This document shows positions 1 to 64,000 of a stretch of DNA of 64,000 nucleotides, piece by piece. Every line of letters begins with the position of its first letter. Positions within the stretch are counted from its first letter, which is position 1. The notes under the pieces are model-generated. The model saw only the letters and a list, made by a program, of their open reading frames with translations, was not told the origin of the DNA and searched no databases. A program made the translations under genes and the position numbers. The stretch covers positions 466,387-530,386 of the forward strand of contig JBBTTO010000002.1 in NCBI GenBank assembly GCA_038064195.1, read 5' to 3'. Origin of the DNA: Patescibacteria group bacterium (GTDB taxonomy: Bacteria > Patescibacteriota > Microgenomatia > Levybacterales > UBA12049).

Positions 1-551
1 TCTATTTCATGGCCGGTAATGAGTATCATAAAGACAGATACAAAAAAGCTGACTTGGGAAAAGTGTTTTGGTATGCAGGCGGTACATTTGACTGGGACAA
101 TATCCAGGGACAGCATAGGGGAGTGGATGAGGTTGATCACGGTCAGTATGATACACCCGGGGAAATTGACTTACTGACCGGCTGCTGTGTATTATTCACC
201 AGAGCAGCGCTTAACGTAGTGCGGGGCTTTGACGATAAATATTTTCTTTATTATGAAGATGCAGATTTAAATACGCGACTTCATCAAGCAGGTTTTACTA
301 TTTATTATGAGCCCAAAGCCATGCTCTGGCACGTTAACGCAGGCGCAACTGGTGGATCAGGCTCTGTTCTGCAGGATTACTTTATCAGTCGTAACAGAAT
401 GCGTATCGGGATGAAATACGGGAGATTGCGTACCCGCATTGCTTTAGTACGTGAAAGTATGCGAATTATTCTTGGGGGCAGAAAGTGGCAGCGACGGGGA
501 GTTATAGATTATTATCTTAGACGTTTCGGTAAAGGTAGTTATCCAGTATGA
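1..551 (+). CDS. GT2-family glycosyltransferase, C-terminal portion only; the gene begins upstream of the window
   Basis: The frame is open to the window edge. The C-terminal GT-A motif FLYYEDADLNTRLHQAGF matches the xYxEDxDLcxR motif of rhamnosyl/GT2 transferases. Similar motifs occur in 8797..9753 and 43857..44708. Confidence 0.65.
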   Translation, partial: YFMAGNEYHKDRYKKADLGKVFWYAGGTFDWDNIQGQHRGVDEVDHGQYDTPGEIDLLTGCCVLFTRAALNVVRGFDDKYFLYYEDADLNTRLHQAGFTIYYEPKAMLWHVNAGATGGSGSVLQDYFISRNRMRIGMKYGRLRTRIALVRESMRIILGGRKWQRRGVIDYYLRRFGKGSYPV

Positions 552-1306
552 CTTCACAGAAAATAACCGCGATTGTTCTGGCTAAAAATGAAGAGGACAT
601 GATTGGGGATTGTCTGGAATCCCTCGGGTTTGTGGATGAGATCATTGTTGTCGATAATGATTCCACAGATGATACTGTCGAGATTGCTCGAAAAAAAGGA
701 GCAAAAATCATATCCAGTTCTTCTACCAGCTTTTCTGAGCGACGTGAGATCGGGCTTAAAAAAGTGAAAGCTGGATTTGTTCTCTACCTTGACGCAGACG
801 AACGGATCACACCAGATCTTCAGTTAGAGATTCAAAAAGCCGCTTTCGCTGATTCACCGGTTAGTGCTTACAGGATTCCCCGCCAAAACTTCTATTTGGG
901 GAAGCATCCTTGGCCTGTTATTGAGCGCCATCTCAGATTTTTTCGTAGGGATGGAATCAGAGGCTGGGAGGGGGAGTTACACGAGACAGCCAAAGTTAAA
1001 GGTGACATAGCTGACTTTGTTTCTCCGATGCTCCATTTCACTCATCGTGATTTTTCCTCTATGGTTGAAAAGACTAATAGTTGGTCTGAAAAAGAAGCGG
1101 AATTGCGTATGATCGCTCATCATCCTAAGATTACCTGGTGGCGTTTCCCTCGGGTCATGCTTGCAGCATTTTATCATTCCTACATCACTGAGAAAGGGTG
1201 GAAAGTAGGGACTGCTGGGTTACTTGAAAGTATGTTCCAGGCCTTTAGTATTTTTATTACCTATGCTAAATTATGGGAACTTCAACAAAGAAAACATCGC
1301 GAATAG
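548..1306 (+). CDS. Small GT2 (GT-A) glycosyltransferase, WaaE/KdtX-like
   Basis: N-terminal AIVLAKNEEDMIGDCLESL...EIIVVDNDSTDDT is the GT2 nucleotide-sugar binding region, followed by DADE. Clear paralog of 15496..16272. ATGA overlap with the upstream gene. Confidence 0.8.
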   Translation: MTSQKITAIVLAKNEEDMIGDCLESLGFVDEIIVVDNDSTDDTVEIARKKGAKIISSSSTSFSERREIGLKKVKAGFVLYLDADERITPDLQLEIQKAAFADSPVSAYRIPRQNFYLGKHPWPVIERHLRFFRRDGIRGWEGELHETAKVKGDIADFVSPMLHFTHRDFSSMVEKTNSWSEKEAELRMIAHHPKITWWRFPRVMLAAFYHSYITEKGWKVGTAGLLESMFQAFSIFITYAKLWELQQRKHRE

Positions 1307-2943
1307 GACAATTCCTGAGTTTACCTAAAAAAAAGCTGTATCTCTACGCGCTTATCTTTATTTTTCTCACCGGTTTTATCCTGCGCACTTATCATCTCGA
1401 CTCTCTTCCTCCTAGCCTCAATCGTGATGAAGTTGCGCTTGGCTATAACGCCTATTCAATTCTAACGACAGGTAGGGATGAGCACGGTAAATTTCTGCCG
1501 TTGTCTCTGGAGTCATTCGGGGACTGGAAGTTATCCGGCTATCCGTTTACTGATATTCCATTTATCGCATTTTTTGGACTCAATGAATTTGCAGTCAGAC
1601 TACCGAGTGCCCTAGCAGGGTCACTGTCTGTAATACTTATCTATCTCATTGCCGGATTTATTTTTAAGAAAAAAGCAATAAGCCTTCTTGCTTCATTTTT
1701 TTTCGCTCTCTCGCCATGGAATATATTCTTCTCTCGTGCAGCATATGAGGTGAATCTGGGATTATCTTTCTTTTTAACGGGATTGGTATTCTTACTTTGG
1801 TATGGAGAGTCAAAGAAAAAGACATGGAAATTGTTCGTATCCGGCGTATTTTTTATTCTTCCTCTTTTTACTTATCATGCCTTTATTTTGTTTACACCGT
1901 TATTTATTTTTCCATTACTTTACCTTTATAGAAAGGAAATCTCTTTAAAATCAAGTGTAATTTTTGGCATAACCGTATTTATTTTCTGTGTTTTAGGCTA
2001 TGTGAATATCTCAGTTAGTGGCCTTAACAAAATATCGACACTTTCTGTTTTTTCAAATAAAGATATCATTTACGATCGTGCGGAGAAATTACGGGGGGAT
2101 GGTTCAGTTGATAATCTCTTTATAGCACATATTCTCTACAACAAATATTTTGCCGGCTCTTACCAGATAGCCCAAAATTACGTCTCTACTTTTTCGCCTG
2201 CATTTCTTTTTGACAAAGGGGGAGAAAAAACAGTCCACAATTTAGGCTACTTTGGCAATCTCTATATTTTTGACGTGATACTTCTCTGTGCGGGATTGTT
2301 TTTCCTTATCTCTCGAAGAGATCCGGCATTAGCAATTATCGGTCTTTGGTTGCTTGTAGCTCCTCTCCCTTCAGCTTTGACTTTGGATCCGCAGAACTCG
2401 ACCAGGTTTTATCCTATCCTGCCTGCATTTATTTTCCTCAGTAGTTACGGTGCATATTATCTGTACGTTTTGCTGACACAAAATCGCTTAAGGTCAATAC
2501 TGCTTGTTGGTTTAACAGGGCTATTTCTTTTTAATGTGTTGTTATTTATGGATGGTTATTTTGTCCATATGAGTATTCAACGTGCAAGGTTCTGGGATTA
2601 TGGATATAAGCAAAGTGTCCAGCTTTCACAGCAGTATCCGACATTTCAGGCGGTGATGCGGGGGCCGGAGAATTTTCCATATATATATTTTCTTTTTTAC
2701 AATAAATATGACTCACAACGTTTCAGAAAAGAAGTTAGTTATTATCCGCCAACAAAAGAGGGCTTCTTATATGTTAAGAGCTTTGGTAAGTTTTCTTTCC
2801 CGCCGACTATTAATTACAGTGATTTACATTCAAGGACTCTCTACATTGATAATTATGTTCAGCGTAATTCGACCGATCACCCGATCCATACCATAAATCT
2901 CCCTTCCAATGAGCCGATCTTTATTTATGAAATCAAGCAATAA
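1273..2943 (+). CDS. Polytopic GT-C glycosyltransferase of the PMT/ArnT (GT39/GT83) family
   Basis: About 12 predicted hydrophobic helices. The first extracytoplasmic loop carries RDEVALGYNAYSILTTGRDEHGKFLP, a DE-containing motif characteristic of the PMT/ArnT family and shared with 10535 and 12213. Confidence 0.7.
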   Translation: MGTSTKKTSRIGQFLSLPKKKLYLYALIFIFLTGFILRTYHLDSLPPSLNRDEVALGYNAYSILTTGRDEHGKFLPLSLESFGDWKLSGYPFTDIPFIAFFGLNEFAVRLPSALAGSLSVILIYLIAGFIFKKKAISLLASFFFALSPWNIFFSRAAYEVNLGLSFFLTGLVFLLWYGESKKKTWKLFVSGVFFILPLFTYHAFILFTPLFIFPLLYLYRKEISLKSSVIFGITVFIFCVLGYVNISVSGLNKISTLSVFSNKDIIYDRAEKLRGDGSVDNLFIAHILYNKYFAGSYQIAQNYVSTFSPAFLFDKGGEKTVHNLGYFGNLYIFDVILLCAGLFFLISRRDPALAIIGLWLLVAPLPSALTLDPQNSTRFYPILPAFIFLSSYGAYYLYVLLTQNRLRSILLVGLTGLFLFNVLLFMDGYFVHMSIQRARFWDYGYKQSVQLSQQYPTFQAVMRGPENFPYIYFLFYNKYDSQRFRKEVSYYPPTKEGFLYVKSFGKFSFPPTINYSDLHSRTLYIDNYVQRNSTDHPIHTINLPSNEPIFIYEIKQ

Positions 2944-5203
2944 AAATACGAGCTGGTTTATAAAGAGTGTTATAAAGTATTTGCCGTTAGGTTTTATTAT
3001 TTTTGTTTGGTTCGCTTTCTCCAGTCCATATTTTCTGAGACACTCCGTTCCTTTTCCCACCAGGCAACTCGTCACGTTTTTTGCTCCCTGGAATCAGTAT
3101 GATAAATATGCAGGCCCTGTTAAAAATAATGCCATGCCGGATGTTGTTACGCAGATTTACCCCTGGAAGCATTTTGTCGTTAGTGAGCTTAAGGAGGGTA
3201 GAATGCCTCTATGGAATCCCAATAATTTCTCAGGTAACCCGGCACTCGCAAATTTCCAGACAGCTGTCTTTTCACCTTTTACGCTTTTATATTTTATTTT
3301 GCCTTTTATTGATGCATGGAGTTTGACAGTTCTTCTTCAACCGTTACTTGCAGGGATTTTTACGTATTTTTTGACACGTGAGATGAGAGTGAGTCGGGGA
3401 GGAGCTGTTGTCAGTGCATTAGGATTTATGTTTTCAGGCTTTATCGTCGTTTGGATGGCATACGGAACTCTCTCTATGGCCGTTGCTTTTTTGCCGCTTA
3501 TTCTTCTTAGTCTTGAAAAGTTTTTACGGAAAAATAAGATACGTTTTCTTATCCCGGCCGCACTAGCTGTGACTGTCTCTCTTTTTTCAGGTCATTTTCA
3601 GACCAGTTTGTATGTTCTCATTACATCATTTGTCTTTATTGTCTATCGCTATGCCACTGACAGAAGATTTAAAAGAATGATGATTGCCTGCTTCGCGTTA
3701 CTGAGCGGATGTGTCCTGGCCCTCCCACAACTTATTCCGACATTTGTTCTGTATACGCAATCATTTCGCAGCAGTAACGCTATCGTTGATGGGGGAATTC
3801 CGCTTTACTACCTTATAACTTCCTTCGCTCCGGATTTTTTTGGGAGCCCTGTCACGCGCAATGACTGGGTGGGGTTTTATGCCGAGCGAGCAAGTTTTAT
3901 AGGGATCATCCCTCTTCTCCTAGCAGGCTTTTCATTCTTTCGCATACGCTCTCACTATGTCCTCTTCTTTATCGGTTTGAGTCTTGTCAGTTTGGTCTTA
4001 GCACTTGATACTCCCTTACAAGTGCTTCTAAGTATGGCAGGCATTCCGGTTCTCTCCAGTAGTAATCCTACCCGGATTATTGTTTTATGGAGCTTTGCGA
4101 TGAGCATTTTGGCCGGATTTGGCTATGATTATCTCGGGGAGGTAATTTCTAAAAAAATATTTCGTCATATTCTCTATGTTGTTGTTACCGTTATTGCGAT
4201 CGTCATGTTAGCTTGGTTATCAGTCAGTGTTTTCCGTCTTTTACCCGCTGATAAAGTACATATTGCCGAGCGAAATCTTATTATTCCGACATTGATTCTT
4301 ACGCTGGGAATTTTTGCTATCTTCCTCCAGTTTTTTAACAAACGAATTCGAAAGCAGTCTTTTTTCTTATGGCTCATTATTCTCCTCATAGCCCTTGATA
4401 GTTTTCGTTTTGCCTGGAAATGGATGCCTTTTGACTCAACAGCTATTCTTTTTCCCGATGTTCCGGTGATCTCTGCCATGCAAAAATTGCAGGGTACAGG
4501 TCGGGTCTTCGGCGGCTTTGGCACGGAAGTCCAGACCTATTATGGGGTACGCTCAGTTGAAGGGTACGATCCGTTATATATCAAAAGATACGGAGAATTC
4601 ATCAAAGCTGCCACCACGGGTAGATACACAGTCCCTGATCGTTCTTTTGTAGGAGTTGACAGACAGGCAAAGTCGACTGAAAAGGTGTTGAATTTCCTGT
4701 CAGTCTCTCTTCTTTTTCAGCCGAAGTCACAACTCTTTGTTAATTATGCCTATCCTGTCTGGGGTCGGCCCGATATCTATAAAGTAGTCTACGAGGATGA
4801 TCTATTTCTGCTCTATCACAATAAGACTATGCTGCCTTTTGCCAGACTTTCCTATGTATATGAAGTTTTTACTGATCCCAAGAAGTTATTAGCCCGTTTT
4901 TATGACCCTGATTTTTCATACCAGACGACGACGCTACTTGAGGAGAATCCTTCCTTCCCAGATATGATCCAAAAGGATGCGACCGGATCTGCAGAGATTG
5001 TATCTATGAAACCAACGCGGATAAGTATTAAGGTAAATTCTACCTCCCCTGGCCTATTATTTCTCCCCACACCCTATTACCCCAACTGGCATGCGACAGT
5101 AAACGGAGAAGCTACTCAGATATATCAGGCGGACTATGCTTTTCAAGCCATAAAAATACCGAAAGGAAAATCAGATGTTATTTTTTCTTACTCTTATTTT
5201 TGA
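2909..5203 (+). CDS. YfhO-family polytopic membrane protein (GT-C-like, lipid-linked sugar dependent glycosylation)
   Basis: 764 aa. Contains PLWNPNNFSGNPALANFQTAVFSPF, a YfhO signature. Multi-TM N-terminal two-thirds plus a large C-terminal extracytoplasmic domain. Paralog of 6561..8795. Confidence 0.65.
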   Translation: MSRSLFMKSSNKNTSWFIKSVIKYLPLGFIIFVWFAFSSPYFLRHSVPFPTRQLVTFFAPWNQYDKYAGPVKNNAMPDVVTQIYPWKHFVVSELKEGRMPLWNPNNFSGNPALANFQTAVFSPFTLLYFILPFIDAWSLTVLLQPLLAGIFTYFLTREMRVSRGGAVVSALGFMFSGFIVVWMAYGTLSMAVAFLPLILLSLEKFLRKNKIRFLIPAALAVTVSLFSGHFQTSLYVLITSFVFIVYRYATDRRFKRMMIACFALLSGCVLALPQLIPTFVLYTQSFRSSNAIVDGGIPLYYLITSFAPDFFGSPVTRNDWVGFYAERASFIGIIPLLLAGFSFFRIRSHYVLFFIGLSLVSLVLALDTPLQVLLSMAGIPVLSSSNPTRIIVLWSFAMSILAGFGYDYLGEVISKKIFRHILYVVVTVIAIVMLAWLSVSVFRLLPADKVHIAERNLIIPTLILTLGIFAIFLQFFNKRIRKQSFFLWLIILLIALDSFRFAWKWMPFDSTAILFPDVPVISAMQKLQGTGRVFGGFGTEVQTYYGVRSVEGYDPLYIKRYGEFIKAATTGRYTVPDRSFVGVDRQAKSTEKVLNFLSVSLLFQPKSQLFVNYAYPVWGRPDIYKVVYEDDLFLLYHNKTMLPFARLSYVYEVFTDPKKLLARFYDPDFSYQTTTLLEENPSFPDMIQKDATGSAEIVSMKPTRISIKVNSTSPGLLFLPTPYYPNWHATVNGEATQIYQADYAFQAIKIPKGKSDVIFSYSYF

Positions 5204-5439
5204 GGACGCCTAAGGAGCTTTTTCCAGGATTTTATCTCGCCGATTGTTAGTGGGTTTTTGGCGAATTTGAAGAGATAGACCAGTTCTAAAATACCGAAAG
5301 TATTTATTACAAGTAGTACCACAAACCAGATTTTCTGCTCATTATGTGCAGTCCGCCAAAGCGCGATACCTTTCCAGATCAGAGACCAGAGTCCGATTAT
5401 ATAAAACCAGATGGGATAATTTATGCCTATCATAGGCAT
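5194..5439 (-). CDS. Hypothetical small two-helix membrane protein
   Basis: 81-aa ORF with two hydrophobic helices (PIWFYIIGLWSLIW and FVVLLVINTFGILELVYLF). It lies in the only sizeable non-coding gap of the island, with the opposite orientation to all its neighbours. Confidence 0.35.
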   Translation of the reverse strand: MPMIGINYPIWFYIIGLWSLIWKGIALWRTAHNEQKIWFVVLLVINTFGILELVYLFKFAKNPLTIGEIKSWKKLLRRPQK

Positions 5440-5487
5440 ATCGTAACATAGATACTCAACGATTGCAAAACTTGCTACAATTAAGGG

Positions 5488-6564
5488 ATGAAGATCGGAA
5501 TCTATGATCCGTACCTCGATACACTCTCAGGCGGGGAGAAGTATATGCTCTCAATTGCTTTGTGTTTGCAGGATGACCACGAGGTAGTGATTTTTTGGGA
5601 TAAAGCAAAAGAGCAGGAGATCCGTTCCAAAGCTAAAGAAAGGTTCGGTTTTGATCTTGAAAAGATTGCGTTTGCACCATCACTCTTTTCTAAAAGTGTT
5701 AGCTTTTTGACTCGCTACAACAAAAGTAAAGACTACGATCTCCTGTTCTATCTCAGTGACGGGAGCCTGCCCGTAGTTGCCTGCGACCTTATCGTCCATT
5801 TCCAGTCTCCTATGCTTTGGCTTAAAGGGCGTTCGCTTAAAAATCGTTTGAAGATGAGACGGATTAAAACTGTCATTTGTAATTCAAACTTCACCAAATC
5901 CTATGTAGATAAGATCTTCGGGATTGAAAGTAAGATCGTGTATCCGCCTGTCTCGATTCAAGGACGCTATCAACCCACCAAAAAAGAGCGGATCATCCTT
6001 AACGCCGGACGCTTCGGCATCAACTGGGCCGGTTCGAGTTTTAAGAAGCAGGATATTTTGGCCGAAGCTTTTGCCAGGCTTTATACCGAGGGGCTCAAAG
6101 GTTGGAAGCTGGTTTTTGTTATGAATGTTAAAGATGACGCGTTGTCGGCAGTTGACGATCTCAAAAATAAGTATAAAGATACACCTATCGAATTCGTTCT
6201 CAATCCTAACAATCGCGATCTGTGGAAGTGGTATGAGAAAGCTACGTTTTATTGGCACGCGGCGGGTTTTGCTGAGGACGTAACGACTCATCCGGATCGG
6301 GCCGAACACTTCGGCATGACGACAGTTGAAGCAATGGGAGTCGGTGCTGTTCCGCTTGTAGTTGGTGCCGGCGGACAAAAAGAGATAGTTGAGGATCAAA
6401 AGAACGGAAGACTCTGGAATACAATTGATGAATTAATAAGGTTCACTAAGGAGCTTATTCTAGACGATAAAAAGAGAGAGCTTCTCGTTCAGGAGGCAGT
6501 TAAATCATCAGATAGCTACTCCCTCGAGAGTTTCAATAAAAGTATTAAAGACCTTATTACATGA
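5488..6564 (+). CDS. GT4 (GT-B) glycosyltransferase
   Basis: C-terminal EHFGMTTVEAMGVGAVPLV is the E-X7-E motif of retaining GT4 enzymes. Confidence 0.85.
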   Translation: MKIGIYDPYLDTLSGGEKYMLSIALCLQDDHEVVIFWDKAKEQEIRSKAKERFGFDLEKIAFAPSLFSKSVSFLTRYNKSKDYDLLFYLSDGSLPVVACDLIVHFQSPMLWLKGRSLKNRLKMRRIKTVICNSNFTKSYVDKIFGIESKIVYPPVSIQGRYQPTKKERIILNAGRFGINWAGSSFKKQDILAEAFARLYTEGLKGWKLVFVMNVKDDALSAVDDLKNKYKDTPIEFVLNPNNRDLWKWYEKATFYWHAAGFAEDVTTHPDRAEHFGMTTVEAMGVGAVPLVVGAGGQKEIVEDQKNGRLWNTIDELIRFTKELILDDKKRELLVQEAVKSSDSYSLESFNKSIKDLIT

Positions 6565-8795
6565 ACAAAAAAGATCTTTTGAGTCTGGGCCTAGTACTTT
6601 TTGCCATTCTTCTTTTTTTTCGCGGTTTTTTTATTCAGGGAAGAGTTCCTATCCCGACAGATACGTTAGTAAATTTATTCCATCCTTTCAGAGATTATTA
6701 TGCTAAAGACTATCCCAGGGGAATTCCTTATAAGAACTTTTTGCTTGCTGATCCGGTGACTCAGCAAATCCCCTGGAAATCCCTGTCGATATCTCAGATG
6801 AGTAGGGGGCAGCTGCCGCTTTGGAACCCGTATCAGATGGCAGGCTATCCTCTGCTTGCTAATATCCAGTCTTCCCCCTTTTATCCGTTAAATATTTTGC
6901 TTTTTATAAGTCCGTTTATTTTAAGTTGGTCGGTTTTTATCTTACTTCAGCAAATTCTGGCGGCCTTCTTTATGTATTTGTTTCTGCGGAATCTAAAACT
7001 CGAAAGGTTGTCAGCAAGTCTTGGTTCGTTGAGTTTCGCATTTTGCGGATTTTTTATTGCCTGGTTGGAATGGGGGACTATTGTGCATACTGCTCTTTGG
7101 CTGCCGCTTATTTTACTCTGTGTTGATAAAATCCTTTCTGATAAAAGATATCGCTGGAGCGGAATTTTTATTTTTGCTGTCTTGTCTTCATTCCTGGCAG
7201 GACACTTGCAGACTTTTATTTATACGTGCGGTGTTACATCTTTATACTTTTTATATAGGTTTGTTGAGAGTAGATATAACCGACAATTTTTTTCCCGTTT
7301 TGTACTTTCGGGTTTGGCAGTGATTCTTATAAGTTTGCCGATTCTTGTTCCTCAGCTTCAGCTAATTTCCCTTTCAGCTCGGAATATCGATCAAAGCTGG
7401 CAGCAGGCGGGGTGGTTTATTCCTGTTTCTCAGGCGATTCAATTTATCGCGCCTGACTTTTTTGGCAATCCTGCTACTGGTAATTATTTCGGGGTCTGGA
7501 ACTACGGCGAATTCATCGGTTACATCGGCATTTTCCCTCTTCTGCTTGCTTTCTATGCACTTTTACGTCGTAAAAGTAATGATACCTATTTTTGGGCAGC
7601 ACTCGCAGCTATGAGTGTCTTACTTGCATTTCAGACACCGCTTGCCAAGCTTCCATATGAGTTGGGAATACCGTTTTTTTCCTCTACCCAGCCTACACGC
7701 TTGATTTTTGTGGCTGATTTTGCTTTATCAGTTCTGGCTGCGTTCGGACTTGAGAGATTACTCAAAACAAAAAGCAAAGTATTTCTTCCGCAAATTATTA
7801 TCATCTTATTTTTGCTATTTGGAGTAGGTTATGGCTTTATGCAGCTGCAAACTCGACAGATTTCAGTTACGAATTGGCAGGTCACTACACACAACCTGAT
7901 TCTGCCTCTATTTCTTGTGACAGTTGCCTGTGGCGGATTGTTCGTCAGTTCTCTTCTGGCTACGAAAAAAAGAACAGTCGTTGTAGCTTTTATGTTTGTT
8001 ATGACGATAGGTGATTTGCTTATTTTTGCCGGTAAATTTACTCCTTTTGCCAACTCCTCATATTTTTATCCGACAACCAAAGCAATAGCTTTTCTTAAAG
8101 AGCAGCCGGGTCAATTCAGAATTATGACGACTGATCGTCGAATCCTTCATCCCAATATTGCCACTCAGTATCGCCTCCAGAGTATAGATGGCTACGATCC
8201 TCTCTATCTTCTTAAGTATGGTGAAATGATGGCCGCCGTCGGAAGAGGAAAGCCCGATATTATCCCACCCTTCGGCTATTTCCGTATCCTAACCCCCGGG
8301 AGTTTTGACTCACCCCTTATTGACCTTTTAGGAGTGCGGTATATTCTGAGTCTGACAGAGATTCACAGTCCGCACGTAAAGCAGGTTTATTCAGAGGGAG
8401 AGACCAGAGTATATGAGAACGCCAGAGCGTTTCCGCGGGCATTTTTTGTAACGTCTGTCAGCCCGGCAGCCAATAATCAACAGGCAATCAATTTTCTCTT
8501 CAACTCCGCAGTTGATTTACATACAATAGCCATAGTTGAGGCCGGGGAATCAGAGTTGCCTACTCAATTTTCCCCTGGGAAAGTCACGATTGATTCCTAT
8601 ACTGAGAACAGTATCACTCTGACAGCACGCACTGACGGGAAAGCGTTTATGGTTTTGACCGATACTTTCTATCCGACCTGGAAGGCAACCGTTGACGGAA
8701 AGCCGACTGTTGTATACCGGACAGACTATAATTTCAGAGGCGTTGTTGTACCGGGAGGGGAACATAGGATAGTATTTAAAGATACACTTTTTTAA
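6561..8795 (+). CDS. YfhO-family polytopic membrane protein, paralog of 2909..5203
   Basis: 744 aa. LPLWNPYQMAGYPLLANIQSSPFYPL aligns with the motif in 2909..5203. Same architecture. ATGA overlap with the upstream GT4. Confidence 0.65.
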   Translation: MNKKDLLSLGLVLFAILLFFRGFFIQGRVPIPTDTLVNLFHPFRDYYAKDYPRGIPYKNFLLADPVTQQIPWKSLSISQMSRGQLPLWNPYQMAGYPLLANIQSSPFYPLNILLFISPFILSWSVFILLQQILAAFFMYLFLRNLKLERLSASLGSLSFAFCGFFIAWLEWGTIVHTALWLPLILLCVDKILSDKRYRWSGIFIFAVLSSFLAGHLQTFIYTCGVTSLYFLYRFVESRYNRQFFSRFVLSGLAVILISLPILVPQLQLISLSARNIDQSWQQAGWFIPVSQAIQFIAPDFFGNPATGNYFGVWNYGEFIGYIGIFPLLLAFYALLRRKSNDTYFWAALAAMSVLLAFQTPLAKLPYELGIPFFSSTQPTRLIFVADFALSVLAAFGLERLLKTKSKVFLPQIIIILFLLFGVGYGFMQLQTRQISVTNWQVTTHNLILPLFLVTVACGGLFVSSLLATKKRTVVVAFMFVMTIGDLLIFAGKFTPFANSSYFYPTTKAIAFLKEQPGQFRIMTTDRRILHPNIATQYRLQSIDGYDPLYLLKYGEMMAAVGRGKPDIIPPFGYFRILTPGSFDSPLIDLLGVRYILSLTEIHSPHVKQVYSEGETRVYENARAFPRAFFVTSVSPAANNQQAINFLFNSAVDLHTIAIVEAGESELPTQFSPGKVTIDSYTENSITLTARTDGKAFMVLTDTFYPTWKATVDGKPTVVYRTDYNFRGVVVPGGEHRIVFKDTLF

Positions 8796-8796
8796 C

Positions 8797-9753
8797 ATGA
8801 CAATAAGTATTGTTATTCCCGATTACAATAATGGTGATTTAATTGCCGAAAATCTGCCTTTGTATATCCCTATTCTGCAAACCTTTGCCAAAGCTCACAA
8901 AACATCCGTACAGATTATCATTAATGACGACGGTTCGACAGACGGGAGTTGGGAACGGTTAGTAAAAGCTACTGAGAAGAAATATGAGCTTGTTGATTTC
9001 ACCCTGCTCAGTAACGGTCGCAATATCGGTTTTTCGACCACTGTCAATCGCGGCGTTGCTCGTGCCCGGGGCGAGATAGTAGTACTCCTGAATGCTGATG
9101 TTGTTCCTGATAAAGGTTTTTTGGAACCTCTGCTTGATCATTTTTCAGATCGAGATGTGTTTGCCGTAGGCTGTATGGATAAGAGTATTGAAGCAGACGG
9201 GACTACCGTTCTTCGCGGGCGGGGGGTAGGTAAATGGGTGAGAGGCTTTCTTCTCCATTCCCGTGGAGAGCCTGACAGGCAGGATACGCTTTGGGTGAGT
9301 GGAGGAAGCGGAGCTTTTCGTAAAAGTATTTGGGACAAATTAGGAGGGCTCAACGAAATGATGAACAGATTTTACTGGGAAGATATTGATCTGTCTTACA
9401 GAGCCCAAAAAGCCGGTTATAAAGTGTTATTTGAGCCCAAAAGTACCGTTGTTCATGAACATGAAGAGGGTTCAATCAAAAAAACAGCCAAACCCATGAG
9501 TGTGAGGATCACCTCATATCGTAATCAATTTTACTTTGTCTGGGTTAACATCACGGATTTCTCCTTTATCATGTCTCATCTTTTCTGGCTGCCCCTCCAG
9601 CTCGCTCTCGCAACACTTCATGGCGATACTGCTTTTCTTAAGGGTTTTTTGCTAGCCCTTTTTCATGTTCCGCAAGTGCTTATCAGGCGTCAAAAAGTTC
9701 AGTCACTGACAAAAATTTCAGATCACAGTATCCTCGCTCATTTTAGCGCGTGA
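8797..9753 (+). CDS. GT2 glycosyltransferase with C-terminal hydrophobic segment
   Basis: ISIVIPDYNNGDLI...IINDDGSTDGS, LLNADVVPD and FYWEDIDLSYRAQKAGY are GT-A motifs. C-terminal FSFIMSHLFWLPLQLALATL is a hydrophobic helix. Confidence 0.8.
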   Translation: MTISIVIPDYNNGDLIAENLPLYIPILQTFAKAHKTSVQIIINDDGSTDGSWERLVKATEKKYELVDFTLLSNGRNIGFSTTVNRGVARARGEIVVLLNADVVPDKGFLEPLLDHFSDRDVFAVGCMDKSIEADGTTVLRGRGVGKWVRGFLLHSRGEPDRQDTLWVSGGSGAFRKSIWDKLGGLNEMMNRFYWEDIDLSYRAQKAGYKVLFEPKSTVVHEHEEGSIKKTAKPMSVRITSYRNQFYFVWVNITDFSFIMSHLFWLPLQLALATLHGDTAFLKGFLLALFHVPQVLIRRQKVQSLTKISDHSILAHFSA

Positions 9754-9790
9754 TTTGCTCAACAGCGGTTATAGTTTTTATCTAAAAATC

Positions 9791-9799
9791 TGGTATCAT
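9791..9799 (+). promoter_or_regulatory. Extended −10 element TGGTATCAT, 10 nt upstream of the 9810 ATG (near-leaderless)
   Basis: TGnTATCAT in a 56-nt AT-rich gap. No Shine-Dalgarno sequence is seen. Confidence 0.35.
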
Positions 9800-9809
9800 A
9801 TACATTATT

Positions 9810-10526
9810 ATGAAATTATCAATTATTGTACCGGTCTATAATGAAGAAAAAACGATTAAAGCAGTACTCGAAAGACTAAGCCGGCTTGATTTGGGTAAAA
9901 CCAAAAAAGAAATTATCATCATCAATGACGCCTCATCTGATCTTACCGATAAAGAAATAAAAAAAGTTCTGCCTAAAAATCCTGACTTTGTCTACATCAC
10001 GCATGACGTCAACAAAGGCAAAGGGGCTGCTGTTAATACCGGGATTGCTACATCCAAAGGAGACTATATCATCATTCAGGATGCCGATTTGGAATATGAT
10101 CCGGGGGATATTCCCCGGCTCCTTGAGCCTATTCTTGACGGCCGTGCGAGAGTAGTTTTCGGAACTCGCTTGAAAAGACTCCCCAACTTCAGTCGGGACG
10201 AACGAAATATGCGTTTTTTTATTCAGTATATGGGTAACAAAGGTCTGAGTTTATTGACGAGTATTCTTTACGGGCAGTGGATCACCGACATGGAGACCTG
10301 TTACAAGCTTTTTCCTAAAGACAGTCTAAAAGGCAAAAAAATTCATGCAAAAGGATTTGAATTTGAACCCGAAATTACAGCGCTGCTTATAAAGAGTGGC
10401 TATAAGATCACCGAGCTGCCGATTTCGACTAATCCCCGGGGGTTTGAGGAGGGCAAAAAACTTCGCCCTGTTCATGACGGAGTTAAAGCCTTTATTGCAC
10501 TTTTGAAATTTCGTTTTAAAAATTAA
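9810..10526 (+). CDS. Polyprenol-phosphate sugar synthase, DPM1/Ppm1-like GT2 (soluble, no C-terminal TM)
   Basis: [14 protein letters not shown]...IIINDASSD and [11 protein letters not shown] motifs match dolichol/polyprenol-phosphate mannose synthase-type GT2. It sits directly upstream of two PMT/ArnT-like GT-C genes. Confidence 0.7.
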
Positions 10527-10534
10527 TTTGTATT

Positions 10535-12211
10535 GTGTACAGGCTGATCGATATAATGAAAAAAGCTATTAGGAAGGAATCCCTTCTTTTACTCCTGATT
10601 ATCTCGATTGCGACAGTGCTGCGTTTCTGGCATTTGGGGATTAATCCACCGTCGCTGACCTGGGATGAAGTTGCCTGGGGTTACAATGCGTACTCAATCG
10701 GTATTGACGGCAAAGATGAATTCGGCCGCTTTTTGCCCTACGACTATTTAGAGTCATTCGGGGATTTCAAGCCTCCGCTTTATGCCTATCTGGATGTCCT
10801 CCCGGTAAAAGTTTTCGGACTTAACGAGTTTGCTACCCGCTTCCCATCAAGTCTTTTTGGTGTCCTGAGTGTCCTTGTCACTTATTTTCTGGTTAAGCGT
10901 CTTTTTTACAATTCAAAAAATAAAGAGATGTATGCCTTAGCCGCTACAGGTGTTTTAGCTATCTCTCCCTGGCATATCATGCTCTCGCGTGCTGCGTTTG
11001 AGGCGAATGTGGCATCATTTTTTATAATGACTGGTATCTGGCTATTCTTAGTTGCGGTTGAAGAGCGTCCTTGGCTTCTCCTTCTTAGTGCGATCAGTTT
11101 TGTCTTATCCCTTTATACTTTTAACAGTACACGGATAGTTGCTCCGTTACTTGTGATTTTTCTCGGATTAGTTTTTTACAAAAAATTACTCAACGTTAAA
11201 AAACAGGCAATTGCCGCAGTCATTATCGGACTGTTATTACTGGCTCCGATTCTTGGCTTTCTGCGTTCTCCGCAAGCAGCCTTGCGCTTTCAGGAGGTTA
11301 ATATTTTTACCGACAGCAATATAGTCAAAACTGCCAACAGACAAATTGCCAACGACCATAACGCCTGGTGGTCAAAGATCATTCACAACCGCCGTGTTGG
11401 CTATGCTGAGTCTTTCCTTAAGCATTATTTCGATAATCTCAGCCCAGAATTTTTATTTGTTCACGGCGACGGAAATTTCAAATTTTCAACTCAGAATGTC
11501 GGGCAGCTTTATCTCTGGGAATTACCTTTCTTTATAGCCGGAATTCTTTTCCTGATTAAGAGAAGGGAAGGGTACTGGTGGCTCATCCCTATTTGGCTCC
11601 TTTTAGCGATTATCCCTGCAGCAACGGCTCGTGAGACGCCGCATGCTCTCAGAATTGAGTCATCACTACCTACTTTCCAGATACTGACCGGCTATGGCGC
11701 AAGTCTTTTCCTTTTTTATCTCATATCTTTACCCCGAAAAAAAATAATGCTCAAAAAAGTACTACTCGGAGTTTTTTCTGTTGCAGTTTTGGGTAACATT
11801 ACTTTTTTTCTCCACTCACTTTTTATCCAGTACCCCCGGGAAAGTTCGGGTGAATGGCAGTATGGATATAAGGATGCAATTGCTTATGCCAAATCGGTTG
11901 AGGGGGATTATGATCAGATACGTCTGACCGATGAGTTAGGTCGTCCGTATATATATACGCTTTTTTATCTCAGGATTACACCTCAGGAGTTTCGTTCTAC
12001 ACAACTGGTGACACGGGATAGCTTTGGTTTTGTCCATGTTAACGGCTTTGCTAAGTACCGCTTCGGAAGTGATGAAATCAACAGGAATCCTGAGGAAGGT
12101 AAAAGGACTCTTATTATTGAGATCCCGCGAAAGGTTCCAAGTGGCGTTCGAATTCTTAAGGAATTCCCGTTGTTAAATGGAGATACGGCACTTGAGGCCT
12201 ATACATTTTAA
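10535..12211 (+). CDS. Polytopic GT-C glycosyltransferase, PMT/ArnT (GT39/GT83) family
   Basis: WDEVAWGYNAYSIGIDGKDEFGRFLP motif. Multi-TM. Paralog of 1273 and 12213. The true start could be the second ATG at 10556. Confidence 0.7.
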   Translation: MYRLIDIMKKAIRKESLLLLLIISIATVLRFWHLGINPPSLTWDEVAWGYNAYSIGIDGKDEFGRFLPYDYLESFGDFKPPLYAYLDVLPVKVFGLNEFATRFPSSLFGVLSVLVTYFLVKRLFYNSKNKEMYALAATGVLAISPWHIMLSRAAFEANVASFFIMTGIWLFLVAVEERPWLLLLSAISFVLSLYTFNSTRIVAPLLVIFLGLVFYKKLLNVKKQAIAAVIIGLLLLAPILGFLRSPQAALRFQEVNIFTDSNIVKTANRQIANDHNAWWSKIIHNRRVGYAESFLKHYFDNLSPEFLFVHGDGNFKFSTQNVGQLYLWELPFFIAGILFLIKRREGYWWLIPIWLLLAIIPAATARETPHALRIESSLPTFQILTGYGASLFLFYLISLPRKKIMLKKVLLGVFSVAVLGNITFFLHSLFIQYPRESSGEWQYGYKDAIAYAKSVEGDYDQIRLTDELGRPYIYTLFYLRITPQEFRSTQLVTRDSFGFVHVNGFAKYRFGSDEINRNPEEGKRTLIIEIPRKVPSGVRILKEFPLLNGDTALEAYTF

Positions 12212-12212
12212 T

Positions 12213-13877
12213 ATGCTTAGAAGATATCGACTACTTTTTCTGATCGGGATTATATTTTTTGCAGCTGTTTTACGGTTATACCAGCTGGGAGTTACTCCCG
12301 TGTCGCCTGATTGGGATGAGGTGGCACTCGGATACAACGCTTACTCAATTATCCAGACAGGCAAAGACGAGTACGGAGCCTTTTTGCCGGTCGTTCTCAG
12401 GTCTTACGATGATTACAAGCCTGCACTCTATACCTATCTTGCCATTCCTCCGATTTTCGTCTTTGGCTTGACTGTGTTTGCTACCCGGTTGCCCAGTGCT
12501 ATTTTTGGTATTCTGACGATATTTATCACCTATCTTTTGATCCGAGAGGTATTTAAAAAAGAAAGTTTGGCTCTTATTACGAGTTTTCTGTTGGCGATAT
12601 CTCCCTGGCACATCCAGTTCTCTCGTGTTGCTTTTGAGACCAATATCGGTCTGTCACTGAATATCTTGACTGCCTATTTATTTGTTAAGGGTCTAAAAAA
12701 GCCGTGGGTACTTATACTGAGTGCTTTTTCTGCAGGACTGGCAATTTATGCGTACCAGAGTGAAAAAGTTTTTACTCCGTTGTTTGTTCTGGTACTCGTA
12801 CTTATTTTTGCCCGTCAGCTTTTCAGTTTGCCTAAAAAATACCTGCTGACAGCTGCTATTACCGGAATACTGGTTGTAACACCGATGTTTGTTTATATTA
12901 CTTCTCACAAAGAAGCGCTTCTCAGGGCTCAAGCCACACTTGCTTTCTCAGATCAGACGAGCTTTCTCAAAAACCAGATCAAGCGTGTTAATTATGATCA
13001 CCTCCGTAAAGATTATCTGGGGCTTGTTCTTGATAATCGACGCGTTCTTTTTCTTTTGACAGGGGTGGGGGGCTATCTCTCTCATTATGATCTCAACTGG
13101 CTATTTTTTAAAGGCGATTTGACCAGACATCATGCACCGGGTATGGGGCTGATGTATCTCTGGGAGCTCCCGTTTTTGCTTATCGGTCTCTATGCATTGT
13201 TTTTTTCCAGGCTCGAATCCAAGGAGAAGAGAGGGAAGTATCTTTTCTTTGCCTGGTTTTTGTTGGCCCCTGTCCCCGCAGCTTTTACCAGTGACCTTCC
13301 GCATGCGGTCAGGACTCTGAACTTCCTTCCGACATTTCAACTCTTTACTGCCTGGGGTATTTTATCTGCAGTACAAATGATCAGGGTATATAAAGAAAGA
13401 AAAGGGACTATATTTTCAAAATTATTCCCCGTTTTTGTTCTTTGCTTTTTGTTCTTTGCGGTTGGCAACTTTGCTTATTATCTTAATCAATATTTTGTGC
13501 AGCAAAATTATTTTTATTCGAGAGATTGGCAATACGGCTACGCTGATACGGTTGACTATATCAAGAAAGTTGATGCTGATTATGACAAAATTGTCGTGAG
13601 TAATAAGCAGCCACTTGATGATTCGTATATGTTCTTTTTATTTTATCTCAAATATCCGCCCGAAAAATATCAACGTGAGTCTCTTTCCAAATCAGGCGGA
13701 TATGATATACGACATAGCTTCGGTAAATTTGAATTCCGGCCTGTGCACTGGGATACAGAAGTAAAAAAGGATACTATTTTGTATGTTGAAGGAGTTTCTG
13801 AGTATGGGGGAGGAAATATAGTCAAACCGGTTGATTTCCTTGACGGCACTCCGGCCATCAAAATAGTACAAGGATGA
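12213..13877 (+). CDS. Polytopic GT-C glycosyltransferase, PMT/ArnT family, tandem paralog
   Basis: WDEVALGYNAYSIIQTGKDEYGAFLP motif. I placed the start at the first ATG, 1 nt after the upstream stop; the ORF-track TTG extension at 12177 overlaps the upstream gene. Confidence 0.7.
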   Translation: MLRRYRLLFLIGIIFFAAVLRLYQLGVTPVSPDWDEVALGYNAYSIIQTGKDEYGAFLPVVLRSYDDYKPALYTYLAIPPIFVFGLTVFATRLPSAIFGILTIFITYLLIREVFKKESLALITSFLLAISPWHIQFSRVAFETNIGLSLNILTAYLFVKGLKKPWVLILSAFSAGLAIYAYQSEKVFTPLFVLVLVLIFARQLFSLPKKYLLTAAITGILVVTPMFVYITSHKEALLRAQATLAFSDQTSFLKNQIKRVNYDHLRKDYLGLVLDNRRVLFLLTGVGGYLSHYDLNWLFFKGDLTRHHAPGMGLMYLWELPFLLIGLYALFFSRLESKEKRGKYLFFAWFLLAPVPAAFTSDLPHAVRTLNFLPTFQLFTAWGILSAVQMIRVYKERKGTIFSKLFPVFVLCFLFFAVGNFAYYLNQYFVQQNYFYSRDWQYGYADTVDYIKKVDADYDKIVVSNKQPLDDSYMFFLFYLKYPPEKYQRESLSKSGGYDIRHSFGKFEFRPVHWDTEVKKDTILYVEGVSEYGGGNIVKPVDFLDGTPAIKIVQG

Positions 13878-15514
13878 AAAAAAACGTCTGGCTCATTGCT
13901 CTTATTCTTTTGTCTCTCCTGCCGCTTTTCCCGTTAATTCATCCCGGGCTGCCGGTTACTCATGACGGGAAAGATCATGTAGCGCGTATTGCCAACTTTT
14001 TTCAAAATCTGCAGGAGGGAGTTCTGATACCTCGTTGGGCTGGCAATCTCAACTGGGGATACGGGCACCCTGTGCTGATGTTTTTGTATCCGCTTCCCTC
14101 ATATATTGCCTCATTTTTTAGAGTACTCGGATTTTCTTTCATTGATAGTACCAAGCTCGTTTTTGCAAGCTCGTATGTCCTCAGCGGTATCACGATGTAT
14201 ATCTGGCTTAAAAGCTTTCTTAGGCGGGAGTCAGCTTTTCTGGGGAGTATACTTTATCTGTTTGCATCATATCGTTTTATTGATCTCTACGTCAGAGGTG
14301 CACTTGGTGAACATGTTGCTTTCATATTTCCGCCACTCATTTGTTATTTCCTTTATCACATGACCACAAAGCGTATGAGCAAATACGCTCTTTTTGCCGG
14401 CATCTCAATAGCCGGACTGATTTTGGCGCATGATGCGATCAGTATTATCTTTTTACCCTTTATTGTTATCTATGCGTGTTTTTTGGTCTTTTTACAAAAT
14501 AAAAAAAAGAAAGCAGCTATTGAGGCTGCATCAAGTGTAGTTTTGGGTTTTGTCCTCTCCGGCTTTTTCTGGATACCTGCGTTTTTTGAAGGCAAATACA
14601 CACTTCGTGATATTGTTGCATCTCACGACTTCTCACATTCCTTATTTTCACTTAGCAAATATATTTACAGTCCCTGGAGTTTTGGTATTTCAGGACAGTT
14701 CAGCCTGCAAATCGGTATTATTCAATGGGTGATCGTGTTGCTGACTAGCAGTTTGATGATAATCTATCGGAAGAAAATTCAGAAAAAAGACAGGCTTCTT
14801 TTGTCTGTTCTTATTGTTTTTTTTATTCTTACAGTCGGTATTATGACGCCGGTCTCACAACCGTTCTGGGATCACGTTAGTTTGATTCAAAAATTCCAGT
14901 TCCCCTGGAGATTTCTGTCTCTTGCCGTTTTTATAACAAGTGTGATCGCAGCTGTTGCATCAAATCTTCTTCCGGACAAATTCAGGAAAGCTACCGTTAT
15001 ACTTGCTGTAATTTCGGTAATGGTGACGATTCCTTATTGGAAGGTGAACGGTTATTATATGCGGCCCGACAGTTTTTTTTCAGGAATTTATGCCGGGACA
15101 ACCGATACGGGTGAAAGCTCGCCACGATGGTCGGTTCGCTTCATGGAGCAACAACCTCAAAGCCATCTTGAGTTTATCAGCGGTAAAGGCAGGATTGAAG
15201 AACGAGAACATATGTCGACTTTTCATCATTACACGGTTGAGGCAGGAACTCAGGTGCAACTACGTGAAAACACGGTTTATTTTCCCGGCTGGAGAGTTTT
15301 GCTTAACAACTCACCCTTTCCTGTCGAGTTTCAAGACACACATAATAGAGGTGTTATGACTTTCACCATACCGGCAGGGAAGCATGATGTAGTAGTTGCT
15401 TTTGCTGAAACAAAGCTGCGCTTCCTGGCAGATGCTATCAGTCTTTTTGGATTGCTCATCCTGGCTATCTCATTTATACTAATGAGGACCACATTATGGA
15501 AACGATTTCAGTAG
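13874..15514 (+). CDS. Polytopic membrane protein, YfhO/PTPS-related-like putative GT-C
   Basis: N-terminal loop THDGKDHVARIANF has an HD..H..R pattern that I recall from YfhO/PTPS-related membrane proteins. About 12 helices plus a C-terminal soluble domain. Family assignment is tentative. Confidence 0.45.
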   Translation: MKKNVWLIALILLSLLPLFPLIHPGLPVTHDGKDHVARIANFFQNLQEGVLIPRWAGNLNWGYGHPVLMFLYPLPSYIASFFRVLGFSFIDSTKLVFASSYVLSGITMYIWLKSFLRRESAFLGSILYLFASYRFIDLYVRGALGEHVAFIFPPLICYFLYHMTTKRMSKYALFAGISIAGLILAHDAISIIFLPFIVIYACFLVFLQNKKKKAAIEAASSVVLGFVLSGFFWIPAFFEGKYTLRDIVASHDFSHSLFSLSKYIYSPWSFGISGQFSLQIGIIQWVIVLLTSSLMIIYRKKIQKKDRLLLSVLIVFFILTVGIMTPVSQPFWDHVSLIQKFQFPWRFLSLAVFITSVIAAVASNLLPDKFRKATVILAVISVMVTIPYWKVNGYYMRPDSFFSGIYAGTTDTGESSPRWSVRFMEQQPQSHLEFISGKGRIEEREHMSTFHHYTVEAGTQVQLRENTVYFPGWRVLLNNSPFPVEFQDTHNRGVMTFTIPAGKHDVVVAFAETKLRFLADAISLFGLLILAISFILMRTTLWKRFQ

Positions 15515-16272
15515 TCCTTGCGACATTTAATGAAGAAAAGAATTTAGCTGCTTGTCTTGAGTCTGTCAAAGATTTAGCTCAGGAGATTATCATCGTTGAC
15601 GGTACGTCAAAAGACAGGACAGTTGAAATAGCAAAAAGTTTTGGAGCTAAAGTCTTAGTCACCACCAATCCGCCTATTTTTCATATTAATAAGCAAAAAG
15701 CCATCGATATGGCCACCAAGGACTGGGTCCTGCAGCTTGATGCCGATGAGCGGGTTAGTCCGGAGCTTGCAAAAGAAATAAGGGAAGTTATCTCCAAAGA
15801 TCCACCATCCAAGACCGACGAACCAATTAATGGGTACTGGTTACCCCGCAAGAATTTTTTCCTCGGGCGCTTCCTCATGAAAGGCGGACAATATCCTGAC
15901 TATACCCTCAGGCTCTATCGCAAGGGCACAGGCCGCCTCCCACAGAAAGATGTTCATGAACAAGCTAGAGTTGAGGGCAAGGTAGGATATCTGACTCATC
16001 CGCTTACCCATATTGCAGATCCTGAGTTCGGGAGGTATCTGATGCGTTTTAAGAGATACACTAATTTACTGGCAGATGAATACGTGGATAAAAAAATCGG
16101 CAAAAATCCCTATACATTTAGCAAATATATGCTGGTAATGCCAACTTACTGGTTCATTCTTCAATACGGAAGGCATAAGGGATTTATGGATTCGTGGCAG
16201 GGCTTTGTTTTCTCACTTTTCTCCTCCCTTCGTTTTCCTGTCAGCTATCTTAAGTATTTGGGGAGGAAATAA
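15496..16272 (+). CDS. Small GT2 glycosyltransferase, paralog of 548..1306
   Basis: ISVVLATFNEEKNLAACLESV...IIIVDGTSKDRT and LDADER motifs. Aligns along its length with 548..1306. Confidence 0.8.
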   Translation: METISVVLATFNEEKNLAACLESVKDLAQEIIIVDGTSKDRTVEIAKSFGAKVLVTTNPPIFHINKQKAIDMATKDWVLQLDADERVSPELAKEIREVISKDPPSKTDEPINGYWLPRKNFFLGRFLMKGGQYPDYTLRLYRKGTGRLPQKDVHEQARVEGKVGYLTHPLTHIADPEFGRYLMRFKRYTNLLADEYVDKKIGKNPYTFSKYMLVMPTYWFILQYGRHKGFMDSWQGFVFSLFSSLRFPVSYLKYLGRK

Positions 16273-16367
16273 CTATAAAAAAAATTGCGTCTGTTACCTC
16301 CGATACCCGTTTTTTAGCAGTTCTGAGTCTGTTACTTCTCAGTATTCCGTTTCTTATAGCATCATTC

Positions 16368-17816
16368 ATGGTTCTCTCAGGGAGTATCCCTTTTTGGTAC
16401 GATCCGGCCCGCGATTTTTTACTCGCCTGGGATAATCTCTCCAAGCTGACTCTTATCGGCCCGACGACGGGAATCCCCGGAGTATTTTACGGTCCGTACT
16501 GGGTCTGGTTTATAAGTCTTGGCCTGCTTGTCAGTAGAGACCCGCGGGTTCCGATTATGCTCGTCCAGACTATTCCCCTTACGCTCATTATTCCTTTTTT
16601 CTTCATGCGCCAAAAAGAGTTTTCCAGACTGTCTCTTCTTTCAGTATGGCTTCTTTTCATGGTCGGATACGGTATCAACTATGCTGCCATGCCGTGGAAT
16701 CCGCAGATTGCTCCTGTTTTTCTTATCCTGTTATTTTTTATTATTGCCCGGACAGAAGTTGCATCTTCCGGCCGTAGTCTGTACAAAAATGGGCTTTTGC
16801 TGGGAATATGTCTTGGCCTTTTAATGAATGTTCATATCTCCTTCGGGCTTGCGACTGTTTTGGGTACGGCTCTTTATTTTCTGTTATGTTTTGTCTTAAC
16901 AGATACGCGACTCAAAAAAAGATCTCTTTTATGGCAAAGCCTTAAAAAACAAGCGTTATTCGGTACATGTGCCATAGGTGCTTTTTTGTTGACTTTTGCT
17001 CCTTTTTTCTTATTTGAGATTCGTCATAATTTTCTTCAGACAAAAAGTATAGTTGCAGCACTATTGAGTGATCACGCTGTGGTTGGGGTTAAAGGTCTAA
17101 CAAAGCCCGATATTCTCAATCAGTTTATTGACAGATTAGCTGAATTTTTATCGCTTCCGCACGCGATCGCAATAGGTGTGGTTTTGCTACTTGGGATCGT
17201 CTTTATCAAACGGGGTAAAAAACAGACGTTTTTTTCTCAAGGGGGAAAGAGGATATTTTTTTATGCTTTGTCCATTCTTGCAAGTATTTTTACAATTTAT
17301 TTAACTTCCAAAAATCCTATCTGGGCATATCATTTTATCGGTGTGGATGTCCTTTTTATGTTTATAGTCCTGGTGCTTATAGATAAAAGTAAGATTGCAC
17401 GCTGGCTGTTTTTTATATGGATGATCTATGTGCTGGGAACGTTTGCCCTCACTTTTGCCTCCGGACTCAATCGGGATGTGCTCCGTCTTATTGATCTAAA
17501 ATCAAAAGAAGTTATTACCCAAATGATCCGTGATGATGCAGGGGCAAGAGAGTATACTGTCTTTCCGTACAATCCCGCTATTTATTCATACGAATATGCC
17601 TACCTTTTTCGCAGTCTCGCTCATAAAGAGGTGTCCTATGATCCCGGTCAGACACCAATTGGGAGTAAGCTTTCGTATGTCCTCGTTTCCTCGCTTTCTG
17701 ATCCTCTTCAGCAAGACTTCATTAACTTTAGAACGAATAATAAAATATATAGTACAACGAAGACATGGGTACGACCCGATGGTACCATTATTCTCAGACG
17801 TGAAATAAAACCATGA
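16368..17816 (+). CDS. Polytopic membrane protein, putative GT-C-type
   Basis: 482 aa and highly hydrophobic. No soluble catalytic domain recognised. The in-frame upstream peptide is also hydrophobic, so the start is uncertain. Confidence 0.4.
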   Translation: MVLSGSIPFWYDPARDFLLAWDNLSKLTLIGPTTGIPGVFYGPYWVWFISLGLLVSRDPRVPIMLVQTIPLTLIIPFFFMRQKEFSRLSLLSVWLLFMVGYGINYAAMPWNPQIAPVFLILLFFIIARTEVASSGRSLYKNGLLLGICLGLLMNVHISFGLATVLGTALYFLLCFVLTDTRLKKRSLLWQSLKKQALFGTCAIGAFLLTFAPFFLFEIRHNFLQTKSIVAALLSDHAVVGVKGLTKPDILNQFIDRLAEFLSLPHAIAIGVVLLLGIVFIKRGKKQTFFSQGGKRIFFYALSILASIFTIYLTSKNPIWAYHFIGVDVLFMFIVLVLIDKSKIARWLFFIWMIYVLGTFALTFASGLNRDVLRLIDLKSKEVITQMIRDDAGAREYTVFPYNPAIYSYEYAYLFRSLAHKEVSYDPGQTPIGSKLSYVLVSSLSDPLQQDFINFRTNNKIYSTTKTWVRPDGTIILRREIKP

Positions 17817-19411
17817 AACATTCTGCTATAACTTTCCTTAGCAACAAATGTAAAGACAGGTGGTTTTTGTCTTTACTTGTTGTTTTTGTTATTGCTGCAT
17901 GTATTCGTTTGTATGCACTGCCTTTATATATCAGTATCGGCGGAGACGATGCGCGGGATATAGCGATAGCCAAAGAGTCAATCCGTCTCCATAGCCTTCC
18001 TCGATTCGGCTCCTTCAGTTCGGCAGGGCCATTTGTTTTCGGACCTCTTTTTTATTGGGTGTTGATTCTCAGTTACATTATTTTACCGTTTACGCTTTTT
18101 GCTCCGTGGATACTGACTATCCTTGCCAGTCTATTCACGGTGATTATTATGATGGTCATCGGTAAAAAACTCGGGGGGACAGGACTTGGCATAACTCTTG
18201 GAGTCTTAACGGCTTTTTCTCCTCAGTTGATCACGCGATCAGTAGTTGTCGGACAGCATACGTATGTCGGAGTCTTTACCGCTCTTGTCATTCTCTTCTT
18301 GATTCTTCTTTGGCAAAAGCCCTCCAAGCTCTATTCTTTTCTCCTTGGAGTTATGATCGGAGTTGCTATAAATATGCATTACCAAGCTCTTAATCTTTTT
18401 GTCGTTATTCCTTTTGTGTTTTTTATCCCGAGGGTAGCGTTTACAAAGAAAATTATTTTTGTTGCCTTACTCGTCATAGGCATTGTAATTCCGTCAGTAC
18501 CACTTCTTACATGGGATGCGCGTCAGCAGTTTGCTAATATGCGTAATATTCTTGACTACTTTCTGATTGCTCAGTACAGGATATATGTTCCCAATAGTTG
18601 GAAAATTTTTCTGTTTTCGTTCCTTCCCAATTTTTGGTCATATGTCAGCGGCGGATGGTATGGCTTAGGTTTAACTGCCATGGCTATAGCGGGAATCGGC
18701 GCATTGTTACATGTCAAAAAAAATGCTTTACGGTTGACTACCTGTCTTTATATAATTGTTGTGGTTTTTCTCCTCATCAACAGATACTACAAAGGCGAAC
18801 GATCAGAGGGATACTTACTCTATGTGACTCCTTTTATCCTGATCATTACCGGTATAGGGATACTGGAGATCTCATCTTTCATAGCCGGTTTTTTTAGAAA
18901 AAAGCCTATATCCCGTTATATTCAGTATGGCATGATTACTTTTTTCCTTGTTGTTTTTATGACCGGTAGTTTGTCGCGGACTCTCGCACCTCTTAAAGGA
19001 CACCATGCCCTATCAGATATCAAAAAGACCGTTACCGCTCTCAAAAACGCCAGACCGGGTAAAACATTCGCTCTCTACGGTCAGCATTTTAATAATTATA
19101 ATCAAACGACAGCCATGAGCGCCTTTATGGCACAGGAGCATCTTGAAGATACTCTGGGAATTCCGATCGGTATGTTTTGTCCGGGGGCCTATAAAAAAAA
19201 TAAGTTTCCGGTAATCACGAGTACTGTCGAAAATTGTAAAATAGATGATTTGTCAAAATTGAACAATTCAGCGCTCAAAAAAGACGGTTGGGTACTTATC
19301 AGCCAACAGAGCCTTTATGATGATCTTATCAGTCACTGGGAGACAAATCGTCTAACCTCAACATTCTCGTTCGTCGATTTTGTAAAGTCACGTCTCACAC
19401 ATAGTCAGTGA
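17813..19411 (+). CDS. Polytopic membrane protein, putative GT-C (PMT_2-like)
   Basis: 532 aa. N-terminal loop GGDDARDIAIAKE follows the first helix. Many helices. ATGA overlap with the upstream gene. Confidence 0.4.
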   Translation: MKHSAITFLSNKCKDRWFLSLLVVFVIAACIRLYALPLYISIGGDDARDIAIAKESIRLHSLPRFGSFSSAGPFVFGPLFYWVLILSYIILPFTLFAPWILTILASLFTVIIMMVIGKKLGGTGLGITLGVLTAFSPQLITRSVVVGQHTYVGVFTALVILFLILLWQKPSKLYSFLLGVMIGVAINMHYQALNLFVVIPFVFFIPRVAFTKKIIFVALLVIGIVIPSVPLLTWDARQQFANMRNILDYFLIAQYRIYVPNSWKIFLFSFLPNFWSYVSGGWYGLGLTAMAIAGIGALLHVKKNALRLTTCLYIIVVVFLLINRYYKGERSEGYLLYVTPFILIITGIGILEISSFIAGFFRKKPISRYIQYGMITFFLVVFMTGSLSRTLAPLKGHHALSDIKKTVTALKNARPGKTFALYGQHFNNYNQTTAMSAFMAQEHLEDTLGIPIGMFCPGAYKKNKFPVITSTVENCKIDDLSKLNNSALKKDGWVLISQQSLYDDLISHWETNRLTSTFSFVDFVKSRLTHSQ

Positions 19412-19421
19412 GAAAGTTTTT

Positions 19422-19430
19422 TGTTACAAT
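19422..19430 (+). promoter_or_regulatory. Extended −10 TGTTACAAT, 9 nt upstream of the galE ATG
   Basis: TGnTACAAT in a 28-nt gap. The implied 5' UTR is about 3 nt. Confidence 0.35.
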
Positions 19431-19439
19431 GGGACTACG

Positions 19440-20414
19440 ATGAAGATACTTGTAACAGGCGGTGCGGGCTATATCGGAAGCTTTATGGTAAAGCGTCTGC
19501 TTGATGACGGTTATGAGGTGGTTGTGCTTGACAGCATGGAGCGGGGCTACGTTGAAGCACTTGACCCGCGAGCCACCTTTGTTAAAGGCACGACGTTGGA
19601 TAAGGTATTCCTCCAGCTGGTTTTTGCAGAACACTCCTTTGATGCAGTTTTTCATTTTGCAGCCTATATTTCAGTTGCCGAATCAGTTGATCGTCCGGGC
19701 CTTTATTTTGCTAACAATGTTTTCGGTACTCTTAATCTCTTGGAGCAAATGGTTAAGCATAAGGTAAGCCGTATTATTTTCTCCTCCACTGCTGCCGTCT
19801 ATGGTAACCCTCAGCAGATCCCGATCCCCGAGGATCATCCCAAAGTCCCTGAGAATCCTTATGGTGAGAGTAAGCTGATGGTTGAGCATATACTTTCCTG
19901 GTTTCAAAGATCGCATAATATCCGTTATGTTGCTTTTCGCTATTTTAATGCCTCAGGTGCGGCTTTGGATGGGAGTATGGGGGAGAGGCACGAGCCCGAG
20001 ACCCACATCATCCCCAACGCTATTAAAGCGCTCCTTAATAAGAAAACTTTCACCCTTTATGGTAACGACTACGATACCCCGGATCATACGTGTGTGAGAG
20101 ATTATATTCATGTTCTGGATCTGGTTGAAGCTCATATAGTCGGTCTCAATAAAATTCTGCAAGTTGAGGGTGGACACACCTATAATGTAGGGACGGGAAA
20201 AGGTTTTTCTAATAAAGAGATCATTGATATGATTGAGGAAGTGGCCGGAGAGCAGCTCGTTATCGAGCAAGCGCCACGTCGGCCGGGAGATGCTGACGAA
20301 TTGACTGCTGATCCGACCAGGATTAAAAATGATCTCGGGTTTGTCCCGAGTTACTCTGATCTTAAAACTATTATTTCTTCTGCCTGGAAATGGCATAGTC
20401 AGCGTCATCCTTGA
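19440..20414 (+). CDS. galE: UDP-glucose 4-epimerase
   Basis: N-terminal GGAGYIGS Rossmann motif and catalytic YGESK (YxxxK). 324 aa, typical for GalE. Confidence 0.85.
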   Translation: MKILVTGGAGYIGSFMVKRLLDDGYEVVVLDSMERGYVEALDPRATFVKGTTLDKVFLQLVFAEHSFDAVFHFAAYISVAESVDRPGLYFANNVFGTLNLLEQMVKHKVSRIIFSSTAAVYGNPQQIPIPEDHPKVPENPYGESKLMVEHILSWFQRSHNIRYVAFRYFNASGAALDGSMGERHEPETHIIPNAIKALLNKKTFTLYGNDYDTPDHTCVRDYIHVLDLVEAHIVGLNKILQVEGGHTYNVGTGKGFSNKEIIDMIEEVAGEQLVIEQAPRRPGDADELTADPTRIKNDLGFVPSYSDLKTIISSAWKWHSQRHP

Positions 20415-20452
20415 TGAGCTTCTTTGTCTTCTCCTCTTTACCTCAAAAGCGC

Positions 20453-20458
20453 TATAAT
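20453..20458 (+). promoter_or_regulatory. TATAAT −10 box, 14 nt upstream of the GT4 start at 20473
   Basis: Perfect TATAAT in a 58-nt gap. Confidence 0.3.
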
Positions 20459-20472
20459 AAAGATGCTGACGT

Positions 20473-21510
20473 ATGAAAATAGCAATTGATATCTCTCCTC
20501 TTGAGTCAGGGCACAAAGTTCGTGGCGTAGGATTTTATTTATTACATCTCAAGAAGGCTTTAGAGGAGATCTCTTCTCCCCACGAGTTTATTTATTTTAC
20601 AGGTACGGCGCCGGGGGATGCGGATTTGGTTCATTATCCCTACTTCGATCCGTTTTTTATAACCTTACCTCTCCATAAGAGACTCCCGACAGTCATCACT
20701 ATTCATGATTTAACACCTATTGTCTTTTCCAAGCATTTCCCCTCCGGTATAAAAGGGAGTCTTAATTGGCAGCTCAATAAGAAATTGGTCCGACGAATAG
20801 ATCATGTGATTACAGATTCTGATTCATCTACCCGCGATGTTATAAAGTATATCGGCCTGCCGGATTCTAAAGTATCATCTGTCTATTTAGCAGCCGGCGA
20901 AGAATTCAGAAGATCATCAAAGACCAAAGATCTAAGAACAAAATACAATCTGCCTGACAAATTTGCCCTTTATGTAGGTGATATCACGTGGAACAAGAAC
21001 TTACCTAGGATCATCCAAGCCGCAGAGGAGGCAGAAATACCGCTTATTTTGGTAGGTAAATCAATTACGGAAAAGAATTTTGACAGGAAAAATCCGTGGA
21101 ATAAAGACCGCCTCCAGGTGCAGGAGCTTTTAAGCCAAGCAAAGTATGCCAAAGCCTTAGGCTTTATTGATACTGACGATCTGGTCGGGCTATACAACCT
21201 GGCAGCTGTTCTTATGATGCCCTCTCTTTATGAGGGTTTCGGTTTGCCTGTCCTTGAGGCAATGCAGTCCGGGTGTCCTGTCATAACCTCAAAAGAGGGA
21301 TCTCTTACAGAGGTGGCAGGGGATGCGGCCTACTTTGTCGATGCATATGACGCAGAAAGTATCTCACAGGGACTGATTACTGTTTTCAAGTCTGCAAAGC
21401 TCCAGGCAGAATTATCTAAAAAAGGCCTCGTGAGAGCCAGGGCTTTTTCTTGGGGGAAAACCGCTGCCCAAACACTTTCAGTCTATGAGAGTGTTTTGGT
21501 TCACAAATAA
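20473..21510 (+). CDS. GT4 glycosyltransferase
   Basis: YEGFGLPVLEAMQSGCPVI is the E-X7-E motif. Its N-terminal domain resembles those of 50395 and the 41599 fragment. Confidence 0.85.
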   Translation: MKIAIDISPLESGHKVRGVGFYLLHLKKALEEISSPHEFIYFTGTAPGDADLVHYPYFDPFFITLPLHKRLPTVITIHDLTPIVFSKHFPSGIKGSLNWQLNKKLVRRIDHVITDSDSSTRDVIKYIGLPDSKVSSVYLAAGEEFRRSSKTKDLRTKYNLPDKFALYVGDITWNKNLPRIIQAAEEAEIPLILVGKSITEKNFDRKNPWNKDRLQVQELLSQAKYAKALGFIDTDDLVGLYNLAAVLMMPSLYEGFGLPVLEAMQSGCPVITSKEGSLTEVAGDAAYFVDAYDAESISQGLITVFKSAKLQAELSKKGLVRARAFSWGKTAAQTLSVYESVLVHK

Positions 21511-21517
21511 TAACAAA

Positions 21518-22786
21518 ATGACAGAACGTATAAAATCTTTGATAAAACATCCGGTAGTTGCCGGTAGCTCCGTGATATTCTTAGGTTCGTTCGGAGCTAA
21601 TTTTATTAACTATCTCTTCAACCTCTTTATGGGCAGGGTGCTCTCAGTTGATGACTATGGACTCCTTACCTCTCTCAATTCTCTTTTTATTCTTGTCGGG
21701 ATTTTTAGTGTCTCATTCGGAAGTGTTGTCACTAAATTTTCTGCCAAATATTACAGCTCTGGTGATATCCCCTCGGCTGCAGTTCTGGTAAGACACACGG
21801 GGAAATTCGTTCTTATTTTTTCATCGGCACTTACTCTCATACTCCTGATGCTCACTCCTCAGATAGCTGCATTTCTGCATATTACAAACTATGTTTACAT
21901 AGATCTGATCTTAGGCGCGCTCTTTTTTTCGCTTATTCTCTCAATACCGGCAGGATTTATACAGGGTAGACTGCAATTTCTTCTTTTATCATTTGTCACT
22001 ATTATTCAGCCGGCGTTGAAGATTGTTATCGCTCTTGTTTTGCTTTTTTTAGGTTTTTCAGTTCTCGGTCCGATTATTGCGATTGCCCTCTCAACCGCTA
22101 TTCCCGCAGTAGGGTTGTATTTTTATTTGCTTAAGAAATACTCAAGATCAGCACATGGATATACAAAGATTGACCCAACATTTAAAAAAGAATTTATTCA
22201 TTATATATATACGTATTTCCTTTCAGGCATTGGCCTTTCTCTTCTTTCAAATACTGATATTATTCTTGTTCGCCATTTTTTTACCGCACAAACGGCTGGT
22301 CAATACGCAGCTCTTTCACTTATGGGTAAAGTGATTTTTTACTTTACTGCTCCTGTTACAATAGTTTTTTTTCCAATTATTGCCTATAAAAAAGAACGAA
22401 GAGAACGTTTGCTGGGAACTGTTTTATTAGCATCAGGAGGTGTAGTTGGTGTTTCAGTATTGATGTCTCTGTTCTATTTTGCTTTTCCGCAAATTGTCCT
22501 CAGTGTTTTCTTTCCAAAGCCCGGGTATCAGGTGTTGACTCAGTATCTCGGGTACTACTCACTCTATATTTTGATATTTGCCTTCGCTTCGCTTCTTAAC
22601 AGTTATTTTCTTTCAATCGGTAAGACAAGGGTTTATATTATTACGCTTATCGGTGCTGTAATTCAGATCGGAAGTATCCTGCTCTTTCATTCTTCAATCT
22701 ACGAGATCATTATCGGGCTATTCAGCTCGTCTTTCGTCATGTTATTATTGTTCTTAATTTATTATTACTTACATGGAGAAGATTAA
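21518..22786 (+). CDS. Wzx-like oligosaccharide-lipid flippase (MOP/PST family)
   Basis: About 423 aa with 12–14 hydrophobic helices, lying inside a GT-rich O-antigen-like block. I chose the ATG after the upstream stop; the ORF-track start at 21485 overlaps the upstream gene. Confidence 0.6.
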   Translation: MTERIKSLIKHPVVAGSSVIFLGSFGANFINYLFNLFMGRVLSVDDYGLLTSLNSLFILVGIFSVSFGSVVTKFSAKYYSSGDIPSAAVLVRHTGKFVLIFSSALTLILLMLTPQIAAFLHITNYVYIDLILGALFFSLILSIPAGFIQGRLQFLLLSFVTIIQPALKIVIALVLLFLGFSVLGPIIAIALSTAIPAVGLYFYLLKKYSRSAHGYTKIDPTFKKEFIHYIYTYFLSGIGLSLLSNTDIILVRHFFTAQTAGQYAALSLMGKVIFYFTAPVTIVFFPIIAYKKERRERLLGTVLLASGGVVGVSVLMSLFYFAFPQIVLSVFFPKPGYQVLTQYLGYYSLYILIFAFASLLNSYFLSIGKTRVYIITLIGAVIQIGSILLFHSSIYEIIIGLFSSSFVMLLLFLIYYYLHGED

Positions 22787-23555
22787 AACCATTTCACTCG
22801 TTGTCCCAACCTTTAAACAGGAAAGTTCAATTATAGAAAATATCAATTCTCTGGAAGCAGCCCTGAAAGAGCTCCCATATAGATATGAGATTGTTATTGT
22901 TGTGGATGGATTTTTGGATAATACGTATAATTTGGTAAAGAAGTTACGTCGACGTCACGTACGGGTTTTGGGTTATGAATCAAATAAAGGCAAAGGCTTT
23001 GCCGTTCGTTTTGGTATGCTTCAGGCAAAAGGAGACGTGATCGGTTTTATAGACGGCGGGATGGATATCGATCCGACCAGTATCTCAATGCTTGTCAACC
23101 ATTTTATCTGGTATGACGCGGATATTGTCATCGGGAGCAAGCTTCATCCCGTCTCACAGGTTAATTATCCGTTTATCAGAAAAGTTCTTTCCTGGGGATA
23201 TAGATCAATGATACGGATCATGTTTGGTTTGAAGGTAAGAGATACTCAGGTTGGGATGAAACTTTTCAGACGGGAAGTTGTCAGAGACGTTTTTCCGAGA
23301 CTTCTTGTCAAGCATTTTGCTTTTGATATTGAGATACTGGCTGTTGCTTACTCAAGAGGGTTCAAGCGAATTTTTGAGGCTCCTGTTAAAATTATCTTTA
23401 CCAATAAGAGCTCTATTGCAGGAAATAGTTTTAGTTCTGTATTAAGTAAATCGTTTTGGGAAGCTATCATGCATATGATGTGGGATACTTTTGCTGTTTT
23501 TTACCGTCTCAAAATCCTCAATTATTACAACAAACAGCAAGTACGTGCTCTATGA
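22773..23555 (+). CDS. GT2 glycosyltransferase
   Basis: ISLVVPTFKQESSI...IVIVVDGFLDNT and FIDGGMDIDP are GT-A motifs. Confidence 0.75.
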   Translation: MEKIKTISLVVPTFKQESSIIENINSLEAALKELPYRYEIVIVVDGFLDNTYNLVKKLRRRHVRVLGYESNKGKGFAVRFGMLQAKGDVIGFIDGGMDIDPTSISMLVNHFIWYDADIVIGSKLHPVSQVNYPFIRKVLSWGYRSMIRIMFGLKVRDTQVGMKLFRREVVRDVFPRLLVKHFAFDIEILAVAYSRGFKRIFEAPVKIIFTNKSSIAGNSFSSVLSKSFWEAIMHMMWDTFAVFYRLKILNYYNKQQVRAL

Positions 23556-24646
23556 ACATCCTAATCTTGAACTGGAGAGATCCGAAGAATCCCAAGAGTG
23601 GTGGAGCTGAGATAGTGACTCTCGAGCATGCCAGGGCATGGGTCAAAGCGGGGCATACGGTTGAGTGGTTTACGAGTAGATTCGCAGGAGCACCACAAAG
23701 AGAAATAATCGATGGGGTGACCATCATTCGGAAAGGAGGAAGTCTCACCAATTTTTTCTATGCGCCTTTTTTTTACCTTTCAAGAAAAAATAACTACGAT
23801 GTGGTCGTTGATGAGATACATGGCCTCCCATACTTTACTCCGCTGTACGTAAAAGAACCAATTATTGCATTTATTCATGAGGTAGCAGGGGAGATATGGG
23901 ATTATATGTATCCATTTCCCATAAATAAAATTGGTAAATTTATTGAGTCACGATATTTTCATTTATATAAAGTCATACCCTTTTGGACTGATGCACCTTC
24001 GACAATTGATGATTTATCTAAATATGGGATTGCAAGAGAGAATTGCGTAGCAATACCGTGTCCAATAAGCAATAATTCTCAACAATTATCGTTTGTGAAG
24101 GAAAAAAAACCAACATTTATTTTCGTCAGTCGTTTGGTAAAGATGAAAGGTGTAGAGGATGTCATTAAAGCTTTTAAAGAAATTGTTGTGATTGAGTCAA
24201 AAGCAAAACTTTGGATTGTTGGTGGAGGGGAAGAGAACTACGTTGTATTTCTAAAAAGTTTGGTTAAAAAATTGGGGCTAGAGAAGCAGGTTAGATTTTA
24301 TGGAAAAGTGACAGATGCCAAAAAAAAGGAGCTGATGAGGAAGGCGCATCTTCTCCTTCACGCATCAGTAAAAGAAGGGTGGGGGCTAGTTGTTGTTGAA
24401 GCGGCCAGTCAGATGACCCCGAGCGTTGTCTATAACGTCTCAGGATTGAAAGACTCAGTCAAAGATCAACAAACAGGCATACTTACTAAAGAAAATACAC
24501 CAGAGGCATTAGCAGAAGCGGCTATTAGCCTTATTAATGATAAAACAAATTATCAAAGACTACAAAAAAATGCGGTAGCATGGGCCACATCTCTGACGTG
24601 GGAGGATGCAACCCAAAAAAGTCTCAAACTACTTGAATCACTATGA
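23552..24646 (+). CDS. GT4 glycosyltransferase
   Basis: KEGWGLVVVEAASQMTP is the E-X7-E motif region. I placed the start at the ATG overlapping the upstream stop (ATGA); the ORF-track extension at 23456 is rejected. Confidence 0.8.
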   Translation: MNILILNWRDPKNPKSGGAEIVTLEHARAWVKAGHTVEWFTSRFAGAPQREIIDGVTIIRKGGSLTNFFYAPFFYLSRKNNYDVVVDEIHGLPYFTPLYVKEPIIAFIHEVAGEIWDYMYPFPINKIGKFIESRYFHLYKVIPFWTDAPSTIDDLSKYGIARENCVAIPCPISNNSQQLSFVKEKKPTFIFVSRLVKMKGVEDVIKAFKEIVVIESKAKLWIVGGGEENYVVFLKSLVKKLGLEKQVRFYGKVTDAKKKELMRKAHLLLHASVKEGWGLVVVEAASQMTPSVVYNVSGLKDSVKDQQTGILTKENTPEALAEAAISLINDKTNYQRLQKNAVAWATSLTWEDATQKSLKLLESL

Positions 24647-25479
24647 GGCAAGCAAAAGTATCAATATCAATTCCAACTTACAATAGCGCAATATTTCTCA
24701 AAAAATGTTTAGAAGCAATCGCGCAGCAGTCCTATGCAAATATTGAGGTAAACATTGTTGATGGGGAGTCACATGACGGGACCGTAGCTATTGCCAGAGA
24801 GCACGGTGTTAAAAATATCTTCACTTGTAAGGATGCATTACTTTCGGCTCGATTTGAGGGCGTTTGGCATTCCAAAGGGGATTTTGTTTTATTGTTGGAT
24901 AGTGATCAGATTCTTAACAAATCAGCCATTGCAAGAGCAGTCCAACTTTGCGAGAAAGAAGATTTTGATATGTTAGTTTTGGAAGAGGGCGTGTACAACC
25001 CTCAATCATTTATAGAGAGATTATTTCAGCAGGACAGAAAGCTGATCCATCAGGTAAAAGATTTTAGTCCATTTACTGGTGTAGTTCTTCCGAGGTTTTA
25101 TCGTAAGAGTTTATTGCTAAAAGCAATGAAGAATATTCCTGAAGAAACCAGAAAAGCTGTTGGTGGTCAGGATCATGCTATTATCTACTTTGAAGCATGG
25201 AATATCAGTCAAAAAGTCGGTTTTCTTCCTGATGCCGTTTTACACATAGAACCTAATTCACTTAAAACCATTTGGAAAAAATTTTATCGTTGGGGGGGAA
25301 CGAGTGTCGGGGCACGTTATGGTAAGTATGATGAGATGTTAAACAAAAAAGAACGCTTCCGAACGGGACTTTTTAAGAAAGGACTCATGAGAGAAAGTCT
25401 GGCATCAATTCTTTTGTTAATTCTCAAAGGGGTACCTTACAAATTAGGTTATTATCGAGCAAAATTATCAACAAAATAA
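24643..25479 (+). CDS. GT2 glycosyltransferase
   Basis: VSISIPTYNSAIFLKKCLEAIAQQSY...VNIVDGESHDGT and LLDSDQ motifs. Confidence 0.8.
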   Translation: MRQAKVSISIPTYNSAIFLKKCLEAIAQQSYANIEVNIVDGESHDGTVAIAREHGVKNIFTCKDALLSARFEGVWHSKGDFVLLLDSDQILNKSAIARAVQLCEKEDFDMLVLEEGVYNPQSFIERLFQQDRKLIHQVKDFSPFTGVVLPRFYRKSLLLKAMKNIPEETRKAVGGQDHAIIYFEAWNISQKVGFLPDAVLHIEPNSLKTIWKKFYRWGGTSVGARYGKYDEMLNKKERFRTGLFKKGLMRESLASILLLILKGVPYKLGYYRAKLSTK

Positions 25480-25480
25480 C

Positions 25481-26389
25481 ATGCCTGCAAAACCTGAAGT
25501 ATCTATCGTTATTCCAACAAGAAATCGACAAAACCAACTCAAGAGACTTCTTGCCTCGATTTCTCAGTCTATGTATAAAGATTATGAAATCATCATAGTC
25601 AATGACGGGACTGATACATTGTCATTACCAAACAGCAGGCACATACATATTATAGATAATAACTCAAATAAAGGCCTGGCTTTCTCGCGAACGAGAGGGG
25701 CCCAAGAAGCGAGAGGTGAGTATGTTCTTTTTATAGATGATGACAATGTTATTAATAGGGACATGCTAAGGATATTGGTTACTGCTCTTATGAATCACAG
25801 TACACTACTTGCCGTTGGCCCTGCGACTTATTATCTTTCAAATAAAAGTAAAATTTGGTTTCTTGGCTCAAAAATGAATTTGTTGACATCAATGCCGATC
25901 TTTAAGAGGCAATACCAGAAAGAAGAGCTTATTGCAGGTAATTTACTTATAACTGAGAACCTCCATAACTGCTTTATGGTGCGTAAAAAACAGGGAGACA
26001 AAGTAGGATGGTTCGACCCGTTCGTTTTTATGAATGGTACGGAGTTTGATCTTTTTCAAAGAATTAAGAGGCAATATCCCAGTATGATTTTGGCGGCTGT
26101 TACCGATGCTATGTGCTTCCATGATGTACCTGAGTTTCATAACGATCTTCTGAGAAGCATGGGTTTTGAGAACAAACGGCGTGTGTATTATTTCCAGCGA
26201 AATAGAGGGCTGCATGTTGGGAGGTATGGTCGGCTGCTTGATAAGCTGAGTTTGTTAGTTGTTTTTTATCCTCTGTTTTTGATTGTTTATTCGTTCCTGT
26301 TCTTGTACTATAGACGAGGTGATTTTTTTCTGGCTCATATAAGAGCGACATTCGACGGATATAGACTACTCTTACGTACATTTATTTAG
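25481..26389 (+). CDS. GT2 glycosyltransferase
   Basis: VSIVIPTRNRQNQLKRLLASI...IIIVNDGTD and FIDDDN motifs. Confidence 0.8.
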   Translation: MPAKPEVSIVIPTRNRQNQLKRLLASISQSMYKDYEIIIVNDGTDTLSLPNSRHIHIIDNNSNKGLAFSRTRGAQEARGEYVLFIDDDNVINRDMLRILVTALMNHSTLLAVGPATYYLSNKSKIWFLGSKMNLLTSMPIFKRQYQKEELIAGNLLITENLHNCFMVRKKQGDKVGWFDPFVFMNGTEFDLFQRIKRQYPSMILAAVTDAMCFHDVPEFHNDLLRSMGFENKRRVYYFQRNRGLHVGRYGRLLDKLSLLVVFYPLFLIVYSFLFLYYRRGDFFLAHIRATFDGYRLLLRTFI

Positions 26390-26391
26390 CT

Positions 26392-28275
26392 ATGTGTGGA
26401 ATACTTGGAGTATTAACAAAAGATAATTCGGGATCGGAGCTTTTTAGAGATGCTCTTCAGACTTTGTCGCATCGAGGGCCTGATTCTGAAGGTATTAAAG
26501 AGTTTCCTAATAAAAAAAGTAAATTAATTCTTGGTCAGAAAAGGCTGGCAATTATTGACCTGAATCCGAGCGCAAATCAGCCAATGGCTGATGTAACGGG
26601 GAGATACTGGATCACCTTCAATGGCGAAATTTACAATTATTTGGAGCTCAAGGATGCCCTTATCAAAAAAGGGCATAGATTCCGTACCAAGTCTGACACT
26701 GAGGTGGTTCTTGAAGGATATAAAGAGTATGGAATAAAAATAGTAGAAAAACTGCGGGGAATGTTTGCCTTCGGCTTATTTGACAAGAACCGTAATTCGC
26801 TTATTCTTGCGCGTGATCACTTTGGCAAGAAGCCAGTATATTACTACCATGATAAAGATACTCTCGTTTTCGGCTCGGAAGTTAAGGCTCTCGTTGCATT
26901 CTTGAAAAACAAACAGCCTCTATCTATAGACCAACAAGCAGTCATAAAATTTCTCATGTATGGGTATATCCCCTCTCCAAGAAGTATTTATAATGAAATT
27001 AAAAAACTTCCCGCAGCGACAGTACAGGAGATTGATCTCACTACCTTAAAAATAGTAAAGAATATCAAATTTTGGAATCCTCAGGAAATTACATTAAATG
27101 ATATTTCTTTCGATGAGGCCGTTGCTAAAACAGATCAACTTTTACAAGATGCAGTAAAAAAGAGATTGATAGCCGATGTCCCGGTGGGCAGCTTTTTATC
27201 AGGAGGAATAGACAGCAGCTTGGTTACGACAATTGCCGCCAAATTTCATCCGGGTATAGAGACATTCAGTGTAGTCTATAGTGATAAAAGATTCGATGAG
27301 TCAGAGTATGTGAAAATGGTAGGGAGTAGATTGCCAATAAAATATAACCTTTTTAACTTTAAAGATAGTTACGCACTTCCTTTATTGAAGGAAATTTTAT
27401 CACTCATGGATGAACCAATGGCTGACGCTTCATTACTCCCTACGACATTTGTTGCTAAGCAAACGAGAAAAAAAGTTACCGTGGCTCTCAGTGGAGATGG
27501 GGGAGATGAGCTATTCGGAGGTTATCCAAAATATAATGCCCAGAAATTATTTGATAAAAAATTTCTTTTTTTACTCATGAGAGCAGGTAGGGGAGCTGAC
27601 AAGATAATTGATCATCTGCCTATTGATCCTGTAAAAAAAAATATCTATAGAAAACTTCTAGAGGGAGTCGATTTAAGTACCTATAGCCGGCATTTCGTAT
27701 GGGGAAGTGGAAGCTTCACTTTCAGTGAGTTAAAGAAATTACTATCGGTAAATACAGTGATTTCAGAAGAGGAGATCTTCTCTGAAAGCAAAACTTTTTT
27801 TGACAGTTTTAAACAAGTAGATTCCGGGAATAGAATTCTTTTTCTGGATGCCATGATTCAGCTTCCGGACTGGTATCTCGTTAAAGCAGATCGAGGATCT
27901 ATGTCTCAATCTCTTGAGGTCCGTAGTCCATTTCTTGATGCAGATTTAGCGGAGTTCGTGATGGCTCTTCCATCAAGGTATAAGTATTCGATCGCAAAAA
28001 ATAAAATTCTTCTTAAAAAACTTGCGGGAAAATACCTGCCGCTTGAGGTTATTGATCGTAAAAAAATGGGGTTTGGTCTCCCTTTGAATAAATGGCTAAC
28101 TAATAACTTCAGGGGTGAGGTTGAGGAATCGCTTGCATCACTTCCTGAAGACATGTTTAATAGAGAATATATTCTTTCCCTCTGGGAAGAACTGCGATCA
28201 GGCAAGGCAGATAATGGTACGAAAATCTGGAGATTATTTATATTAGGATCATTTTTACAAAATCATGTCAACTAA
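26392..28275 (+). CDS. asnB: Asparagine synthetase B-like glutamine-dependent amidotransferase (WbpS-like sugar amidotransferase candidate)
   Basis: MCGILGV with the catalytic Cys2 of Ntn amidotransferases. SGGIDSS PP-loop ATP pyrophosphatase motif. 627 aa. Confidence 0.8.
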   Translation: MCGILGVLTKDNSGSELFRDALQTLSHRGPDSEGIKEFPNKKSKLILGQKRLAIIDLNPSANQPMADVTGRYWITFNGEIYNYLELKDALIKKGHRFRTKSDTEVVLEGYKEYGIKIVEKLRGMFAFGLFDKNRNSLILARDHFGKKPVYYYHDKDTLVFGSEVKALVAFLKNKQPLSIDQQAVIKFLMYGYIPSPRSIYNEIKKLPAATVQEIDLTTLKIVKNIKFWNPQEITLNDISFDEAVAKTDQLLQDAVKKRLIADVPVGSFLSGGIDSSLVTTIAAKFHPGIETFSVVYSDKRFDESEYVKMVGSRLPIKYNLFNFKDSYALPLLKEILSLMDEPMADASLLPTTFVAKQTRKKVTVALSGDGGDELFGGYPKYNAQKLFDKKFLFLLMRAGRGADKIIDHLPIDPVKKNIYRKLLEGVDLSTYSRHFVWGSGSFTFSELKKLLSVNTVISEEEIFSESKTFFDSFKQVDSGNRILFLDAMIQLPDWYLVKADRGSMSQSLEVRSPFLDADLAEFVMALPSRYKYSIAKNKILLKKLAGKYLPLEVIDRKKMGFGLPLNKWLTNNFRGEVEESLASLPEDMFNREYILSLWEELRSGKADNGTKIWRLFILGSFLQNHVN

Positions 28276-29059
28276 TTACAAAGAGCTAAACGAAGGAAGA
28301 TATACAACTCTTCATGATTACACAAATCTTTCTTTACTGGAGAGAATCTATTTTAATTTTTCGCCTGGGACAATTGTTCTACGGCGCTTATTTCGAATTT
28401 TAGATGATTACCTTCGAAAATCTAGTATAAAAAAAACTAAAATTCTTGATGTTGGTTGTGGAGGGGGGATGAAAGAACTTGCTCTTCGCGGAGAGGTTAC
28501 CGGCATTGATATTAGTGATTCCAGTCTGAGAAATGCGAAGAAAATTTATAAAAAAGCAATAGCGTATGATCTTTCGAAACGCTATCCTTTTCCTGATGAG
28601 TCTTTTGATATTGTATTCTGTTCAGAAGTGTATGGACATATTGATGTAAATGATAAAGATCATTTTATTGATGAAATAAAGAGAGTGCTAAAAAAAGATG
28701 GTTTTTTTATCTTCTCCATAGAGACAGATGGCAATAACTGGCTGACTCGCTACCTCAGGAGAAAAAAATTATACCAAAAGTTATGGATAGACTTCGACGG
28801 CCATATTGGCTTGGAAACTCCGCAACGAACGATTGGCAGATTTAAGAAAAGGTTCAAGAAGGTAGAGTATCTGGTAAATAATACCTCTGTATTTACAGTA
28901 GATGAATTGGCGTCCATTTTCCCAAGTATTGCTCGTATAACTAAAAATACATCGATCAGACGAATTATCAATTTATCTCTTGCTCCATTCTACGAATTGT
29001 CGATCAGAGTGACAAATCTGTCCTCAGCAAACAATATCTGCGTCTATGGCAAAAAATAA
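28265..29059 (+). CDS. Class I SAM-dependent methyltransferase
   Basis: ILDVGCGGGM (motif I) and a downstream acidic residue. 264 aa. Confidence 0.7.
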   Translation: MSTNYKELNEGRYTTLHDYTNLSLLERIYFNFSPGTIVLRRLFRILDDYLRKSSIKKTKILDVGCGGGMKELALRGEVTGIDISDSSLRNAKKIYKKAIAYDLSKRYPFPDESFDIVFCSEVYGHIDVNDKDHFIDEIKRVLKKDGFFIFSIETDGNNWLTRYLRRKKLYQKLWIDFDGHIGLETPQRTIGRFKKRFKKVEYLVNNTSVFTVDELASIFPSIARITKNTSIRRIINLSLAPFYELSIRVTNLSSANNICVYGKK

Positions 29060-30086
29060 CCCGCTTCTCTCTATTTGTATTCCCACCTTCAATCGCGCTG
29101 CGTATCTATCTGAGACGATTCAGTCAATTCTGTCGCAGACATATACACATTTTGAACTTATCATTATTAATGACGGATGTACTGACAACACAGAAGATGT
29201 TGTCAAAGGCTATAAAGATAAGAGAATACAATATCTCAAGAATAAAAAAAACTTGGGTTACATTAAGACTATGAATAAGGGAACTATGCTTGCGAAGGCC
29301 GAGTGGGTCATGCATGTCTCAGATGACGATAAGATGCGTCCGACTATGCTTGAGGAAATGGTAGATGCTCTTTGTGAATATAACAATCAGGAGATCGGAT
29401 TCGTCGTGCCTCAATCTGCAAATATTGATCACAAAGGAGAGCTGATTAATGAACCCCCAAAACAACTGGTTAATAAGAAGAGTATTTTATTAAAGCCGAA
29501 AGAATTTATATGTAACTTCACACTTTACGGAAGGAAAATTCGTGATACATATGTTTTTAACACCTCATTTCCTTCAACTCTTTTTAATAAAAAAATTTTG
29601 ATAGAGCTTGGTATGTCCAGTGAGGATGTCCCTGTCTCCCATGACGTTCTGATCGAATCTGAGATTTGTCTTCTCTATCCTGTTTTAGTCGTTGATAAAC
29701 CGCTATTTGAATATAGAGTGCATGAGAACTGGGGCTCCAGTCTAAATCGTAAAGGAACATATGTAACTGAATATGAGCATTTTCTTGAAAAGCTCTTCTC
29801 ATTTATAGACAAAAATAACATCAAGTTTGATTATAATTTTCGTAAATACGCATATCAGGCTCTTACTAACTACATATTTGCTCTTAACGGTGGCCTACTC
29901 AGGCTTTCAGGTAAATATCAGGGATCTTATCAGCAAAGATTGAAGAAAATAGAAGGATATATTTCTTTTGGAGTTTCACATGACAAATTATTACTGGTAT
30001 CGTTGAGGTTTTATATCGTAGTTATGGCATCGCTTTTACCCCAGTCCATAATCATCAGTCTGGGACGATTTTCCAGAAAAACATAG
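29046..30086 (+). CDS. GT2 glycosyltransferase
   Basis: LSICIPTFNRAAYLSETIQSILSQTY...LIIINDGCTDNT and HVSDDD motifs. Confidence 0.8.
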   Translation: MAKNNPLLSICIPTFNRAAYLSETIQSILSQTYTHFELIIINDGCTDNTEDVVKGYKDKRIQYLKNKKNLGYIKTMNKGTMLAKAEWVMHVSDDDKMRPTMLEEMVDALCEYNNQEIGFVVPQSANIDHKGELINEPPKQLVNKKSILLKPKEFICNFTLYGRKIRDTYVFNTSFPSTLFNKKILIELGMSSEDVPVSHDVLIESEICLLYPVLVVDKPLFEYRVHENWGSSLNRKGTYVTEYEHFLEKLFSFIDKNNIKFDYNFRKYAYQALTNYIFALNGGLLRLSGKYQGSYQQRLKKIEGYISFGVSHDKLLLVSLRFYIVVMASLLPQSIIISLGRFSRKT

Positions 30087-30100
30087 AATGACAATAGTAT

Positions 30101-30129
30101 TGACAACACAGAGAAAACAATGAATAATA
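30101..30129 (+). promoter_or_regulatory. Candidate sigma70-type promoter TTGACA-N17-AATAAT upstream of 30152
   Basis: Perfect −35 hexamer with 17-nt spacing to an AATAAT −10. It lies in one of the few 65-nt gaps. Confidence 0.3.
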
Positions 30130-30151
30130 GTCTAGTTAATTAGCTATTTAC

Positions 30152-31327
30152 ATGATTAGACTCATAAAATCCACCTATCACAACGAAGAGGAGACTACTA
30201 AAAAACTCATATCTTTTCTGGGACATACCAAGCAGCTAAGCTTTGGTCCTGAGTGCCATAAATTTGAGGATGAATTTGCAAAATGGCAGAAGCGTAAGCA
30301 CTGCGTTTTTCTCAATAGTGGAAGCTCTGCAAACCTTGCTATGATTCAGGCCCTTATCAACTTTGGCAAATTAAAGCCGGGTGATATGGTCGGATTCTCA
30401 GCACTTACCTGGTCTACAAATGTAATGCCGATTATCGAACTTGGTTTGAAAGCGGTACCGATTGATGTTGAGCTGGATACGTTGAATGTCTCAAGCAGAC
30501 AGTTATTGGCAACCCTCAAAAAATATCCGATCAAAATGCTTTTCCTGACAAACCTCTTGGGATTTTGCGATGATATAGATGAGATCAAGAAAATCTGTGA
30601 TAAGAAAAAAATTATTCTTCTTGAAGACAACTGTGAGTCATTAGGAACTGTCTATAAAGGGAAATTGTTGGGGAATTACGGACTCGCGAGCTCAGTCTCA
30701 TTTTATGTAGGGCATCATATGTCAACTGTTGAGGGTGGGGCAGTCTGTACTGACAGTGAGAAGTTGGCAACAATGCTGAGGATTGTCAGAGCGCATGGTT
30801 GGGACAGGAATTTATCAGAACAAAAACAAACTAAAATCAGAAATAAATATAAGATTAATTCTACTTTTTATTCACGTTACACATTTTATGATCTAGGGTA
30901 TAATCTTCGTCCGACTGAGATTAACGCTCATATTGGGAGGATTCAAATTCCGTTTTTGAAAGAAATTACCAAACAAAGAAATAAAAATTTCTTTGAAATG
31001 GCGGTACCAATTTATGCCCAAAAGGATAGATTTTATCCTATAAAATATGATCATATTGATTTTCTCTCAAATTTTGCAATACCGGTTCTCTGTAAGTCAC
31101 AAAAAATTCGGGATGAGTTAGTTGAAAAGTGCAATAATAAAATCGAAATCAGGCCAATTGTGGGCGGGGATATGACGAGACAGCCCTTCTTTAGTAAGTA
31201 TATGAAGGAGTTCTCTTATGAAAATCCGAATGCTAGACTTGTCCATGAGCAAGGTCTCTATTTCGGTAATAATCCTGAATTGACAGATAAAGAAAAAAAA
31301 TTAATTGTTCAGGTTTTTACTAAATAA
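30152..31327 (+). CDS. DegT/DnrJ/EryC1-family PLP enzyme with ColD/E1-type Lys-to-His substitution (sugar 3-dehydratase-like)
   Basis: Family motif SVSFYVGHHMSTVEGG. The position of the Schiff-base Lys in SFxxxKxxxxGEGG is His188, as in GDP-4-keto-6-deoxymannose 3-dehydratase ColD (His188) and CDP-hexulose 3-dehydrase E1. 391 aa, the size of ColD. Confidence 0.65.
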   Translation: MIRLIKSTYHNEEETTKKLISFLGHTKQLSFGPECHKFEDEFAKWQKRKHCVFLNSGSSANLAMIQALINFGKLKPGDMVGFSALTWSTNVMPIIELGLKAVPIDVELDTLNVSSRQLLATLKKYPIKMLFLTNLLGFCDDIDEIKKICDKKKIILLEDNCESLGTVYKGKLLGNYGLASSVSFYVGHHMSTVEGGAVCTDSEKLATMLRIVRAHGWDRNLSEQKQTKIRNKYKINSTFYSRYTFYDLGYNLRPTEINAHIGRIQIPFLKEITKQRNKNFFEMAVPIYAQKDRFYPIKYDHIDFLSNFAIPVLCKSQKIRDELVEKCNNKIEIRPIVGGDMTRQPFFSKYMKEFSYENPNARLVHEQGLYFGNNPELTDKEKKLIVQVFTK

Positions 31328-31339
31328 TCTCCCCCAACA

Positions 31340-32287
31340 TTGATGAAACTCAACAAGAAAAAGGATTGCCCTACTTGTGGGAATTCAAAGGCCATTTATC
31401 TGGATAAATTCTGGAGATGTCCAAGGTGTCTTTATCAATTTGCAGATCCTCAGGATGAATCCTTTACAAAGGCCTATTATCAGAAAGATATCGGTCTGTT
31501 GGTTCAGAATGTGCTGGAGGAAAAAGATAAAAAAGTTCATTTACGAAAGTACGCAACCTTAGCAATGAGAGATATTGCGCTGCTTAATAAAGGACTCCGA
31601 ATTTGTGACATTGGTTGCGGAACCGGTGTTTTTTTGCTGAAGTTGAAAGAGAATGGACATAAAGTATATGGGTATGACATAAATAAAGCACAAACCGAAT
31701 TCGCAAGAAAAATAAATAAATTACACCATATAAGAGATGCTCAAAGTCTTAAAGGATACTGCAGAAAAATGAAAATTAAAAAAGGATTCTTTGATGTCAT
31801 TACCTGTTTTGAGGTTATTGAGCATGTTCTTGACCTGAATGAATTTGTTGAAGAGATTTATACTTATCTCAAGCCGGGTGGAGTTCTCATAGTATCAACG
31901 CCCAATAATGAGCGTATACAGATGCATGAGAAGTGGGATTACCCCCCGATCCATGTTTCCCGGTTTAAAAAAAAGAATATGGAATTACTCCTTATGAAGC
32001 ATAGCCTGGTCATTCAGTCCTTTAGGACATTTAATGAACTTGGCTATTATTCGGGTAATCTTATAGCAAAAATGAAATTTTCACATCAGGCGCTCGAGCA
32101 TATGGTTAAAGCTTCAACTGATCCCTCATCAGCTCGAAAATCCTCAAGGAATGCTAAGTTCTTTATGCTTCTTTCGCAAGCAAAAAGAACAGCTTGCTTG
32201 TTTATTGATTTACCGCTTTATCTTTTCCTTAGTACACAAAGAGAAAAAGGTCACACAATGTTTGTTGTTGCTAAAAAGACAATATGA
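31340..32287 (+). CDS. Class I SAM-dependent methyltransferase with N-terminal CxxC..CxxC zinc ribbon
   Basis: CPTCGN...CPRC at the N-terminus. ICDIGCGTGV motif I. Confidence 0.7.
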   Translation: MMKLNKKKDCPTCGNSKAIYLDKFWRCPRCLYQFADPQDESFTKAYYQKDIGLLVQNVLEEKDKKVHLRKYATLAMRDIALLNKGLRICDIGCGTGVFLLKLKENGHKVYGYDINKAQTEFARKINKLHHIRDAQSLKGYCRKMKIKKGFFDVITCFEVIEHVLDLNEFVEEIYTYLKPGGVLIVSTPNNERIQMHEKWDYPPIHVSRFKKKNMELLLMKHSLVIQSFRTFNELGYYSGNLIAKMKFSHQALEHMVKASTDPSSARKSSRNAKFFMLLSQAKRTACLFIDLPLYLFLSTQREKGHTMFVVAKKTI

Positions 32288-33525
32288 GAATAGGGATGAT
32301 CTTCCATTCGTTGAATGTTCCCGGGGGAAGTGCCTCTGTTTTTCTCTCATTAGCTTTAGCATTGCAGGAGCAAGGTCATATAGTTCATGTCTTTTGTTAT
32401 TATTTTGATCCTGAGTACTGTTTCCCTGAACTTAACAAAAATCTGAAAATCCACTACATCAAAAAGATTGACTCAAAGTCCCACAGGATCAATACTAACA
32501 GTATTTGGATCCGTTTATTATTAGGATACGAATATTATTTCAACGCGAGGAAAGTTTATCGACTTCTAAAGCAACACAAATTCGATATTCTATACGCCGC
32601 GGAAGCAAGTGCCTATATTCCGGCTTTAATCTACAAAAAAAAGAAATCTGCGCGAGTCTATTGGAGTGTGTTTGATCCTATTTCATTAGTTGATAATAAA
32701 CGTCCGGGAATGATAACACATAAGTATCGTTGGTTTGCCACGCTTCTTAAGGTGCATAATCTTTTTGACGCGCGTAATATTAGAAAAATTGATAGGGTAA
32801 TAGTTCCGACAAAGAAAATGAAACAACAACTTGATTCGTTCTATGGAATTAAAGCGGCTATCCTGCCGACAGCGGGAGTTCGAGTTCAAGATAGTAAAAA
32901 GAAGTATACTTCTTTAATAGAGAGCAGATTACGGGATCGATTCAATTTTAGAAAAAAGGATGAAGTTATTCTCTTTTCTAATGGACATCTTTTACCTCAC
33001 AGACGATACGAAGATGTATTATATGCTTTACAGCCGTTAATAGATCAAGGCTATCGCTTTAAATATATCATCTCTGGGAGTAATAAATTTGACCCTAATT
33101 ACTTTGTCTACCTCCAGGCTCTGATAGAGAAGTTGCATTTAAATGACTATACAATTCTTGATACGGATTTTAAGTCAAATGATGAAATTCTGGGTTACTA
33201 TCAATATTGTGATCTTTTTCTTTTTGTTAGCGTAGAGCAAACATGGGGTTTAGCTCCCTTTGAAGCAATGCTCTGTAAAAAGCCGGTAATCATCTCAAAA
33301 GGAGTAGGCTGTTCAGAAGTCTTAACAGACAGAAAAGATGTGCTCATCGTTGATGAACGTTCTCCAAAGCAGATTACAAAGAGTATTGGACTTCTTATAA
33401 AGAATAAATCATTATACAAAACAATATCGGAGAACGGGTATAAACGAACGCTTGCCGATTTCACGTATCAGAACATCGCCGGAAAGCTCGTGGATATGAT
33501 GAAGGAATCAGCTGGTCAGGTCTGA
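32284..33525 (+). CDS. GT4 glycosyltransferase
   Basis: GT-B architecture. TWGLAPFEAMLCKKPVI matches the EX7E region. ATGA overlap with the upstream gene. Confidence 0.8.
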   Translation: MRIGMIFHSLNVPGGSASVFLSLALALQEQGHIVHVFCYYFDPEYCFPELNKNLKIHYIKKIDSKSHRINTNSIWIRLLLGYEYYFNARKVYRLLKQHKFDILYAAEASAYIPALIYKKKKSARVYWSVFDPISLVDNKRPGMITHKYRWFATLLKVHNLFDARNIRKIDRVIVPTKKMKQQLDSFYGIKAAILPTAGVRVQDSKKKYTSLIESRLRDRFNFRKKDEVILFSNGHLLPHRRYEDVLYALQPLIDQGYRFKYIISGSNKFDPNYFVYLQALIEKLHLNDYTILDTDFKSNDEILGYYQYCDLFLFVSVEQTWGLAPFEAMLCKKPVIISKGVGCSEVLTDRKDVLIVDERSPKQITKSIGLLIKNKSLYKTISENGYKRTLADFTYQNIAGKLVDMMKESAGQV

Positions 33526-34709
33526 GAGAATACGGAGAGCATCTCTTCTGCATATTTATCCCATGATATAGTCTTTTTTACAAAATCCTGGCCGGCCGTG
33601 GCAATTTTTTTCCTAAGAGGATAGCTGTTAAAAAGAATTTCAATTTTTGTAGCAATCTGTGTCGGAGATTCCGGATCGACAAGCATAGCAGTTTGGTTAT
33701 CCTTTAATACTTCATGCGCCCCTGCCCCTCTACTGACAATAGCAACACAGCCAGACAACATCGCCTCAAAGACTGCAAGCCCCCATGTTTGTGGATTATT
33801 GGGGAAGACAAAAATATCAGATGTCTTATATTGTTTTTTTAATTCCTCTTCTGTGACTCTGCCTAAAAATTTTACATAAGATTCGAGATTGTATTTTTTG
33901 ACGAGTGACTCAACTAACAGATAGTACTGAAGGTCTGTCCTGGTTTCTCCGATAATTGATAGTGTAATATTTCCCAGCTTCTTTTTATTTACTAAGATAT
34001 TCATCGCTTTCACGAGATCTTCAAATCTTCGATGGGGGAAAAATATTCCTGTTGCCAGAACTGAAAGATTCTTCTTGGGTTTATAAATTCTTTTTGAGTA
34101 AAAGTCCTCCTGCTTTAATCCACTCCTTACAACAACTGCATCAGAGTGGAGGTATCTTTTAATAATCGATTTATTGATATTATCAAGAACAATAATTTTA
34201 TTTATTTTATTTCGGTACTTTATCCTGTATTCAAGATGAGACCACCGACGATACCATGTCTCGGGGAGACTTTCCCCTTTTACAAAGAGGTCATTCATCA
34301 TCCAGAAGTTCTTGGAAGGATCAAAATAGGCTGCGAGTTTGTACACTTCGGTTTCATGATAATTAAAAAAGTCATAGTGATTTCTTGCATCTACTTGCTT
34401 AATCAAATCACGAAGCTGTAGGAGATTGTGTCTTTTGTTAATAAAATGAGGAATAATATTGAATGTCTTTTGCAGCAGATTATATTTGGCTAAGTGGTGA
34501 GTCTGTTTTTTGCTGGACTCGTTTACTGAGTATACCTTGAGCTGTTTGAGAAGGTGAGGAAAACACTTCTCACGATCTAGATCTATGCAAAATATATCAA
34601 CGTGGTGTCCTTTGCGTTTGAGCGACAAAGCCAGTTCAAGAATTTGTCTGGCGCCGCCGCCGCTAATCTGTAGACCCCAGATAATCAAGGCTACTTTTTT
34701 CTTCTTCAT
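33516..34709 (-). CDS. GT4 glycosyltransferase, the only large minus-strand gene within the island
   Basis: TWGLAVFEAMLSGCVAIV EX7E region. The N-terminal glycine-rich ISGGGARQI is typical of GT4. I chose the start at MKKKKVALI (34709); an upstream in-frame ATG at 34805 is also possible. The 3' end overlaps that of 32284..33525 by 10 nt. Confidence 0.7.
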   Translation of the reverse strand: MKKKKVALIIWGLQISGGGARQILELALSLKRKGHHVDIFCIDLDREKCFPHLLKQLKVYSVNESSKKQTHHLAKYNLLQKTFNIIPHFINKRHNLLQLRDLIKQVDARNHYDFFNYHETEVYKLAAYFDPSKNFWMMNDLFVKGESLPETWYRRWSHLEYRIKYRNKINKIIVLDNINKSIIKRYLHSDAVVVRSGLKQEDFYSKRIYKPKKNLSVLATGIFFPHRRFEDLVKAMNILVNKKKLGNITLSIIGETRTDLQYYLLVESLVKKYNLESYVKFLGRVTEEELKKQYKTSDIFVFPNNPQTWGLAVFEAMLSGCVAIVSRGAGAHEVLKDNQTAMLVDPESPTQIATKIEILFNSYPLRKKIATAGQDFVKKTISWDKYAEEMLSVFSQT

Positions 34710-34799
34710 CAATACTGTATAGTATATGATATAGCCTGCTTTAATAATAGAGAGAAGTTGTAGCATTCTCTTCTTATCATATTTATGGTATAGGTATGT

Positions 34800-37067
34800 A
34801 TGCATTTGAAATATTTCTTATTAATTCTTCCCTTTGCAGTAATTGCATTTTTTAATAGAAGTCTTCTTTTTAGTACTTCTAACCCATCTTGGGGAGATAT
34901 GGTAGCCATCCCACCCCAACCCCTCCCCTTTGGAGAGTCACTGTTCCATGTCTGGAGGGATGTTTTTACAGGAGGATTTGGCCCGACGAATATTCCTCAC
35001 CTTATTTTGTCTCAGTTCTCACCGATTATTCCTCATGCAATTTTACAAGGCGTATATTTATTCTTTTTATTTTTTCTCCTCTTTATAAGTTTTATTGATA
35101 TCCTCAAACAACTATCGCTTAAGAAATCTTATATGGATTTTATGGTACTTCTTGAGGCAAATTTTTTGGTGCTTATTATCTATTTTTCTAATACATTTTT
35201 AGTTAACTTTATTCAGGGTAATCCGGATGTCTATTATGGCTATTTACTCGGCATTCCGTCGATTTTATATCTTTATTTATCTATACATAAGAATGATCTT
35301 GTGTCCGGACTGAAGATGGTGCTTCTTATAACGATAGCTACTTGGTTTGGCTCTTTCTCTATTTTTTATCTTGCAGCTCTACTTCTTCCCTTTTTTATTT
35401 TATTCGTCCTTCTCTATTGGAAAAATCTAAGCTTTAAATTTTTATTACTTCTTCTTGTGTTGCTTTTAGGTAGTAATGCTTCCTTATTATTTGCGACGAT
35501 CAAGCCAATTCTCGATGCTGTCAGTTTTATTAGTGCAGCTACCGGGAAGGAAATTATCGACACTTCTTTTTCCCTTTATAAAGGGATGAATCCTTTACAA
35601 CTTCTTTATTTCGCGGGTAATTTTGGTGATGTCACATGGCTTCTTTTTAACATCCCCGGAGGATACCTTTTTATGACATCCCCACTTTATCCTCTTAGCT
35701 CAGTACAAATTGTAATTGTCCTTTTCCTTCTCATTAAAGGATTGTCAATAACAACCGAGTTTACTCAAAGACGATTAATCCTGGGGATCCTTGCAATTTA
35801 TTTGATGTTTTTCTCACTACTTTTGGTATGGGATACGTCGATTTTTGCATCTATAGCCAAGCATATTCCCATGATCGCTCTTTATAGAAATCCAAAGAAG
35901 ATTGTCTTATCTCTTTATGTCGCCTACATTGTTACAGTTTTATTTATTAAACCCCTCGTCAAACCTCATTTTTTTAGATATTCGTTACTGGGAATTCTGT
36001 TATTGACGGCAATCCCTACTATCAGCTTTATAAATGACGGATATAACGGATTGAAGAACGCGCATATTGTCTCGTCTGCTTTTTATCATAAAGATGAAGC
36101 AAAAAGCACACAAAATTTCAATCGATTTATTAATTTTCCGGATAGATTCATTGAGCTCAAAAAATACTTCAAGACGCAAGATAGCGCAGCTAACGGCGAT
36201 GGGAATTATCGTGTAGTAATACTGCCAGATAATAGTCAGACTTTGTACCAAGGTCAGCTTTTTTATCTGCTTAATCCTTTTTATATCAACATAAATGCAG
36301 CAGTTTTTGGACAGTTGAAAGATACAGTGACTATCATGAGTGTCTTGTATACCAGTCTTATTGACGGCAATTCATCAGTATCAGCTCAATTACTGCAAAT
36401 CGCTAATGTTAAGTATGTGATTGTCGATAGACAGAGTCGATATGATCTGTATACAAGTGACAAAAAACCACAGATAAGAAGCTACTACGGTACATTTACA
36501 TCAGGCCAGCCTGAAGAATTTAAAAAAATACTAGATAAGCAGAAATTTTTAAAATTGATAAATACGAATAGAGATTTCTACGTTTATAAAAATATTAATT
36601 ATACGAACACACTCGTCTATGTGCCCCAACATGTCTGTGAGATGAAGAAGTTTGGGGTATCCAATAGCGATTGTGACTTTTATGAGTCTTCAGCGACACC
36701 TCTTCCTCAAACAAGTAAAAGTTTTGTCTCTCGTCTGGTTAGAACTAGTCCGACAGATTACAGTTTTGTTTTGCATGCTGAGGCCGCCGGCAAGACGGTA
36801 GTCTTCTTTAATCAGACGTTTGATAGATTCTGGTCGCTTAGTGGGGACAAGGATAGTATTGTCAAGGTCTCTGAACACAGGATAGGTAATTTCTATGGTA
36901 ATACCTGGACTGTAGACATGCCTGAGGGTGGAGATTATTCTTTTAAAATCTCCTACAGACTCGAGCCACCCTATGTTCTGTTAGTATTTGTTTCGATACT
37001 CAGTATACTTGGGACAATGAGTCTAATGATATTCTTATCATTGAAAAGAAAAAGACAGAACACCTAA
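34800..37067 (+). CDS. Large polytopic membrane protein with C-terminal extracytoplasmic domain and terminal TM anchor (uncharacterised; polymerase or GT-C candidate)
   Basis: 755 aa. About 12 N-terminal helices, a roughly 330-aa hydrophilic domain, and a final helix LLVFVSILSILGTMSLMIFL. No recognisable soluble enzyme motifs. Confidence 0.45.
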   Translation: MHLKYFLLILPFAVIAFFNRSLLFSTSNPSWGDMVAIPPQPLPFGESLFHVWRDVFTGGFGPTNIPHLILSQFSPIIPHAILQGVYLFFLFFLLFISFIDILKQLSLKKSYMDFMVLLEANFLVLIIYFSNTFLVNFIQGNPDVYYGYLLGIPSILYLYLSIHKNDLVSGLKMVLLITIATWFGSFSIFYLAALLLPFFILFVLLYWKNLSFKFLLLLLVLLLGSNASLLFATIKPILDAVSFISAATGKEIIDTSFSLYKGMNPLQLLYFAGNFGDVTWLLFNIPGGYLFMTSPLYPLSSVQIVIVLFLLIKGLSITTEFTQRRLILGILAIYLMFFSLLLVWDTSIFASIAKHIPMIALYRNPKKIVLSLYVAYIVTVLFIKPLVKPHFFRYSLLGILLLTAIPTISFINDGYNGLKNAHIVSSAFYHKDEAKSTQNFNRFINFPDRFIELKKYFKTQDSAANGDGNYRVVILPDNSQTLYQGQLFYLLNPFYININAAVFGQLKDTVTIMSVLYTSLIDGNSSVSAQLLQIANVKYVIVDRQSRYDLYTSDKKPQIRSYYGTFTSGQPEEFKKILDKQKFLKLINTNRDFYVYKNINYTNTLVYVPQHVCEMKKFGVSNSDCDFYESSATPLPQTSKSFVSRLVRTSPTDYSFVLHAEAAGKTVVFFNQTFDRFWSLSGDKDSIVKVSEHRIGNFYGNTWTVDMPEGGDYSFKISYRLEPPYVLLVFVSILSILGTMSLMIFLSLKRKRQNT

Positions 37068-37070
37068 TTT

Positions 37071-38039
37071 ATGGCTAAGTCAAACATACTCGTAACTGGA
37101 TCTGCTGGATTTATTGGCTTTCATATAGCAAAGCGGTTGTTAGAACGTGGTGAAAACGTTATAGGGATAGATAACCTGAATGATTATTATGCTGTTTCTT
37201 TAAAAAAAGACAGAAATAGACTACTTACAACACACAAGAGTTACTCGTTTTATGAGGAAGACATTACCAGCAAAGAGAGACTTGAAGGGATCTTTAAGTC
37301 ACATAGAATTGACAAAATATGTCACTTAGCCGCTCAAGCAGGGGTCAGATATTCTCTGCAAAATCCCTCTCTTTATGTTGATACCAATATTTTGGGTTTT
37401 GTAAATATTCTCGAGTCTGCTCGTAAGTTCGGCGTACGTGATGTTGTATATGCATCGAGTTCTTCGGTCTATGGGGATAATCCAATGCCCCAAAATGGTT
37501 TTTCAGAAAAAGATGCTGTTAATCAGCAGATATCAGTTTACGGAATGACGAAGAGAGCCAATGAGCTTACCGCGTATACGTATCATCATCTGTATAAAAT
37601 GAATCTGACAGCTCTTAGGTTTTTTACAGCCTACGGTCCCTGGGGAAGGCCTGATATGGCCTATTTCAGTTTTACTCAGGCAATAGTGGAAGGAAAGCCT
37701 ATTAAGGTATTTAACAACGGAAAAATGAAAAGAGATTTTACCTATATTGACGACGTTGTTGGTGGCGTTCTTAGAGCATTGGAGAAGCCTTATCCGTATG
37801 AAATATTTAATATCGGTAATTCTCAAACAGTTGATTTAAATCATTTTATCGGCAGTATTGAGAGAGAATTGGGTAAAAAAGCAATTATTGAATATAACGA
37901 TTTACAGCCGGGAGATGTTATAGAAACATTTGCTGATATTACTCACGCTAAAGAAGTTCTCGATTTTCACCCCCAAACGTCAATAGATGAAGGCATAAGG
38001 AAGTTTGTTGAATGGTATAAATCATATTATGAAAAATAG
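37071..38039 (+). CDS. UDP-glucuronate 4-epimerase-like NAD-dependent epimerase/dehydratase (SDR)
   Basis: VTGSAGFIGFH Rossmann motif, HLAAQAGVRYS, YASSSSVYG, YGMTKRANE (YxxxK) and FFTAYGPWGRPDMA. Collinear with the Cap1J/WbnF-type UDP-GlcA 4-epimerase signature. Confidence 0.75.
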   Translation: MAKSNILVTGSAGFIGFHIAKRLLERGENVIGIDNLNDYYAVSLKKDRNRLLTTHKSYSFYEEDITSKERLEGIFKSHRIDKICHLAAQAGVRYSLQNPSLYVDTNILGFVNILESARKFGVRDVVYASSSSVYGDNPMPQNGFSEKDAVNQQISVYGMTKRANELTAYTYHHLYKMNLTALRFFTAYGPWGRPDMAYFSFTQAIVEGKPIKVFNNGKMKRDFTYIDDVVGGVLRALEKPYPYEIFNIGNSQTVDLNHFIGSIERELGKKAIIEYNDLQPGDVIETFADITHAKEVLDFHPQTSIDEGIRKFVEWYKSYYEK

Positions 38040-39165
38040 TTTTAATGAGTTAATGGCGAAAGCATGGTTTCGCTGGTTCTTTATTCCACTTCTTTTATTT
38101 ATTTCATCATTCTTTTTTCTGATGATTTTTGCTTATAGTTCAAAATCGTTTATTCTACTACAAAATGAGGATAAGGACGTATTTACCACTTTGTTCCCGG
38201 GTGAAATACTGGCTGGAGAAAAAGTGTCTGGAGAATTTACCGCCATGAGCGATTTTATCGGAATTGTATCTGTGAGGTTTAATACCTATGCGAGGATTAA
38301 TAATGATATTCTAACTTTCAGGATAAAAGAAAAAGGTGATAAAAAATGGTACTATGAGAATATCTATAAAGTTGATCAATTCCAGCCTAATCAACTTTTT
38401 CCTTTCGGTTTTCCTCCCATACAAAACTCAAAAAATAAAGTATTTCAAATTGAGATTGAATCAGCAAAAGGCAAATATCATGATGCTGTAGCAATAAATA
38501 CGAAAAATCCGGTCATAGTTATGAGCTACCAGCTGCCTGTCAGTAGATTTTTGTCGAAAGATGGAGCAATCGCATTATTAACCTACAAACAGAAAATAAT
38601 AACGTTCATATTTGATGCGATAGCGTCAAGAGTTCAGAATTTTATTATACTTTTTCTTCCACCTATTCTTTATTTGACTTTGATGGCATGGAGAACTAGC
38701 AAGTTTTTGGAAACGTTTGCAAATATCGTAGGCTCTGTCCTTCTGGGATATATATTTTTGATTGGCCGGCTTCTTCCGGATAATCAGCAGAACAGTGTTG
38801 TTTTTATCATAGTTCTGCTTTTTTTAATAGCAATTATTGTTCGTAAATATAAAATGAGTTATGTTATTTATTTTGTTGTCTCAATATTTTTTATACTTCT
38901 TATGTCAGGAATTCTGATTACTTTGCATAGACCGGATATCGCGGACAGGTCTGCGTTGTTTGCGTATCTTTTTCTTCTGATCGGTACGTTCCTTGGAATA
39001 ATTGAGCGTAAAAAGAAAGTGAAGAAAGGAAGCTTAGCGCTATTTTTTAACGATTTATGGATAGTTAAATTATTCTTTTTTGTATCAAACTACGTATTCT
39101 TGAGATCTCTAATGTATAGAAGAATTTATACTAAATTTCAATATGAAATTAACAAAATTAGTTAA
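38029..39165 (+). CDS. Hypothetical membrane protein
   Basis: N-terminal helix, a roughly 180-aa hydrophilic region, then several helices. Start placed at the ATG; the ORF-track TTG at 38005 lies inside the upstream gene. Confidence 0.4.
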   Translation: MKNSFNELMAKAWFRWFFIPLLLFISSFFFLMIFAYSSKSFILLQNEDKDVFTTLFPGEILAGEKVSGEFTAMSDFIGIVSVRFNTYARINNDILTFRIKEKGDKKWYYENIYKVDQFQPNQLFPFGFPPIQNSKNKVFQIEIESAKGKYHDAVAINTKNPVIVMSYQLPVSRFLSKDGAIALLTYKQKIITFIFDAIASRVQNFIILFLPPILYLTLMAWRTSKFLETFANIVGSVLLGYIFLIGRLLPDNQQNSVVFIIVLLFLIAIIVRKYKMSYVIYFVVSIFFILLMSGILITLHRPDIADRSALFAYLFLLIGTFLGIIERKKKVKKGSLALFFNDLWIVKLFFFVSNYVFLRSLMYRRIYTKFQYEINKIS

Positions 39166-40549
39166 TCCGTACACAATTATCTGTTTTGCTTTTTTCATTG
39201 CCTATTCAGTACTTGGGATCATCCGTCATAATTATTATGGCTCGTTCGGCGCAGATTTAGGATTTATCGACCGTCAATTTTGGATTTATAGTAACTATAG
39301 CCTTGAAGGGTTGCTTTCTGGGAGTCATTTTGAACTTACTTCTCTTCTCTTATCTCCTTTATATTGGTTATGGTCAGATCCCCGCATGCTTGTTATATTT
39401 CAATCTTTTATTATCACATTCTCAGGGCTTGCTGTTTTTTTTCTGGCAAAGAAAAGAAAACTCATCACACCCCTTTGTTATGTACTCCTACTTTCATATT
39501 TGATGTTTTTCGGTGTACAAAACGCGTTATGGTTTGACGTGCATACATCGGTATGGGGAACAGCTTTTTTTATGTGGTTTATCTACTTTATGGATAACGA
39601 TAATAGAAAGTTAAGTATTATTACTTTCCTTCTTGCTATCGGGTCCAAAGAGAATATGGCAGCCTATGTTTTTTTATTTTGTGGAGTATATTTTCTCTGG
39701 ACTCGTAAAAAAGAGGCTCTTTTCTTTACAATTGCTTCAGTTGCATACCTTTTTCTTATCTTTAAAATCATTTTCCCCGCAATTTTGCCTAGTGGTTATT
39801 CATACTCAAGTCAACAAGGGTTAGTGTCAGGTAGTCCGTTACAGTTGTTTGATACTGCTACCAAAAGAGAGACATTTTTTTATACCTTTGCCTGGGTAGG
39901 CTTTTTACCTCTTACTGTTCCTCTTTTTATACTTCCGATTCTCGGTAATCTTACCTCTTATTTTATTTTGGGAAGGGAATACGTAGCTGCACATTCAATT
40001 TTTATGCATTATCGGGTAGACCTGACGCCTTTGCTTTTTTCAGCTTTGGTCTTTTCTCTGGCTCGTTACAAGTGGCTGAACACTAAATATATCGCGGGGT
40101 ATTTGCTTATCTGTTTATTGCTTGGTCAGTATATCCTTCATCTACCACTGAGTTATCTTACAAAAAAATGGTTTTGGACACAGCCCAGCGGTGTACCGTC
40201 CATTAATAAGTTAATCCCTCAGTTATCTGCAGAGAGTAGTTTGGCAGTGCAAAACAATATTTTTCCGCATGTAAGTCAAAGAACAGACATTTCTGACTTG
40301 TGGCCGGATGAGAGGACATTTAAGACAAATTCTCCTTGCGGGATGGAGCATTGCCCGTGGCTCAGGTGGACCAACGATCCAGAATACATCATTGTCGACC
40401 TTTCACCTGAGTGGGATATCAGGCACCTCCTGCAACAAAATAAAGAATATACCCAGGCAGTACAGGGCATGGAAAAAGCAGGAATAATCAAGCTCTATAA
40501 GCAAGAAGGCACTGCGAGGATCTACAAAGTCCTCAAAAGAGCTAAATAA
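39143..40549 (+). CDS. Polytopic membrane protein (DUF2079-like?), uncharacterised
   Basis: 468 aa and very hydrophobic with many helices. Any family resemblance is from memory only. Confidence 0.4.
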   Translation: MKLTKLVNPYTIICFAFFIAYSVLGIIRHNYYGSFGADLGFIDRQFWIYSNYSLEGLLSGSHFELTSLLLSPLYWLWSDPRMLVIFQSFIITFSGLAVFFLAKKRKLITPLCYVLLLSYLMFFGVQNALWFDVHTSVWGTAFFMWFIYFMDNDNRKLSIITFLLAIGSKENMAAYVFLFCGVYFLWTRKKEALFFTIASVAYLFLIFKIIFPAILPSGYSYSSQQGLVSGSPLQLFDTATKRETFFYTFAWVGFLPLTVPLFILPILGNLTSYFILGREYVAAHSIFMHYRVDLTPLLFSALVFSLARYKWLNTKYIAGYLLICLLLGQYILHLPLSYLTKKWFWTQPSGVPSINKLIPQLSAESSLAVQNNIFPHVSQRTDISDLWPDERTFKTNSPCGMEHCPWLRWTNDPEYIIVDLSPEWDIRHLLQQNKEYTQAVQGMEKAGIIKLYKQEGTARIYKVLKRAK

Positions 40550-40582
40550 ATTCAACCGAATTTGGTTAAATAGCCTCAAACG

Positions 40583-40591
40583 TGATACAAT
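40583..40591 (+). promoter_or_regulatory. Extended −10 TGATACAAT, 6 nt upstream of the 40598 ATG (leaderless arrangement)
   Basis: TGnTACAAT in a 48-nt gap. The predicted TSS coincides with the A of the ATG. Confidence 0.35.
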
Positions 40592-40597
40592 TACCGG

Positions 40598-41533
40598 ATG
40601 AAATTAAGTATTGTTGTCCCTGTCTATAATGAAGAGGAGAGTTTGCCGCATTTTTACGTTGAACTCGCTAAGGTTTTGCGTGGAATAAAGAAAGATTATG
40701 AAATAATTTTTGTCGATGATGGCTCAAAGGATAGATCTTTTACCTACCTCAAAACACTTGAGAAAAAAGATAGTCATGTCAGGCTTTTTTCCTTTCGCAA
40801 AAATTTAGGTAAGGCTGAAGCACTTTCCCTAGGGTTTCTTAAAGCTAAAGGCGAGATCGTCATAACGCTTGATGCAGATCTTCAGGATCAGCCATCAGAG
40901 ATCCATAATCTTCTCAAAAAACATCAAGAAGGCTTTGATGTGGTGTGTGGTTGGAGAAAATATCGAAAGGATGCTCAAAAGATGAAATTCATCTCAAAAG
41001 TGTTTAATGGTGTTCTTAACAAGGTCTTTGATCTGTCAATTCATGACTATAATTGCGGTCTCAAACTCTATACAAATGAGGCTGCCAAGAGCCTCCATCT
41101 TTATGGGGGACTCCACAGATTTATTCCCATCATGGTTTATGAACAAGGCTTTTCAATTACTGAGATACCTGTAACTCATGAAGTTCGTAAATTCGGGCAG
41201 TCAAAGTACACATTTAATAAAATTAAAAATCTTCCCGATATGTTTACTATGCTATTTTTGATGAAATATATGAAGCGCCCCCTGCATTTTTTTGGAGCAG
41301 TTGGAGGACTTTTTAGTATGCTCGGTGTAATAATTCTCTCTTATCTCTCAATCCTCCATTTTCTAGGCGAATCAATCGGTCGACGACCGCTCCTTATTTT
41401 CGGTTTTGTTTTTGTGGTAGCGGGACTGCAAATCTTTTTTACAGGATTTTTAGCTGAGCTTCTGATTAACCTCTCCCAAAAAGGAGAGGAACATAATTAT
41501 CCTCTTAAATATATTTCGCCAAGAAGTGCCTAA
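40598..41533 (+). CDS. GtrB/ArnC-like polyprenol-phosphate glycosyltransferase (GT2 with two C-terminal TM helices)
   Basis: LSIVVPVYNEEESL...IIFVDDGSKD and ITLDADLQDQP motifs. C-terminal FFGAVGGLFSMLGVIIL and LLIFGFVFVVAGLQIFFTGFL helices, as in GtrB/ArnC/DPM1-type enzymes. Confidence 0.8.
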   Translation: MKLSIVVPVYNEEESLPHFYVELAKVLRGIKKDYEIIFVDDGSKDRSFTYLKTLEKKDSHVRLFSFRKNLGKAEALSLGFLKAKGEIVITLDADLQDQPSEIHNLLKKHQEGFDVVCGWRKYRKDAQKMKFISKVFNGVLNKVFDLSIHDYNCGLKLYTNEAAKSLHLYGGLHRFIPIMVYEQGFSITEIPVTHEVRKFGQSKYTFNKIKNLPDMFTMLFLMKYMKRPLHFFGAVGGLFSMLGVIILSYLSILHFLGESIGRRPLLIFGFVFVVAGLQIFFTGFLAELLINLSQKGEEHNYPLKYISPRSA

Positions 41534-41598
41534 TTAGCTCATGTTGACATGCTCCTGCCGCTCAGGCATGCTAATAGAAGGTTTGTCTGTAAAAATAT

Positions 41599-42132
41599 AT
41601 GAAAATAGGTATCGACATCTCTCAACTTTCCTATCGTAATACTGGTGTTTCTAACTATCTCAAACACCTTGTAAAAGGGTTAATCGATACTGATCAGGAG
41701 AATGAATATATTCTTTTTTACTCTTCACTTCGCGGTCGACTTGATCTCCAGGACATTCCGCAGAAAAAAAACGTGAGACTAGTAAAGAGCTTCCTCCCAC
41801 CAACAGCACTTGATTTTATCTGGAACAAACTTCATATAGTACCTATTGAAATCTTTACCGGTTCTCTTGATATCTTTATTACCTCAGATTGGGTAGAGCC
41901 TCCGACGAAGGCAGCCAAGAAGGCCACCATTCTCTATGACCTGATTGTTTATAAATATCCCCAGGAGTCAACAAGTAAAATTGTCTCGACACAAAAGAAT
42001 AAATTAAAGTGGGTTAAAAAAGAAAGCGATGCGATCTTATGTATCTCTGAGGCCACAAAAAAAGATGCACAAAATCTACTGGGAATTAGCCAGGACAAAT
42101 TACATGTTATTTATCCCGGTTTTACTTTATGA
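41599..42132 (+). pseudogene. Truncated GT4 fragment (N-terminal Rossmann domain only, 177 aa)
   Basis: Resembles the N-terminal domains of 20473 and 50395 (MKIGIDIS...). It ends at HVIYPGFTL, where the intact neighbour continues HVIYPGIKP... with a C-terminal EX7E domain. No C-terminal half is present. Confidence 0.45.
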
Positions 42133-43262
42133 AAATAGCTGTAGATGCAAATGAGGCTAATGTTACTAAAAAAGTCGGTATAAGTGAGTATGCTTTCGAA
42201 CTGATAAAACAATTTGAAAAGCTTCAAACATCAAATTATAACTTTCAAATTTATCTGAAAGACCGACCAAGTTCTGATTTTCCGCCACAGGGAGCCAATT
42301 GGCACTACAAGATTTTCGGACCTAAGAAACTCTGGACTCAATTTGCTCTGCCTGTAAGTTTGTTTTTCAAAAAGGATAGACCGGATGTTTTTTTCTCACT
42401 AACTCACTATGGCCCCCGTTTTTCACCTGTCCCGACAGTGATCTCGATTATGGACCTGGCCTTTTTCCATTTTCCCGAGTATTTTACCGCAAAAGACCTC
42501 AATCAGCTCAAGAGTTGGACCGGCTATTCAGTCAGGAACGCCAAGGCTATTATTACCATTAGCGAGGCTTCTAAAAATGATATAATCAAATGGTACGGTA
42601 TAGACGGAAGTCGTATTCATGTGATCTATCCGGGTATAAAACCGACCATCACGCTCACTCCGCATATTTATTCTATGGAGGAACTGCAAACAAAGTACAA
42701 AATTAGTAAAAATTATATCCTTTTCGTCGGGACGCTTCAGCCTCGCAAAAATATCACTCGACTTATTGAAGCTTTTTCTCTTTTAATCAAGAAAAAACCA
42801 CATACTGACTCAGATCTGCAGCTTGTCATCGTCGGTAAAAAAGGTTGGAAATATGAGGAAATTCTTGAGGCGCCGCAGAAATACGGAGTGGAGGACAGGG
42901 TTACATTTGTTGATTTTGTAACGGATGAGGATCTGATCCTTTTTTATAAAAATGCATTATGCTTTGCTTGGCCGAGTCTGTATGAGGGATTTGGCTTACC
43001 CATTTTAGAGGCCATGAAGCTTGGTTGTCCGGTTGTTACCAGCAATGTGAGTAGTTTGCCTGAAGCGGGAGGGGATGCGGTTCTCTATGTCGATCCTGAA
43101 GATGTTTCCGATATTACTGATAAGTTAGACCAAGTTGCCTCAGATCCTAGGCTTCGCAAAACAATGATCGAAAAAGGCCACAGGCAAGTTCAGAAATTCA
43201 GTTGGGAAAAATCTGCCAAAGAGACTCTTGCAGTCCTGGAACAGGTTGTTAAGAATAAATAG
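42129..43262 (+). CDS. GT4 glycosyltransferase
   Basis: YEGFGLPILEAMKLGCPVV EX7E motif. ATGA overlap with the upstream fragment. Confidence 0.8.
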   Translation: MKIAVDANEANVTKKVGISEYAFELIKQFEKLQTSNYNFQIYLKDRPSSDFPPQGANWHYKIFGPKKLWTQFALPVSLFFKKDRPDVFFSLTHYGPRFSPVPTVISIMDLAFFHFPEYFTAKDLNQLKSWTGYSVRNAKAIITISEASKNDIIKWYGIDGSRIHVIYPGIKPTITLTPHIYSMEELQTKYKISKNYILFVGTLQPRKNITRLIEAFSLLIKKKPHTDSDLQLVIVGKKGWKYEEILEAPQKYGVEDRVTFVDFVTDEDLILFYKNALCFAWPSLYEGFGLPILEAMKLGCPVVTSNVSSLPEAGGDAVLYVDPEDVSDITDKLDQVASDPRLRKTMIEKGHRQVQKFSWEKSAKETLAVLEQVVKNK

Positions 43263-43263
43263 T

Positions 43264-43869
43264 ATGCAAGATAAAACAGGAAAAAAACTTTCGACTGCTC
43301 AAGTCATTACCAAAGGAACAAATCGGGTCTCTGCAATTATTCTGGAACTTACCAATTTCGTTCTCCATATTGTTGGGTGTATTCCGTCACATCATGTACG
43401 GAGGTTTTTTTATCGTCTGGCAGGGATAAAGATCGGACGAGGTTCGAGTATTCACATGGGGGCACGTTTTTATGAGCCTGATAATATACGCATTGGTAAA
43501 GATACTATTATAGGCGAGTATGCAGTATTGGATGGTAGAGATGAACTTATTATCGGAGACCATGTAGATATTGCATCAGAAGTAATGATCTATAACTCCC
43601 AGCATAATATTCATTCAGATCATTTTGCTGCTGTTGAGGATGTAACTAGGCAAAAAGTTGTTATTGAAGATTATGTATTTATCGGGCCACGGGCAATCAT
43701 CCTGCCGGGAGTCACATTGGGTAAAGGTGCCGTAGTGGGGGCAGGTGCTGTCGTAACAAAAGATGTGAAGCCATTTATGATTGTCGGCGGAGTTCCTGCC
43801 AAGGAGATCGGAGAGCGGGAGAATAAAAATCCAGCTTACAAGCTCGGGAGGGCGGCATGGTTTCGTTAG
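43264..43869 (+). CDS. Hexapeptide-repeat (left-handed beta-helix) sugar acetyltransferase
   Basis: Repeating [LIV]G..xx[LIV] hexads: IGKDTIIGEYAVL, IGDHVDIASEVMI, IGPRAIILPGVTLGKGAVVGAGAVV. Start placed at the ATG 1 nt after the upstream stop. Confidence 0.8.
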   Translation: MQDKTGKKLSTAQVITKGTNRVSAIILELTNFVLHIVGCIPSHHVRRFFYRLAGIKIGRGSSIHMGARFYEPDNIRIGKDTIIGEYAVLDGRDELIIGDHVDIASEVMIYNSQHNIHSDHFAAVEDVTRQKVVIEDYVFIGPRAIILPGVTLGKGAVVGAGAVVTKDVKPFMIVGGVPAKEIGERENKNPAYKLGRAAWFR

Positions 43870-44708
43870 TTATCCTCTCCTACAATAAAAGAGATCTTAC
43901 TGCCGAGTGCTTGACGACAGTTTTCAAGCACATTCCGGCTCGTGAGGCAGAGGTCATTGTCGTTGATAACGCCTCAACTGATGACAGTGTCGCCTATATT
44001 AAAAAAAATTTCCCCAAAGTAAAACTTATCGAGAATAACCGTAACGCCGGTTTTGCCGGAGGATGCAATGTGGGCGCCAAACATGCCAAAGGTGATTATC
44101 TCCTCTTTCTTAACAATGATGCCAAACTATCAGACAATCCTCTGACTGCCATGATTGAAGCTTTCAGTACTCATCCGGATGCCGGTATAGTCGGAGGTCT
44201 TCTAGTCAATCACAACGGGAGCCTGCAACGATCATTTGGGGCATTTTACACCGTGATAAATGTAGCGTATCTCCTTTTTGCCGGGGAGAGCGGGGAGCTC
44301 AAACGGTTCCAGAGCAAAGGCGTAAATGCTACTGACTGGGTTAGCGGGGGGTTCATGTTAATAAGGCGTGATGTTTTTGAGAAAGTGAAAGGCTTTAACG
44401 AGTCATACTTTATGTACATTGAGGACATGGATCTCTGTTATAGAGTCAAAAAAGCAGGTTTTGCCGTCTATAATACCCCGCACGCACGAGTCGAGCATTT
44501 GGGCCAGGGGAGTACCAACAAAACGTTTGCGATCGTTCATATTTTTGAAGGACTGCAGATTTTCTATAAGCAGCAGCGAAGTATACTTGAATATTATATG
44601 ATTAAATTGCTCTTATTTATCAAAGCAAGTATTTCGCTCCTTGTCGGACTCGTGACTTTTAACAAATATCTTATTACGACATATTACGCTGCATTAAAAA
44701 CTTTATGA
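43857..44708 (+). CDS. GT2 glycosyltransferase
   Basis: VSLVILSYNKRDLTAECL...VIVVDNASTDDS, FLNNDA and FMYIEDMDLCYRVKKAGF motifs. Confidence 0.8.
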   Translation: MVSLVILSYNKRDLTAECLTTVFKHIPAREAEVIVVDNASTDDSVAYIKKNFPKVKLIENNRNAGFAGGCNVGAKHAKGDYLLFLNNDAKLSDNPLTAMIEAFSTHPDAGIVGGLLVNHNGSLQRSFGAFYTVINVAYLLFAGESGELKRFQSKGVNATDWVSGGFMLIRRDVFEKVKGFNESYFMYIEDMDLCYRVKKAGFAVYNTPHARVEHLGQGSTNKTFAIVHIFEGLQIFYKQQRSILEYYMIKLLLFIKASISLLVGLVTFNKYLITTYYAALKTL

Positions 44709-47700
44709 AGATTTTAGGTTGGATCAAAAATAACTATCTCTTACTCCTTACGCTTTTTTTACTGGCATTTATTCCGCTTTATCCTAAATTCCCGCTTTTT
44801 GATATCAAACATACCTGGGTTTATATCAGAGTTGAGGATTTTGTCATAGCGTTTGCATGGCTGATTTTTCTTATTTCGTATATTCGTAAGAAAGCAACAA
44901 TCAATACGCCGATCTCGTATCCGATTCTTGTATTTTGGATTGTTGGGTTGGTTGCGACTTTGTCGGGTATTATATTTATTTTCCCGAAATTAGAAGGGGT
45001 TTTTTCAAGCCTGGCTATCCTTAACTATCTTCGTCGGGTTGAGTATCTCTCAGTATTTTTTCTGGCCTATTCAGCTATCAAAGATCGTAAGATGATCAAC
45101 CCTCTGGTCGCTACTTTGACGTCTACTCTCATAGCAGTTTTTATTTATGGACTCGGTCAGAGATTGTGGGGCTTCCCGGCATTTCTGACCATGAATGAGG
45201 AGTTTGCCAAGGGTATTCCGCTTCGCCTTTCAGCCTTAGCGCGTATTCCTTCGACCTTTGCCGGACATTACGATCTGGCGGCATACTTGATCCTGATGAT
45301 CCCCATCATCGGCAGTCTGGTTTTCGGTTATAAAAAGTTGTATCTAAAAGTCATTTTTTTTCTGACTGCTACCGCCGGTCTTATCTTGCTTCTCATGACT
45401 GCTTCACGTGTTTCGTTTGCCGTTTATATGATTTCAATTGCTCTAATGCTCATTTTCCAAAAACAAAAGAAATTTATTATTCCGGTTTTTATCTTAAGTA
45501 TTATCTTACTCAAATCATTTGGCGGTATTTCAGCCCGTTTTGCTCAGACATTTACACAGGTTGACCTGGTTGTGGATTCCCGGACCGGTAAAGCCATAGG
45601 TGTTGCCTCTGATATCGGGAACGGCACTATCACCATTGAAGACAAACAATCAAATGGCGAAAATTTGCCGACCGGCTCTCAATATATTAATCTTCCTCAG
45701 AACTCAGGTAGCGTTCAGACCTCACAAATTACCTACAAAAAATTAAAGCCTGGATCCAACCAACAGGAGATTATCAGCAAAGCAGGTACGGTTATCGTTA
45801 AAAAAGCCTTTGCTTATGATGTCTCATTTACGACCCGGTTCCAAGGCGAATGGCCCAATGCTATAAAGGCTTTCAAGCGTAACCTCCTGCTCGGCAGCGG
45901 CTATTCATCAATTACTCTTGCCACAGATAATAGCTTTTTACGTATGTTAGGGGAGACCGGTCTCTTAGGATTTTTCTCTTTTATATTTATTTTTGTCTTT
46001 GTCGGTATTTATCTGTGGCGGATTGTTCCTGAGATTGAGGATAAACGTATCGCAAGTCTTATTTATGGCGTTATGGCAGGGGTAGTAGGTCTTGCCCTAA
46101 ATGCTATCCTGATTGATGTTTTTGAGGCTTCTAAAGTGGCTTTTGTTCTGTGGCTGACGTTAGGAGCAACCATAGGCCTGGCCCATCTTTATCAGAAGAA
46201 AAAGATTGATTATCTGACTGAAATTAAAAGGATTTTCAGCTCCGTTCCCAGCTATGTTGTTATCCTATTTACCATCGGTTTTCTGGTTTTCTCGATGATT
46301 CTTACCAACTACTTTATCGGCGATGATTTTACCTGGCTGCGGTGGGCCGCAGATTGTCAGCAATTACTCCAGCAGACCGGTCTTAAGCAGTGCGGATCTG
46401 TTATCCCGACAATCACCCATTTCTTTACTGACTCAGAAGGATTTTTCTATCGCCCGGGCACAAAAAGTTATTTCTTTTTAGCCTATCCGTTTTTTGAACT
46501 TTTTCCGCTGCCTTTTCACATCGTTTCGATCCTTTTGCATATCTCAGCCAGCACGTTAGTTTTTTTCATCGGCAAAAAACTGCTTAGAAGTAATACCTTC
46601 GGGTTTATTGCGGCTCTCTTGTTCTTACTTTTGAGTGTTCACGCAGAGGCTGTCTACTGGTCATCGGTGACCGGTCATATGGTCACGACCAACTTACTCC
46701 TTCTGTCCTTCTTAAGTTATATGTACTGGCGTGAGACTAAACGTATTATTCTCTTTATTATTCCGGTTCTCGCGACATTTTTCTCAATGTTTTTTCATGA
46801 ATTCGGGACGACGGGTCCGCTGCTTTTGCTAGCCTATGACCTTATACATAGTGGCAAAAGTGTCTTAAAGCAACCCTTACGCAAATGGTATTATTTGATT
46901 CTTCTCTCACCGGTTGTTTTATATTACTTTATGCGAGTGAGCGCACAGAGTGTGTGGTTTCAGGGAGATTACAGTTACAACCTGTCCAAGTTACCCTTCA
47001 ATGTAGTAGGCAACCTTTTTGGTTACCTGATGATAACAGTCGTCGGTCCGGTCTTCCTCCCGATCTATGACAACCTCAGAGTTCAGAGCGCTCACTCACT
47101 GGTTATAACAGGGATAGTGCTTTTATTCCTCGTTTGTGGTCTGGTCATTCTTTTTCTTAAGAAATTCAGGCATATTTCTTCCAATACAAGATTTTTTCTC
47201 CTGGTAGCATTTGCTCTAACTATTATTCCTCTCCTTCCTTTCTTGGGTTTAGGTAATATTACGGCCAGATACGCCTATACAGGTTCAGTTGGAATTGTTC
47301 TCATCGCTGCTTTTCTGCTTCAGAAATTATTCCACAAAATGAGAAGACAGGTGGTCGGTGTTGGAGTAATAATCATAGTCTGTACAGGATATATTTTTAC
47401 ACAGTATTCACAATTATTGAAAATCAACCGCGATTGGGCTCGCGCAGGGGAGATTACGAACAACTTTTTAGTCAGTTTGAATGTTACTTATTCTCAACCC
47501 GGCACACTGCCTTTGCAACCGACCTTTTATTTTATCAATATCCCGATCCGTTATGGTGACGCTTGGGTCTTTCCTGTAGGACTACCTGATGCGCTGTGGT
47601 TTTCTTTCCAAAATACACCCATTAACGTTATTACAACGGCAACTGAGGCTGAGGCGAAGAGAGCCATTTTGATGGACAAGAACTCAAAAGCCTTTAAGTT

Positions 47701-47788
47701 TGACAAAGACGGCAATCTTTTCGAGTTAGCTATTCCTACTCCAGCTCTTCCTCCTGTTAAGACAGACTCAAACACGTATGGTCAGTAA
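44705..47788 (+). CDS. O-antigen ligase/polymerase-like (Wzy_C-type) domain fused to a second polytopic membrane domain (1027 aa)
   Basis: N-terminal about 500 aa: roughly 10 helices with a large extracytoplasmic loop around residues 270–400, and LGSGYSSITLATDNSFLRMLGETGLLGF after it, as in WaaL/Wzy/PglL-type proteins. The C-terminal about 520 aa hold another 10 or so helices of unknown family. Confidence 0.55.
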   Translation: MKILGWIKNNYLLLLTLFLLAFIPLYPKFPLFDIKHTWVYIRVEDFVIAFAWLIFLISYIRKKATINTPISYPILVFWIVGLVATLSGIIFIFPKLEGVFSSLAILNYLRRVEYLSVFFLAYSAIKDRKMINPLVATLTSTLIAVFIYGLGQRLWGFPAFLTMNEEFAKGIPLRLSALARIPSTFAGHYDLAAYLILMIPIIGSLVFGYKKLYLKVIFFLTATAGLILLLMTASRVSFAVYMISIALMLIFQKQKKFIIPVFILSIILLKSFGGISARFAQTFTQVDLVVDSRTGKAIGVASDIGNGTITIEDKQSNGENLPTGSQYINLPQNSGSVQTSQITYKKLKPGSNQQEIISKAGTVIVKKAFAYDVSFTTRFQGEWPNAIKAFKRNLLLGSGYSSITLATDNSFLRMLGETGLLGFFSFIFIFVFVGIYLWRIVPEIEDKRIASLIYGVMAGVVGLALNAILIDVFEASKVAFVLWLTLGATIGLAHLYQKKKIDYLTEIKRIFSSVPSYVVILFTIGFLVFSMILTNYFIGDDFTWLRWAADCQQLLQQTGLKQCGSVIPTITHFFTDSEGFFYRPGTKSYFFLAYPFFELFPLPFHIVSILLHISASTLVFFIGKKLLRSNTFGFIAALLFLLLSVHAEAVYWSSVTGHMVTTNLLLLSFLSYMYWRETKRIILFIIPVLATFFSMFFHEFGTTGPLLLLAYDLIHSGKSVLKQPLRKWYYLILLSPVVLYYFMRVSAQSVWFQGDYSYNLSKLPFNVVGNLFGYLMITVVGPVFLPIYDNLRVQSAHSLVITGIVLLFLVCGLVILFLKKFRHISSNTRFFLLVAFALTIIPLLPFLGLGNITARYAYTGSVGIVLIAAFLLQKLFHKMRRQVVGVGVIIIVCTGYIFTQYSQLLKINRDWARAGEITNNFLVSLNVTYSQPGTLPLQPTFYFINIPIRYGDAWVFPVGLPDALWFSFQNTPINVITTATEAEAKRAILMDKNSKAFKFDKDGNLFELAIPTPALPPVKTDSNTYGQ

Positions 47789-49217
47789 ATCATCTGCAAT
47801 CAGGCTACTCTTTGTAATACTTGTCTTAGGATTTTTAGTCAGGCTTTATAGGTTTGATAGTCCTATCGCGGACTGGCACAGCTGGCGTCAGGCTGACACT
47901 TCCGCCGTGTCACGTAATTTTGCCACGTATGGTTTTGATATACTCCATCCCCGTTTTGATGATTTGTCTAATGTCCCATCAGGGCTGGAAAACCCCCGGG
48001 GTTATCGTTTTGTTGAATTTCCGATCTACAATATTGCCCAAGCTGGCTTGTTCAGAATTTTTGGGGTCATTACCATTGAAGAGTGGGGAAGACTGATTAC
48101 TATCCTTACATCTCTGGCGGGTAGCTTTTTTCTTTATAAAATTGTGTCTAAATACTCGGGTGAGACTGCCGGACTGGCGAGCGCATTCTTTTATACCTTT
48201 TTACCTTTTAATATTTATTATGGTCGTACTATTTTGCCTGATCCGACCATGGTAGCAACACTCCTGAGTTCGATATATTTTTTTAGCAGGTGGATAGACA
48301 GCAAAACCAAACCCTGGTCTATTTTATCGGCAGCAACCATACTGCTGGCTGTCTCTCTTTTACTTAAGCCATACGCGCTTTTCTATGCGTTAGTTTTTCT
48401 GGCTCTGATCTACAAAGAATTTGGAACCGGTATGTTCAAGCAGCTCAAGCTTTATATTTTCGCCCTTGTGGCCGTTGTGCCACTTATTGCCTGGAGACTA
48501 TGGATCACAAATTATCCTGAGGGTATCCCTGCCAGCGCCTGGTTGTTTAACGGCAACGGTATCAGATTCCGTCCGGCTTTTTTTCGTTGGATAGGATATG
48601 AGCGATTGATCAAGCTTATATCAGGGTATATAGGCATTATTTTGGTGATTTTCGGGCTTTACCAACTCAGATTTGAAAAAGCCCGATTGCTTTATTCTGC
48701 CTTTCTCCTCAGCTCCAGTATCTATGTAGTTGTCCTGGCAACCGGTAATGTTCAGCATGATTATTATCAGATAGTCATTATGCCCAGTGTTGCGATTATA
48801 TTCGGACTGGGAGCCAGATTTTTATTAGAAAGCAAAAAAATCAGTTTTTTCCATTTTAATAGACTCTTGCTTGCTTTCATAATTTTTATCGCCTTTAGTA
48901 TGAGTTGGCTGCAGGTACGTGACTATTTTAATATCAACAACCGCTCAATAGTCATTGCCGGTGAGGCTATAGATCGGATGATACCTAAAGACGCCAAAAT
49001 TATTGCTAACTATAACGGTGATACATCATTTCTTTATCAGACGAAGCGCAAAGGCTGGGCTAGTTTTGAAAAGCCGTTACCCGAGATGATCACGATGGGG
49101 GCAGACTACCTCGCGTTGGCTAATCCGACTAAAGTCGATGAGGGATTGGGTCAGACTTACAAAATAATTAAAAAGACGAAAGACTATCTACTGCTTGATT
49201 TACACCGAAAACCATGA
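47778..49217 (+). CDS. Polytopic GT-C glycosyltransferase, PMT_2/ArnT-like
   Basis: WHSWRQADTSAVSRNF follows the first helix; I recall this as a PMT_2-type signature loop. 479 aa with about 11 helices. Confidence 0.55.
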   Translation: MVSKSSAIRLLFVILVLGFLVRLYRFDSPIADWHSWRQADTSAVSRNFATYGFDILHPRFDDLSNVPSGLENPRGYRFVEFPIYNIAQAGLFRIFGVITIEEWGRLITILTSLAGSFFLYKIVSKYSGETAGLASAFFYTFLPFNIYYGRTILPDPTMVATLLSSIYFFSRWIDSKTKPWSILSAATILLAVSLLLKPYALFYALVFLALIYKEFGTGMFKQLKLYIFALVAVVPLIAWRLWITNYPEGIPASAWLFNGNGIRFRPAFFRWIGYERLIKLISGYIGIILVIFGLYQLRFEKARLLYSAFLLSSSIYVVVLATGNVQHDYYQIVIMPSVAIIFGLGARFLLESKKISFFHFNRLLLAFIIFIAFSMSWLQVRDYFNINNRSIVIAGEAIDRMIPKDAKIIANYNGDTSFLYQTKRKGWASFEKPLPEMITMGADYLALANPTKVDEGLGQTYKIIKKTKDYLLLDLHRKP

Positions 49218-50392
49218 AGATTCTCATGATCTCATCATATCTGCCGTACCCGCTTTTTGACGGAGGTTCCGTACGCCTGTATAACCTCATGCGGGAATTA
49301 CAAAAAGAGCATGCGATTACGCTTATCTGTGAACAAAGAGTCCACCAAGGAAGGGCTGAAAAAGAGGCTGTAGAAAAAATCTGTAAAAAAGTTATTACCG
49401 TTCCCAGACGTAAGCAATGGTCAATCCCTAATCTTTTGAAAACCGGTTTATCAGGCGACTCTTTTTTGATTGTCGGTCATACACTCCCACAGATGAAAAA
49501 GGCAATCGAAGAAGAACTGAAAGCTGAGGAGTATGACCTTATTCATATAGAGACATCCTATGTGATGCAAAATCTTCCCCGGACAAAACTGCCTATTGTT
49601 TTAGTTGAACATAATATCGAGTATATGGTCTATGAAAAATTTATGAATAAAGCACCACTTCCACTGCGCCTTTTTTTGAAAATTGATATTCAAAAGCTGA
49701 AAAAACGTGAAGAAGCCTTTTGGCATCAGGCAACGCAGGTTGTAACTGTCTCTGATGTCGAAAAAGAAGTTGTCGAGAAGACAGGAATAAAAGCCAAAAC
49801 CGTTTATAACGGGGTCGATCTTGAGACATTCAAATTTAAGAAATCTGAATCTGAGAAAGATATCAAGCAATTCCTTTTTATCGGCAGCTACAAATGGTTA
49901 CAGAATCGTGATTCGGTACGCTGGATTCTTCAGGATATTTGGCCTAAGATAAGACAAAATACGAGTGAAAAAGTCGTTTTGCGGATTGTCGGGCGTGATA
50001 TGCCACGGGATATTAAAAACTGGAAGGATGACACGGTTATTATTGAGGAAAATTCACCGCGTAAAGCCGTCGACATCTTTTCCGAAAGCTTTGCTTTGCT
50101 CGCGCCGATTCGAATTGGAGGAGGAAGTCAATACAAAATTTTAGAAGCAATGGCAGTAGGCACGCCTGTTCTTACAACAAGCCTCGGTCTTTCAGGATTG
50201 GATATTAGTCCCGATCAGGATATCCTTGTTGCCGATACCGCTCAGGGATTAGTCGAGTCAGCCGTTCAATTACTCAAAGATCCAAAGCTATCCCAAAGTC
50301 TCAGAGCTCACGCTCGTAAGCAAATTGAAGCCAAATATGATTGGTCTGCTATCGCCAAAACGTTAGGGAGTGTTTATCAGTCGGTTGTCTAA
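49214..50392 (+). CDS. GT4 glycosyltransferase
   Basis: GT-B organisation. GGGSQYKILEAMAVGTPVL EX7E-like region. ATGA overlap with the upstream gene. Confidence 0.8.
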   Translation: MKILMISSYLPYPLFDGGSVRLYNLMRELQKEHAITLICEQRVHQGRAEKEAVEKICKKVITVPRRKQWSIPNLLKTGLSGDSFLIVGHTLPQMKKAIEEELKAEEYDLIHIETSYVMQNLPRTKLPIVLVEHNIEYMVYEKFMNKAPLPLRLFLKIDIQKLKKREEAFWHQATQVVTVSDVEKEVVEKTGIKAKTVYNGVDLETFKFKKSESEKDIKQFLFIGSYKWLQNRDSVRWILQDIWPKIRQNTSEKVVLRIVGRDMPRDIKNWKDDTVIIEENSPRKAVDIFSESFALLAPIRIGGGSQYKILEAMAVGTPVLTTSLGLSGLDISPDQDILVADTAQGLVESAVQLLKDPKLSQSLRAHARKQIEAKYDWSAIAKTLGSVYQSVV

Positions 50393-50394
50393 AT

Positions 50395-51552
50395 ATGAAA
50401 ATAGGGATTGATGCGAGGTTTTGGAACGAGACAGGAGTCGGGCGTTATATCCGTAATCTGGTTACAGAGCTACAGATTATTGATCAGGATAATGATTATG
50501 TACTCTTTGTCTTAAGTAAAGATTACGAGCAAGTAAAATTTCAAATTTCAAATCTCAAATTTAACATTAGAACTGTTGATATACATTGGCATTCGATTAA
50601 GGAGCAAAAAGATTTTCCTTCAATTATTACCAAGGAAAATCTTGATCTTATGCATTTCCCCTATTTCTCAATTCCAATTCTGTATAAAAGACCATATGTT
50701 GTTACGATTCATGATTTGATTCTTCACCATTTCCCGACCGGTGAAGCAACGACACTCCCAAAACCTGTCTATTTCCTAAAAATGGGCGGATATAAATATA
50801 TTATCTCTCAGGCAGCCAAGCACGCTGAGAAAATCATTGCAGTTTCCCAGGCAACCAAAGACGAGATAGTCGATCACCTTCATGTCAAACCCTCAAAAAT
50901 AGACGTAGTATATGAAGGGATCGATCCACTAATTAAAGACCACCACAAGGGCACTACCTTCAAAGAAGGGTCGCAGAGACCAAAGACCGAGGACCAAAAA
51001 TACGGGAAATACTTTCTGCACATTGGCAATGTCTATCCTCATAAAAATGCAGAACGTTTAGTTGATGCGTTTGGAAAAGCAAATGTTCCTGATACAAGGC
51101 TCATTTTTGTCGGTAAAAAAGATTATTTTATGAGCAAACTTGAACAGCGCGTGAAGAAGCAAGAGCTTCAGGATCGAATACTTTTTACCGGGTTTGTCAC
51201 AGACGAAGAGTTAGCCGGTCTTTTAAAGCACTCCTTAGCAACAGTTGTCCCATCACTTATGGAGGGCTTTGGTTTGCCTGTGATCGAAGCATTTGCCCAA
51301 AATTCCTTAGTTATAGCATCAGATATTCCCTCACTCAGAGAAGTAGCTAAAGACGCTGCTCTTTTTGTTGATCCGTTTAACATTGACGATATTTCTGCTA
51401 AGATGCAAACCGTTGCTTCAGCTGATCCTGAAGAGTTTGAATCACTTCGTAAAAAAGGTTTGGCGATTGCCCGGGGGTTTTCGTGGGAGAAGATGGCCCG
51501 GGAGACACTGAAAATCTATGAAAGTAGCGTTAGTATACGACAGAGTCAATAA
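50395..51552 (+). CDS. GT4 glycosyltransferase
   Basis: MEGFGLPVIEAFAQNSLVI EX7E motif. Start placed at the ATG 2 nt after the upstream stop; the ORF-track TTG at 50341 overlaps the upstream gene. Confidence 0.8.
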   Translation: MKIGIDARFWNETGVGRYIRNLVTELQIIDQDNDYVLFVLSKDYEQVKFQISNLKFNIRTVDIHWHSIKEQKDFPSIITKENLDLMHFPYFSIPILYKRPYVVTIHDLILHHFPTGEATTLPKPVYFLKMGGYKYIISQAAKHAEKIIAVSQATKDEIVDHLHVKPSKIDVVYEGIDPLIKDHHKGTTFKEGSQRPKTEDQKYGKYFLHIGNVYPHKNAERLVDAFGKANVPDTRLIFVGKKDYFMSKLEQRVKKQELQDRILFTGFVTDEELAGLLKHSLATVVPSLMEGFGLPVIEAFAQNSLVIASDIPSLREVAKDAALFVDPFNIDDISAKMQTVASADPEEFESLRKKGLAIARGFSWEKMARETLKIYESSVSIRQSQ

Positions 51553-52600
51553 ATGGGGAGGAGCCGAAAGGGTTCTCCTTGCTCTGCATGAGCTTTTCCC
51601 ACAGGCGCCTCTTTATACCTCGGTCTACCATCATGGGAGGGCACCATGGGCCAGCGTATTTGATATCAGGACTTCCTTTCTTCAGAACTTTCCGTTTGCT
51701 AAAGACTCGCATGAATTGTATCCGCTTTTGATGCCGGCAGCCTTTGAGTCATTTACTTTTGCTGATTATGACCTGGTTATTTCGGTAACCAGCGAGGCAG
51801 CCAAGGGTGTTATTACCAAGCCTGGGACTATGCATATCTGTTACTGTCTTACTCCGACGCGGTATCTGTGGAGCGGTCGCAGTGAGTACTTTTCAAATCC
51901 GATTCTTTCTTTTCTGGCAACACCCGCGATAAACTATTTAAAAAAATGGGATCTGGTTGCCGCGTCCCGTCCCGATCACTATATAGCTATCTCCAGGGAA
52001 GTTAAGGCACGTCTGCACAATTTCTATAGGCGTGATTCAACTATCATCCATCCGCCTGTTGAGCTTTATGCAGGGATACCTCTCAAAAAAACAGCCGGAG
52101 ATTATTATCTCGTTGTTTCACGCTTGGTTCCTTATAAAAGAGTTGATCTTGCCATAAAAGCTTGTAATAAATTAGGCCTTCCCTTAAAAGTCGTAGGTAC
52201 TGGTAACGAGGAGGAGCGCTTACGCGAAATGGCCGGACCGACAGTCGAGTTCATAGGGTCAATATCTGACGAAGGATTGATAAAACTTTACCAGCACGCA
52301 AAGGCGCTTATTTTTCCAGGTCTGGAGGATTTTGGCATAGTTATGGCTGAGTCTTTAGGCTTTGGTAAGCCTGTCATTGCTTTTGACCGCGGAGGGGCCA
52401 GAGATATAGTTGAGGATGGTCGTTCAGGCATACTTTTCACTTCTCAGAATGTAACAGCTCTCATTGAAGCTATCTTAAGATCGCAGAAAATAGATTTTAA
52501 TCCGAAGACATTGAGGAGAAGAGCGGAATTTTTCGGCAAGGATCAATTCAAAAATAAATTTTCCCGCTATATTAAGGAGATTTGCAAAAGCATAAAATAG
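51518..52600 (+). CDS. GT4 glycosyltransferase
   Basis: LEDFGIVMAESLGFGKPVI EX7E motif. 360 aa. Confidence 0.8.
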   Translation: MKVALVYDRVNKWGGAERVLLALHELFPQAPLYTSVYHHGRAPWASVFDIRTSFLQNFPFAKDSHELYPLLMPAAFESFTFADYDLVISVTSEAAKGVITKPGTMHICYCLTPTRYLWSGRSEYFSNPILSFLATPAINYLKKWDLVAASRPDHYIAISREVKARLHNFYRRDSTIIHPPVELYAGIPLKKTAGDYYLVVSRLVPYKRVDLAIKACNKLGLPLKVVGTGNEEERLREMAGPTVEFIGSISDEGLIKLYQHAKALIFPGLEDFGIVMAESLGFGKPVIAFDRGGARDIVEDGRSGILFTSQNVTALIEAILRSQKIDFNPKTLRRRAEFFGKDQFKNKFSRYIKEICKSIK

Positions 52601-52603
52601 CAC

Positions 52604-52609
52604 TATAAT
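52604..52609 (+). promoter_or_regulatory. TATAAT −10 box, 10 nt upstream of the manC ATG
   Basis: Perfect TATAAT in a 19-nt gap. Near-leaderless geometry. Confidence 0.3.
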
Positions 52610-52619
52610 AGATAAAGTT

Positions 52620-53705
52620 ATGAAAGTTGTTCTATTTGCTGGCGGTGTGGGTTCACGTCTCTGGCCACTTTCCCGCAAAAATACCCCTAAGCAATTCGGT
52701 AAGATCATTGGTGATATGTCAATGCTTCAGATAGCTGTGAAAAAACTTTTTCCTTCCTTTACCTGGTCTGACGTTTATATCTCCACCGGCAAACAATATG
52801 AGGAGATCGTACGCAACCAACTCAAAGAATTACCCTCTGAAAATATTCTTATTGAGCCTGAGATGCGTGATGTTGGTCCGGCAGTTGGCCTTATTACCTC
52901 ACTTTTCGTTAAAAGCAATCCCAATGAACCTATCGCGTTACTTTGGGGAAGTGACCATTTAGTTCGGGAAGAAGAACTGTTCCGTAAAGTGCTTAAAGCA
53001 GCTGAGCAACTGGTTCGAGAAGATGGTGAGAGAATTGTTTTTGTCGGTCAAAAGCCCCGGTTTGCCAATCAAAATTTAGGCTATATTGAATACACATCAC
53101 AAGTCAAAGAAGTTGATGGACTACCTGTTTATTCATTTTCCAATTTCCAGTATCGCCCTCATTTATCAAAAGCTGAGAGATGGGTTAAGGACGGCCATCA
53201 TGCGTGGAATTTGGGGTATTTTGTCACAACTCCTGCTTTTCTTTGGAAACTTTTTGAACAGTTCGCCCCTGAGCTCTTCGTTAAGCTTAAAAAAATTAAT
53301 GATGCTATAGGTACTCCTGAATATGATAAGGTGCTGCAGGAAATTTATCCGACAATTGAAAAGATTTCTTTTGATAACGCCATTCTTGAAAAGATGGATC
53401 CTAAATATGGCTACGTGCTTTCTGTTGATTTGGGTTGGAGTGATATTGGCGCGTGGGAAGCTCTGAAAGAGGCTCTATCGGTAAATCAAAATGAAAATGT
53501 CACAAGAGGTGATGTTCTGATTGAAGATACCGAAGATTCATTAGTATTTAATTTTACCAAGCAGCTTGTGGTAGGCATTGATCTAAAGGGTATGGTGGTT
53601 GTAAATACAGGTGATGTACTTCTCATCTGTCCTAAAGATTCAGTACCAAAAGTGAAGGAGATCGTGGCCGGCTTGAGTGGAACAGAACATGAGCATTTGA
53701 CGTAG
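52620..53705 (+). CDS. manC: Mannose-1-phosphate guanylyltransferase (GDP-mannose pyrophosphorylase), no PMI domain
   Basis: GGVGSRLWPLSRKNTPKQF matches the GGxGxRLWPLSR signature. 361 aa. Confidence 0.8.
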   Translation: MKVVLFAGGVGSRLWPLSRKNTPKQFGKIIGDMSMLQIAVKKLFPSFTWSDVYISTGKQYEEIVRNQLKELPSENILIEPEMRDVGPAVGLITSLFVKSNPNEPIALLWGSDHLVREEELFRKVLKAAEQLVREDGERIVFVGQKPRFANQNLGYIEYTSQVKEVDGLPVYSFSNFQYRPHLSKAERWVKDGHHAWNLGYFVTTPAFLWKLFEQFAPELFVKLKKINDAIGTPEYDKVLQEIYPTIEKISFDNAILEKMDPKYGYVLSVDLGWSDIGAWEALKEALSVNQNENVTRGDVLIEDTEDSLVFNFTKQLVVGIDLKGMVVVNTGDVLLICPKDSVPKVKEIVAGLSGTEHEHLT

Positions 53706-53707
53706 CC

Positions 53708-54373
53708 ATGCCATACATCGAAATTAAAAAGAGTAGAGGGTATGAATTAGTAAAGCGGCTCATCGATATAGTATCTGCGCTTATTATTCTCATCATTTTT
53801 TCTCCGGTTATTCTTATTGTCGCTATAGCCATCATGCTTGATTCCAAGGGTCCTATTTTAGCTGATACTCCGGAGCGTGTAGGGCAGGAGGGTAAGCTTT
53901 TTAAGATGTTTAAATTTCGTTCCATGATTCCTAACGCCCATACTATTTTGCGTGAAGATCCTGAATTCGCCGCGCTGTATGAACAGTACAAAAAAGGAAG
54001 TTATAAGCTGAAAAATGATCCGAGGATTACCAGAGTGGGAAGGTTTATCAGGAAGCATTCGTTAGATGAGGCACCCCAGTTGTTTAATGTTCTTAAAGGA
54101 GATATGAGTCTGGTAGGTCCGAGAGCCTACTATCCTGATGAGTTACGAGACCAACAGAAGAAATACCCGGAGACACAAGATGCAGTCAAAGTCGTGCTAT
54201 CGGTAAAGCCTGGAGTGACAGGCCTATGGCAAGTATCAGGCAGAAGTGAAATAAATTTTGACAAACGTATTAAGATGGACGCTAATTATGTAAGAAGACG
54301 TTCAATTCTCTATGATATGTGGTTAATTTTATGTACCCCTGCCGCAGTGATAACGGGGAAAGGAGCGCGGTAA
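53708..54373 (+). CDS. Polyprenyl-phosphate sugar-1-phosphate transferase (bacterial sugar transferase, small monotopic PGT; initiating enzyme)
   Basis: One N-terminal helix LIDIVSALIILIIFSPVILIVAIAIML. Contains FKFRSM, VGPRAYYPDE and PGVTGLWQVSGRS, the hallmarks of the WbaP/PglC C-terminal-domain family. Confidence 0.85.
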   Translation: MPYIEIKKSRGYELVKRLIDIVSALIILIIFSPVILIVAIAIMLDSKGPILADTPERVGQEGKLFKMFKFRSMIPNAHTILREDPEFAALYEQYKKGSYKLKNDPRITRVGRFIRKHSLDEAPQLFNVLKGDMSLVGPRAYYPDELRDQQKKYPETQDAVKVVLSVKPGVTGLWQVSGRSEINFDKRIKMDANYVRRRSILYDMWLILCTPAAVITGKGAR

Positions 54374-54391
54374 TAATTTTCTTCTGTCAAG

Positions 54392-54421
54392 TTGACAAAG
54401 GCTAAAGCTCTCTCGTATCAT
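54392..54421 (+). promoter_or_regulatory. Candidate promoter TTGACA-N18-TATCAT, ending 6 nt before the ATG at 54428
   Basis: Perfect −35 hexamer. The ORF-track TTG start coincides with the −35 box, so the true start is more likely the ATG at 54428 (leaderless). Confidence 0.4.
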
Positions 54422-54427
54422 TGTCAT

Positions 54428-56368
54428 ATGCCCGGATTTGAGAAAATCGATCTTGATCTTAAAAACGAGATAGTCACACCACTCTCACCTATGGCGCGTA
54501 CTAAAAAACATAATGCGTTTATCAAGAAGCATCTAAAAGTTATCAGTATTGGGTCGGTAATTTTTGTTATCTTTTTGCTATTTGGGCTGATTCTCCCCCT
54601 CCTAACCGTTGTTAAATCAGCCAAACAGACGTACGCTCAGGCTAAAATCCTTTCCAGTGCTATCAAGCAGCAAAACATAGCAGTAGCCTCACAGGAGTTA
54701 GTTAAGACCCAATCTGCACTGGCCGATACCCAGAAAAAGATGCGTATTCTCGGCTATCTTCATTTTGTCCCGTTGGCTAACTTTTATTATAACGATGCCA
54801 GCCACCTGATGAACGCGGGAGCCGAAGGTCTCAAGACAGCAACTATTGTTATTGATGCCTTAAAACCATATGCTGACGTTTTAGGTCTTAAAGGACAGGG
54901 AAGCTTTGTCGGAGGATCGGCTGAAGACAGGATCAAAACTGCAGTTTTGACTATGGGTAAGATTACTCCTCAGATCGATCAAATCTCAGAAAGCTTAGTT
55001 AACGTTAAATCAGAGATTGATCAGGTAAATCCCAATCATTATCCGTCCGTTTTGTTTGGCTCCAAGATTAAGACTCAGCTGATAGCTGCTAAGACCTTAA
55101 CTGATGAGGGAGTTGCGTTTGTCAATCAGGCCCGTCCGCTTATTAAAGTACTTCCGTCACTACTCGGTGAGTCGGAAGAGAAAAAATATCTTATTCTTTT
55201 CCAAAATGATAAAGAACTGCGTCCGACCGGCGGATTTATCACCGCCTACGCTGTTTTCAGATTGGATAAAGGAATTATTCACTTAGAGCGATCTGATGAT
55301 ATTTATAAGCTTGATGACTCAATCTCCAGTAAGCCAGCAGCTCCAGCTCCGATTTTGAAGTATCTTCCTAAAGTGTACACATTAAATCTTCGTGACAGCA
55401 ATCTTTCACCTGATTTTGTTGAGTCAATGATTCAGTTTAATAAGCTCTATGATAAAGCCGGTCAAAAAGTCGCTGTTGACGGCATCATTGCTCTGGATAC
55501 TTACGTCCTCACCTCGACTATTAAAATTCTTGATGATCAGATAACAGTTGACGGCCAGACCTTTACTACCAAAAATGATCCCCGTTGTGACTGTGCCCAG
55601 GTGATCTATTCACTTGAGGATAGTATTTCCCGACCGGTCAATTACATCAAAACAGATCGTAAGGGATTACTCGGAGATATGCTTGCAGCGCTGATGAGTA
55701 AAGCTTTGTCTTCATCCCCTAAGATCTACTGGGGACCGTTATTTCAGTCCATGCTCGCCCAGACTCATCAAAAGCATATTCTTTTCTATCTCTTTGACAA
55801 AGATGCTCAGTCAGGTATTGAGTCACTTCAGGCAGCGGGTAAGATTGTGCCCTTTGAGGGGGACTATCTCCATATTAACGAAGCCAATTTCAGCGGAGCC
55901 AAGGCCAATCTCTTTATCACGCAAAAAGTTGAGAATTCCTATGATATTAAAGGTGACGGTACAATTAGTAAGACCGTGACTATTAATTACAAAAATACGC
56001 ACGCGCCGTCTGACTGTAATTTGGAGCGGGGCGGTCTGTGTCTGAACGCAGAGTATCGTGACTGGATCCGGGTCTATGTACCAAAAGGCAGTAAGCTGAC
56101 TGATAGTAAAGGCAATGAAGTCAAAGTCAGTACCTATGATGAGTTAGGCAAGACGGTCTTTGACAGCTTTATTACTGTCAGACCGCTGGGGGCCGCGACG
56201 TATACACTGACGTATACGTTGCCTTTCAAAGTACAAAATCGCGTCTTACCCTTGTTGATCCAAAAACAACCGGGGACTGATCAGCCGGCGTATACAGTCA
56301 AAGTCGGCGGACGTACCGTTGAGAAATTTGACCTCCTGATTGATAAAGAGCTTAAATTAAAGATTTAA
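54428..56368 (+). CDS. DUF4012-like membrane-anchored extracytoplasmic protein
   Basis: One N-terminal helix VISIGSVIFVIFLLFGLILPLLTVV, then about 590 aa of hydrophilic, probably exported sequence. I recognise the size and context as DUF4012-type proteins that accompany polysaccharide loci; this was not verified. Confidence 0.45.
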   Translation: MPGFEKIDLDLKNEIVTPLSPMARTKKHNAFIKKHLKVISIGSVIFVIFLLFGLILPLLTVVKSAKQTYAQAKILSSAIKQQNIAVASQELVKTQSALADTQKKMRILGYLHFVPLANFYYNDASHLMNAGAEGLKTATIVIDALKPYADVLGLKGQGSFVGGSAEDRIKTAVLTMGKITPQIDQISESLVNVKSEIDQVNPNHYPSVLFGSKIKTQLIAAKTLTDEGVAFVNQARPLIKVLPSLLGESEEKKYLILFQNDKELRPTGGFITAYAVFRLDKGIIHLERSDDIYKLDDSISSKPAAPAPILKYLPKVYTLNLRDSNLSPDFVESMIQFNKLYDKAGQKVAVDGIIALDTYVLTSTIKILDDQITVDGQTFTTKNDPRCDCAQVIYSLEDSISRPVNYIKTDRKGLLGDMLAALMSKALSSSPKIYWGPLFQSMLAQTHQKHILFYLFDKDAQSGIESLQAAGKIVPFEGDYLHINEANFSGAKANLFITQKVENSYDIKGDGTISKTVTINYKNTHAPSDCNLERGGLCLNAEYRDWIRVYVPKGSKLTDSKGNEVKVSTYDELGKTVFDSFITVRPLGAATYTLTYTLPFKVQNRVLPLLIQKQPGTDQPAYTVKVGGRTVEKFDLLIDKELKLKI

Positions 56369-56415
56369 AGTTATAAAATGTCATTCCGGACTTGTTTCGG
56401 AATCCCCAAAATGAG

Positions 56416-56436
56416 ATGCTGAATCAAGTTCAGCAT
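56416..56436 (+). other. Perfect hairpin (8-bp stem, 5-nt loop) ATGCTGAA-TCAAG-TTCAGCAT, 12 nt upstream of recO; no U-tract
   Basis: Exact inverted repeat read directly from the sequence. A weaker hairpin ATTCCG-N9-CGGAAT lies at 56383..56403. Confidence 0.3.
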
Positions 56437-56447
56437 GACAACTCAGT

Positions 56448-56996
56448 ATGCGAAGTTTTAAAACAGAAGGAATTGTTATCAAGCGGCGTGATTTTAATGA
56501 GGCTGATAGGATCATCACTGTCTATACCAAAGACATGGGGAAAATCAGTATGAAGGCCACAGGGGTAAGGCGTATTACCAGCAGGCGTGCTTCCCACATT
56601 GAACTCCTCAATTACACCCGGGTTTCACTCTACAAAGCCCATCATATGCCTGTTTTGGTTGAGGCACAGATGCTCAATAGTTTTACGCAGATCAAAAATG
56701 ATCTGCAAAAAACAGGGTTTGCTTATCATATTTGTGAATTGATCGACGGACTTTGTCCTGAAGGACAGGATCAGCCGGAAATATTTATGACCCTTAAAGG
56801 AATTCTTAATGAATTGTCACTTGTGCAGGGACCGGAGATACTTTTTAAAGTCCACGATTTTGAGGTGCAACTTTTAACACTGCTTGGTTTTTGGCACAAG
56901 ACACCGAGCGCATCTAGCTCTTTGGATACGCATCAATTCATAGAAAGTATTTTGGAACGAAGACTAAAAAGTCGTCGAATCTTCGAAAAATTATAG
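56448..56996 (+). CDS. recO: DNA repair protein RecO, short form lacking the C-terminal zinc-finger region
   Basis: N-terminal OB-fold region EGIVIKRRDFNEADRIITVYTKDMGKISMKATGVRR is typical RecO. Only 182 aa and no CxxC pairs. Confidence 0.65.
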   Translation: MRSFKTEGIVIKRRDFNEADRIITVYTKDMGKISMKATGVRRITSRRASHIELLNYTRVSLYKAHHMPVLVEAQMLNSFTQIKNDLQKTGFAYHICELIDGLCPEGQDQPEIFMTLKGILNELSLVQGPEILFKVHDFEVQLLTLLGFWHKTPSASSSLDTHQFIESILERRLKSRRIFEKL

Positions 56997-57003
56997 AGGC
57001 ACA

Positions 57004-58740
57004 CTACGAGCTTGTCGTGATGAAAGTATTGCAGAATTGTTCCTGTGAGAGATGCTCCAGAGCAAAAAGGCTAAGAGTCAGATTTTGGGGATACCGCTGT
57101 AAATTGTACTGAGAGCATGTACTGTCATTATAAATCCCGTAGATTCCTCCTCCGTCACGAAGGGAAGGGATCAACAGCGCTGATCCTGATCCGTCCTTAA
57201 ATCCGCATATTGAATCAATAATATAGATTTTAGTCGTGTCTGTTGTGTCTTTAAAATCCCCGCACGACAGAAAAGAAAATGAGCCAAGCTGCGTTGGTCC
57301 ATGGAGCTTTGAAGCCAGATAAACTTTTTTTAAAGTCTCAGCCGGGCTATTTTTGTAAAACATAACTTCAGGAATGAGGTCATTTTTTTTAGCTGAGACG
57401 ATCACTATAGATTTACCGGTGCTTTCAGGCTGGGTAGTATACCTTGACAGCACTCGTGTCGGGAAATCAAAATATCCGCCTAAGGGGAACTGGAAAAAAT
57501 AGATGACAATAAAATTAGCAACAGCCAGGGAATAGAGAATGACAATAAGAAGGGAGGAGTAGATGGGCGATAGCTGAAATCTTTTTCGGAAAGATTGATT
57601 GGCGCTGCCTATGCCATAGGCGATGATAAGCAGGAAAAAGGGAATCATCATGGTGATATGCGGAGTGAAGTTATCTTTTTGAGTATGCAGGAGCTGAGGT
57701 ATGATGCCGGTGAGAGCCAAAACTACTACGAAATAAAATTCTTTAGGTTGTTTGCGATATAACGCGATGAGGCCCAACAGGAGAAAGACACTATCTATCA
57801 TATAGAAAAGTCCCTGACGAAAAAGCGAAAGGAACAAATCCCCTCCGAGGAACAAATAGCTTGGGGAAAATACTGCAAATGCTTTTGAAATTATTTGTAG
57901 GAAATAAATTGTAATTTTATTAATAAGTAATCCTGAAAGAGGGTTGTGCATTGTGATCTTACGAAGTCCGTCCACGTCACTTGCCACTTGCGGGGAGAAA
58001 GGCGTGAGGATTTCAGTAACGCGGGTTGAGGGAGTATAGGCGAGCATGACGGCAGTAACGATTGTTATACAGAGTGCTGCTACTGCTAACCCTACATAAT
58101 AATTCTTATCTTTGTGTCTCGTATTCCAGAGGTAATAACAGGTAATGGCAATCAATGGAAGAAAAATAAGTTTGGTCGCGATGTATGAATAAAAGCCTAG
58201 AAGGAAAAGCGGTAAGGAAAGAAAAATCCAGCGTTTTTTTGTAACAAGTAGTACATAAAGAGCCAGGAGATAAAAAAACATCGCCGGTGCCATCTCATAG
58301 GCAGTCCGTCCGATGTAGACAAACCACGGGTTAAGAGCGAAAGTGCAGGCCGCAATCACGCCGACCCGTTCATTGAAAAGTCTTTTCGCAATCAAATAGC
58401 CAAGAAGTATAGTCAGAGTACTCAGTATCGCACCTAAAATTCTCGCGTTGAAAAGTGAGAGTGAAAATGGCCCGACTAAGTAGGTGAGTAAGAGGTAGGG
58501 AAGCTCGGCTTGAGGATTAGCACCTTTTGGATACTGGAAGAGAAATGGTGAGAGGACAGTGATAGTTCCTGTGATATCAGTCCCTGTCTGATAAAAAGAC
58601 CGGGCATTGAGGACATACTGCAACTCGTCATTGCCGATGGCTGTCGGCAAGCGATCAAGGAGTATAAAGCGTAGAGCTCCGCCGATCGTGAGTGCAAGGA
58701 TAAGGAAAAGGAAAGGAGTTCGTGAGGTTTTTCTGAACAT
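57004..58740 (-). CDS. Polytopic GT-C glycosyltransferase, PMT/ArnT family (minus strand)
   Basis: GNDELQYVLNARSFYQTGTDITG loop motif after the first helix, parallel to the DEVA.GYNAYS motif of 1273, 10535 and 12213. Start chosen at MFRKTSRTPF; an upstream in-frame ATG at 58827 is possible. Confidence 0.65.
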   Translation of the reverse strand: MFRKTSRTPFLFLILALTIGGALRFILLDRLPTAIGNDELQYVLNARSFYQTGTDITGTITVLSPFLFQYPKGANPQAELPYLLLTYLVGPFSLSLFNARILGAILSTLTILLGYLIAKRLFNERVGVIAACTFALNPWFVYIGRTAYEMAPAMFFYLLALYVLLVTKKRWIFLSLPLFLLGFYSYIATKLIFLPLIAITCYYLWNTRHKDKNYYVGLAVAALCITIVTAVMLAYTPSTRVTEILTPFSPQVASDVDGLRKITMHNPLSGLLINKITIYFLQIISKAFAVFSPSYLFLGGDLFLSLFRQGLFYMIDSVFLLLGLIALYRKQPKEFYFVVVLALTGIIPQLLHTQKDNFTPHITMMIPFFLLIIAYGIGSANQSFRKRFQLSPIYSSLLIVILYSLAVANFIVIYFFQFPLGGYFDFPTRVLSRYTTQPESTGKSIVIVSAKKNDLIPEVMFYKNSPAETLKKVYLASKLHGPTQLGSFSFLSCGDFKDTTDTTKIYIIDSICGFKDGSGSALLIPSLRDGGGIYGIYNDSTCSQYNLQRYPQNLTLSLFALEHLSQEQFCNTFITTSS

Positions 58741-58833
58741 AATTCTATGACTTATTGCAGTGTAGGGTATGGCTATCGGCGCGTCAATATCATCATGCTT
58801 TTCGCATGCTTCTTTTTCTGCTATCATAGGCTC

Positions 58834-60345
58834 ATGACTGAAACTACTATGGAGAAGCTCCAGGCTCTTTTTAAGCGTCGGGGATTTGTTTATCCCGGGT
58901 CTGAATTATATGGGGGACTGGCAAATACCTATGATTACGGACCAGTCGGCACGGAGTTACTGCGTAATATCAAAAATCTGTGGTGGAAGTATTTTGTGCA
59001 GAAGCGGGATGATATGGTGGGGCTGGATGCCAGTATTATCTCACATCATAAGATCTGGGAGGCTTCAGGTCACACTGCCGGATTTACTGACGCGTTAGTC
59101 GACTGCAAAAATTGCAAAACCCGTATTCGTGCAGATCATTTACTTGAAGAGTGGATAGGCGTTAACAAACAGGTTGATACTGCGGGTAAATCGTCTCCCA
59201 CACTGACTCAGGAAAAAATAAATGCGGCATTTTATACAGAAAAAGTTGAGGGTTGGACTCCTCAAGAGATGGGTCAGTTCATCAAATCTTTCGCGGTTCC
59301 CTGTCCTGTCTGTGACGGTAATCCCGGGACAGAGTGGACTGATGTCCGTAAATTCAACCAGCTTTTCCCCGTCCAACTTGGTATTGTCGAGGGCGAGCAG
59401 GGACTTGCGTATCTCCGCGGTGAGACGGCTCAGGGTATGTTTGTCGATTTTGACAATGTCGTTAATTCAACTCGCGTGAGACTTCCATTTGGTATAGCCC
59501 AAGTTGGTAAGAGTTTTCGTAACGAAATAACTTTGGGTAATTCTGTTTTTCGTACTATCGAATTTGAACAGGGAGAGATAGAGTATTTCTTCGATCCGAA
59601 GAAAAGTAACTGGGAAGAGCTATTTGCGGCCTGGAAAAATTCCATGTGGAAATTTGTTACCAACGAATTAGGAGTGAAAGAAGAAAATTTGCGCTGGCGT
59701 GAGCATACTGATGAGGAACGATCCTTTTACAGTCAAAGGACAGAGGATCTGGAGTACAATTTCCCGTTTTCGTCCAAAGGACGATCGGCCTCTGGTCGAG
59801 GCTTTAAAGAACTTTGGGGCTTGGCGTATCGTACGGATTATGATTTGTCACAGCATGAGAAGCATGCCAACCGCGAATTAGTTATCAATGATCCAGAGAC
59901 CAATGAGAAGATCAAGCCGCATGTTATCGAGCCGGCTGTGGGTATCAATCGTCTTTTTCTGATGGTTCTTAGCGATGCATATACAGAAGATTCTTCGGGA
60001 GGCTCAGAACAAGCTCGAGTAGTCCTTAAATTACATCCCCGACTTGCTCCATACAAAGTAGCTGTTTTCCCATTACTGAAAAATAAACCTGAGTTGGTTG
60101 AAAAGGCACGGGAAGTTTATGGAATGTTAAAAAACGCAATAGACGGTATTGTCATCTGGGATGACAGGGGTAACATCGGTAAGCGGTATCTCGCACAGGA
60201 TGAGATCGGTACACCTTTCTGTGTCACTATCGATTTTGAGACTTTAGAGGACGGTGCAGTGACTGTCCGTGACCGCGACACCGCACAACAGGAGAGAGTT
60301 AAGATTGAGGAATTAAGTAATTATCTTAAGACCAAACTCAGCTAG
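58834..60345 (+). CDS. glyQS: Glycine--tRNA ligase, alpha2 dimeric type
   Basis: KRRGFVYPGSELYGGLANTYDYGPVG is the N-terminal class II motif region. C-terminal anticodon-binding domain. Start at the first in-frame ATG; the ORF-track start at 58747 overlaps the divergent gene. Confidence 0.85.
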   Translation: MTETTMEKLQALFKRRGFVYPGSELYGGLANTYDYGPVGTELLRNIKNLWWKYFVQKRDDMVGLDASIISHHKIWEASGHTAGFTDALVDCKNCKTRIRADHLLEEWIGVNKQVDTAGKSSPTLTQEKINAAFYTEKVEGWTPQEMGQFIKSFAVPCPVCDGNPGTEWTDVRKFNQLFPVQLGIVEGEQGLAYLRGETAQGMFVDFDNVVNSTRVRLPFGIAQVGKSFRNEITLGNSVFRTIEFEQGEIEYFFDPKKSNWEELFAAWKNSMWKFVTNELGVKEENLRWREHTDEERSFYSQRTEDLEYNFPFSSKGRSASGRGFKELWGLAYRTDYDLSQHEKHANRELVINDPETNEKIKPHVIEPAVGINRLFLMVLSDAYTEDSSGGSEQARVVLKLHPRLAPYKVAVFPLLKNKPELVEKAREVYGMLKNAIDGIVIWDDRGNIGKRYLAQDEIGTPFCVTIDFETLEDGAVTVRDRDTAQQERVKIEELSNYLKTKLS

Positions 60346-61915
60346 TGAGTCTTTCATAAATTACACCTTCATTTGAAATAGGATATAAGCCTGTAATACA
60401 TCCGCCACATTCTCCGTTGTGTAGAAATATCTCTCTGATATCAGCAGGTGTCAGTACTTCCCCTGATTCTTTACGTGCTTGGATAAAGTCTCGTGGCTTG
60501 ATATACGTTACACTATTTGCACCAATTGCTTCTGCTACTTTTACAGGGTCACCATTAAACATCGCTGCTATTAGCTCATCTTGTGTCCTCATGCTGACAC
60601 CTAAATGACACGTATGTTGGACGGGGGGGAATCCAACTGCCCAATGTACTTCTCTAGCACCTGCATTGAATACAGCTCGTGTCATGGCTTTTGCTACTTT
60701 TGAACGGACGATTGTATCATCTCCCAAAACAACAACTTTGTCTTGAAAAATATGGTCACCAGGGACCAAGGAAAGTTTTACGAGTACTTTCTTTTCAATG
60801 CTTTCCATATCGTCATCTCCCTGGAATAGTCTTCTATCAGCTGCTTGATCATAGTGATCCCGAATAATTACGGGACGGTATGGGATACCAGCGCCGATTG
60901 CAACGCCAGCGCTAAACGGAACGCCGGAGTCGGGCATACCAGTTACAAAATCGGCATCTTTAAAAATAGGATTGTACTGAGCTACTGTAATTCCCGCTCT
61001 TTCACGTGCTACATAATTTGATAACCATCTTTCAGGATGAATGCCATCATCTGGATTATCATAAGTAGGCGTTAGCGAATCAGGGCTACTAAAATACGGT
61101 ACCTCGAAGCTACAGTAGTTTCCAGCTCCGAGTTTACCTTCTCTAATAGTGGTTAAGCCGTTTTTGTTAATCCGAACAATTTCATTGCGTAGAACTTCTC
61201 GCTCAGGGTTTATACCTACTTTCTTAAAAGCTTTTGTTTCAGATGCAGCCATCCAACCATCTTTAATTCTTCCTAATACAAAGGGGCGTATTCCAAAAGA
61301 ATCTCTTGCTAGATAGAGACTATCTTCATATGCAATCATCATACTATATGCACCATTTGCACCGGTGTCTTCATCGAGAGATTTGAGGATCTTTTCTTCC
61401 ATACTATCTCCATCGAGTGCTGCTAAGTAATGTGCATATAGGTAGGTATCACTTGTATCTTCAGGGAATTCTTCTCCCGTTAATTCATGGATTTTTCTCC
61501 TCAGGTGTTCTGTAGCGGTGAATTGACCATTATGAATGACTGAAATAGGCGATTGAGTAAAGCGATCAGGAACGACCGCGGGTTGGAAGTTGGTACTATT
61601 ATATCCACCATTTGTACCATAGCGAGCGTGGACTTGATAAATTCCGTAAGGATTATCTTCTGTAAACGAACTTACCAATGAGTCTGTAAAAACCTCTCTC
61701 ATGAGTCCAGATCGAACGACTCGTCGATAGCCGTCATAGGTTGGATAATAAACCCCAGCTCCGAGTTGTCCTCTATGTTGAACACCAGTTGCGGCTTGAA
61801 GAGCTAATCTTACTGCGTGAGGAGTGTCAAGGCTTGGAAGGTAGAGTCCAACAATACCACATTCTTCTTGTAGGGGTTCATCTTCTTCTATAAAGCCGGA
61901 TTCTCTTTCTGCCAT
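60338..61915 (-). CDS. purF: Amidophosphoribosyltransferase-like class II (Ntn) glutamine amidotransferase with PRTase domain
   Basis: An 18-aa propeptide precedes CGIVGLY. QHRGQLGAGV. PRTase-type motif VVVLGDDTIVRSKV. 525 aa. Identity as bona fide PurF is uncertain. Confidence 0.6.
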   Translation of the reverse strand: MAERESGFIEEDEPLQEECGIVGLYLPSLDTPHAVRLALQAATGVQHRGQLGAGVYYPTYDGYRRVVRSGLMREVFTDSLVSSFTEDNPYGIYQVHARYGTNGGYNSTNFQPAVVPDRFTQSPISVIHNGQFTATEHLRRKIHELTGEEFPEDTSDTYLYAHYLAALDGDSMEEKILKSLDEDTGANGAYSMMIAYEDSLYLARDSFGIRPFVLGRIKDGWMAASETKAFKKVGINPEREVLRNEIVRINKNGLTTIREGKLGAGNYCSFEVPYFSSPDSLTPTYDNPDDGIHPERWLSNYVARERAGITVAQYNPIFKDADFVTGMPDSGVPFSAGVAIGAGIPYRPVIIRDHYDQAADRRLFQGDDDMESIEKKVLVKLSLVPGDHIFQDKVVVLGDDTIVRSKVAKAMTRAVFNAGAREVHWAVGFPPVQHTCHLGVSMRTQDELIAAMFNGDPVKVAEAIGANSVTYIKPRDFIQARKESGEVLTPADIREIFLHNGECGGCITGLYPISNEGVIYERLTS

Positions 61916-61980
61916 TCTTGCTTTGAAGCATATCTACCATACATTATATTCGTATTTAGTTCAAGTAATATTTGGATGTG

Positions 61981-62008
61981 TTGACAAAGTACTCGCAGTT
62001 GGTACAAT
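61981..62008 (+). promoter_or_regulatory. Strong sigma70-like promoter TTGACA-N16-TACAAT, 9 nt upstream of the GTG start at 62018
   Basis: Both hexamers are near-consensus. The implied transcript is leaderless or has about a 3-nt leader. Confidence 0.45.
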
Positions 62009-62017
62009 TAATTCAGA

Positions 62018-62518
62018 GTGAAGAATAAGCAGATCATTATCGCAGTCGCGGTAGTCGTAGTTTTACTCCTTATTGGTGGGATATTTATCGTGCTGAAGAA
62101 GTCTCCTGCAGCCAATAGCACGGCTGAGCAAATGGCTTCACTTGATGAGGACGTCATCAAGCTCTCTCCTTCAGACATCGGTTTGAAGATCAACACTCTC
62201 TCCAACAACCACCAGATCAAATTTACTCTTTCAAAGGCCGAAGGTATTACTCATATTGAGTACGAGCTCTCCTATGAGGCTGACTCAGCCGGTGGTTCAA
62301 GTGAGGATGGTGACGGCAGTGGTCGTATCACACGGGGTGTTGCGGGGGAGGATACTATCGATAGTCAGAGTATGTACATCTCCAAGGTGCTGGATCTGGG
62401 AAGCTGCAGTAGCGGTACCTGCCGCTATGACAAAGGTGTCACCGGTATTCACCTCCTCCTCAAAGTGACCAAAACAGATGATAAAGTCTATCAGGTTGAA
62501 GACACTCTCAACTTCTAG
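62018..62518 (+). CDS. Hypothetical N-terminally anchored, probably exported protein
   Basis: GTG start. Helix IIIAVAVVVVLLLIGGIFIVL, then a 140-aa Ser/Gly/Asp-rich hydrophilic domain. Confidence 0.5.
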   Translation: MKNKQIIIAVAVVVVLLLIGGIFIVLKKSPAANSTAEQMASLDEDVIKLSPSDIGLKINTLSNNHQIKFTLSKAEGITHIEYELSYEADSAGGSSEDGDGSGRITRGVAGEDTIDSQSMYISKVLDLGSCSSGTCRYDKGVTGIHLLLKVTKTDDKVYQVEDTLNF

Positions 62519-62605
62519 CCTCCACTAGTTCCATTTTCTTACATTTCTCTTACTACATGTTGTGTTAGTTCTTTCATTTCGGACACTATTTTTATGAAAA
62601 AACTG

Positions 62606-62632
62606 TTGACCCCGATTTGATCGGGGTTGACA
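62606..62632. promoter_or_regulatory. 27-bp near-palindrome TTGACCCCGAT-TTG-ATCGGGGTTGACA (possible operator and/or −35 of an upstream mraZ promoter)
   Basis: 8-bp perfect inverted core ACCCCGAT/ATCGGGGT, flanked by direct TTGAC copies. The right-hand TTGACA is 17 nt from CAAAAT at 62650..62655. Confidence 0.35.
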
Positions 62633-62660
62633 ACCATAATTAAATGGTGCAAAATGGATT

Positions 62661-62705
62661 AAAGTAGTGATAGATAGTGAAGAGTAGTGAAAATCGTGCT
62701 ACAAT
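62661..62705 (+). promoter_or_regulatory. Putative MraZ operator: three 10-bp-phased direct repeats (AAAGTAGTGA / TAGATAGTGA / AGAGTAGTGA) abutting a TACAAT −10 box at 62700..62705
   Basis: TAGTGA recurs at 62665, 62675 and 62685, an exact 10-bp period. TACAAT lies 9 nt downstream and the mraZ ATG 41 nt further on. Confidence 0.5.
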
Positions 62706-62746
62706 GTGGGCGCGATTGAGCGGGAAGACTTGATCGTTAACAATTC

Positions 62747-63184
62747 ATGCTTTTAGGACAGATTGAAGGCAAGCTAAGTAAGAAGCACCAGGTAGCACTT
62801 CCCAAAGAATTTAGGGTCGAGTTAGGAGAGACGGTTATTGTTACCAAGGGATTTAAGACGTATTTACAGATTGTAGCCAAGAAGAACTGGGAAGTATTGC
62901 TTGAAGGGACTAAGGGTAAGCCATTTACCGATCAGGGGACACGCGATTTACAGCGTTTTCTCTTCGGAAATGCGGTTGAAGTTCGGTTGGACACGCAAGG
63001 TCGCATGCTTATCCCTGATTTTTTACGTAGGCATGCCAAATTAGACAAAAAAGTTATTTTCGTTGGTATTGAACGTTACGTTGAACTCTGGGATGTAAAA
63101 GAATTTCAACAATACGATGCAACTGTCGCAAAAGCACCTGAATTGTTAACTATAAATTTGAGTAAGACACAAGGACATGAATAA
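62747..63184 (+). CDS. mraZ: Transcriptional regulator MraZ
   Basis: 145 aa, two tandem halves. N-terminus LLGQIEGKLSKKHQVALPKEFR is typical MraZ. Immediately followed by rsmH, as at the head of dcw clusters. Confidence 0.85.
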   Translation: MLLGQIEGKLSKKHQVALPKEFRVELGETVIVTKGFKTYLQIVAKKNWEVLLEGTKGKPFTDQGTRDLQRFLFGNAVEVRLDTQGRMLIPDFLRRHAKLDKKVIFVGIERYVELWDVKEFQQYDATVAKAPELLTINLSKTQGHE

Positions 63185-64000
63185 CTATCACATACCCGTT
63201 CTTTTACAAGAAGTACTTCAATATTTGGAGATTAAGCCTGGAGGTTCATATATTGACGCGACGTTAGGTGGCGGAGGCCATACCCTTGAGATCATAAAGA
63301 ATGGCGGAAGAGTCCTGGGAATTGACACCGATGATGACGCTATTAACTACGTAACTTCCAACCTCAAAGATCTAGGATCTAAGGTCCAAGATCTGGTTTT
63401 GGCAAAAGGTAATTTTACAGATATAGTATCCATTGCCAAAGAAAATGGTTTTGATCAGGTAGACGGGATCATGATGGATCTTGGTGTCTCGAGTCATCAA
63501 TTTGACACACCTGAGCGGGGGTTTAGTTTTCAGCCGGGACCGCTTGATATGCGCATGAGTCAGACAATATCGGTGACAGCAGCAGATTTGATTAACGGAT
63601 TAACTGAGAAAGAGTTAGTTGAGTTGTTTACCAGACTTGGTGAAGAGCCCTTTGCCAAAAAAATTGCCCGTCTGATTGTTGAGACCCGCAAGCATGAACC
63701 GATACGAACGACTGATCAACTTGCAGGCATGATTAAAGCATTACTTCACGGCACGGATGGAATCCATCCGGCAACACGTGTCTTTCAAGCACTGCGTATA
63801 GCAGTTAATGACGAATTAAATGTCTTGCGGGATAGTTTGCCGCAAGCAGTTGGACTGCTTAAACCCGGGGGGAGATTGCTGATCATCTCATTTCACTCAC
63901 TTGAGGACAGGATCGTTAAGCAAGCATTTACACAATTTGAAAATCAGGGTTTGGGAAAAATTCTCACCCAAAAACCGGTTACAGCCAGTGATACGGAAGT
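63177..64000 (+). CDS. rsmH: 16S rRNA (cytosine1402-N4)-methyltransferase RsmH/MraW, 5' part; runs off the window
   Basis: Translation MNNYHIPVLLQEVLQYLEIKPGGSYIDATLGGGGHT carries the RsmH SAM-binding GGGGH motif. Overlaps the mraZ stop by 8 nt. No stop codon before the window end. Confidence 0.85.
   Translation, partial: MNNYHIPVLLQEVLQYLEIKPGGSYIDATLGGGGHTLEIIKNGGRVLGIDTDDDAINYVTSNLKDLGSKVQDLVLAKGNFTDIVSIAKENGFDQVDGIMMDLGVSSHQFDTPERGFSFQPGPLDMRMSQTISVTAADLINGLTEKELVELFTRLGEEPFAKKIARLIVETRKHEPIRTTDQLAGMIKALLHGTDGIHPATRVFQALRIAVNDELNVLRDSLPQAVGLLKPGGRLLIISFHSLEDRIVKQAFTQFENQGLGKILTQKPVTASDTE

Follow-up and report, generated by a model that had tools for sequence, protein, structure and literature searches.

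Decoration of LTA, WTA and cell-wall polysaccharides is carried out by PMT_2- and YfhO-type GT-C enzymes partnered with GT2 synthases (PMC8035078; PMC5836110). In the Gram-positive systems of this kind (CsbB/YfhO, GtlA/GtlB, GacI/GacJ/GacL and GtsA-C) the GT2 makes a C55-P-monosaccharide and the PMT_2- or YfhO-type GT-C carries out the transfer outside (PMC8035078). LM and LAM are products of polyprenyl-P-mannose-dependent GT-C arrays, and arabinogalactan is decorated by PpgS together with Rv3779; some synthases are soluble and require partners, as PpgS does with Rv3632 and Ppm1-D2 with D1 (PMC3485146). For homologs of YfhO and GtlB, the Gründling laboratory has pointed out that the acceptor is not readable from sequence (PMC5836110).

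The locus reported here lies in a window of 64,000 nucleotides, which is the whole stretch of DNA analysed, from a Patescibacteria group bacterium. The original prediction had described the four genes at 9810–15514 as a candidate protein O-mannosylation module. All four open reading frames are present on the + strand, and searches with PF00535, PF02366 and PF13231 indicate their families: a soluble GT2 of 238 residues with no predicted TM helices (9810–10526; PF00535, E = 8e-37), a PMT_2/PMT-like GT-C enzyme of 558 residues, referred to here as A (10535–12211; PMT_2 1.4e-10, PMT 2.1e-9), its old paralog B of 566 residues (12177–13877; PMT_2 1.9e-12, PMT 4.3e-9) and a PTPS_related/YfhO-type GT-C enzyme of 546 residues (13874–15514; PTPS_related 8e-14, weak YfhO). 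The true start of B is more likely the ATG at 12213, which sits 1 nt past the stop codon of A (12209–12211); the B orthologs are 549–553 residues long. A pairwise comparison of A and B gives 36% identity over about 560 residues (E = 8e-101), and the loop motif WDEVA(W/L)GYNAYSI, which the original prediction had quoted, is common to both and is found as LTWDEVAWGYNAYSIGIDGKDEFGRFLP and PDWDEVALGYNAYSIIQTGKDEYGAFLP. The two are indeed adjoining paralogs, but to speak of two tandem transferases was an understatement, since there is a third paralog and eight GT-C-type genes occur within the first 19.4 kb. The product of the fourth gene matches Pfam above the gathering score and has a GT-C fold with an outer β-sandwich and a C-terminal TM anchor. 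Its loop, given earlier as HD..H..R, is present with a different spacing (THDGKDHVAR, that is HD..DH..R, one residue longer).

Around these four genes, which form the core, extends a larger gene row conserved in Levybacteria (Patescibacteria/CPR), a group of tiny, uncultured bacteria. The row begins, on the + strand, with the third A/B-family paralog (1273–2943), which shares 31–33% identity with A and B over about 520 residues, matches PMT and PMT_2 and has the loop RDEVALGYNAYSI but no WQYGY. It continues with two YfhO-family GT-C genes (2909–5203, PF09586 90 bits; 6561–8795, PF09586 88 bits), the second of which is a conserved member of the locus with orthologs of 44–59% identity in 37/46 related loci, and with a 318-residue GT2 carrying one C-terminal TM helix (8797–9753; PF00535, PF13641; 40/46 loci) just upstream of the 238-residue GT2. 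Beyond the core, also on the + strand, lie a soluble 258-residue GT2 (15496–16272), a polytopic membrane protein with about nine hydrophobic segments (16368–17816), a PMT_2-type GT-C gene (17813–19411; PF13231 33 bits; 23/46 loci) and GalE, the UDP-glucose 4-epimerase (19440–20414; TIGR01179 395.7 bits against a cut-off of 262.3). The polytopic protein has no Pfam match at E ≤ 10, and some of its homologs from related loci give weak PMT_2 matches; it is probably another GT-C. The best PDB matches of the 258-residue GT2 are GmaR (9e-11) and SunS (9e-9). In the cytoplasm, these relatives attach sugar to proteins or peptides, an observation that counts against the outer-face reading of the locus set out below.

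The remaining window is occupied by a Wzx-type polysaccharide locus with a priming phosphoglycosyl transferase (53708), many GT4 and GT2 genes, sugar-modifying enzymes and a Wzx-like gene at 21485 (PF01943 38 bits), which is the only flippase candidate. A second candidate donor/transferase pair is encoded at 39143–41533 on the + strand by a DUF2079 membrane protein (PF09852 112 bits) and a GtrB/ArnC-type GT2 (40598–41533), the latter with C-terminal TM helices and full-length matches to ArnC (E = 2e-44) and GtrB (6e-36).

Synteny was counted over 46 species-level related loci in a neighbourhood of ±10 kb. A is followed directly by B in 46/46 loci, usually overlapping or abutting it (spacing mostly −4 to +6 nt), and the B orthologs are 47–66% identical and retain WDE.ALGY and WQYGY. 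Among the GT2 genes, the GmaR/SunS-like type shows the closest linkage to the pair (45/46), followed by the 9810 type (40/46); YfhO is present in 37/46 loci, PTPS_related in 32/46 and GalE in 33–35/46. The number of GT-C genes per 21.6 kb has a median of 7 (range 5–9) across the 46 loci, and one synthase of the 9810 or 40598 type is present in 35/46.

Judged from its sequence, the GT2 at 9810 is a candidate polyprenyl-phosphate hexose synthase, which would make the donor. [quoted passage not shown] The conserved residues include D91-A-D93, R120 (the counterpart of the acceptor-side R117 in PfDPMS) and the equivalents of R202 and K208, the acceptor-loop R/K of PfDPMS. These catalytic residues of the synthase are kept, but the more specific DPM1/Ppm1 assignment is not borne out: the positions at which PfDPMS contacts mannose or guanine are replaced family-wide (L69→K, Q93→E, H94→Y, K178→E), and the DPMS signature DADLQH reads DADLEY across the family. 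The protein passes none of the NCBIfam equivalog cut-offs (best AglJ, 117 bits against 325; PpgS model, 50 bits against 370), so that its acceptor might also be something other than a lipid. It has no TM helix of its own, and the tightly packed window contains neither a small membrane partner gene nor a GtrA-type flippase gene.

The match to a Dol-P-Man synthase speaks for the mannose reading, in which a Ppm1-like enzyme makes polyprenyl-P-mannose and the duplicated transferases use it for PMT-like O-mannosylation, or another O-hexosylation, of proteins that are secreted or form part of S-layers or pili; we consider this reading unlikely, and the replaced contact residues are one of the points against it. 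In its favour, a ManC-like mannose-1-phosphate guanylyltransferase is present in the window (52620–53705, + strand; NTP_transferase and ManC_GMP_beta-helix), adjoining the priming transferase and GT4 genes; it scores 227 bits against the TIGR01479 cut-off of 373 because the isomerase half is missing. The original prediction took this gene as the GDP-mannose supply, yet it lies 37 kb downstream and, unlike GalE, a ManC gene is found within ±10 kb of A/B in 0/46 loci, which leaves the mannose link weak. As a sugar source, GDP-mannose is no more likely than UDP-Glc/Gal or their N-acetyl forms, which would be provided by way of the co-conserved GalE. Seven GT-C enzymes per locus are, moreover, far above what O-mannosylation would need.

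For A/B, the AF2 model has about 11 TM helices, arranged as seven, an 85-residue outer loop and four, followed by a C-terminal outer domain of about 100 residues; the proteins are polytopic as described earlier, but the count of 12 TM helices is not reproduced. As anticipated, the first outer loop, which follows TM1, contains an Asp-Glu pair (D44-E45 in A, D47-E48 in B). The pair does not vary between A, B and the third paralog, every ortholog retrieved retains it, and both A and B look catalytically active. The WDEVAWG context resembles that of the DE in PMTs, where it is essential (PMC8698208; PMC12331936), and this favours O-mannosylation. The same motif corresponds to D55/E56 in ArnT and D77/E78 in Pmt1 (PMC7801869); it is found clan-wide in GT-C enzymes and so does not discriminate PMT from other families.

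Both A and B score above the PF02366 gathering threshold, a further point for O-mannosylation, with a weak 37–38 bits, partial coverage and PMT_2 scores that are the same or higher. The constant adjacency of A and B would fit the PMT1/PMT2 heterodimers of eukaryotes (6p25), and the PMT_2-type TMTC and TMEM260 are protein O-mannosyltransferases, which also counts against the outer-face reading that we prefer. On the other side, PF16192 (PMT_4TMC) has no match in A or B at E ≤ 10, sequence and profile searches of the PDB return no PMT chain, and STT3B and ArnT are structurally as near to A/B as Pmt4. The beta-hairpin of outer loop EL4 to which peptide recognition is assigned in MtPMT is not predicted, and the C-terminal globular outer domain is absent from the PMT architecture of seven TM helices, loop and PMT_4TMC (PMC12331936). 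Of the proposed module, the general logic of a cytoplasmic synthase-related GT2 adjoining GT-C enzymes with a loop-1 Asp-Glu is supported by sequence matches and fold; the PMT family, the mannose donor and the protein acceptor are not.

The only PDB chain matched by the A/B family profile is C. metallidurans ArnT (E = 8e-4 over 163 residues), and ArnT is also the top match in Foldseek. The conserved loop-1 stretch DFKPPLYAY (A) or DYKPALYTY (B) aligns with the KPP lysine region of ArnT, and both families have a C-terminal soluble outer domain. In PMTs, the conserved loop-1 residues to which this stretch would correspond are V-H-x-P..K (V158, H159, P161 and K164 in S. coelicolor; PMC8698208). 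These likenesses to ArnT would suit an enzyme that modifies membrane lipid head groups and tunes membrane charge or properties without building a glycan, a role that we find highly improbable. Alignment to E. coli ArnT with hhalign gives 26% probability over 100 columns, the window contains no ArnA, ArnB or ArnD homologs that reach cut-offs (its sole DegT-family enzyme is RfbH-like), and head-group decoration does not readily account for so many distinct GT-C enzymes. Membership of A and B in GT83 ArnT was considered and the assignment was not made, the profile match being partial and Ara4N pathway genes being absent nearby. The pair does not side clearly with either ArnT or PMT; ArnT, STT3B and Pmt4 are structurally equally close to it, and sequence matches are weak both ways. 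Structures of Emb, Aft and PimE lie farther from A/B than those of STT3, PMT and ArnT.

Close behind ArnT in Foldseek are AglB, STT3 and PglB (E about 1e-6). They bear on the possibility that A and B are oligosaccharyltransferase-like and transfer a lipid-diphosphate-linked glycan of the Wzx pathway en bloc to protein or another acceptor, which is very improbable and in our estimate the least probable of the readings considered. A near-invariant [ED]WQYGY, located where the C-terminal outer domain begins, about five residues beyond the final TM helix, occurs in A and B and has no counterpart in their other paralogs; in position and pattern it may be likened to WWDYG, a motif found in the catalytic subunits of OSTs. 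The window's priming phosphoglycosyl transferase, its GT4 genes and its Wzx-like gene would also fit. The motif is, however, just xWxYG, with Gln in place of the Asp of WWD; the STT3 Pfam domain has no match in A or B at E ≤ 10; and a priming transferase is found near A/B in 0/46 loci and Wzx in 8/46, against 40/46 for the monosaccharide-type synthase.

In our view, the balance leans slightly towards the locus being a Levybacteria-wide glycosylation battery of the outer face that uses a polyprenyl-phosphate-hexose donor and acts on a polymer or lipoglycan. At the cytoplasmic face, the 9810 GT2 would use a nucleotide sugar to load polyprenyl phosphate with one hexose or N-acetylhexosamine, probably docked on a membrane partner in the manner of the soluble human DPM1, Ppm1-D2, PpgS and GacI. 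The lipid-linked sugar would then be flipped across the membrane. At the outer face, A (10535), B (12177), the PTPS_related enzyme (13874) and the five further GT-C-type proteins between 1273 and 19411 would each pass the sugar to a cell-envelope acceptor by means of the loop-1 Asp-Glu (or His-Asp). A and B, as an old and always adjacent pair, may work one after the other or together as a heteromer. Since one synthase is shared by a median of seven different GT-C enzymes, the acceptor is in our opinion most probably a glycopolymer or lipoglycan of the surface. It would be extended or decorated step by step on the outside of the membrane, like mycobacterial LM, LAM and arabinogalactan or the teichoic acids and cell-wall polysaccharides that Gram-positive bacteria glycosylate; a single class of protein Ser/Thr sites is less likely. 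With a Wzx-type polysaccharide locus in the same window, the glycan acceptor is plausibly made next door.

Comparison with the described systems indicates partial likeness to each. As in actinobacterial Ppm1 + Pmt (GT39), a GT2 is combined with GT-C enzymes that have a loop-1 DE, a 7+4 TM layout and a weak PF02366 match; the Levybacteria enzymes differ from that pair in having no PMT_4TMC and no predicted EL4 hairpin, in their C-terminal globular domain, in the lost DPMS mannose contacts and in a non-syntenic ManC. ArnC/ArnT likewise joins a GT2 to a GT-C with a C-terminal outer domain, and a true ArnC/GtrB-type GT2 is encoded at 40598, but similarity to ArnT is marginal and the Ara4N synthesis genes are absent. 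[quoted passage not shown] The locus resembles the Gram-positive systems in containing both PMT_2- and YfhO-type GT-C genes, and the GacI-type variant in its soluble GT2 without TM helices (PMC8035078). It departs from them in the ratio of GT2 to GT-C, which is one to one in those systems and one DPMS-like GT2 to a median of seven here, in having no GtrA-type flippase nearby and in its host, an uncultured CPR bacterium. In that ratio it is like the mycobacterial and corynebacterial arrays (PimE, MptA-C, Emb, Aft; PpgS + Rv3779), where one polyprenyl-P-sugar synthase serves many envelope-glycan GT-C enzymes. PpgS is also a short soluble GT2, which works with a small membrane protein (PMC3485146), and EmbA-EmbB is a heteromeric GT-C pair to which A/B may be likened. 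No orthology between those genes and the Levybacteria genes is detectable, and the mycobacterial genes are scattered, whereas those of Levybacteria stand together in one operon-like row.

The four core open reading frames were confirmed on the forward strand, each with the limits originally assigned to it. The first encodes a GT2 enzyme of 238 residues (9810–10526; PF00535, E=8e-37) with 0 predicted transmembrane helices. It is followed by two GT-C enzymes, here called A (10535–12211; 558 residues) and B (12177–13877; 566 residues), which share 36% identity from end to end and which both score above the gathering thresholds of PMT_2 (42 and 48 bits, respectively) and PMT (38 and 37 bits). The probable start codon of B is an ATG (12213) that lies one base past the stop codon of A. 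The fourth protein (13874–15514; 546 residues) passes the PTPS_related gathering score with 51 bits and matches YfhO weakly; the HD-type loop reported for it is present, but reads HDGKDHVAR and not as first spelled. The loop WDEVA(W/L)GYNAYSI..G(K)DE.G.FLP was found in both A and B as quoted; its DE motif occurs throughout the GT-C clan (PMC7801869). Twelve transmembrane helices had been claimed for these enzymes, but the structure model of A contains about 11, together with a C-terminal outer domain.

The best solved relative of the GT2 at 9810 is the dolichyl-phosphate mannose synthase of P. furiosus (PfDPMS; E=1.8e-15), which aligns over residues 1–216, the interface-helix region included. 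ArnC and GtrB come next, with matches confined to the N-terminal half. We mapped the contacts described for PfDPMS (PMC5526996) onto the pairwise alignment and onto an alignment of the family. The catalytic and phosphate-handling set is retained (Tyr10, Glu12, Asp39, Asp89-Ala-Asp91, Arg117, Arg202 and Lys208; PfDPMS numbering). In PfDPMS, Leu69 stacks on the guanine, His94 contacts mannose O3 and Lys178 contacts mannose O4 and O6 (PMC5526996); throughout the 9810 family these residues are replaced by lysine, tyrosine and glutamate, respectively, and Gln93 by glutamate, so that the family signature reads DADLEY versus DADLQH. No NCBIfam equivalog was passed, the best being AglJ (117 bits versus a cut-off of 325), while PpgS reached 50 bits against 370. 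Since no equivalog was passed and the mannose and guanine contacts are replaced, the protein is best described, from its sequence, as a soluble polyprenyl-phosphate sugar synthase-like GT2 with its sugar specificity left unassigned.

Sequence identity between A or B and every solved GT-C enzyme is 12–16%, which makes a tree of PMT, ArnT and oligosaccharyltransferase sequences unreliable, and fold comparison was therefore used. The AlphaFold2 model of A is confident (pLDDT 84, pTM 0.86), and Foldseek ranks ArnT first against it (E=5.6e-8), followed by AglB, STT3 and PglB (~1e-6) and then Pmt4 (2e-5). Single-sequence searches of the PDB with A, B and the PTPS_related protein gave no match at E<=1–10, and a profile of the A/B family matched ArnT alone, marginally. 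Comparisons of this profile with E. coli ArnT, with the membrane protein encoded at 16368 and with a PTPS_related profile using hhalign were weak or insignificant; the profiles are shallow (Neff 2.5) and these values carry little weight. An ArnT-like lipid modification by A and B, to which the fold ranking and the marginal profile match would point, is in our view very improbable. Just past the last transmembrane helix both enzymes carry a near-invariant [ED]WQYGY motif (residues 440–445 in A and 450–455 in B), which is confined to A and B and is absent from their third paralog and from the other PMT_2 genes. We take this motif to recall the WWDYG motif of oligosaccharyltransferases, and AglB, STT3 and PglB stand second in the fold ranking; an oligosaccharyltransferase-like role for the pair is nevertheless judged highly unlikely.

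The original prediction combined a polyprenyl-phosphate-mannose synthase with PMT-like transferases in protein O-mannosylation. Its donor and transferase logic is retained here, but the family, the sugar and the acceptor are not. PMT_2-type enzymes are able to O-mannosylate proteins, the 7+4 arrangement of transmembrane helices and the low r.m.s. difference from Pmt4 resemble PMTs, and an obligate pairing of A with B is reminiscent of Pmt1–Pmt2. The PMT_4TMC module, which belongs to the PMT architecture (PMC12331936), was not detected in A or B at E<=10. Protein O-mannosylation is kept as a live rival, although an unlikely one. The ManC-like gene at 52620, cited as the source of GDP-mannose, is real; ManC was found within ±10 kb of none of the 46 related loci with full flanks over which synteny was counted, and the same was true of a priming transferase.

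The core genes sit within a run of GT-C-type genes, and the window as a whole is a single long glycan island carried almost entirely on the forward strand. The run includes a third paralog of A and B at 1273 (31–33% identical), YfhO GT-C genes at 2909 and 6561, a polytopic membrane protein at 16368–17816 with no Pfam match and a PMT_2 GT-C gene at 17813. GT2 genes (548, 8797, 9810 and 15496) and a GT4 gene (5488) are interleaved with these, and the run is closed at 19440 by GalE, which passes its NCBIfam equivalog cut-off (396 versus 262 bits). The 16368–17816 protein opens with YDPARD with no transmembrane helix ahead of it and a gap of 95 nt lies upstream; its start codon or first helix may be mis-assigned. 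The closest solved relatives of the soluble GT2 at 15496–16272, which has a paralog at 548–1306, are the protein and peptide glycosyltransferases GmaR and SunS. A search of the intergenic gaps of the window (the largest being 284 nt) for a GtrA-like flippase or small membrane partner found none.

The stretch downstream of GalE is lower in G+C content and encodes a Wzx-like protein, numerous GT2 and GT4 enzymes and enzymes that modify sugars. Between 22000 and 40000 the G+C fraction is 0.34–0.39, compared with 0.40–0.43 in the flanks, and in this cassette Wzx-like, GT2 and GT4 genes occur together with genes for two methyltransferases, an AsnB-like amidotransferase, a dehydratase and an RfbH-like aminotransferase. 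The cassette resembles a variable O-antigen-like block within the island and may have been acquired horizontally. Two polytopic membrane proteins (34800–37067, 755 residues; 38005–39165, 386 residues), neither with a Pfam match at E<=10, adjoin a dehydratase and a DUF2079 protein. The neighbour of the DUF2079 protein is a genuine ArnC/GtrB-type GT2 with a membrane anchor (E=2e-44 to ArnC). Further downstream follow a large Wzy_C-like protein, another PMT_2 gene, GT4 genes, ManC and a priming phosphoglycosyl transferase. The Wzy_C-like protein (44705–47788; 1027 residues, about 20 hydrophobic segments) is sub-threshold at 29.3 bits against a cut-off of 31.7; its candidate functions are those of polymerase, ligase and PglL-like O-oligosaccharyltransferase. 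At 41599–43262 a 177-residue frame with an N-terminal GT4 domain only, which may be a remnant or split gene, directly precedes a complete GT4 of 377 residues. A further PMT_2-type GT-C, encoded outside the island on the reverse strand (57004–58827) and flanked by recO and a class II aminoacyl-tRNA synthetase gene, is a distant paralog of A and B (24–28% identical).

A scan in which each species was represented by a single genome recovered at least 528 relatives of A, of which the best 80 are 51–75% identical and come almost entirely from Levybacteria metagenome-assembled genomes or placeholder-named bins; close homologs bear the Patescibacteria names Levybacteria and Levyibacteriota. Many contigs (loci L012 and L016–L018 among them) are titled 'uncultured Gammaproteobacteria bacterium', and one 'Limnocylindrales'; on otherwise typical Levybacteria loci these look like placeholder or wrong public taxonomic labels. 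A is directly followed by B in all 46 loci, mostly with a gap of −4 to +6 nt. Each has its own orthologs (58–69% identity for A, 47–66% for B); the duplication is therefore ancient, with both copies retained. The GT2 most tightly linked to the pair is the 15496 type (45/46), above the DPMS-like 9810 type, which like the 8797 type occurs in 40 loci. The 6561-type YfhO gene is present in 37, GalE in 33–35 and PTPS_related in 32, GalE being the only sugar-nucleotide enzyme that travels with this conserved battery of GT-C and GT2 genes. Five to nine GT-C genes (median 7) occur per 21.6 kb, usually with one DPMS- or GtrB-like GT2; what varies is the number of extra GT-C paralogs, which lie either between the GT2 and A or downstream of B.

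The best-supported interpretation, by analogy with known systems, is glycosylation on the membrane's outer face that depends on a sugar carried by polyprenyl phosphate. In this scheme the GT2 would charge the lipid carrier with the sugar on the inner side, the loaded lipid would be flipped and each GT-C enzyme would then transfer the sugar outside. We favour a surface glycopolymer or lipoglycan as acceptor over protein serine and threonine alone, because many different GT-C enzymes accompany one synthase and because a Wzx-type polysaccharide locus adjoins; homology does not itself reveal the acceptor (PMC5836110). The labels 'glycosyltransferase family 39' and 'dolichol-phosphate mannosyltransferase' on battery genes do not establish protein O-mannosylation.

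Public databases already list these genes, with names that are generic or misleading. A literature search combining CPR, Patescibacteria or Microgenomates with GT39, O-mannosylation, GT-C, YfhO and glycosylation returned no paper on these GT-C arrays; one Peregrinibacteria genome paper only mentions multiple 'dolichol-phosphate mannosyltransferase' annotations. The class of mechanism is already known, but three features appear to be undescribed: the operon-like array of 5–9 GT-C genes, the invariant pairing of A and B, which carry a motif of their own, and the conservation of the battery across Levybacteria. CPR bacteria are a large, mostly uncultured share of bacterial diversity and live attached to other cells; to our knowledge their surface chemistry is almost unknown. 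Here, about 20 kb of a genome of about 1 Mb is devoted to a battery of seven to nine membrane glycosyltransferases, and since its gene order is kept across more than 40 species-level genomes its product is probably a core surface structure. Knowing the sugar and the acceptor would offer a first way into the chemistry of the Levybacteria envelope.

Outer-face glycosylation of teichoic acids and wall polysaccharides by PMT_2- and YfhO-type enzymes is established in Gram-positive bacteria (PMC8035078, PMC5836110), as is the use of polyprenyl-phosphate-mannose or polyprenyl-phosphate-GalNAc by mycobacterial GT-C arrays (PMC3485146). A more specific and unlikely reading is that A and B form a CPR-specific heteromeric GT-C machine, marked by [ED]WQYGY at the junction of membrane and outer domain, at the centre of an operon-encoded outer-face line that builds a lipoglycan-like or wall-linked polymer or glycosylates surface proteins in an oligosaccharyltransferase-like manner. 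In these ultra-small monoderm hosts with genomes of about 1 Mb, such a line would be an independently evolved functional counterpart of the mycobacterial LM/LAM/arabinogalactan GT-C network.

Follow-up and report, generated by a model that had tools for sequence, protein, structure and literature searches.

A predicted Fe-S-free, ColD-type nucleotide-sugar 3-dehydratase in a surface-glycan island of a Patescibacteria genome

Described C3-dehydratases of the DegT fold

3,6-Dideoxyhexoses are rare and strongly antigenic sugars, known chiefly from Gram-negative O-antigens. The enzymes considered below share a fold with the DegT aminotransferases, in which the Schiff-base Lys lies in an S-F-x-x-x-K motif on an active-site strand and loop. 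The best match to our query is ColD (WbdK), the GDP-4-keto-6-deoxy-D-mannose 3-dehydratase of Escherichia coli O55 and Yersinia pseudotuberculosis (PDB 2gms, 3b8x, 2r0t and 3gr9). Characterised enzymes of the ColD type share 62-67% identity (PMC10440746). Among them, the C3-dehydratases of C. jejuni HS:5 and HS:11 are true ColD orthologues, because their identity to ColD is 62-67%; they are PLP-dependent, glutamate-recycled and Fe-S-free, and act on GDP-6-deoxy-4-keto-D-lyxo-heptose, so that ColD-like enzymes also serve other GDP-sugars in capsule synthesis (PMC10440746).

E1 (DdhC/AscC/RfbH; PDB 3bcx and 3bb8) is the CDP-6-deoxy-L-threo-D-glycero-4-hexulose 3-dehydrase, and it likewise deoxygenates a 4-keto-6-deoxy sugar nucleotide at C3 (PMC8987622). 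Unlike ColD, E1 (437 aa) binds a [2Fe-2S] cluster through C193, C251, C253 and C261, and it requires the E3 reductase. The gene described here comes from a Patescibacteria genome, and its product resembles both enzymes in its active site, with the clearer affinity to ColD.

A His-type DegT enzyme closest to ColD

The gene occupies positions 30152..31327 (+) of the analysed stretch of 64,000 nucleotides (hereafter, the window). It runs from an ATG start to a stop codon and encodes a protein of 391 aa, close to the 388 aa of ColD, as an earlier note on this DNA had pointed out. Residues 13-387 match the DegT family (Pfam PF01041, E 5.5e-59). The best sequence match in PDB was ColD 2gms (E 9.5e-57, 195.7 bits, 37% identity), and E1 came second (141 bits, 31% identity), whereas true, Lys-type aminotransferases did not exceed 93 bits (E 1e-25 or weaker). 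Structural comparison gave the same order. An AF2 model of the protein (pLDDT 78, pTM 0.82, with active-site loops of low confidence) retrieved ColD chains first in Foldseek (TM 0.78), the top matches to ColD and E1 spanning TM 0.77-0.79. GDP-perosamine synthase PerA (3bn1/3dr4), PseC, WbpE and ArnB have the same fold (TM 0.73-0.78), but they keep the Schiff-base Lys, are only 19-24% identical to the query and match its sequence at E 1e-21 to 1e-16, compared with 1e-57 for ColD.

The active-site strand and loop, residues 181-196 (SVSFYVGHHMSTVEGG; 30692..30739, +), were aligned to FSSFYSHHIATMEGG of ColD and VSFYPAHHITMGEGG of E1. Residues 188 and 189 of the query are both His, and G187-H188-H189 falls on S-H-H of ColD 2gms in the HMMER alignment. 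The mutant chains mark the first His of the ColD pair as His188, since 3b8x (H188N) reads SNH and 2r0t (H188K) reads SKH; the native ColD number is also 188, because the PDB chain has two additional N-terminal residues. H188 of the query (codon 30713..30715, +) is likewise aligned with H220 of E1, which has the same His-His pair at the Lys position. The Schiff-base Lys that characterises the DegT/DnrJ/EryC1/StrS sugar aminotransferases is thus missing, its place being taken by His188. This agrees with the central claim of the earlier note, and neither of the two outcomes that the note had named as contrary to it was borne out: the stretch between K171 and K204 is free of Lys, which leaves no catalytic Lys in another register, and the true aminotransferases are far more distant than ColD.

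His188 is invariant in all 28 close homologues (70-91% identity) and in 114 of the 114 full-length members of the best 150 representatives of 50%-identity clusters, and therefore it does not stand there by chance. In the alignment of the 28 close homologues, S183, H188, H189, E194, G195 and G196 are all invariant. The upstream motif LEDNCES contains D159-N160-C161 (codons 30626..30634, +). D159, which we take to be the conserved cofactor-binding Asp of fold-type I enzymes, is invariant among the full-length representatives, and C161, a Cys in ColD too, is kept in 111 of the 114. Overall, His188 is predicted to act as the general acid/base in place of the catalytic Lys.

Could the protein still be a sugar aminotransferase, or an enzyme of some other PLP chemistry that has lost its Lys, such as a PMP-dependent 4-aminotransferase resembling the side reaction of SpnQ? 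The DegT fold would allow it, Lys-type DegT aminotransferase genes are found near some of the orthologues, and SpnQ does transaminate in the absence of the reductase (PMC8987622). However, wild-type ColD and E1 showed no transamination where SpnQ did so (PMC8987622). Moreover, the nearest representatives have His without exception, and the residue preceding it is small, as in the dehydratases (G187 in the query, Ser in ColD, Ala in E1). We regard this reading as very unlikely.

Between the ColD and E1 types, the cysteines speak for ColD. Counted along the 3bcx alignment, C193 of E1 corresponds to C161 of the query, while C251, C253 and C261 correspond to R219, L221 and a gap. The query keeps only the first of the four cluster cysteines, and the [2Fe-2S] motif C-X57-C-X1-C-X7-C of E1/SpnQ is missing. 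The earlier note had correctly reported the E1 cysteines as absent, but it had placed them at the C-terminus, whereas they lie in the middle of the protein. The eight cysteines invariant in the close homologues were considered as an alternative Fe-S or metal site and rejected: with the exception of C161 and, partly, C149, they are replaced by V, A, P, L or F in distant relatives. Such a site is therefore unlikely, and these are probably buried positions.

Other residues point the same way. At W87, S88, L221, R253 and E332 the query agrees with ColD and not with E1, and it has in common with ColD the motifs GSSANL/GSTANL, WST, LEDNCES, HH..T.EGG, RAHGW-RNL and E-x-R-P. R219, E332 and R334 of the query align to R/E/R in ColD. 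Public names of the homologues nevertheless favour the E1/RfbH type, that is, a CDP-4-keto-6-deoxy-D-glucose 3-dehydrase with a [2Fe-2S] cluster and an E3 reductase: JGI and NCBI call them 'CDP-6-deoxy-D-xylo-4-hexulose-3-dehydrase' or 'E1', and RfbH (NF011936) is the best NCBIfam model for the query. Yet its score of 210 bits is half of the curated cut-off of 423, and ColD outscores E1 (196 vs 141 bits). Neither an E3-like reductase nor RfbF or RfbG was found in the window or near the orthologues; the Pfam lists of the window also hold no ferredoxin-reductase gene, which is consistent with the ColD type. An E1-type enzyme is thus highly improbable.

With ColD as the closest solved relative, the Fe-S motif of E1 absent, the His conserved and the gene functional (see below), the protein is very probably a ColD-type, Fe-S-free, PMP-dependent nucleotide-sugar 3-dehydratase, its chemistry being predicted by homology. 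Both the assignment to the ColD/E1 class and the preference for ColD made in the earlier note are hereby upheld. The query does not, however, appear to be an orthologue of ColD proper. Its identity to E. coli ColD is 37%, which makes it much more distant from ColD than the C. jejuni HS:5/HS:11 enzymes are, its G187 replaces S187 of ColD, and in a NJ tree its clade grows to 65 representatives before it meets the branch with ColD and E1; it seems to form a lineage of its own, separate from both. Automatic pipelines already place the family as a 3-dehydratase and the class itself is textbook; the protein is a well-supported, fairly ordinary addition to it. What changes is the annotation: public entries reading 'CDP-...-3-dehydrase E1' or generic aminotransferase would be better given as the Fe-S-free ColD type, probably GDP-linked.

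By homology to ColD, the reaction would begin with a ketimine between PMP and an NDP-4-keto-6-deoxyhexose, formed at the C4 keto group of the sugar. PMP would then lose its C4' proton to His188 and the sugar its C3 hydroxyl, after which hydrolysis of the enamine would yield an NDP-4-keto-3,6-dideoxyhexose and ammonia. L-Glutamate would presumably convert PLP back into PMP in a transamination, and an E3-type reductase would not be required.

Neighbouring genes and the sugar nucleotide

The dehydratase gene lies within a surface-glycan island of at least 74 kb. As the earlier note had observed, the island includes a ManC gene, encoding a ManC-like mannose-1-phosphate guanylyltransferase of 361 aa without a PMI domain (52620..53705, +; Pfam NTP_transferase and ManC_GMP_beta-helix). 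It scores 227 bits with TIGR01479 over the N-terminal 349 profile positions, the full-length cut-off being 373. It is possible that this gene supplies GDP-mannose to the dehydratase pathway.

The other partners expected for such a pathway are not nearby. No Gmd, other 4,6-dehydratase or Fcl/ColC-like SDR was found in the window and 10 kb on each side of it (84 kb in all), and the Gmd motifs GQDG.. and NHE.P.R had no match in a six-frame scan of the window. Of the two SDRs in the window, neither is a missing Gmd or ColC. The SDR at 37071-38039 is UDP-glucuronate-4-epimerase-like, matching 5u4q (3.8e-105) as well as 6zl6, the UDP-glucuronate 4-epimerase of B. cereus, and has S-S-S where dehydratases have T-D-E; the second passes the GalE cut-off. 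Profile, SDR-identity and motif checks thus concur with the earlier statement that Gmd and ColC are absent from the window. The 10 kb upstream of the window contain only further GT2, GT-C and flippase genes, and the 10 kb downstream are occupied by the dcw/mur cluster. In this respect the locus is unlike that of ColD.

Among 84 orthologous loci, 31 contain near the dehydratase gene an SDR assigned best to the GDP-L-fucose synthase family (Fcl/ColC-like; 214-269 bits in NCBIfam, best PDB match 7ll6 at 6e-48), and in 19 it is directly downstream. Gmd-like genes accompany the dehydratase in about 9 of the 84; scores were obtained for two of them, 519 and 441 bits, both above the TIGR01472 cut-off of 415. 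Many loci place the gene between or beside Gmd and an Fcl/ColC-like SDR, as in the case of colD, and one of them (L085) shows the complete order Gmd - HisDegT - Fcl-like. Five of six ORFs with nucleotidyltransferase motifs near orthologues are ManC-like and not RfbF-like, and none of the 84 loci has dehydratase motifs of RmlB (dTDP) or RfbG (CDP). The frequency of Fcl/ColC-like SDRs, the presence of Gmd and the lack of dTDP and CDP motifs make a GDP-linked 3,6-dideoxyhexose likely, albeit unproven. The loci that favour a GDP-sugar route all belong to other Patescibacteria, and for the present genome the route is plausible. In the 44 loci that have none of these SDR partners within 10 kb, the search for a shared neighbour turned up variable GT2 and GT4 genes and nothing else.

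Such a picture has to be weighed against the same C3 deoxygenation acting on another nucleotide sugar, with a product that is not of the colitose type. Candidate substrates are a 4-keto-6-deoxyhexose linked to dTDP, UDP or CDP, a 4-keto-heptose, or the keto-sugar product of a non-canonical SDR. Several observations speak for it. Besides the 84 kb around our gene, about half of the orthologous loci (44 of 84) lack Gmd and Fcl-like partners within 10 kb. Cluster c6, a non-canonical SDR that reads T-S-H in place of the T-D-E of 4,6-dehydratases, stands upstream in 13 loci, at the position that Gmd takes elsewhere. The lineage is separate from ColD, at 37% identity, and a GDP-heptose is accepted by the ColD homologues of C. 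jejuni (PMC10440746). On the other hand, where genes for activation, dehydration and reduction can be recognised near the family, most belong to the GDP pathway (Gmd, Fcl-like, ManC-like), RmlB and RfbG motifs are found in 0 of 84 loci, and the Pfam lists of the window show no heptose-pathway genes. We therefore hold another nucleotide sugar to be the less likely option, though one deserving some weight.

A substrate derived from GDP-mannose is somewhat favoured for the predicted dehydratase, and the most likely compound would be GDP-4-keto-6-deoxy-D-mannose. An Fcl/ColC-like SDR from another part of the genome would carry out the reduction of its product, perhaps together with an epimerisation, and the final sugar would be incorporated into the envelope glycan of the surrounding island. 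Taken as a whole, the scenario of a functional, Fe-S-free ColD-type 3-dehydratase with this substrate seems to us a likely one. As for the 3,6-dideoxyhexose that the earlier note took the enzyme to imply, the GDP-pathway neighbours of the orthologues lend it support, while the lack of a 4,6-dehydratase and a ColC/Fcl-like reductase in the 84 kb here does not. In 7 loci, a CDP-tyvelose-2-epimerase-like SDR was seen 1-4 genes downstream of the dehydratase.

Selection, spread and possible role

The missing Gmd and ColC could also mean that the gene is a decaying or orphaned remnant without present function. The reading frame, however, is intact. In comparison with a Levyibacteriota genome, the dehydratase gene is the most conserved of the syntenic cluster (92.8% aa identity vs 41-85% for the others), and its dN/dS against the orthologue is about 0.025. 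Furthermore, at least 595 species genomes contain a relative of the protein, and identity among the best 80 relatives is 61-93%. The gene is functional and under strong purifying selection, and its being a remnant can be given hardly any credence.

It is tempting to go one step further and to see here a distinct Fe-S-free 3-dehydratase lineage, widely and tightly conserved in Patescibacteria, which makes a signature 3-deoxy or 3,6-dideoxy envelope sugar by a pathway variant other than colitose synthesis. We consider this reading rather unlikely. If it were true, the roughly half of the genomes, the present one among them, that have no local 4,6-dehydratase or reductase may use a substrate other than GDP-4-keto-6-deoxymannose, or a precursor from another route.

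We know of no Patescibacteria envelope glycan that has been analysed for 3,6-dideoxyhexoses, and in the literature searched, colitose and Patescibacteria came up together only in one unrelated rumen metabolome study. Still, the strong conservation of the gene, the purifying selection and the giant glycan island suggest that a sugar of this type is important in the envelope of this ultrasmall, Levybacteria-like groundwater bacterium. Episymbionts of this kind have to recognise host cells and attach to them. While ColD is hosted by Gram-negative pathogens, the hosts of the query lineage are mostly Patescibacteria: most of the best 80 relatives are so labelled, and the labels include Levy-, Woese-, Gottesman-, Roizman- and Pacebacteria, Saccharibacteria and Parcubacteria.

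Active site and fold of the predicted dehydratase

The open reading frame at 30152-31327 (+) comprises 391 codons with an ATG start and a stop codon; since alignments with its homologues begin at residue 1 and M1 does not vary, this ATG is the correct start. On the other strand, a 94-codon ORF (30346-30630) is fully contained in the gene. Residues 181-196 of the dehydratase read SVSFYVGHHMSTVEGG, with His at both 188 and 189. In the alignment to ColD (2gms), G187-H188-H189 sits on the ColD S-H-H; the substitution in the ColD mutant chains 3b8x (H188N) and 2r0t (H188K) falls on the first His, so the catalytic column is that of query H188. Allowing for two additional N-terminal residues in the ColD PDB chain, this His is number 188 in native ColD as well. 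Thus, the replacement of the Schiff-base Lys by His188, claimed in the earlier note, falls on ColD His188, with no Lys between K171 and K204 of the dehydratase.

The Pfam family DegT_DnrJ_EryC1 covers residues 13-387 of the query (5.5e-59). The best match among solved structures is E. coli ColD (2gms; 9.5e-57, 195.7 bits), followed by E1 (3bcx; 4e-40) and a putative NDP-4-keto-6-deoxyglucose 3-dehydratase (9wvy; 6e-34), while matches to Lys-containing sugar aminotransferases start at 1.9e-25; the ColD/E1-type class proposed from the sequence is therefore upheld against that of true aminotransferases. An AlphaFold2 model was made from 28 homologues (pLDDT 78, pTM 0.82, with low confidence in loops 186-193, 214-221 and 236-252), and in a Foldseek search of this predicted fold against the PDB the top 10 were all ColD chains (TM 0.77-0.79), with E1 and then GDP-perosamine synthase ranking after them. 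It is very unlikely that the protein is an aminotransferase or has some other chemistry: Lys-type enzymes are distant, and His occupies column 188 in all 114 full-length sequences among the best 150 representatives of a database search. D159, S183 and E194 are essentially invariant in the same 114 sequences.

Cofactor type, lineage and conservation

By counting along the 3bcx alignment, we located the E1 cluster cysteines at C193, C251, C253 and C261 (C-X57-C-X1-C-X7-C), the catalytic His of E1 being H220. The query has only the first of the four, C161, which is a Cys in ColD too; the remaining three pair with R219, L221 and a gap, so the expected absence of the E1 [2Fe-2S] cysteines, favouring ColD, was borne out at three of the four positions. 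The motifs LEDNCES and RAHGW(D/T)RNL are common to the query and ColD, and at W87, S88, L221, R253 and E332, which separate ColD from E1, the query has the ColD residue. RfbH (E1), the sole NCBIfam model of the 3-dehydratase class, scores the query at 210 bits, its cut-off being 423, and the Pfam lists of the window contain no gene for an E3-like reductase. ColD lacks the cluster and its PMP is regenerated with glutamate; E1 and SpnQ contain the cluster and require reductases (PMC8987622). On these grounds, the dehydratase would be ColD-type in its cofactor logic. An E1-type enzyme is highly improbable, being contradicted by the missing cysteines, the low RfbH score and the gene context. We consider it well supported, and very probable, that the dehydratase is a ColD-type, Fe-S-free, PMP-dependent 3-dehydratase. 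All eight of its cysteines are invariant in an alignment with 28 close homologues (70-91% identity), and in distant relatives they give way to hydrophobic or small residues, except for C161 and mostly C149.

Pairwise identity is 37% between the query and ColD, 31% between the query and E1 and 34.5% between ColD and E1; among characterised ColD-type enzymes the mutual identity is 62-67% (PMC10440746). Searched against 1.84 billion representatives of 50%-identity clusters, the query matched 653 clusters at E ≤1e-30. In a midpoint-rooted NJ tree, the query clade reaches 65 representatives before meeting the branch of ColD and E1, a topology suggesting that the query belongs to a separate lineage of His-type dehydratases. 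Its members bear the database names 'CDP-6-deoxy-D-xylo-4-hexulose-3-dehydrase', 'E1' or generic DegT aminotransferase.

Relatives of the dehydratase occur in at least 595 GTDB species genomes; the best 80 of these are 61-93% identical to the query and carry labels that include Levy-, Woese-, Roizman-, Gottesman- and Pacebacteria, Saccharibacteria and Parcubacteria. Many records with the gene (L014, L017, L022, L027 and others; 62-72% identity) are titled 'uncultured Gammaproteobacteria bacterium', which may be a placeholder label; several loci so titled, among them L017, L046 and L067, show the order SDR, dehydratase, Fcl-like gene, as in Patescibacteria-labelled loci. The window itself is part of a 1,075,823-bp contig from the 0.1-µm fraction of Hainich groundwater (ENA ERZ1292617), lying at roughly 1,009,270-1,073,269 of that record. 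The nearest genome is L007 (Levyibacteriota), with which window 25420-37966 is collinear (77% nucleotide identity). Of the proteins encoded in this syntenic cluster, the dehydratase is conserved best (92.8% amino acid identity, with 41-85% for 16 neighbouring genes), and its dN/dS is 0.025, with 0.075 and 0.11 for two neighbours, all rough values because dS is near saturation. Such conservation points clearly to a functional gene and contradicts the idea of a relic, which is scarcely credible.

Pathway partners and the likely substrate

ORFs were called and clustered in 84 loci, namely the window and 83 fetched loci, each with up to ±10 kb around the dehydratase. Its strongest associate is an SDR of ~326 aa, found in 31 loci, in 19 of which it is the next gene downstream. 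The best NCBIfam model for this SDR is GDP-L-fucose synthase (214-269 bits; cut-off 500), and its nearest solved structures are GDP-L-fucose synthases and GDP-mannose 3,5-epimerases (7ll6, 6e-48). The S-x-C, Y-xxx-K and SHV motifs, which we take to be the catalytic residues of GMER-type epimerase/reductases, are all retained in it. ColC is a member of the same Fcl/GDP-L-fucose-synthase-like SDR family. About nine of the 84 loci have a Gmd-like gene no more than 10 kb away, and two that were scored exceed the TIGR01472 cut-off (519 and 441 vs 415 bits); in L085, the order Gmd, dehydratase, Fcl-like gene forms a colitose-type cassette. Five of six nearby ORFs with nucleotidyltransferase motifs are ManC-like, and RmlB or RfbG motifs were found in none of the 84 loci, leaving no sign of a dTDP or CDP pathway. 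Seven loci have a CDP-tyvelose 2-epimerase-like SDR one to four genes downstream (9rl0, 8.8e-37; other SDRs ≥1e-21); the characterised tyvelose 2-epimerase (1orr) works on a 3,6-dideoxyhexose nucleotide.

Another SDR, of 311 aa (cluster c6), stands upstream in 13 of the 84 loci and has T-S-H where dehydratases have T-D-E. Its scores against the dTDP-glucose 4,6-dehydratase RmlB (2hun) and the GDP-6-deoxy-D-lyxo-4-hexulose reductase Rmd (2pk3) are similar. It may act as a non-canonical dehydratase or else as a second reductase. Its motif reads A-S-T-S-H-V-Y-G, against S-T-D-E-V-Y-G in 4,6-dehydratases, and in loci such as L075, L057, L046 and L017 it takes the -1 slot that Gmd has in other loci.

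The Fcl-like partner accompanies the dehydratase in the Levyibacteriota loci L015, L026 and L077 (70-73% identity to the query) and in L004 (73%). At 11176-15135 of L004, from a complete 1.6-Mb genome (GCA_965230895.1), the dehydratase and Fcl-like SDR are followed by a UDP-GlcNAc-2-epimerase-family gene, a GNAT acetyltransferase and a Lys-type DegT aminotransferase; because these are of amino-sugar-synthesis kinds, this locus may make a second modified sugar also. In 44 of the 84 loci, the window and L007 included, neither Gmd nor any of the associated SDRs described above lies within 10 kb of the dehydratase.

The Gmd motif was not found in any frame of the 64-kb window, and an SDR at 37071-38039 was ruled out as a dehydratase or ColC, matching 5u4q (3.8e-105) and UDP-glucuronate 4-epimerase (6zl6). 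Ten kilobases further upstream hold more GT-C and GT2 genes, and ten downstream the mraZ-mur cluster. The absence of Gmd and ColC noted earlier thus extends to 84 kb, and the 4,6-dehydratase and reductase of this genome, if they exist, must be elsewhere on the contig. The ManC reported in the island was recovered as a ManC-like guanylyltransferase (52620-53705). Owing to this gene and the family-wide gene association, we lean towards GDP-4-keto-6-deoxy-D-mannose as substrate and a 3,6-dideoxyhexose as product, the most likely reading; the sugar proposed in the earlier note stands to that extent, against the lack of both partners in the 84 kb. The same 3-dehydratase chemistry on another nucleotide sugar is possible and rather unlikely. 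The sugar finally made may be either colitose or one of its isomers.

This kind of enzyme is textbook knowledge, and pipelines already label the family 3-dehydratase, with the wrong subtype. What is new is the recognition of an apparently distinct lineage of the Fe-S-free type, the wide spread and close conservation of this lineage in genomes mostly labelled Patescibacteria, and its frequent ColD-like pairing with Gmd and the Fcl-like SDR. Among the papers searched, none makes a relevant link between colitose and Patescibacteria.

The surrounding glycan island

The dehydratase gene lies within a long same-strand run of glycan genes. Upstream are GalE (19440-20414, above cut-off), GT4 and GT2 genes, a Wzx-like flippase and an AsnB-like glutamine amidotransferase (26392-28275; TIGR01536, 454 bits), followed by a methyltransferase and a GT2. 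Downstream, after a 12-nt gap, comes a methyltransferase (31340-32287; 77% identity in L007) with an N-terminal zinc-ribbon-like CxxC...CxxC motif (CPTCG...CPRC) and a class I SAM-methyltransferase domain, which could act on a sugar or glycan. Then follow two GT4 genes, a 755-aa protein without family match (34800-37067), the UDP-glucuronate-4-epimerase-like SDR, a 386-aa protein without family match (38005-39165) and a DUF2079 protein (39143-40549); further downstream, the ManC-like gene precedes a Bac_transf initiating transferase (53708-54373). The epimerase-like SDR and the AsnB-like amidotransferase together hint at a glycan containing galacturonic acid, either as such or amidated. The same gene order is found downstream of the dehydratase and a GT4 in the Levy- and Woesebacteria loci L005 and L006: large proteins without family match (~710-755 and 350-386 aa) and one of 468-514 aa, whose counterpart in the window is the DUF2079 protein.

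The whole window belongs to this island (noted at window 1-56400 and 10 kb upstream, L087), which spans at least 74 kb, nearly all on one strand, or ~7% of the ~1.08-Mb contig. It encodes more than 10 GT-C-type membrane proteins (PMT_2, PMT, YfhO, PTPS_related), many GT2 and GT4 enzymes and two Wzx-like flippases, besides DUF2079, ManC and Bac_transf; a 1027-aa protein (44705-47788) has a weak Wzy_C match. G+C is 0.34-0.39 at 22000-42000, the dehydratase included, and 0.41-0.43 in the flanks, such a low centre being typical of variable or exchanged glycan loci. Finally, a 177-aa ORF (41599-42132) containing only the N-terminal Glyco_transf_4 half directly precedes a full 377-aa GT4 (42129-43262); 178-aa ORFs of this half-length kind (c15/c30_14) are kept in 9-10 related loci, and the pair may represent a split or two-piece glycosyltransferase.

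What the first reader, a model, noticed from the sequence alone, without database searches (positions are those of the whole stretch)
44705..47788. 1027-aa fusion of a Wzy_C (O-antigen ligase/PglL-like) domain with a second polytopic membrane domain
The N-terminal half has the helices, the large outside loop and the post-loop helix pattern of WaaL/Wzy/PglL-type proteins. The C-terminal half is a second module of about 10 helices of unknown family. The locus contains no lipid A or LPS-core genes. In a monoderm context a Wzy_C enzyme could polymerise the repeat unit, ligate the Und-PP-glycan to a cell-wall acceptor, or act as a PglL/PilO-type O-oligosaccharyltransferase onto pilins or S-layer proteins. 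The neighbouring initiating PGT (53708) and Wzx (21518) complete an Und-PP pathway.
Basis: partly seen in the sequence, partly recalled or inferred. Interest (0 to 1): 0.7.

Follow-up and report, generated by a model that had tools for sequence, protein, structure and literature searches.

The report
Fused double membrane glycosyltransferase of Microgenomates
This is a real, widely conserved gene of Microgenomates (candidate phyla radiation) bacteria that joins two different lipid-carrier-dependent membrane sugar transferases in one protein, probably to couple two late steps of cell-surface glycan assembly outside the membrane; its product and acceptor are unknown.

Summary
The 1027-aa ORF at 44705-47788 (+) is real and is not a mis-assembly. 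At least 587 species-level genomes encode the same full-length protein, and the named ones are mostly Levy-, Gottesman-, Roizman- and Woesebacteria. It always sits in the same operon. In a sister clade the two halves are separate adjacent genes.

The "unknown" C-terminal half (about 514-1010) is a GT-C_A glycosyltransferase of PMT/TMTC/ArnT/OST fold. It has an invariant Asp540-Asp541 at the start of its first outside loop, and no Pfam model covers it.

[quoted passage not shown] The N module transfers or polymerises the Und-PP-linked oligosaccharide built by the operon. The C module adds a sugar from an Und-P-sugar donor. Polymerase versus ligase, the donor, and the acceptor are all inferred, not shown.

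I class it as a new variant of known kinds, of moderate interest.

The parts
44705..47788 (+). Whole ORF, 1027 aa: bimodular GT-C_B + GT-C_A membrane glycosyltransferase
   Evidence: ORF. AF2 model pLDDT 80.3, pTM 0.79. Homologues.
44705..46189 (+). N module, residues 1-495: 12-TM WaaL/Wzy/SEDS-type (GT-C_B) domain
45407..45409 (+). Arg235 (motif TASRVSF), at the position of WaaL's first Und-PP-binding Arg
   Evidence: Invariant in 44/44 sequences. Aligns with E. coli WaaL R215. The role of the WaaL arginines is taken from PMC10920833.
45551..45817 (+). Beta-rich insert (residues 283-371) in the large outside loop; family-specific and low-confidence in the model
   Evidence: DSSP strands and pLDDT 42-65. 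Absent from WaaL in the alignments.
45836..45838 (+). Arg378 (motif SFTTRFQGEWP), at the position of WaaL's second Und-PP-binding Arg
   Evidence: Invariant in 44/44 sequences. Aligns with E. coli WaaL R288 once the insert is removed.
45923..45970 (+). Motif T407-D408-x8-E417-x-G419-L-x-G422. Asp408 is the candidate catalytic base in place of the ligase His.
   Evidence: D408 and E417 are invariant, and there is no His between residues 189 and 493. The motif aligns in register with E. coli RodA T261-D262...E-L-G. One alignment places D408 opposite WaaL H338.
46190..46243 (+). Cytoplasmic linker (residues 496-513) between the two modules
   Evidence: AF2 secondary structure. In the split form the gene boundary falls here.
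46244..47488 (+). C module membrane domain (residues 514-928): GT-C_A fold
46322..46327 (+). Asp540-Asp541, directly after the first helix of the C module: candidate catalytic acidic pair of GT-C_A enzymes
   Evidence: Invariant in 44/44 sequences. Conserved in split-form P0184 and aligned to the DD of P0293.
46355..46393 (+). Cys551 and Cys563 in the first outside loop: possible disulfide
   Evidence: Both invariant. The disulfide is inferred, not shown.
47489..47758 (+). Small alpha/beta outside domain (residues 929-1018) with the invariant motif AWVFPxGxxDAxWF
   Evidence: AF2 secondary structure. Invariant columns.
40598..41533 (+). ArnC/GtrB/PgfS-like GT2 with two C-terminal TM helices: candidate Und-P-sugar synthase that supplies the GT-C_A modules
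   Evidence: NCBIfam ArnC 2.6e-52, PgfS 9e-47, AglJ 1e-24. TM helices. Present near the fusion in 33 of 81 loci.
41599..44708 (+). Conserved upstream genes: GT4 N-domain protein, GT4, hexapeptide acetyltransferase, GT2 (283 aa)
   Evidence: Pfam. Conserved in 65, 73, 74 and 75 of 81 loci at fixed offsets.
47778..49217 (+). PMT_2 GT-C gene, translationally coupled downstream
   Evidence: Pfam PMT_2 7.9e-14. Present in 73 of 81 loci. Overlap shown.
49214..56368 (+). Rest of the conserved operon: three GT4 genes, mannose-1-P guanylyltransferase, small WbaP/WcaJ-type PGT, DUF4012 protein
   Evidence: Pfam and NCBIfam. Present in 45-71 of 81 loci.

Best explanation
The ORF encodes a two-module integral-membrane glycosyltransferase of Microgenomates (Patescibacteria), and both active sites face the outside of the cytoplasmic membrane.

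Shown here:
- Residues 1-495 adopt the WaaL/Wzy/SEDS (GT-C_B) fold. Invariant Arg235 and Arg378 sit at the two Und-PP-binding positions. Invariant Asp408 stands where ligases carry their catalytic His.
- Residues about 514-1010 adopt the GT-C_A fold (PMT/TMTC/ArnT/OST). An invariant Asp540-Asp541 pair follows the first helix, and a small outside domain ends the protein.
- The gene is fused in hundreds of genomes. In a sister clade it is split into two adjacent genes in the same operon.

Inferred mechanism:
- The operon's small PGT, four to five GT4 enzymes, one GT2 and an acetyltransferase build an Und-PP-linked oligosaccharide in the cytoplasm.
- After flipping, the N module transfers this Und-PP-glycan onto a sugar acceptor with inversion. 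Because it uses the Asp-type base of SEDS and inverting Wzy polymerases, and is the only such enzyme in the module, this step is most likely repeat-unit polymerisation.
- The C module adds a hexose, probably mannose, from an Und-P-sugar. GDP-mannose would come from the operon's guanylyltransferase, and the Und-P-sugar would be made by the nearby ArnC/GtrB-like GT2.
- The target is the same product or its acceptor. Fusion would couple the two outside steps.
For: ORF and translational coupling.

N module:
- Pfam Wzy_C E 8.7e-7.
- Profile-profile against 21 WaaL sequences aligns R235 with R215 and R378 with R288.
- No His occurs between residues 189 and 493. D408 is invariant and aligns in register with RodA D262.
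- PMC10920833 states that the SEDS Asp and the Asp/Glu of inverting Wzy polymerases align with the ligase His.

C module:
- Sequence links to PMT-type enzymes: hhalign to PMT proteins of the window; weak PMT/PMT_2 hits in relatives; 97.6% probability to a GT-C+TPR protein with the DD, YRP and HxExV motifs aligned.

Context and conservation:
- An ArnC-like GT2 and a GDP-mannose enzyme are in the operon.
- At least 587 species carry the gene, and the operon is fixed across 81 loci.
- The split form occurs in three independent contigs.
- No other Wzy_C-type gene was found in the window.
Against: - No biochemical data exist for any member of the family.
- Asp versus His does not prove polymerase versus ligase. 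The alignment of the His region to WaaL is ambiguous (differs).
- No Wzx-type flippase or recognised chain-length regulator lies in the conserved module. The window's Wzx is 22 kb away.
- Foldseek ranks OST catalytic subunits, which use lipid-PP-oligosaccharide donors, above PMTs for the C module. The donor is therefore not settled.
- The ArnC-like GT2 was found near the fusion in only 33 of 81 loci, and it could instead serve the neighbouring PMT_2 enzyme.
- Three polytopic proteins in the window without a Pfam match (16368, 34800, 38005) could hide a divergent Wzy.
Confidence: 0.5

Rival explanations
1. Prime-and-ligate enzyme. The N module is a monoderm-type ligase (as WaaL is for LPS). It moves the finished Und-PP-glycan en bloc onto a non-lipid-A acceptor such as a glycolipid anchor or a wall polymer. 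The C module first adds the acceptor sugar from an Und-P-sugar. This parallels WadA, where a GT25 domain adds the last core sugar and the fused GT121 domain ligates the O-antigen.
Against: The ligase catalytic His is absent and is replaced by an Asp in a SEDS-like motif. No candidate acceptor-synthesis genes were identified. If the N module is a ligase, no polymerase is left in the conserved module. That would be acceptable only if the product is a single oligosaccharide.
Confidence: 0.22
2. Polymerase fused to an en-bloc transferase. The N module polymerises, and the C module is an OST-like GT-C that moves the finished chain from its lipid carrier onto the final acceptor. This resembles the WpsH (polymerase) and WpsJ (GT-C transferase) steps proposed for the Lactococcus pellicle polysaccharide.
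Confidence: 0.13
3. Protein glycosylation machine. The N module acts as a PglL/PilO-like O-oligosaccharyltransferase, and/or the C module acts as a PMT/TMTC-like protein O-mannosyltransferase, on pilins, S-layer proteins or other surface proteins.
For: The C module's nearest sequence relatives outside its own family are GT-C+TPR proteins of the PMT/TMTC type (PMC7801869). The operon's make-up (small PGT, GT4 enzymes, GT2, acetyltransferase) resembles pgl-type loci, with weak PglH/J/I hits.
Against: The catalytic His of PglL-type enzymes is absent. The TPR acceptor-binding domain is missing. No pilin or S-layer gene was seen in the conserved module. The module has two GT-C_A enzymes and many GTs, which fits polysaccharide assembly.
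Confidence: 0.1
4. Assembly or annotation artefact: two separate genes wrongly joined.
For: A sister clade does carry the two halves as separate genes.
Against: There is no stop or frameshift in the window. The contiguous full-length form occurs in more than 120 proteins from four data sources and in at least 587 species genomes. Sequence is conserved across the junction. The AF2 whole-protein pTM is 0.79.
Confidence: 0.01

Closest known systems
WaaL O-antigen ligase (CAZy GT121; PDB 7TPG/7TPJ)
   Different: There is no catalytic His; an invariant Asp408 stands in its place. The big loop carries a beta-rich insert of about 90 residues. There is no lipid A-core acceptor, because the host is a monoderm-type candidate phyla radiation (CPR) bacterium and no LPS genes are present. 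The module is fused to a second glycosyltransferase.
SEDS polymerases RodA/FtsW (GT119) and inverting Wzy-type polymerases (GT125-129), CAZy clan GT-C1
   Different: The N module is much closer to WaaL than to SEDS in overall structure. It is not in a peptidoglycan context. Membership of a particular Wzy family (GT125-129) was not tested.
WadA bimodular ligase (GT121 + GT25; Brucella/Mesorhizobium)
   Same: One polypeptide joins a WaaL-type module to a second glycosyltransferase that acts on the same product.
   Different: WadA's partner is a soluble, nucleotide-sugar-dependent GT25 domain. Here the partner is a second polytopic GT-C_A module that depends on a lipid carrier.
PMT / PMT_2 / TMTC-type GT-C_A transferases (GT39, GT83, GT105) and bacterial GT-C+TPR proteins
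   Same: Same fold. An acidic pair follows TM1 (DD). The YRP and LLF..H..HxExV motifs are shared. hhalign gives 97.6% probability to a Geobacter GT-C+TPR protein. The polyprenyl-P-hexose donor is an inference.
   Different: There is no Pfam PMT, PMT_2 or DUF1736 hit. There are no TPR or MIR domains; a small alpha/beta domain is present instead. The module is fused behind a GT-C_B module. The acceptor is unknown.
Oligosaccharyltransferases STT3/PglB/AglB (GT66)
   Different: There is no WWDxG motif. The outside domain has about 90 residues rather than more than 250. There is no sequence-level similarity.
Multi-component transmembrane glycosylation systems of Gram-positives (GtrB/CsbB/GacI-type GT2 + flippase + GT-C such as YfhO/GacL; Lactococcus WpsH/WpsJ)
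   Same: The logic is the same: a GT2 makes an Und-P-sugar inside, and a GT-C enzyme uses it outside. In Lactococcus a polymerase and a GT-C transferase are proposed to act consecutively (PMC10821137, PMC8035078).
   Different: Those components are separate proteins. No GtrA- or Wzx-type flippase was found in the conserved module here.

Membership tests
Pfam Wzy_C (PF04932) | HMM score at or above the curated gathering score (31.7 bits) | tested here: inconclusive
   This protein scores 29.3 bits, E 8.7e-7, over residues 224-427 (profile positions 5-149 of 149), so it is just below threshold. Most homologues carry a precomputed PF04932 hit.
GT-C_B structural class (WaaL/SEDS/Wzy) | Characteristic polytopic fold with a large outside loop near the C-terminus | tested here: met
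O-antigen ligase WaaL (GT121) | Two conserved Arg residues that bind the Und-PP diphosphate | tested here: met
   R235 aligns with EcWaaL R215 and R378 with R288 in profile-profile alignments. Both are invariant in 44/44 sequences.
O-antigen ligase WaaL (GT121) | Catalytic His in the last large periplasmic loop (EcWaaL H338, CmWaaL H313) | tested here: not met
   No His occurs between residues 189 and 493, and no His-rich column exists there in 44 homologues. Invariant D408 occupies the motif.
O-antigen ligase WaaL (GT121) | Lipid A-core acceptor and an LPS genetic context | tested here: not met
   No lipid A or core-oligosaccharide families were found among the window ORFs of at least 120 aa that I scanned. 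The host lineage is Patescibacteria.
PglL/PilO O-oligosaccharyltransferases | Essential His equivalent to the WaaL His; a neighbouring pilin or target protein gene | tested here: not met
   The His is absent. No pilin-like gene is in the conserved module. A genome-wide search for targets was not done.
Inverting Wzy polymerases / SEDS (CAZy clan GT-C1) | One or two conserved Arg residues plus a conserved Asp or Glu at the position of the ligase His | tested here: met
   R235, R378 and D408 are invariant. D408 aligns with RodA D262 in motif register. The criterion is taken from PMC10920833.
Wzx/Wzy-dependent pathway polymerase | Polymerises flipped Und-PP repeat units; accompanied by a PGT, a Wzx and a chain-length regulator | tested here: inconclusive
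   The PGT is conserved in the operon (55 of 81 loci). No Wzx lies within 10 kb in 81 loci, and the window's Wzx is 22 kb away. No recognised regulator was found, and the role of DUF4012 is unknown. Polymerase activity cannot be tested here.
GT-C_A structural class (PMT, ArnT, OST, ALG, DPY19, Emb/Aft) | Conserved GT-C_A membrane fold | tested here: met
GT-C_A structural class | Catalytic acidic residue or residues at the start of the first outside loop, after TM1 | tested here: met
   D540 and D541 are invariant in 44/44 sequences. They lie directly after helix 514-534, are kept in split-form P0184, and align to the DD of P0293.
Pfam PMT / PMT_2 (GT39/GT83-type) | HMM match above threshold | tested here: not met
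   This protein has no hit. Only 2 of 11 C-halves hit PMT_2, at E 0.013. More distant relatives P0243 and P0253 do hit PMT or PMT_2. hhalign to PMT proteins of the window gives 46-69% probability.
Oligosaccharyltransferase GT66 (STT3/PglB/AglB) | WWDxG motif in a large C-terminal outside domain | tested here: not met
   No WWD occurs in any of 44 members. The outside domain has about 90 residues.
WadA-type bimodular ligase | GT121 module fused to a GT25 domain | tested here: not met
   The second module is a polytopic GT-C_A domain, not GT25. Only the bimodular principle is shared.

The most novel reading that the evidence does not exclude
The protein is a self-contained 'outside-the-membrane' assembly machine not described before. 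It would be a single polypeptide in which a lipid-monophosphate-dependent GT-C_A module and a lipid-diphosphate-dependent GT-C_B module hand a substrate directly to each other. This could mean priming an acceptor with mannose and then attaching or polymerising the Und-PP-glycan on it, or polymerising the chain and then transferring it. In that case it would define the core surface glycopolymer pathway of Microgenomates, possibly without a conventional Wzx flippase, Wzz regulator or LCP ligase. The C module would be the founding member of a new GT-C family.
Probability: 0.2. Interest if true: 0.7.

Novelty: new variant of a known kind. Interest (0 to 1): 0.5.

Why it matters
Almost nothing is known about the cell-envelope glycans of candidate phyla radiation (CPR) bacteria. 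These glycans probably mediate attachment to hosts and recognition by phages. This gene and its roughly 12-gene operon are conserved across hundreds of Microgenomates species, so they probably make a core surface glycopolymer.

The protein is a natural 'Rosetta stone'. It shows that a WaaL/Wzy-type enzyme and a PMT/TMTC-type GT-C enzyme work together. The C module is a large sequence family that Pfam does not cover.

Current databases label the protein 'O-antigen ligase family protein'. That label is probably misleading, because there is no LPS, no catalytic His, and half of the protein is left unannotated. The invariant residues listed here (R235, R378, D408, D540/D541) give direct targets for mutagenesis and heterologous reconstitution.

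Tried and rejected
- Sequence searches against PDB chains found nothing at E <= 10. I tried the whole-protein profile, the C-half profile and an insert-free N-core sequence.
- NCBIfam gave only a meaningless weak IctB hit (31.7 bits against a cut-off of 366).
- The afdb50 fold library was not available, so I could not look for the two-module architecture among AlphaFold models outside this lineage.
- Literature searches for this fusion, or for O-antigen ligases in CPR bacteria, returned nothing relevant.
- hhalign of the N-half profile against single WaaL or RodA sequences gave very low probabilities. I used those runs only for motif register. The profile-profile runs confirmed the two Arg positions. 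They aligned the D408 region to a non-conserved EHN of E. coli WaaL rather than to H338, so the Asp-for-His equivalence rests on the RodA register, on the absence of any His, and on PMC10920833.
- P0121, an apparent stand-alone 541-aa C-half, is only a contig-edge fragment.
- I rejected the mis-assembly explanation.
- I rejected the OST reading as a membership claim, because WWDxG is absent.
- I did not search the genome for pilin or S-layer targets. Only this window is available, and none appeared in the conserved module.


Full report
**1. The observation**

The window holds an uninterrupted ORF of 1027 codons at 44705-47788 on the + strand.
- Its ATG overlaps the TGA of the upstream GT2 gene (ATGA).
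- The downstream PMT_2 gene starts 11 nt before its TAA.
- It is therefore an internal, translationally coupled gene of a long same-strand operon.

Pfam finds only Wzy_C (PF04932), at residues 224-427. The match has E 8.7e-7 and 29.3 bits, slightly below the gathering score of 31.7. Nothing matches the C-terminal half. NCBIfam gives only a meaningless weak IctB hit. Hydropathy and the structure model show about 12 helices in the first 495 residues. A further 13-14 helices and a small soluble domain follow.

**2. The fusion is not an artefact**

- A database search returned more than 120 full-length proteins of 1008-1131 aa with 43-93% identity. They come from NCBI, JGI, ENA and Logan assemblies, and some are named as Candidatus Levybacteria or Patescibacteria.
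The 80 best hits cover essentially the whole protein, apart from a few cut by contig ends.
- The informative record titles are mostly Levy-, Gottesman-, Roizman- and Woesebacteria, that is, Microgenomates.
- Sequence is conserved across the junction.

**3. The operon is conserved**

I ran tblastn with the window's neighbouring proteins against 81 related loci, whose fusion proteins share 37-66% identity with the window protein. The order and spacing are fixed (gene tables). Counts are loci out of 81:

| Gene | Loci |
|---|---|
| GT4 N-domain protein | 65 |
| GT4 | 73 |
| Hexapeptide acetyltransferase | 74 |
| GT2 (283 aa) | 75 |
| Fusion | 81 |
| PMT_2 | 73 |
| Three GT4 genes | 60-71 |
| Mannose-1-P guanylyltransferase | 57 |
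| Small WbaP/WcaJ-type PGT | 55 |
| DUF4012 | 45 |
| recO | 23 |

- Many loci are cut by contig ends, so these counts are lower bounds.
- An ArnC/PgfS/AglJ-like GT2 with two C-terminal TM helices lies at 40598-41533. This is the architecture of polyprenyl-phosphate sugar synthases. It was found nearby in 33 loci.
- The window's Wzx-type gene (21485-22786) has no counterpart within 10 kb of the fusion in any locus.
- No lipid A or LPS-core families were found among the window ORFs of at least 120 aa that I scanned.

**4. The N module**

The AlphaFold model built from a 44-sequence alignment has pLDDT 80.3 and pTM 0.79.
- Profile-profile comparison with 21 enterobacterial WaaL sequences gives E 2e-5, and 6e-5 with the insert removed. 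It aligns R235 with E. coli R215 and R378 with R288. Meitil et al. (PMC10920833) describe the equivalent residues, R191 and R265 of the solved WaaL, as the Und-PP phosphate binders. Both are invariant here.
- The third ligase hallmark is the His proposed to activate the acceptor (H313 of the solved WaaL, H338 in E. coli, invariant). It has no counterpart. There is no histidine at all between residues 189 and 493, and no His-rich column in the family.
- Instead, an invariant T407-D408 is followed nine residues later by E417-x-G419-L-x-G422. This matches E. coli RodA T261-D262...E-L-G-L-x-G in register.
- PMC10920833 reports that the essential SEDS Asp, and the conserved Asp/Glu of inverting Wzy polymerases, align with the ligase His.
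- Caveat: alignment of this short region to WaaL itself is ambiguous.
- The large outside loop also carries a family-specific beta-rich insert of about 90 residues (283-371), modelled with low confidence.

**5. The C module**

- A separate model of residues 501-1027 has pLDDT 76 and pTM 0.80. With Foldseek its top 23 hits are all GT-C_A enzymes. STT3, PglB and AglB come first (E 2e-4 to 2e-2), then DPY19, AftA and Pmt4.
- D540-D541 is invariant. It sits immediately after the first helix of the module (514-534). In GT-C_A enzymes this is the position of the catalytic acidic residue(s), from established knowledge of PglB, PMT and ArnT.
- No Pfam model covers the module.
- A full HMMER search with a C-half profile found 158 cluster representatives at E <= 1e-30. 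It found 10,716 at E <= 1e-10. The module is thus a distinct family inside a very large GT-C superfamily.
- The sequence links point to the PMT/TMTC side:
  - hhalign to PMT proteins of the same window gives 46-69% probability.
  - Distant relatives hit PMT or PMT_2.
  - The nearest outgroup is a set of roughly 600-aa GT-C+TPR proteins, one of them from Geobacter pickeringii. hhalign gives 97.6% probability with the DD, (Y/F)YRP, H-x-E-x-V-x-W and RY-x-Y motifs aligned.
  - The LLF..H..HxE motif recalls human TMTC3 'LLFAVHPIHT' (PMC7801869). Homology to human TMTCs was not itself tested.
- The OST hallmark WWDxG is absent from all 44 members, and the outside domain has only about 90 residues.

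**6. A split form exists**

Stand-alone C-module homologues of 447-485 aa form a small clade. In three independent contigs each lies directly downstream of a 522-540-aa gene, in the same GT4 / acetyltransferase / GT2 ... PMT context.
- The upstream 531-aa protein of L087 is 40% identical to the N module (E 3e-104). It keeps the SR, TTR and VD...GE.G motifs.
- P0184 is 30% identical to the C module (E 1e-51). It keeps DDF, FFYRP, GDYSY, LPFLGLG and RY.Y.
- In two cases the genes are separated by 22 and 61 nt, so these are truly separate genes.
- This is classic fusion/fission evidence that the two modules work together.

**7. Topology and mechanism**

The N module has twelve helices, so its C-terminus lies on the same, cytoplasmic side as in WaaL. 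The next helix then carries D540/D541 to the outside. All invariant polar residues of both modules fall in outside loops or at outside helix ends. This topology is inferred from the model and from the known topology of the two fold classes.

The most economical mechanism is as follows.
- The PGT, GT4 enzymes, GT2 and acetyltransferase assemble an Und-PP-oligosaccharide.
- After flipping, the N module transfers it with inversion onto a sugar acceptor.
- The N module has the Asp-type base of SEDS and Wzy enzymes, and it is the only Wzy_C-superfamily gene in the module. I therefore favour repeat-unit polymerisation.
- The C module adds a hexose, plausibly mannose, from an Und-P-sugar. The operon encodes a mannose-1-P guanylyltransferase and an ArnC-like GT2.
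- The target is the same polymer or its acceptor.

The steps beyond fold, motifs, conservation and gene linkage are inference.

**8. Rivals**

- Prime-and-ligate (WadA-like), about 0.22. It fits the strong WaaL resemblance. It must explain the missing His.
- Polymerase plus OST-like en-bloc transferase (WpsH/WpsJ-like, PMC10821137), about 0.13. It fits the Foldseek ranking. It is contradicted by the sequence relatives and by the missing WWDxG.
- Protein glycosylation (PglL-like and/or PMT/TMTC-like), about 0.10. It fits the TMTC-like kinship. It lacks the His, a TPR domain and a target gene.
- Artefact, about 0.01.

**9. Novelty and score**

Both folds are known, and bimodular ligases exist (WadA, GT121+GT25; PMC10920833). 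I found no description of a GT-C_B/GT-C_A fusion, of this C-module family, or of this operon. Public annotation is 'hypothetical protein' or 'O-antigen ligase family protein'. I class it as a new variant of known kinds. It is interesting mainly because it is a core, lineage-wide envelope gene of a poorly understood bacterial radiation, and because the fusion makes a functional coupling testable. Interest is 0.5.

Noticed in passing
window 1-58827: Nearly the whole window is one same-strand glycan super-cluster with at least 11 GT-C-type polytopic proteins. PMT/PMT_2 genes start at 1273, 10535, 12177, 17813, 47778 and 57004 (- strand). YfhO genes start at 2909 and 6561. A PTPS_related/YfhO-like gene starts at 13874 and a DUF2079 gene at 39143. 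Unannotated polytopic proteins start at 16368 and 34800. This is an unusually high density of lipid-carrier-dependent outside transferases.
   Followed up: partly
window about 22000-40000: GC drops to 0.34-0.39, against 0.41-0.43 elsewhere. The genes here are an AsnB-like amidotransferase (26392), two methyltransferases, a DegT aminotransferase, the unannotated proteins at 34800 and 38005, and the DUF2079 gene (39143). The three that I searched for (34800, 38005, 39143) each turned up in only 1 of 81 related loci. This is probably a variable or acquired glycan-decoration segment.
   Followed up: partly
window 41599-42132: A stand-alone 177-aa protein consists only of a GT4 N-terminal Rossmann domain. 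It lies directly upstream of a complete GT4 and is conserved in 65 of 81 loci, so it is not a pseudogene fragment. It may be a split or heteromeric glycosyltransferase.
   Followed up: no
window 54392-56368: A DUF4012 protein (658 aa, one N-terminal TM helix) closes the conserved operon in 45 of 81 loci. Méheust et al. (PMC6744442) list this family as enriched in CPR and Gram-positive bacteria and linked to CPS/EPS loci. It could be the missing chain-length regulator or an export partner.
   Followed up: partly
window 21485-22786: The only Wzx-type (Polysacc_synt) gene lies 22 kb upstream of the fusion. It has no counterpart within 10 kb of the fusion in 81 related loci, so the flippase of the conserved module is unidentified.
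   Followed up: partly
loci L005, L012, L013, L015 and many others: Many species-representative MAGs carrying this Patescibacteria-type operon are titled 'uncultured Gammaproteobacteria' (TPA_asm records). One each is titled Limnocylindrales and Saccharimonadales. These are probably placeholder or wrong taxonomic labels.
   Followed up: no
L087 4406-7413; L088 3013-5947; JGI 3300071325 contig: A sister clade of unknown taxonomy carries the two modules as separate adjacent genes in the same operon context. An AA_kinase gene lies further downstream in two of them.
   Followed up: yes
P0290-P0305, e.g. Geobacter pickeringii P0293: The nearest outgroup of the C module is a widespread set of bacterial proteins of about 600 aa. 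Each has an unannotated GT-C membrane domain followed by TPR repeats, an architecture like that of eukaryotic TMTC O-mannosyltransferases. Pfam annotates only their TPR part.
   Followed up: partly
window 5884-6399 (-) and 19953-20516 (-): ORFs of 171 and 187 aa lie antisense inside + strand genes. They are probably spurious.
   Followed up: no
window 56448-64000: Housekeeping genes flank the cluster: recO, a class II aminoacyl-tRNA synthetase (58747-60345), a glutamine amidotransferase-domain protein (60338-61915, - strand) and mraZ (62747-63184). The glycan operon is therefore embedded in the core genome rather than in a mobile island.
   Followed up: no

Follow-up and report, generated by a model that had tools for sequence, protein, structure and literature searches.

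Three 10-bp-phased boxes of sequence (G/A)TAGTGA, at positions 62664-62690 of the 64-kb stretch of DNA that we analysed (the window), form a candidate MraZ autoregulatory operator, in which a core re-coded to GTAG would be matched by a glutamine at residue 15 (Gln15) of the MraZ encoded downstream. We put the probability of this reading, with repression as the regulatory effect, at roughly 75%. It retains the proposal of the initial annotation that the repeats are an MraZ autoregulatory operator, which is strengthened by the invariance of the boxes and by their covariation with MraZ residues. The accompanying argument from a GTG core is abandoned, and the promoter assignment turned out to be incomplete. 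The element would be a known kind of operator with a re-coded core/residue pair and a TGA extension that goes with Gln84, in an architecture that otherwise matches. Binding, the choice between repression and activation, and the transcription starts are what we infer from the sequence.

The repeat array, mraZ and its neighbourhood

Read directly, positions 62660-62705 run T-AAAGTAGTGA-TAGATAGTGA-AGAGTAGTGA-AAATCGTGC-TACAAT. Three TAGTGA hexamers lie on the forward strand at 62665-62670, 62675-62680 and 62685-62690, with an exact 10-bp period, and TACAAT follows at 62700-62705, separated by 41 nt (62706-62746) from the ATG at 62747, all as initially annotated. The hexamer is present three times as claimed, but the full unit is one base longer and reads (G/A)TAGTGA. 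Box 1 (GTAGTGA, 62664-62670, preceded by AAA) comprises the core GTAG and the clade-specific extension TGA and is invariant in relatives; box 2 (ATAGTGA, 62674-62680) has A at position 1, where most relatives have G; box 3 (62684-62690) is again GTAGTGA, all three on the forward strand. Known MraZ operators consist of at least three direct repeats with a period of 10 bp, or one helical turn, and have the core GTG(G/T), or TGGGN in E. coli. The window has three such repeats, starting at 62664, 62674 and 62684, and they are placed as in known operators, 9-35 nt after the -10 element of a TTGACA-17-CAAAAT promoter and 57 nt before the mraZ ATG, whereas the register equivalent to GTG reads GTAG or ATAG. 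The pattern TAGTGA-N4-TAGTGA-N4-TAGTGA, with up to two mismatches allowed, occurs once on the two strands of the window, and the phased triple was recovered in 0 of 100 dinucleotide-preserving shuffles. Since the lone TAGTGA hexamer is not enriched in the window (28 observed, 27.5 expected), the signal is the phased arrangement.

The open reading frame downstream of the repeats (62747-63184, forward strand, 145 aa) had been called mraZ, and profile searches confirm it: PF02381 matches with E = 7.8e-27 in two stretches, corresponding to half-domains, and TIGR00242 scores 103.5 bits (cutoff 98.35). MraZ chains in the PDB match with E about 1e-20 (2e-20 over residues 1-126). The protein has the two tandem MraZ (SpoVT/AbrB-like) half-domains and the length of about 145 aa typical of the family. 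Its HMMER alignment with M. genitalium MraZ (PDB 9qlr) is gapless over residues 1-126, so that residue numbering carries over directly. The first of the two DNA-reading loops is S-K-K-H-Q, with Ser11, Lys13 and Gln15, and the second has Asp82, Gln84 and Arg86. Of the two DXXXR motifs of known MraZ (Asp11...Arg15 and Asp82...Arg86), the first is therefore missing, and the second is intact, as is Lys13. When we aligned 122 MraZ sequences (the 120 homologs listed, the window protein and that of M. genitalium), residue 15 was Gln in 105 and Arg in 17; Lys13 was present in 121 of 122, and Asp82 and Arg86 were essentially invariant. Of the nearest 150 cluster representatives, at 50% identity and drawn from 1.84 billion proteins, Arg15 is present in 137 and Gln15 in 8. 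Arg15 is the norm among these representatives, and Gln15 thus marks a particular group of Patescibacteria.

The closest MraZ homologs are metagenomic. Those with names belong to 'Patescibacteria group bacterium' and Candidatus Saccharimonadales, more distant ones to Levybacteria, and one fragment from Hainich groundwater (L012) is 99% identical. Downstream of mraZ and overlapping its end by 8 nt lies the 5' part of rsmH (mraW; 63177-64000, forward strand; PF01795 at 3.6e-90, TIGR00006 at 289.8 bits), which runs off the window. In relatives the gene order is glyS or a GATase-like gene, a membrane ORF of 160-170 aa, mraZ, rsmH, a 93-aa ftsL-like ORF and an ftsI-type PBP gene, an arrangement that represents the head of a dcw cluster. 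Upstream of mraZ, the window has an ORF of 166 aa (62018-62518) with a hydrophobic segment near the N-terminus; its counterparts in the related loci examined are syntenic and 159-168 aa long. It has no match in Pfam or NCBIfam and is a conserved neighbour of the dcw cluster in this lineage. Further upstream, in the ORF pair 58747-60345 and 60338-61915, the glycyl-tRNA synthetase ORF shares 8 nt with the end of a convergent ORF of 525 aa that encodes a glutamine amidotransferase domain. Its listed start adds an implausible extension of 34 residues, and the true start is probably the internal MEKLQ.

Box sequence and the DNA-contacting residues of MraZ

Conservation of the repeat upstream of mraZ orthologs had been named beforehand as a check, and it was borne out. 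We aligned the intergenic regions of relatives whose MraZ are 90, 78, 76, 71, 66, 59 and 56% identical; over MraZ identities of 56-92%, the boxes are invariant and the spacers variable. The boxes of these relatives read GTAGTGA (box 2 sometimes ATAGTGA), with 3-nt spacers that differ. Also kept are TTGACA and, 17 nt later, a CAAAAT-type -10 element, and in the closest clade TGnTAnnAT together with a leader element described below. We extended the comparison to 80 further loci from metagenomes and to loci retrieved by exact protein look-up. A strict search detected the phased triple in 74 of 80 distinct loci, and the other 6 have arrays that are recognizable by eye.

The initial annotation had also matched the GTG within TAGTGA to the published core. 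This match fails, as that GTG lies 3 nt out of register, at bases 4-6 of the 7-nt unit, and is found in the window's clade only. Box 1 starts about 37 nt (35-39) from TTGAC in GTAG and GTGG arrays alike, and their flanks are otherwise the same (AAAGTAGTC-AAAGTAGGA versus AAAGTGGTC-AAAGTGGGA). Equal distance and like flanks identify GTAG as the counterpart of GTGG, and by this comparison the unit homologous to GTG(G/T) is GTAG, which departs from the published consensus at position 3. Recognition could instead centre on GTG(A) within TAGTGA, a mild variant of GTG(G/T), with the preceding (G)TA as mere flank. The GTG would then equal the published core, no base of TAGTGA varies among the three boxes of the window, and box 2 departs from GTAG at position 1, where it has A. 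However, the sister Gln15 clades have boxes GTAGTC or GTAGGA, with no GTG at all, a GTGA core would lengthen the promoter-to-box spacing to 40 nt, and the TGA extension tracks a different residue, Gln84. We consider a GTG(A) core very unlikely and read the boxes as GTAG.

The first MraZ protein-DNA structure dates from 2026. In the cryo-EM complex of M. genitalium MraZ with DNA, every subunit occupies one major groove with its cradle motif. Box position 2 (T) is contacted by Lys13, position 3 (G) by Arg15 and position 4 by Arg86; both arginines are positioned by aspartates, Asp11 and Asp82, with which they form the two DXXXR motifs, and binding is lost in each of the mutants K13A, R15A and R86A (PMC12957436). 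We compared these contacts with the boxes of the collected loci. The best 10-bp-phased triple was (A)AAGTAG at every Gln15 locus and AAAGTGG at every Arg15 locus. With a pattern that is blind to position 3 (AAGTNG x3), Gln15 loci returned 180 boxes with A and 6 with G, and Arg15 loci 44 with G and 1 with A; all 7 discordant boxes came from arrays slipped one period upstream onto a box-like -10 element. In the strict arrays of 74 distinct loci, position 3 is A,A,A in 61 of 61 Gln15 loci and G,G,G in 13 of 13 Arg15 loci (P = 9.6e-15, Fisher test, uncorrected for phylogeny); shared ancestry inflates these locus counts, since only a few evolutionary events underlie the covariation. In the 6 loci that lack a strict array the same pairing is recognizable by eye, and L093 (Asp11, Arg15), which has GTGG boxes, agrees with it. 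Positions 2 and 4, with their readers Lys13 and Arg86, are constant across loci.

As outgroup we used the one distant relative returned by a single-protein scan of genome contigs, an Omnitrophica locus (L001) with canonical GTGG boxes. For residue 15, the point estimate from the neighbour-joining tree is 2 changes, and bootstrap replicates range from 1 to 6, on a tree that is poorly resolved for a protein of 145 aa. Given this scatter, we do not claim multiple independent Arg/Gln switches. The protein nearest to the window's clade, P0115, combines Arg15 with Gln84 and would be the intermediate with most to tell. One further locus, L092 (P0028; Gln13, Gln15, Gln84), has the boxes ATAGTGA, TTAGTGA and GTAGTGA at 940-970, which also fit the pairing of Gln15 with A at position 3, and encodes the sole homolog seen with a change from Lys13 to Gln. 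Its degenerate position 1 would be consistent with Lys13 reading positions 1-2, although this is a single anecdote.

The residue that changed contacts, in the solved complex, the very base that changed, which is a strong sign that MraZ reads the repeats. The match between residue 15 and position 3 is the strongest available evidence for this short of experiment. Glutamine and adenine pair in a common recognition pattern, and we infer that Gln15 reads the position-3 adenine directly and is the causal change. R15A abolishes binding in the model MraZs, and a Gln15 MraZ might alternatively bind via its second half-site only, with the A at position 3 kept for some other reason.

A second covariation concerns the 3' end of the boxes. 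TGA follows at least one box in 16 of 16 Gln84 loci, and all three boxes in 13 of these 16, as compared with 0 of 54 Lys84 loci. Residue 84 is the pseudo-symmetric counterpart of Lys13 (D82-x-X84-x-R86 versus D11-x-K13-x-R15), and L073, from another part of the tree, seems to have combined Gln84 with TGA independently. On these counts the TGA extension tracks Gln84, with the Omnitrophica MraZ, which has Arg15 and Gln84 without TGA, as a counter-case.

Promoters, leader and flanking motifs

The family-wide mraZ promoter (P1) has its -35 hexamer, TTGACA, at 62627-62632 and its -10 element, TG followed by CAAAAT, at 62648-62655 (CAAAAT at 62650-62655), both on the forward strand; the promoter scan gave 10 of 12 matches with a 17-nt spacer. 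All our promoter calls are consensus matches only, and TTGACA-17-CAAAAT is the sole sigma-70-like match that the scan found in the region, shuffles of which average 1.0 match. Nearly all loci of the Gln15 and Arg15 types have TTGAC upstream of box 1, at a distance of 35-39 nt (mode 37), and a C/T-A-N-A-A-T element lies 7-9 nt before box 1 throughout the family. With a start about 7 nt past the -10 element, transcription from P1 is predicted to begin at around 62662-62663, at the edge of box 1. This resembles the arrangement of M. genitalium, where the transcription start lies inside box 1 and MraZ represses (PMC12957436). A degenerate 'box 0', ATGG at 62654-62657, is in phase with the array and overlaps the -10 element, and the relative with 90% identity (L002) has ATAG there.

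TACAAT had been annotated as a box abutting the repeats. It does adjoin the array, and TGCTACAAT (62697-62705, forward strand), to which it belongs, looks like a conserved extended -10 element, but it is confined to a subclade, and the family-wide promoter lies upstream of the boxes. TACAAT is probably part of a second, clade-specific promoter (P2), of which the boxes would cover about -48 to -22. Of the 16 loci in the window's (Gln84) clade, 12-13 have TGnTAnnnT 7-9 nt after the core of box 3, as against 0 of 60 other loci; the leader is about 57 nt long in the window's clade and short in the other 60 loci. Variation of the P2 element is confined to weakly constrained positions of the hexamer, as one would expect if it were a genuine extended -10.

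Bound at about -48 to -22 of this promoter, MraZ could act as an activator. In the window's clade the boxes do adjoin the conserved TGnTAnnnT, and MraZ of M. gallisepticum is, according to a report cited in PMC12957436, an activator on overexpression. However, in 60 of 60 loci outside the subclade there is no downstream -10 element, and boxes that lie between a -10 and the start codon have the geometry of a repressor site. MraZ of E. coli is also said to repress. The same outcome was found in B. subtilis and in M. genitalium (PMC12957436). We therefore regard repression as the likeliest outcome, and activation at P2 as possible but unlikely.

In the large GEKHQ clade, only 2-15 nt separate the end of box 3 from the ATG, which leaves no room for another promoter. 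In L022, L026, L027, L036, L040 and similar loci of this clade, box 3 is GTAGGA, 8-10 nt ahead of the ATG, and is the sole purine-rich stretch; it may double as a ribosome-binding site.

The leader of the window ends in a 15-mer directly before the ATG, GATCGTTAACAATTC (62732-62746, forward strand), which is invariant in relatives: it is identical where MraZ identity is 59-90%, a stronger conservation than that of the coding sequence. L010 and L017-20 have it in a reduced form, C(G/A)TTAACA. No Shine-Dalgarno sequence was found near the mraZ start, with the SD-like GGGAAG located 20 nt upstream. We rejected a leader RNA hairpin, ACGAT...ATCGT, whose consensus energy is -0.13 kcal/mol and which shows practically no covariation, and more generally a leader RNA element, as the 99-nt leader folds no better than its shuffles (z = -0.33). 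An Rfam search of the whole window found no family, and no intrinsic terminator scored within 62400-62900. Adjoining the -35 hexamer is a perfect 7-bp hairpin, CCCCGAT-TTG-ATCGGGG, at 62610-62626; as a terminator it was rejected, since it has no T tract and is absent from the 90%-identical L002. L003 has the hairpin with a different loop.

Two further motifs lie upstream of P1. The first consists of TCTTAC direct repeats 11 bp apart (62537-62542 and 62548-62553), followed by (C)ACTACAT-N3-TGT(A/G), with ACTACATGTTGTGT at 62552-62565. It is located about 65-90 nt upstream of the -35 hexamer and is kept in most Gln15-type loci, and related forms (CTACAT..TGTGT, TAGTGTT) occur in Arg15-type loci. 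Since it does not track residue 15 of MraZ, it is probably a site for another factor. The second, ACACTA(G/C/T), often GACAC(AC)TA, stands at 62581-62589 (GGACACTAT). Almost all loci, whether of the Gln15 or the Arg15 type, carry it 10-45 nt upstream of the -35 hexamer. In Streptomyces, GACAC has been published as the motif of WhiA, which raises the possibility of a second cell-division regulator acting on the mraZ promoter; the link to WhiA is weak, as many loci have ACACACTA without GACAC. Upstream CACTA, the reverse complement of TAGTG, was rejected as an inverted MraZ box because it is present also in Arg15-type loci with GTGG boxes.

With such motifs conserved in the region and not tracking MraZ, other regulators probably act here, and the repeats too might bind another factor, or be a promoter or leader element that no protein reads, with MraZ uninvolved. 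We give this reading very little credence, since the box sequence switches with a DNA-contacting residue of MraZ in every locus examined, since position, number and 10-bp period fit experimentally defined MraZ sites, and since the RNA searches described above returned neither structure nor family. MraZ itself is very likely the reader of the boxes.

Comparison with known MraZ operators and meaning

As in the M. genitalium complex, adjacent subunits of an MraZ oligomer would each place one cradle motif in a major groove, with one box per helical turn. The array would start at about +1 of TTGACA-17-CAAAAT and, in the subclade, would also extend over -48 to -22 of the TGCTACAAT promoter. As the operator lies between two -10 elements, bound MraZ would block both promoters; by blocking RNA polymerase, it would repress mraZ-rsmH-ftsL-ftsI. 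The change from G to A at position 3 would be matched by that from Arg15 to Gln15, whose partner Asp11 is also lost, and the extra TGA after each core would go with Gln84 in the window's clade.

M. genitalium has four AAAGTGT-N3 boxes (PMC12957436), and in the Mollicutes M. genitalium and M. gallisepticum together, AAAGTG(T/G)-N3 occurs in three or four copies (9qlr, 9qlg, 9sx6, PMC12957436). The window shares with them the 10-bp direct repeats, the A-rich 5' flank (box 1 reads AAAGTAG), the location in the mraZ promoter and a start at or in box 1, which in the window is predicted. The proteins are likewise similar: the 145-aa MraZ of the window aligns with that of M. genitalium without gaps, and Lys13, Asp82 and Arg86 are conserved. 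The differences are an A in place of G at position 3 of the core, Ser and Gln in place of Asp11 and Arg15, three boxes rather than four, and the 3-nt TGA extension of the clade; the window system is, moreover, known from sequence.

In B. subtilis, repression depends on three GTGG[A/T]G-N4 repeats in Pmra and is lost in R15A or R86A mutants of MraZ. The number and phasing of the boxes are the same as in the window, and the B. subtilis array, which overlaps the core promoter, occurs only at the mra promoter of its genome, a parallel to the uniqueness of the triple within the 64-kb window. B. subtilis differs in having GTGG where the window has GTAG, and in needing both Arg15 and Arg86, whereas the window MraZ has no Arg15. 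In E. coli, work by Eraso et al. in 2014 reportedly described an operator between Pmra and mraZ, made up of three TGGGN repeats spaced by 5 nt, and autorepression of the dcw cluster. This operator too consists of three 10-bp direct repeats downstream of the promoter and upstream of mraZ; its core sequence is different, and its own protein has both DXXXR motifs. The nearest comparison is offered by the Arg15-type loci of Patescibacteria themselves (Levybacteria-type P0110, L070-L091). They have TTGACA-17-CAAAAT, then 7-9 nt, then three boxes with A-rich flanks and often the same 3' flanks (TC, GA), but they keep Arg15 and their boxes are AAAGTGG, exactly one base per box away from the Gln15 loci.

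The literature that we searched held no report on MraZ in Patescibacteria, Saccharibacteria or the CPR, or on GTAG boxes, although reports may exist elsewhere. We see an even chance that a large lineage of Patescibacteria, including Saccharimonadales-type genomes, has re-coded its MraZ-operator pair such that the change from Arg15 to Gln would be sufficient for that from G to A at position 3, that residue 84 (Lys or Gln) would set the 3' bases (TC/GA versus TGA), and that the two would form a simple, transplantable residue-to-base code for the MraZ/AbrB-type cradle. Ready-made swap pairs for probing how this fold reads sequence would be R15Q with G3A, and K84Q with TGA.

MraZ is among the most widely conserved bacterial transcription factors and heads the cluster of cell-division and cell-wall genes. 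The loci analysed here represent a natural lineage without one of its binding arginines, Arg15, whose operator is altered at exactly the base that this arginine contacts, and hence a natural example of a regulator and its target re-coded together. The covariation also lends independent support to the structural contact map. Over a large part of the Candidate Phyla Radiation, MraZ sites will escape searches with a GTG(G/T) motif. In these uncultivated, genome-reduced and ultrasmall bacteria, few cis-regulatory elements can be assigned with some confidence, and the array upstream of mraZ is one of them.
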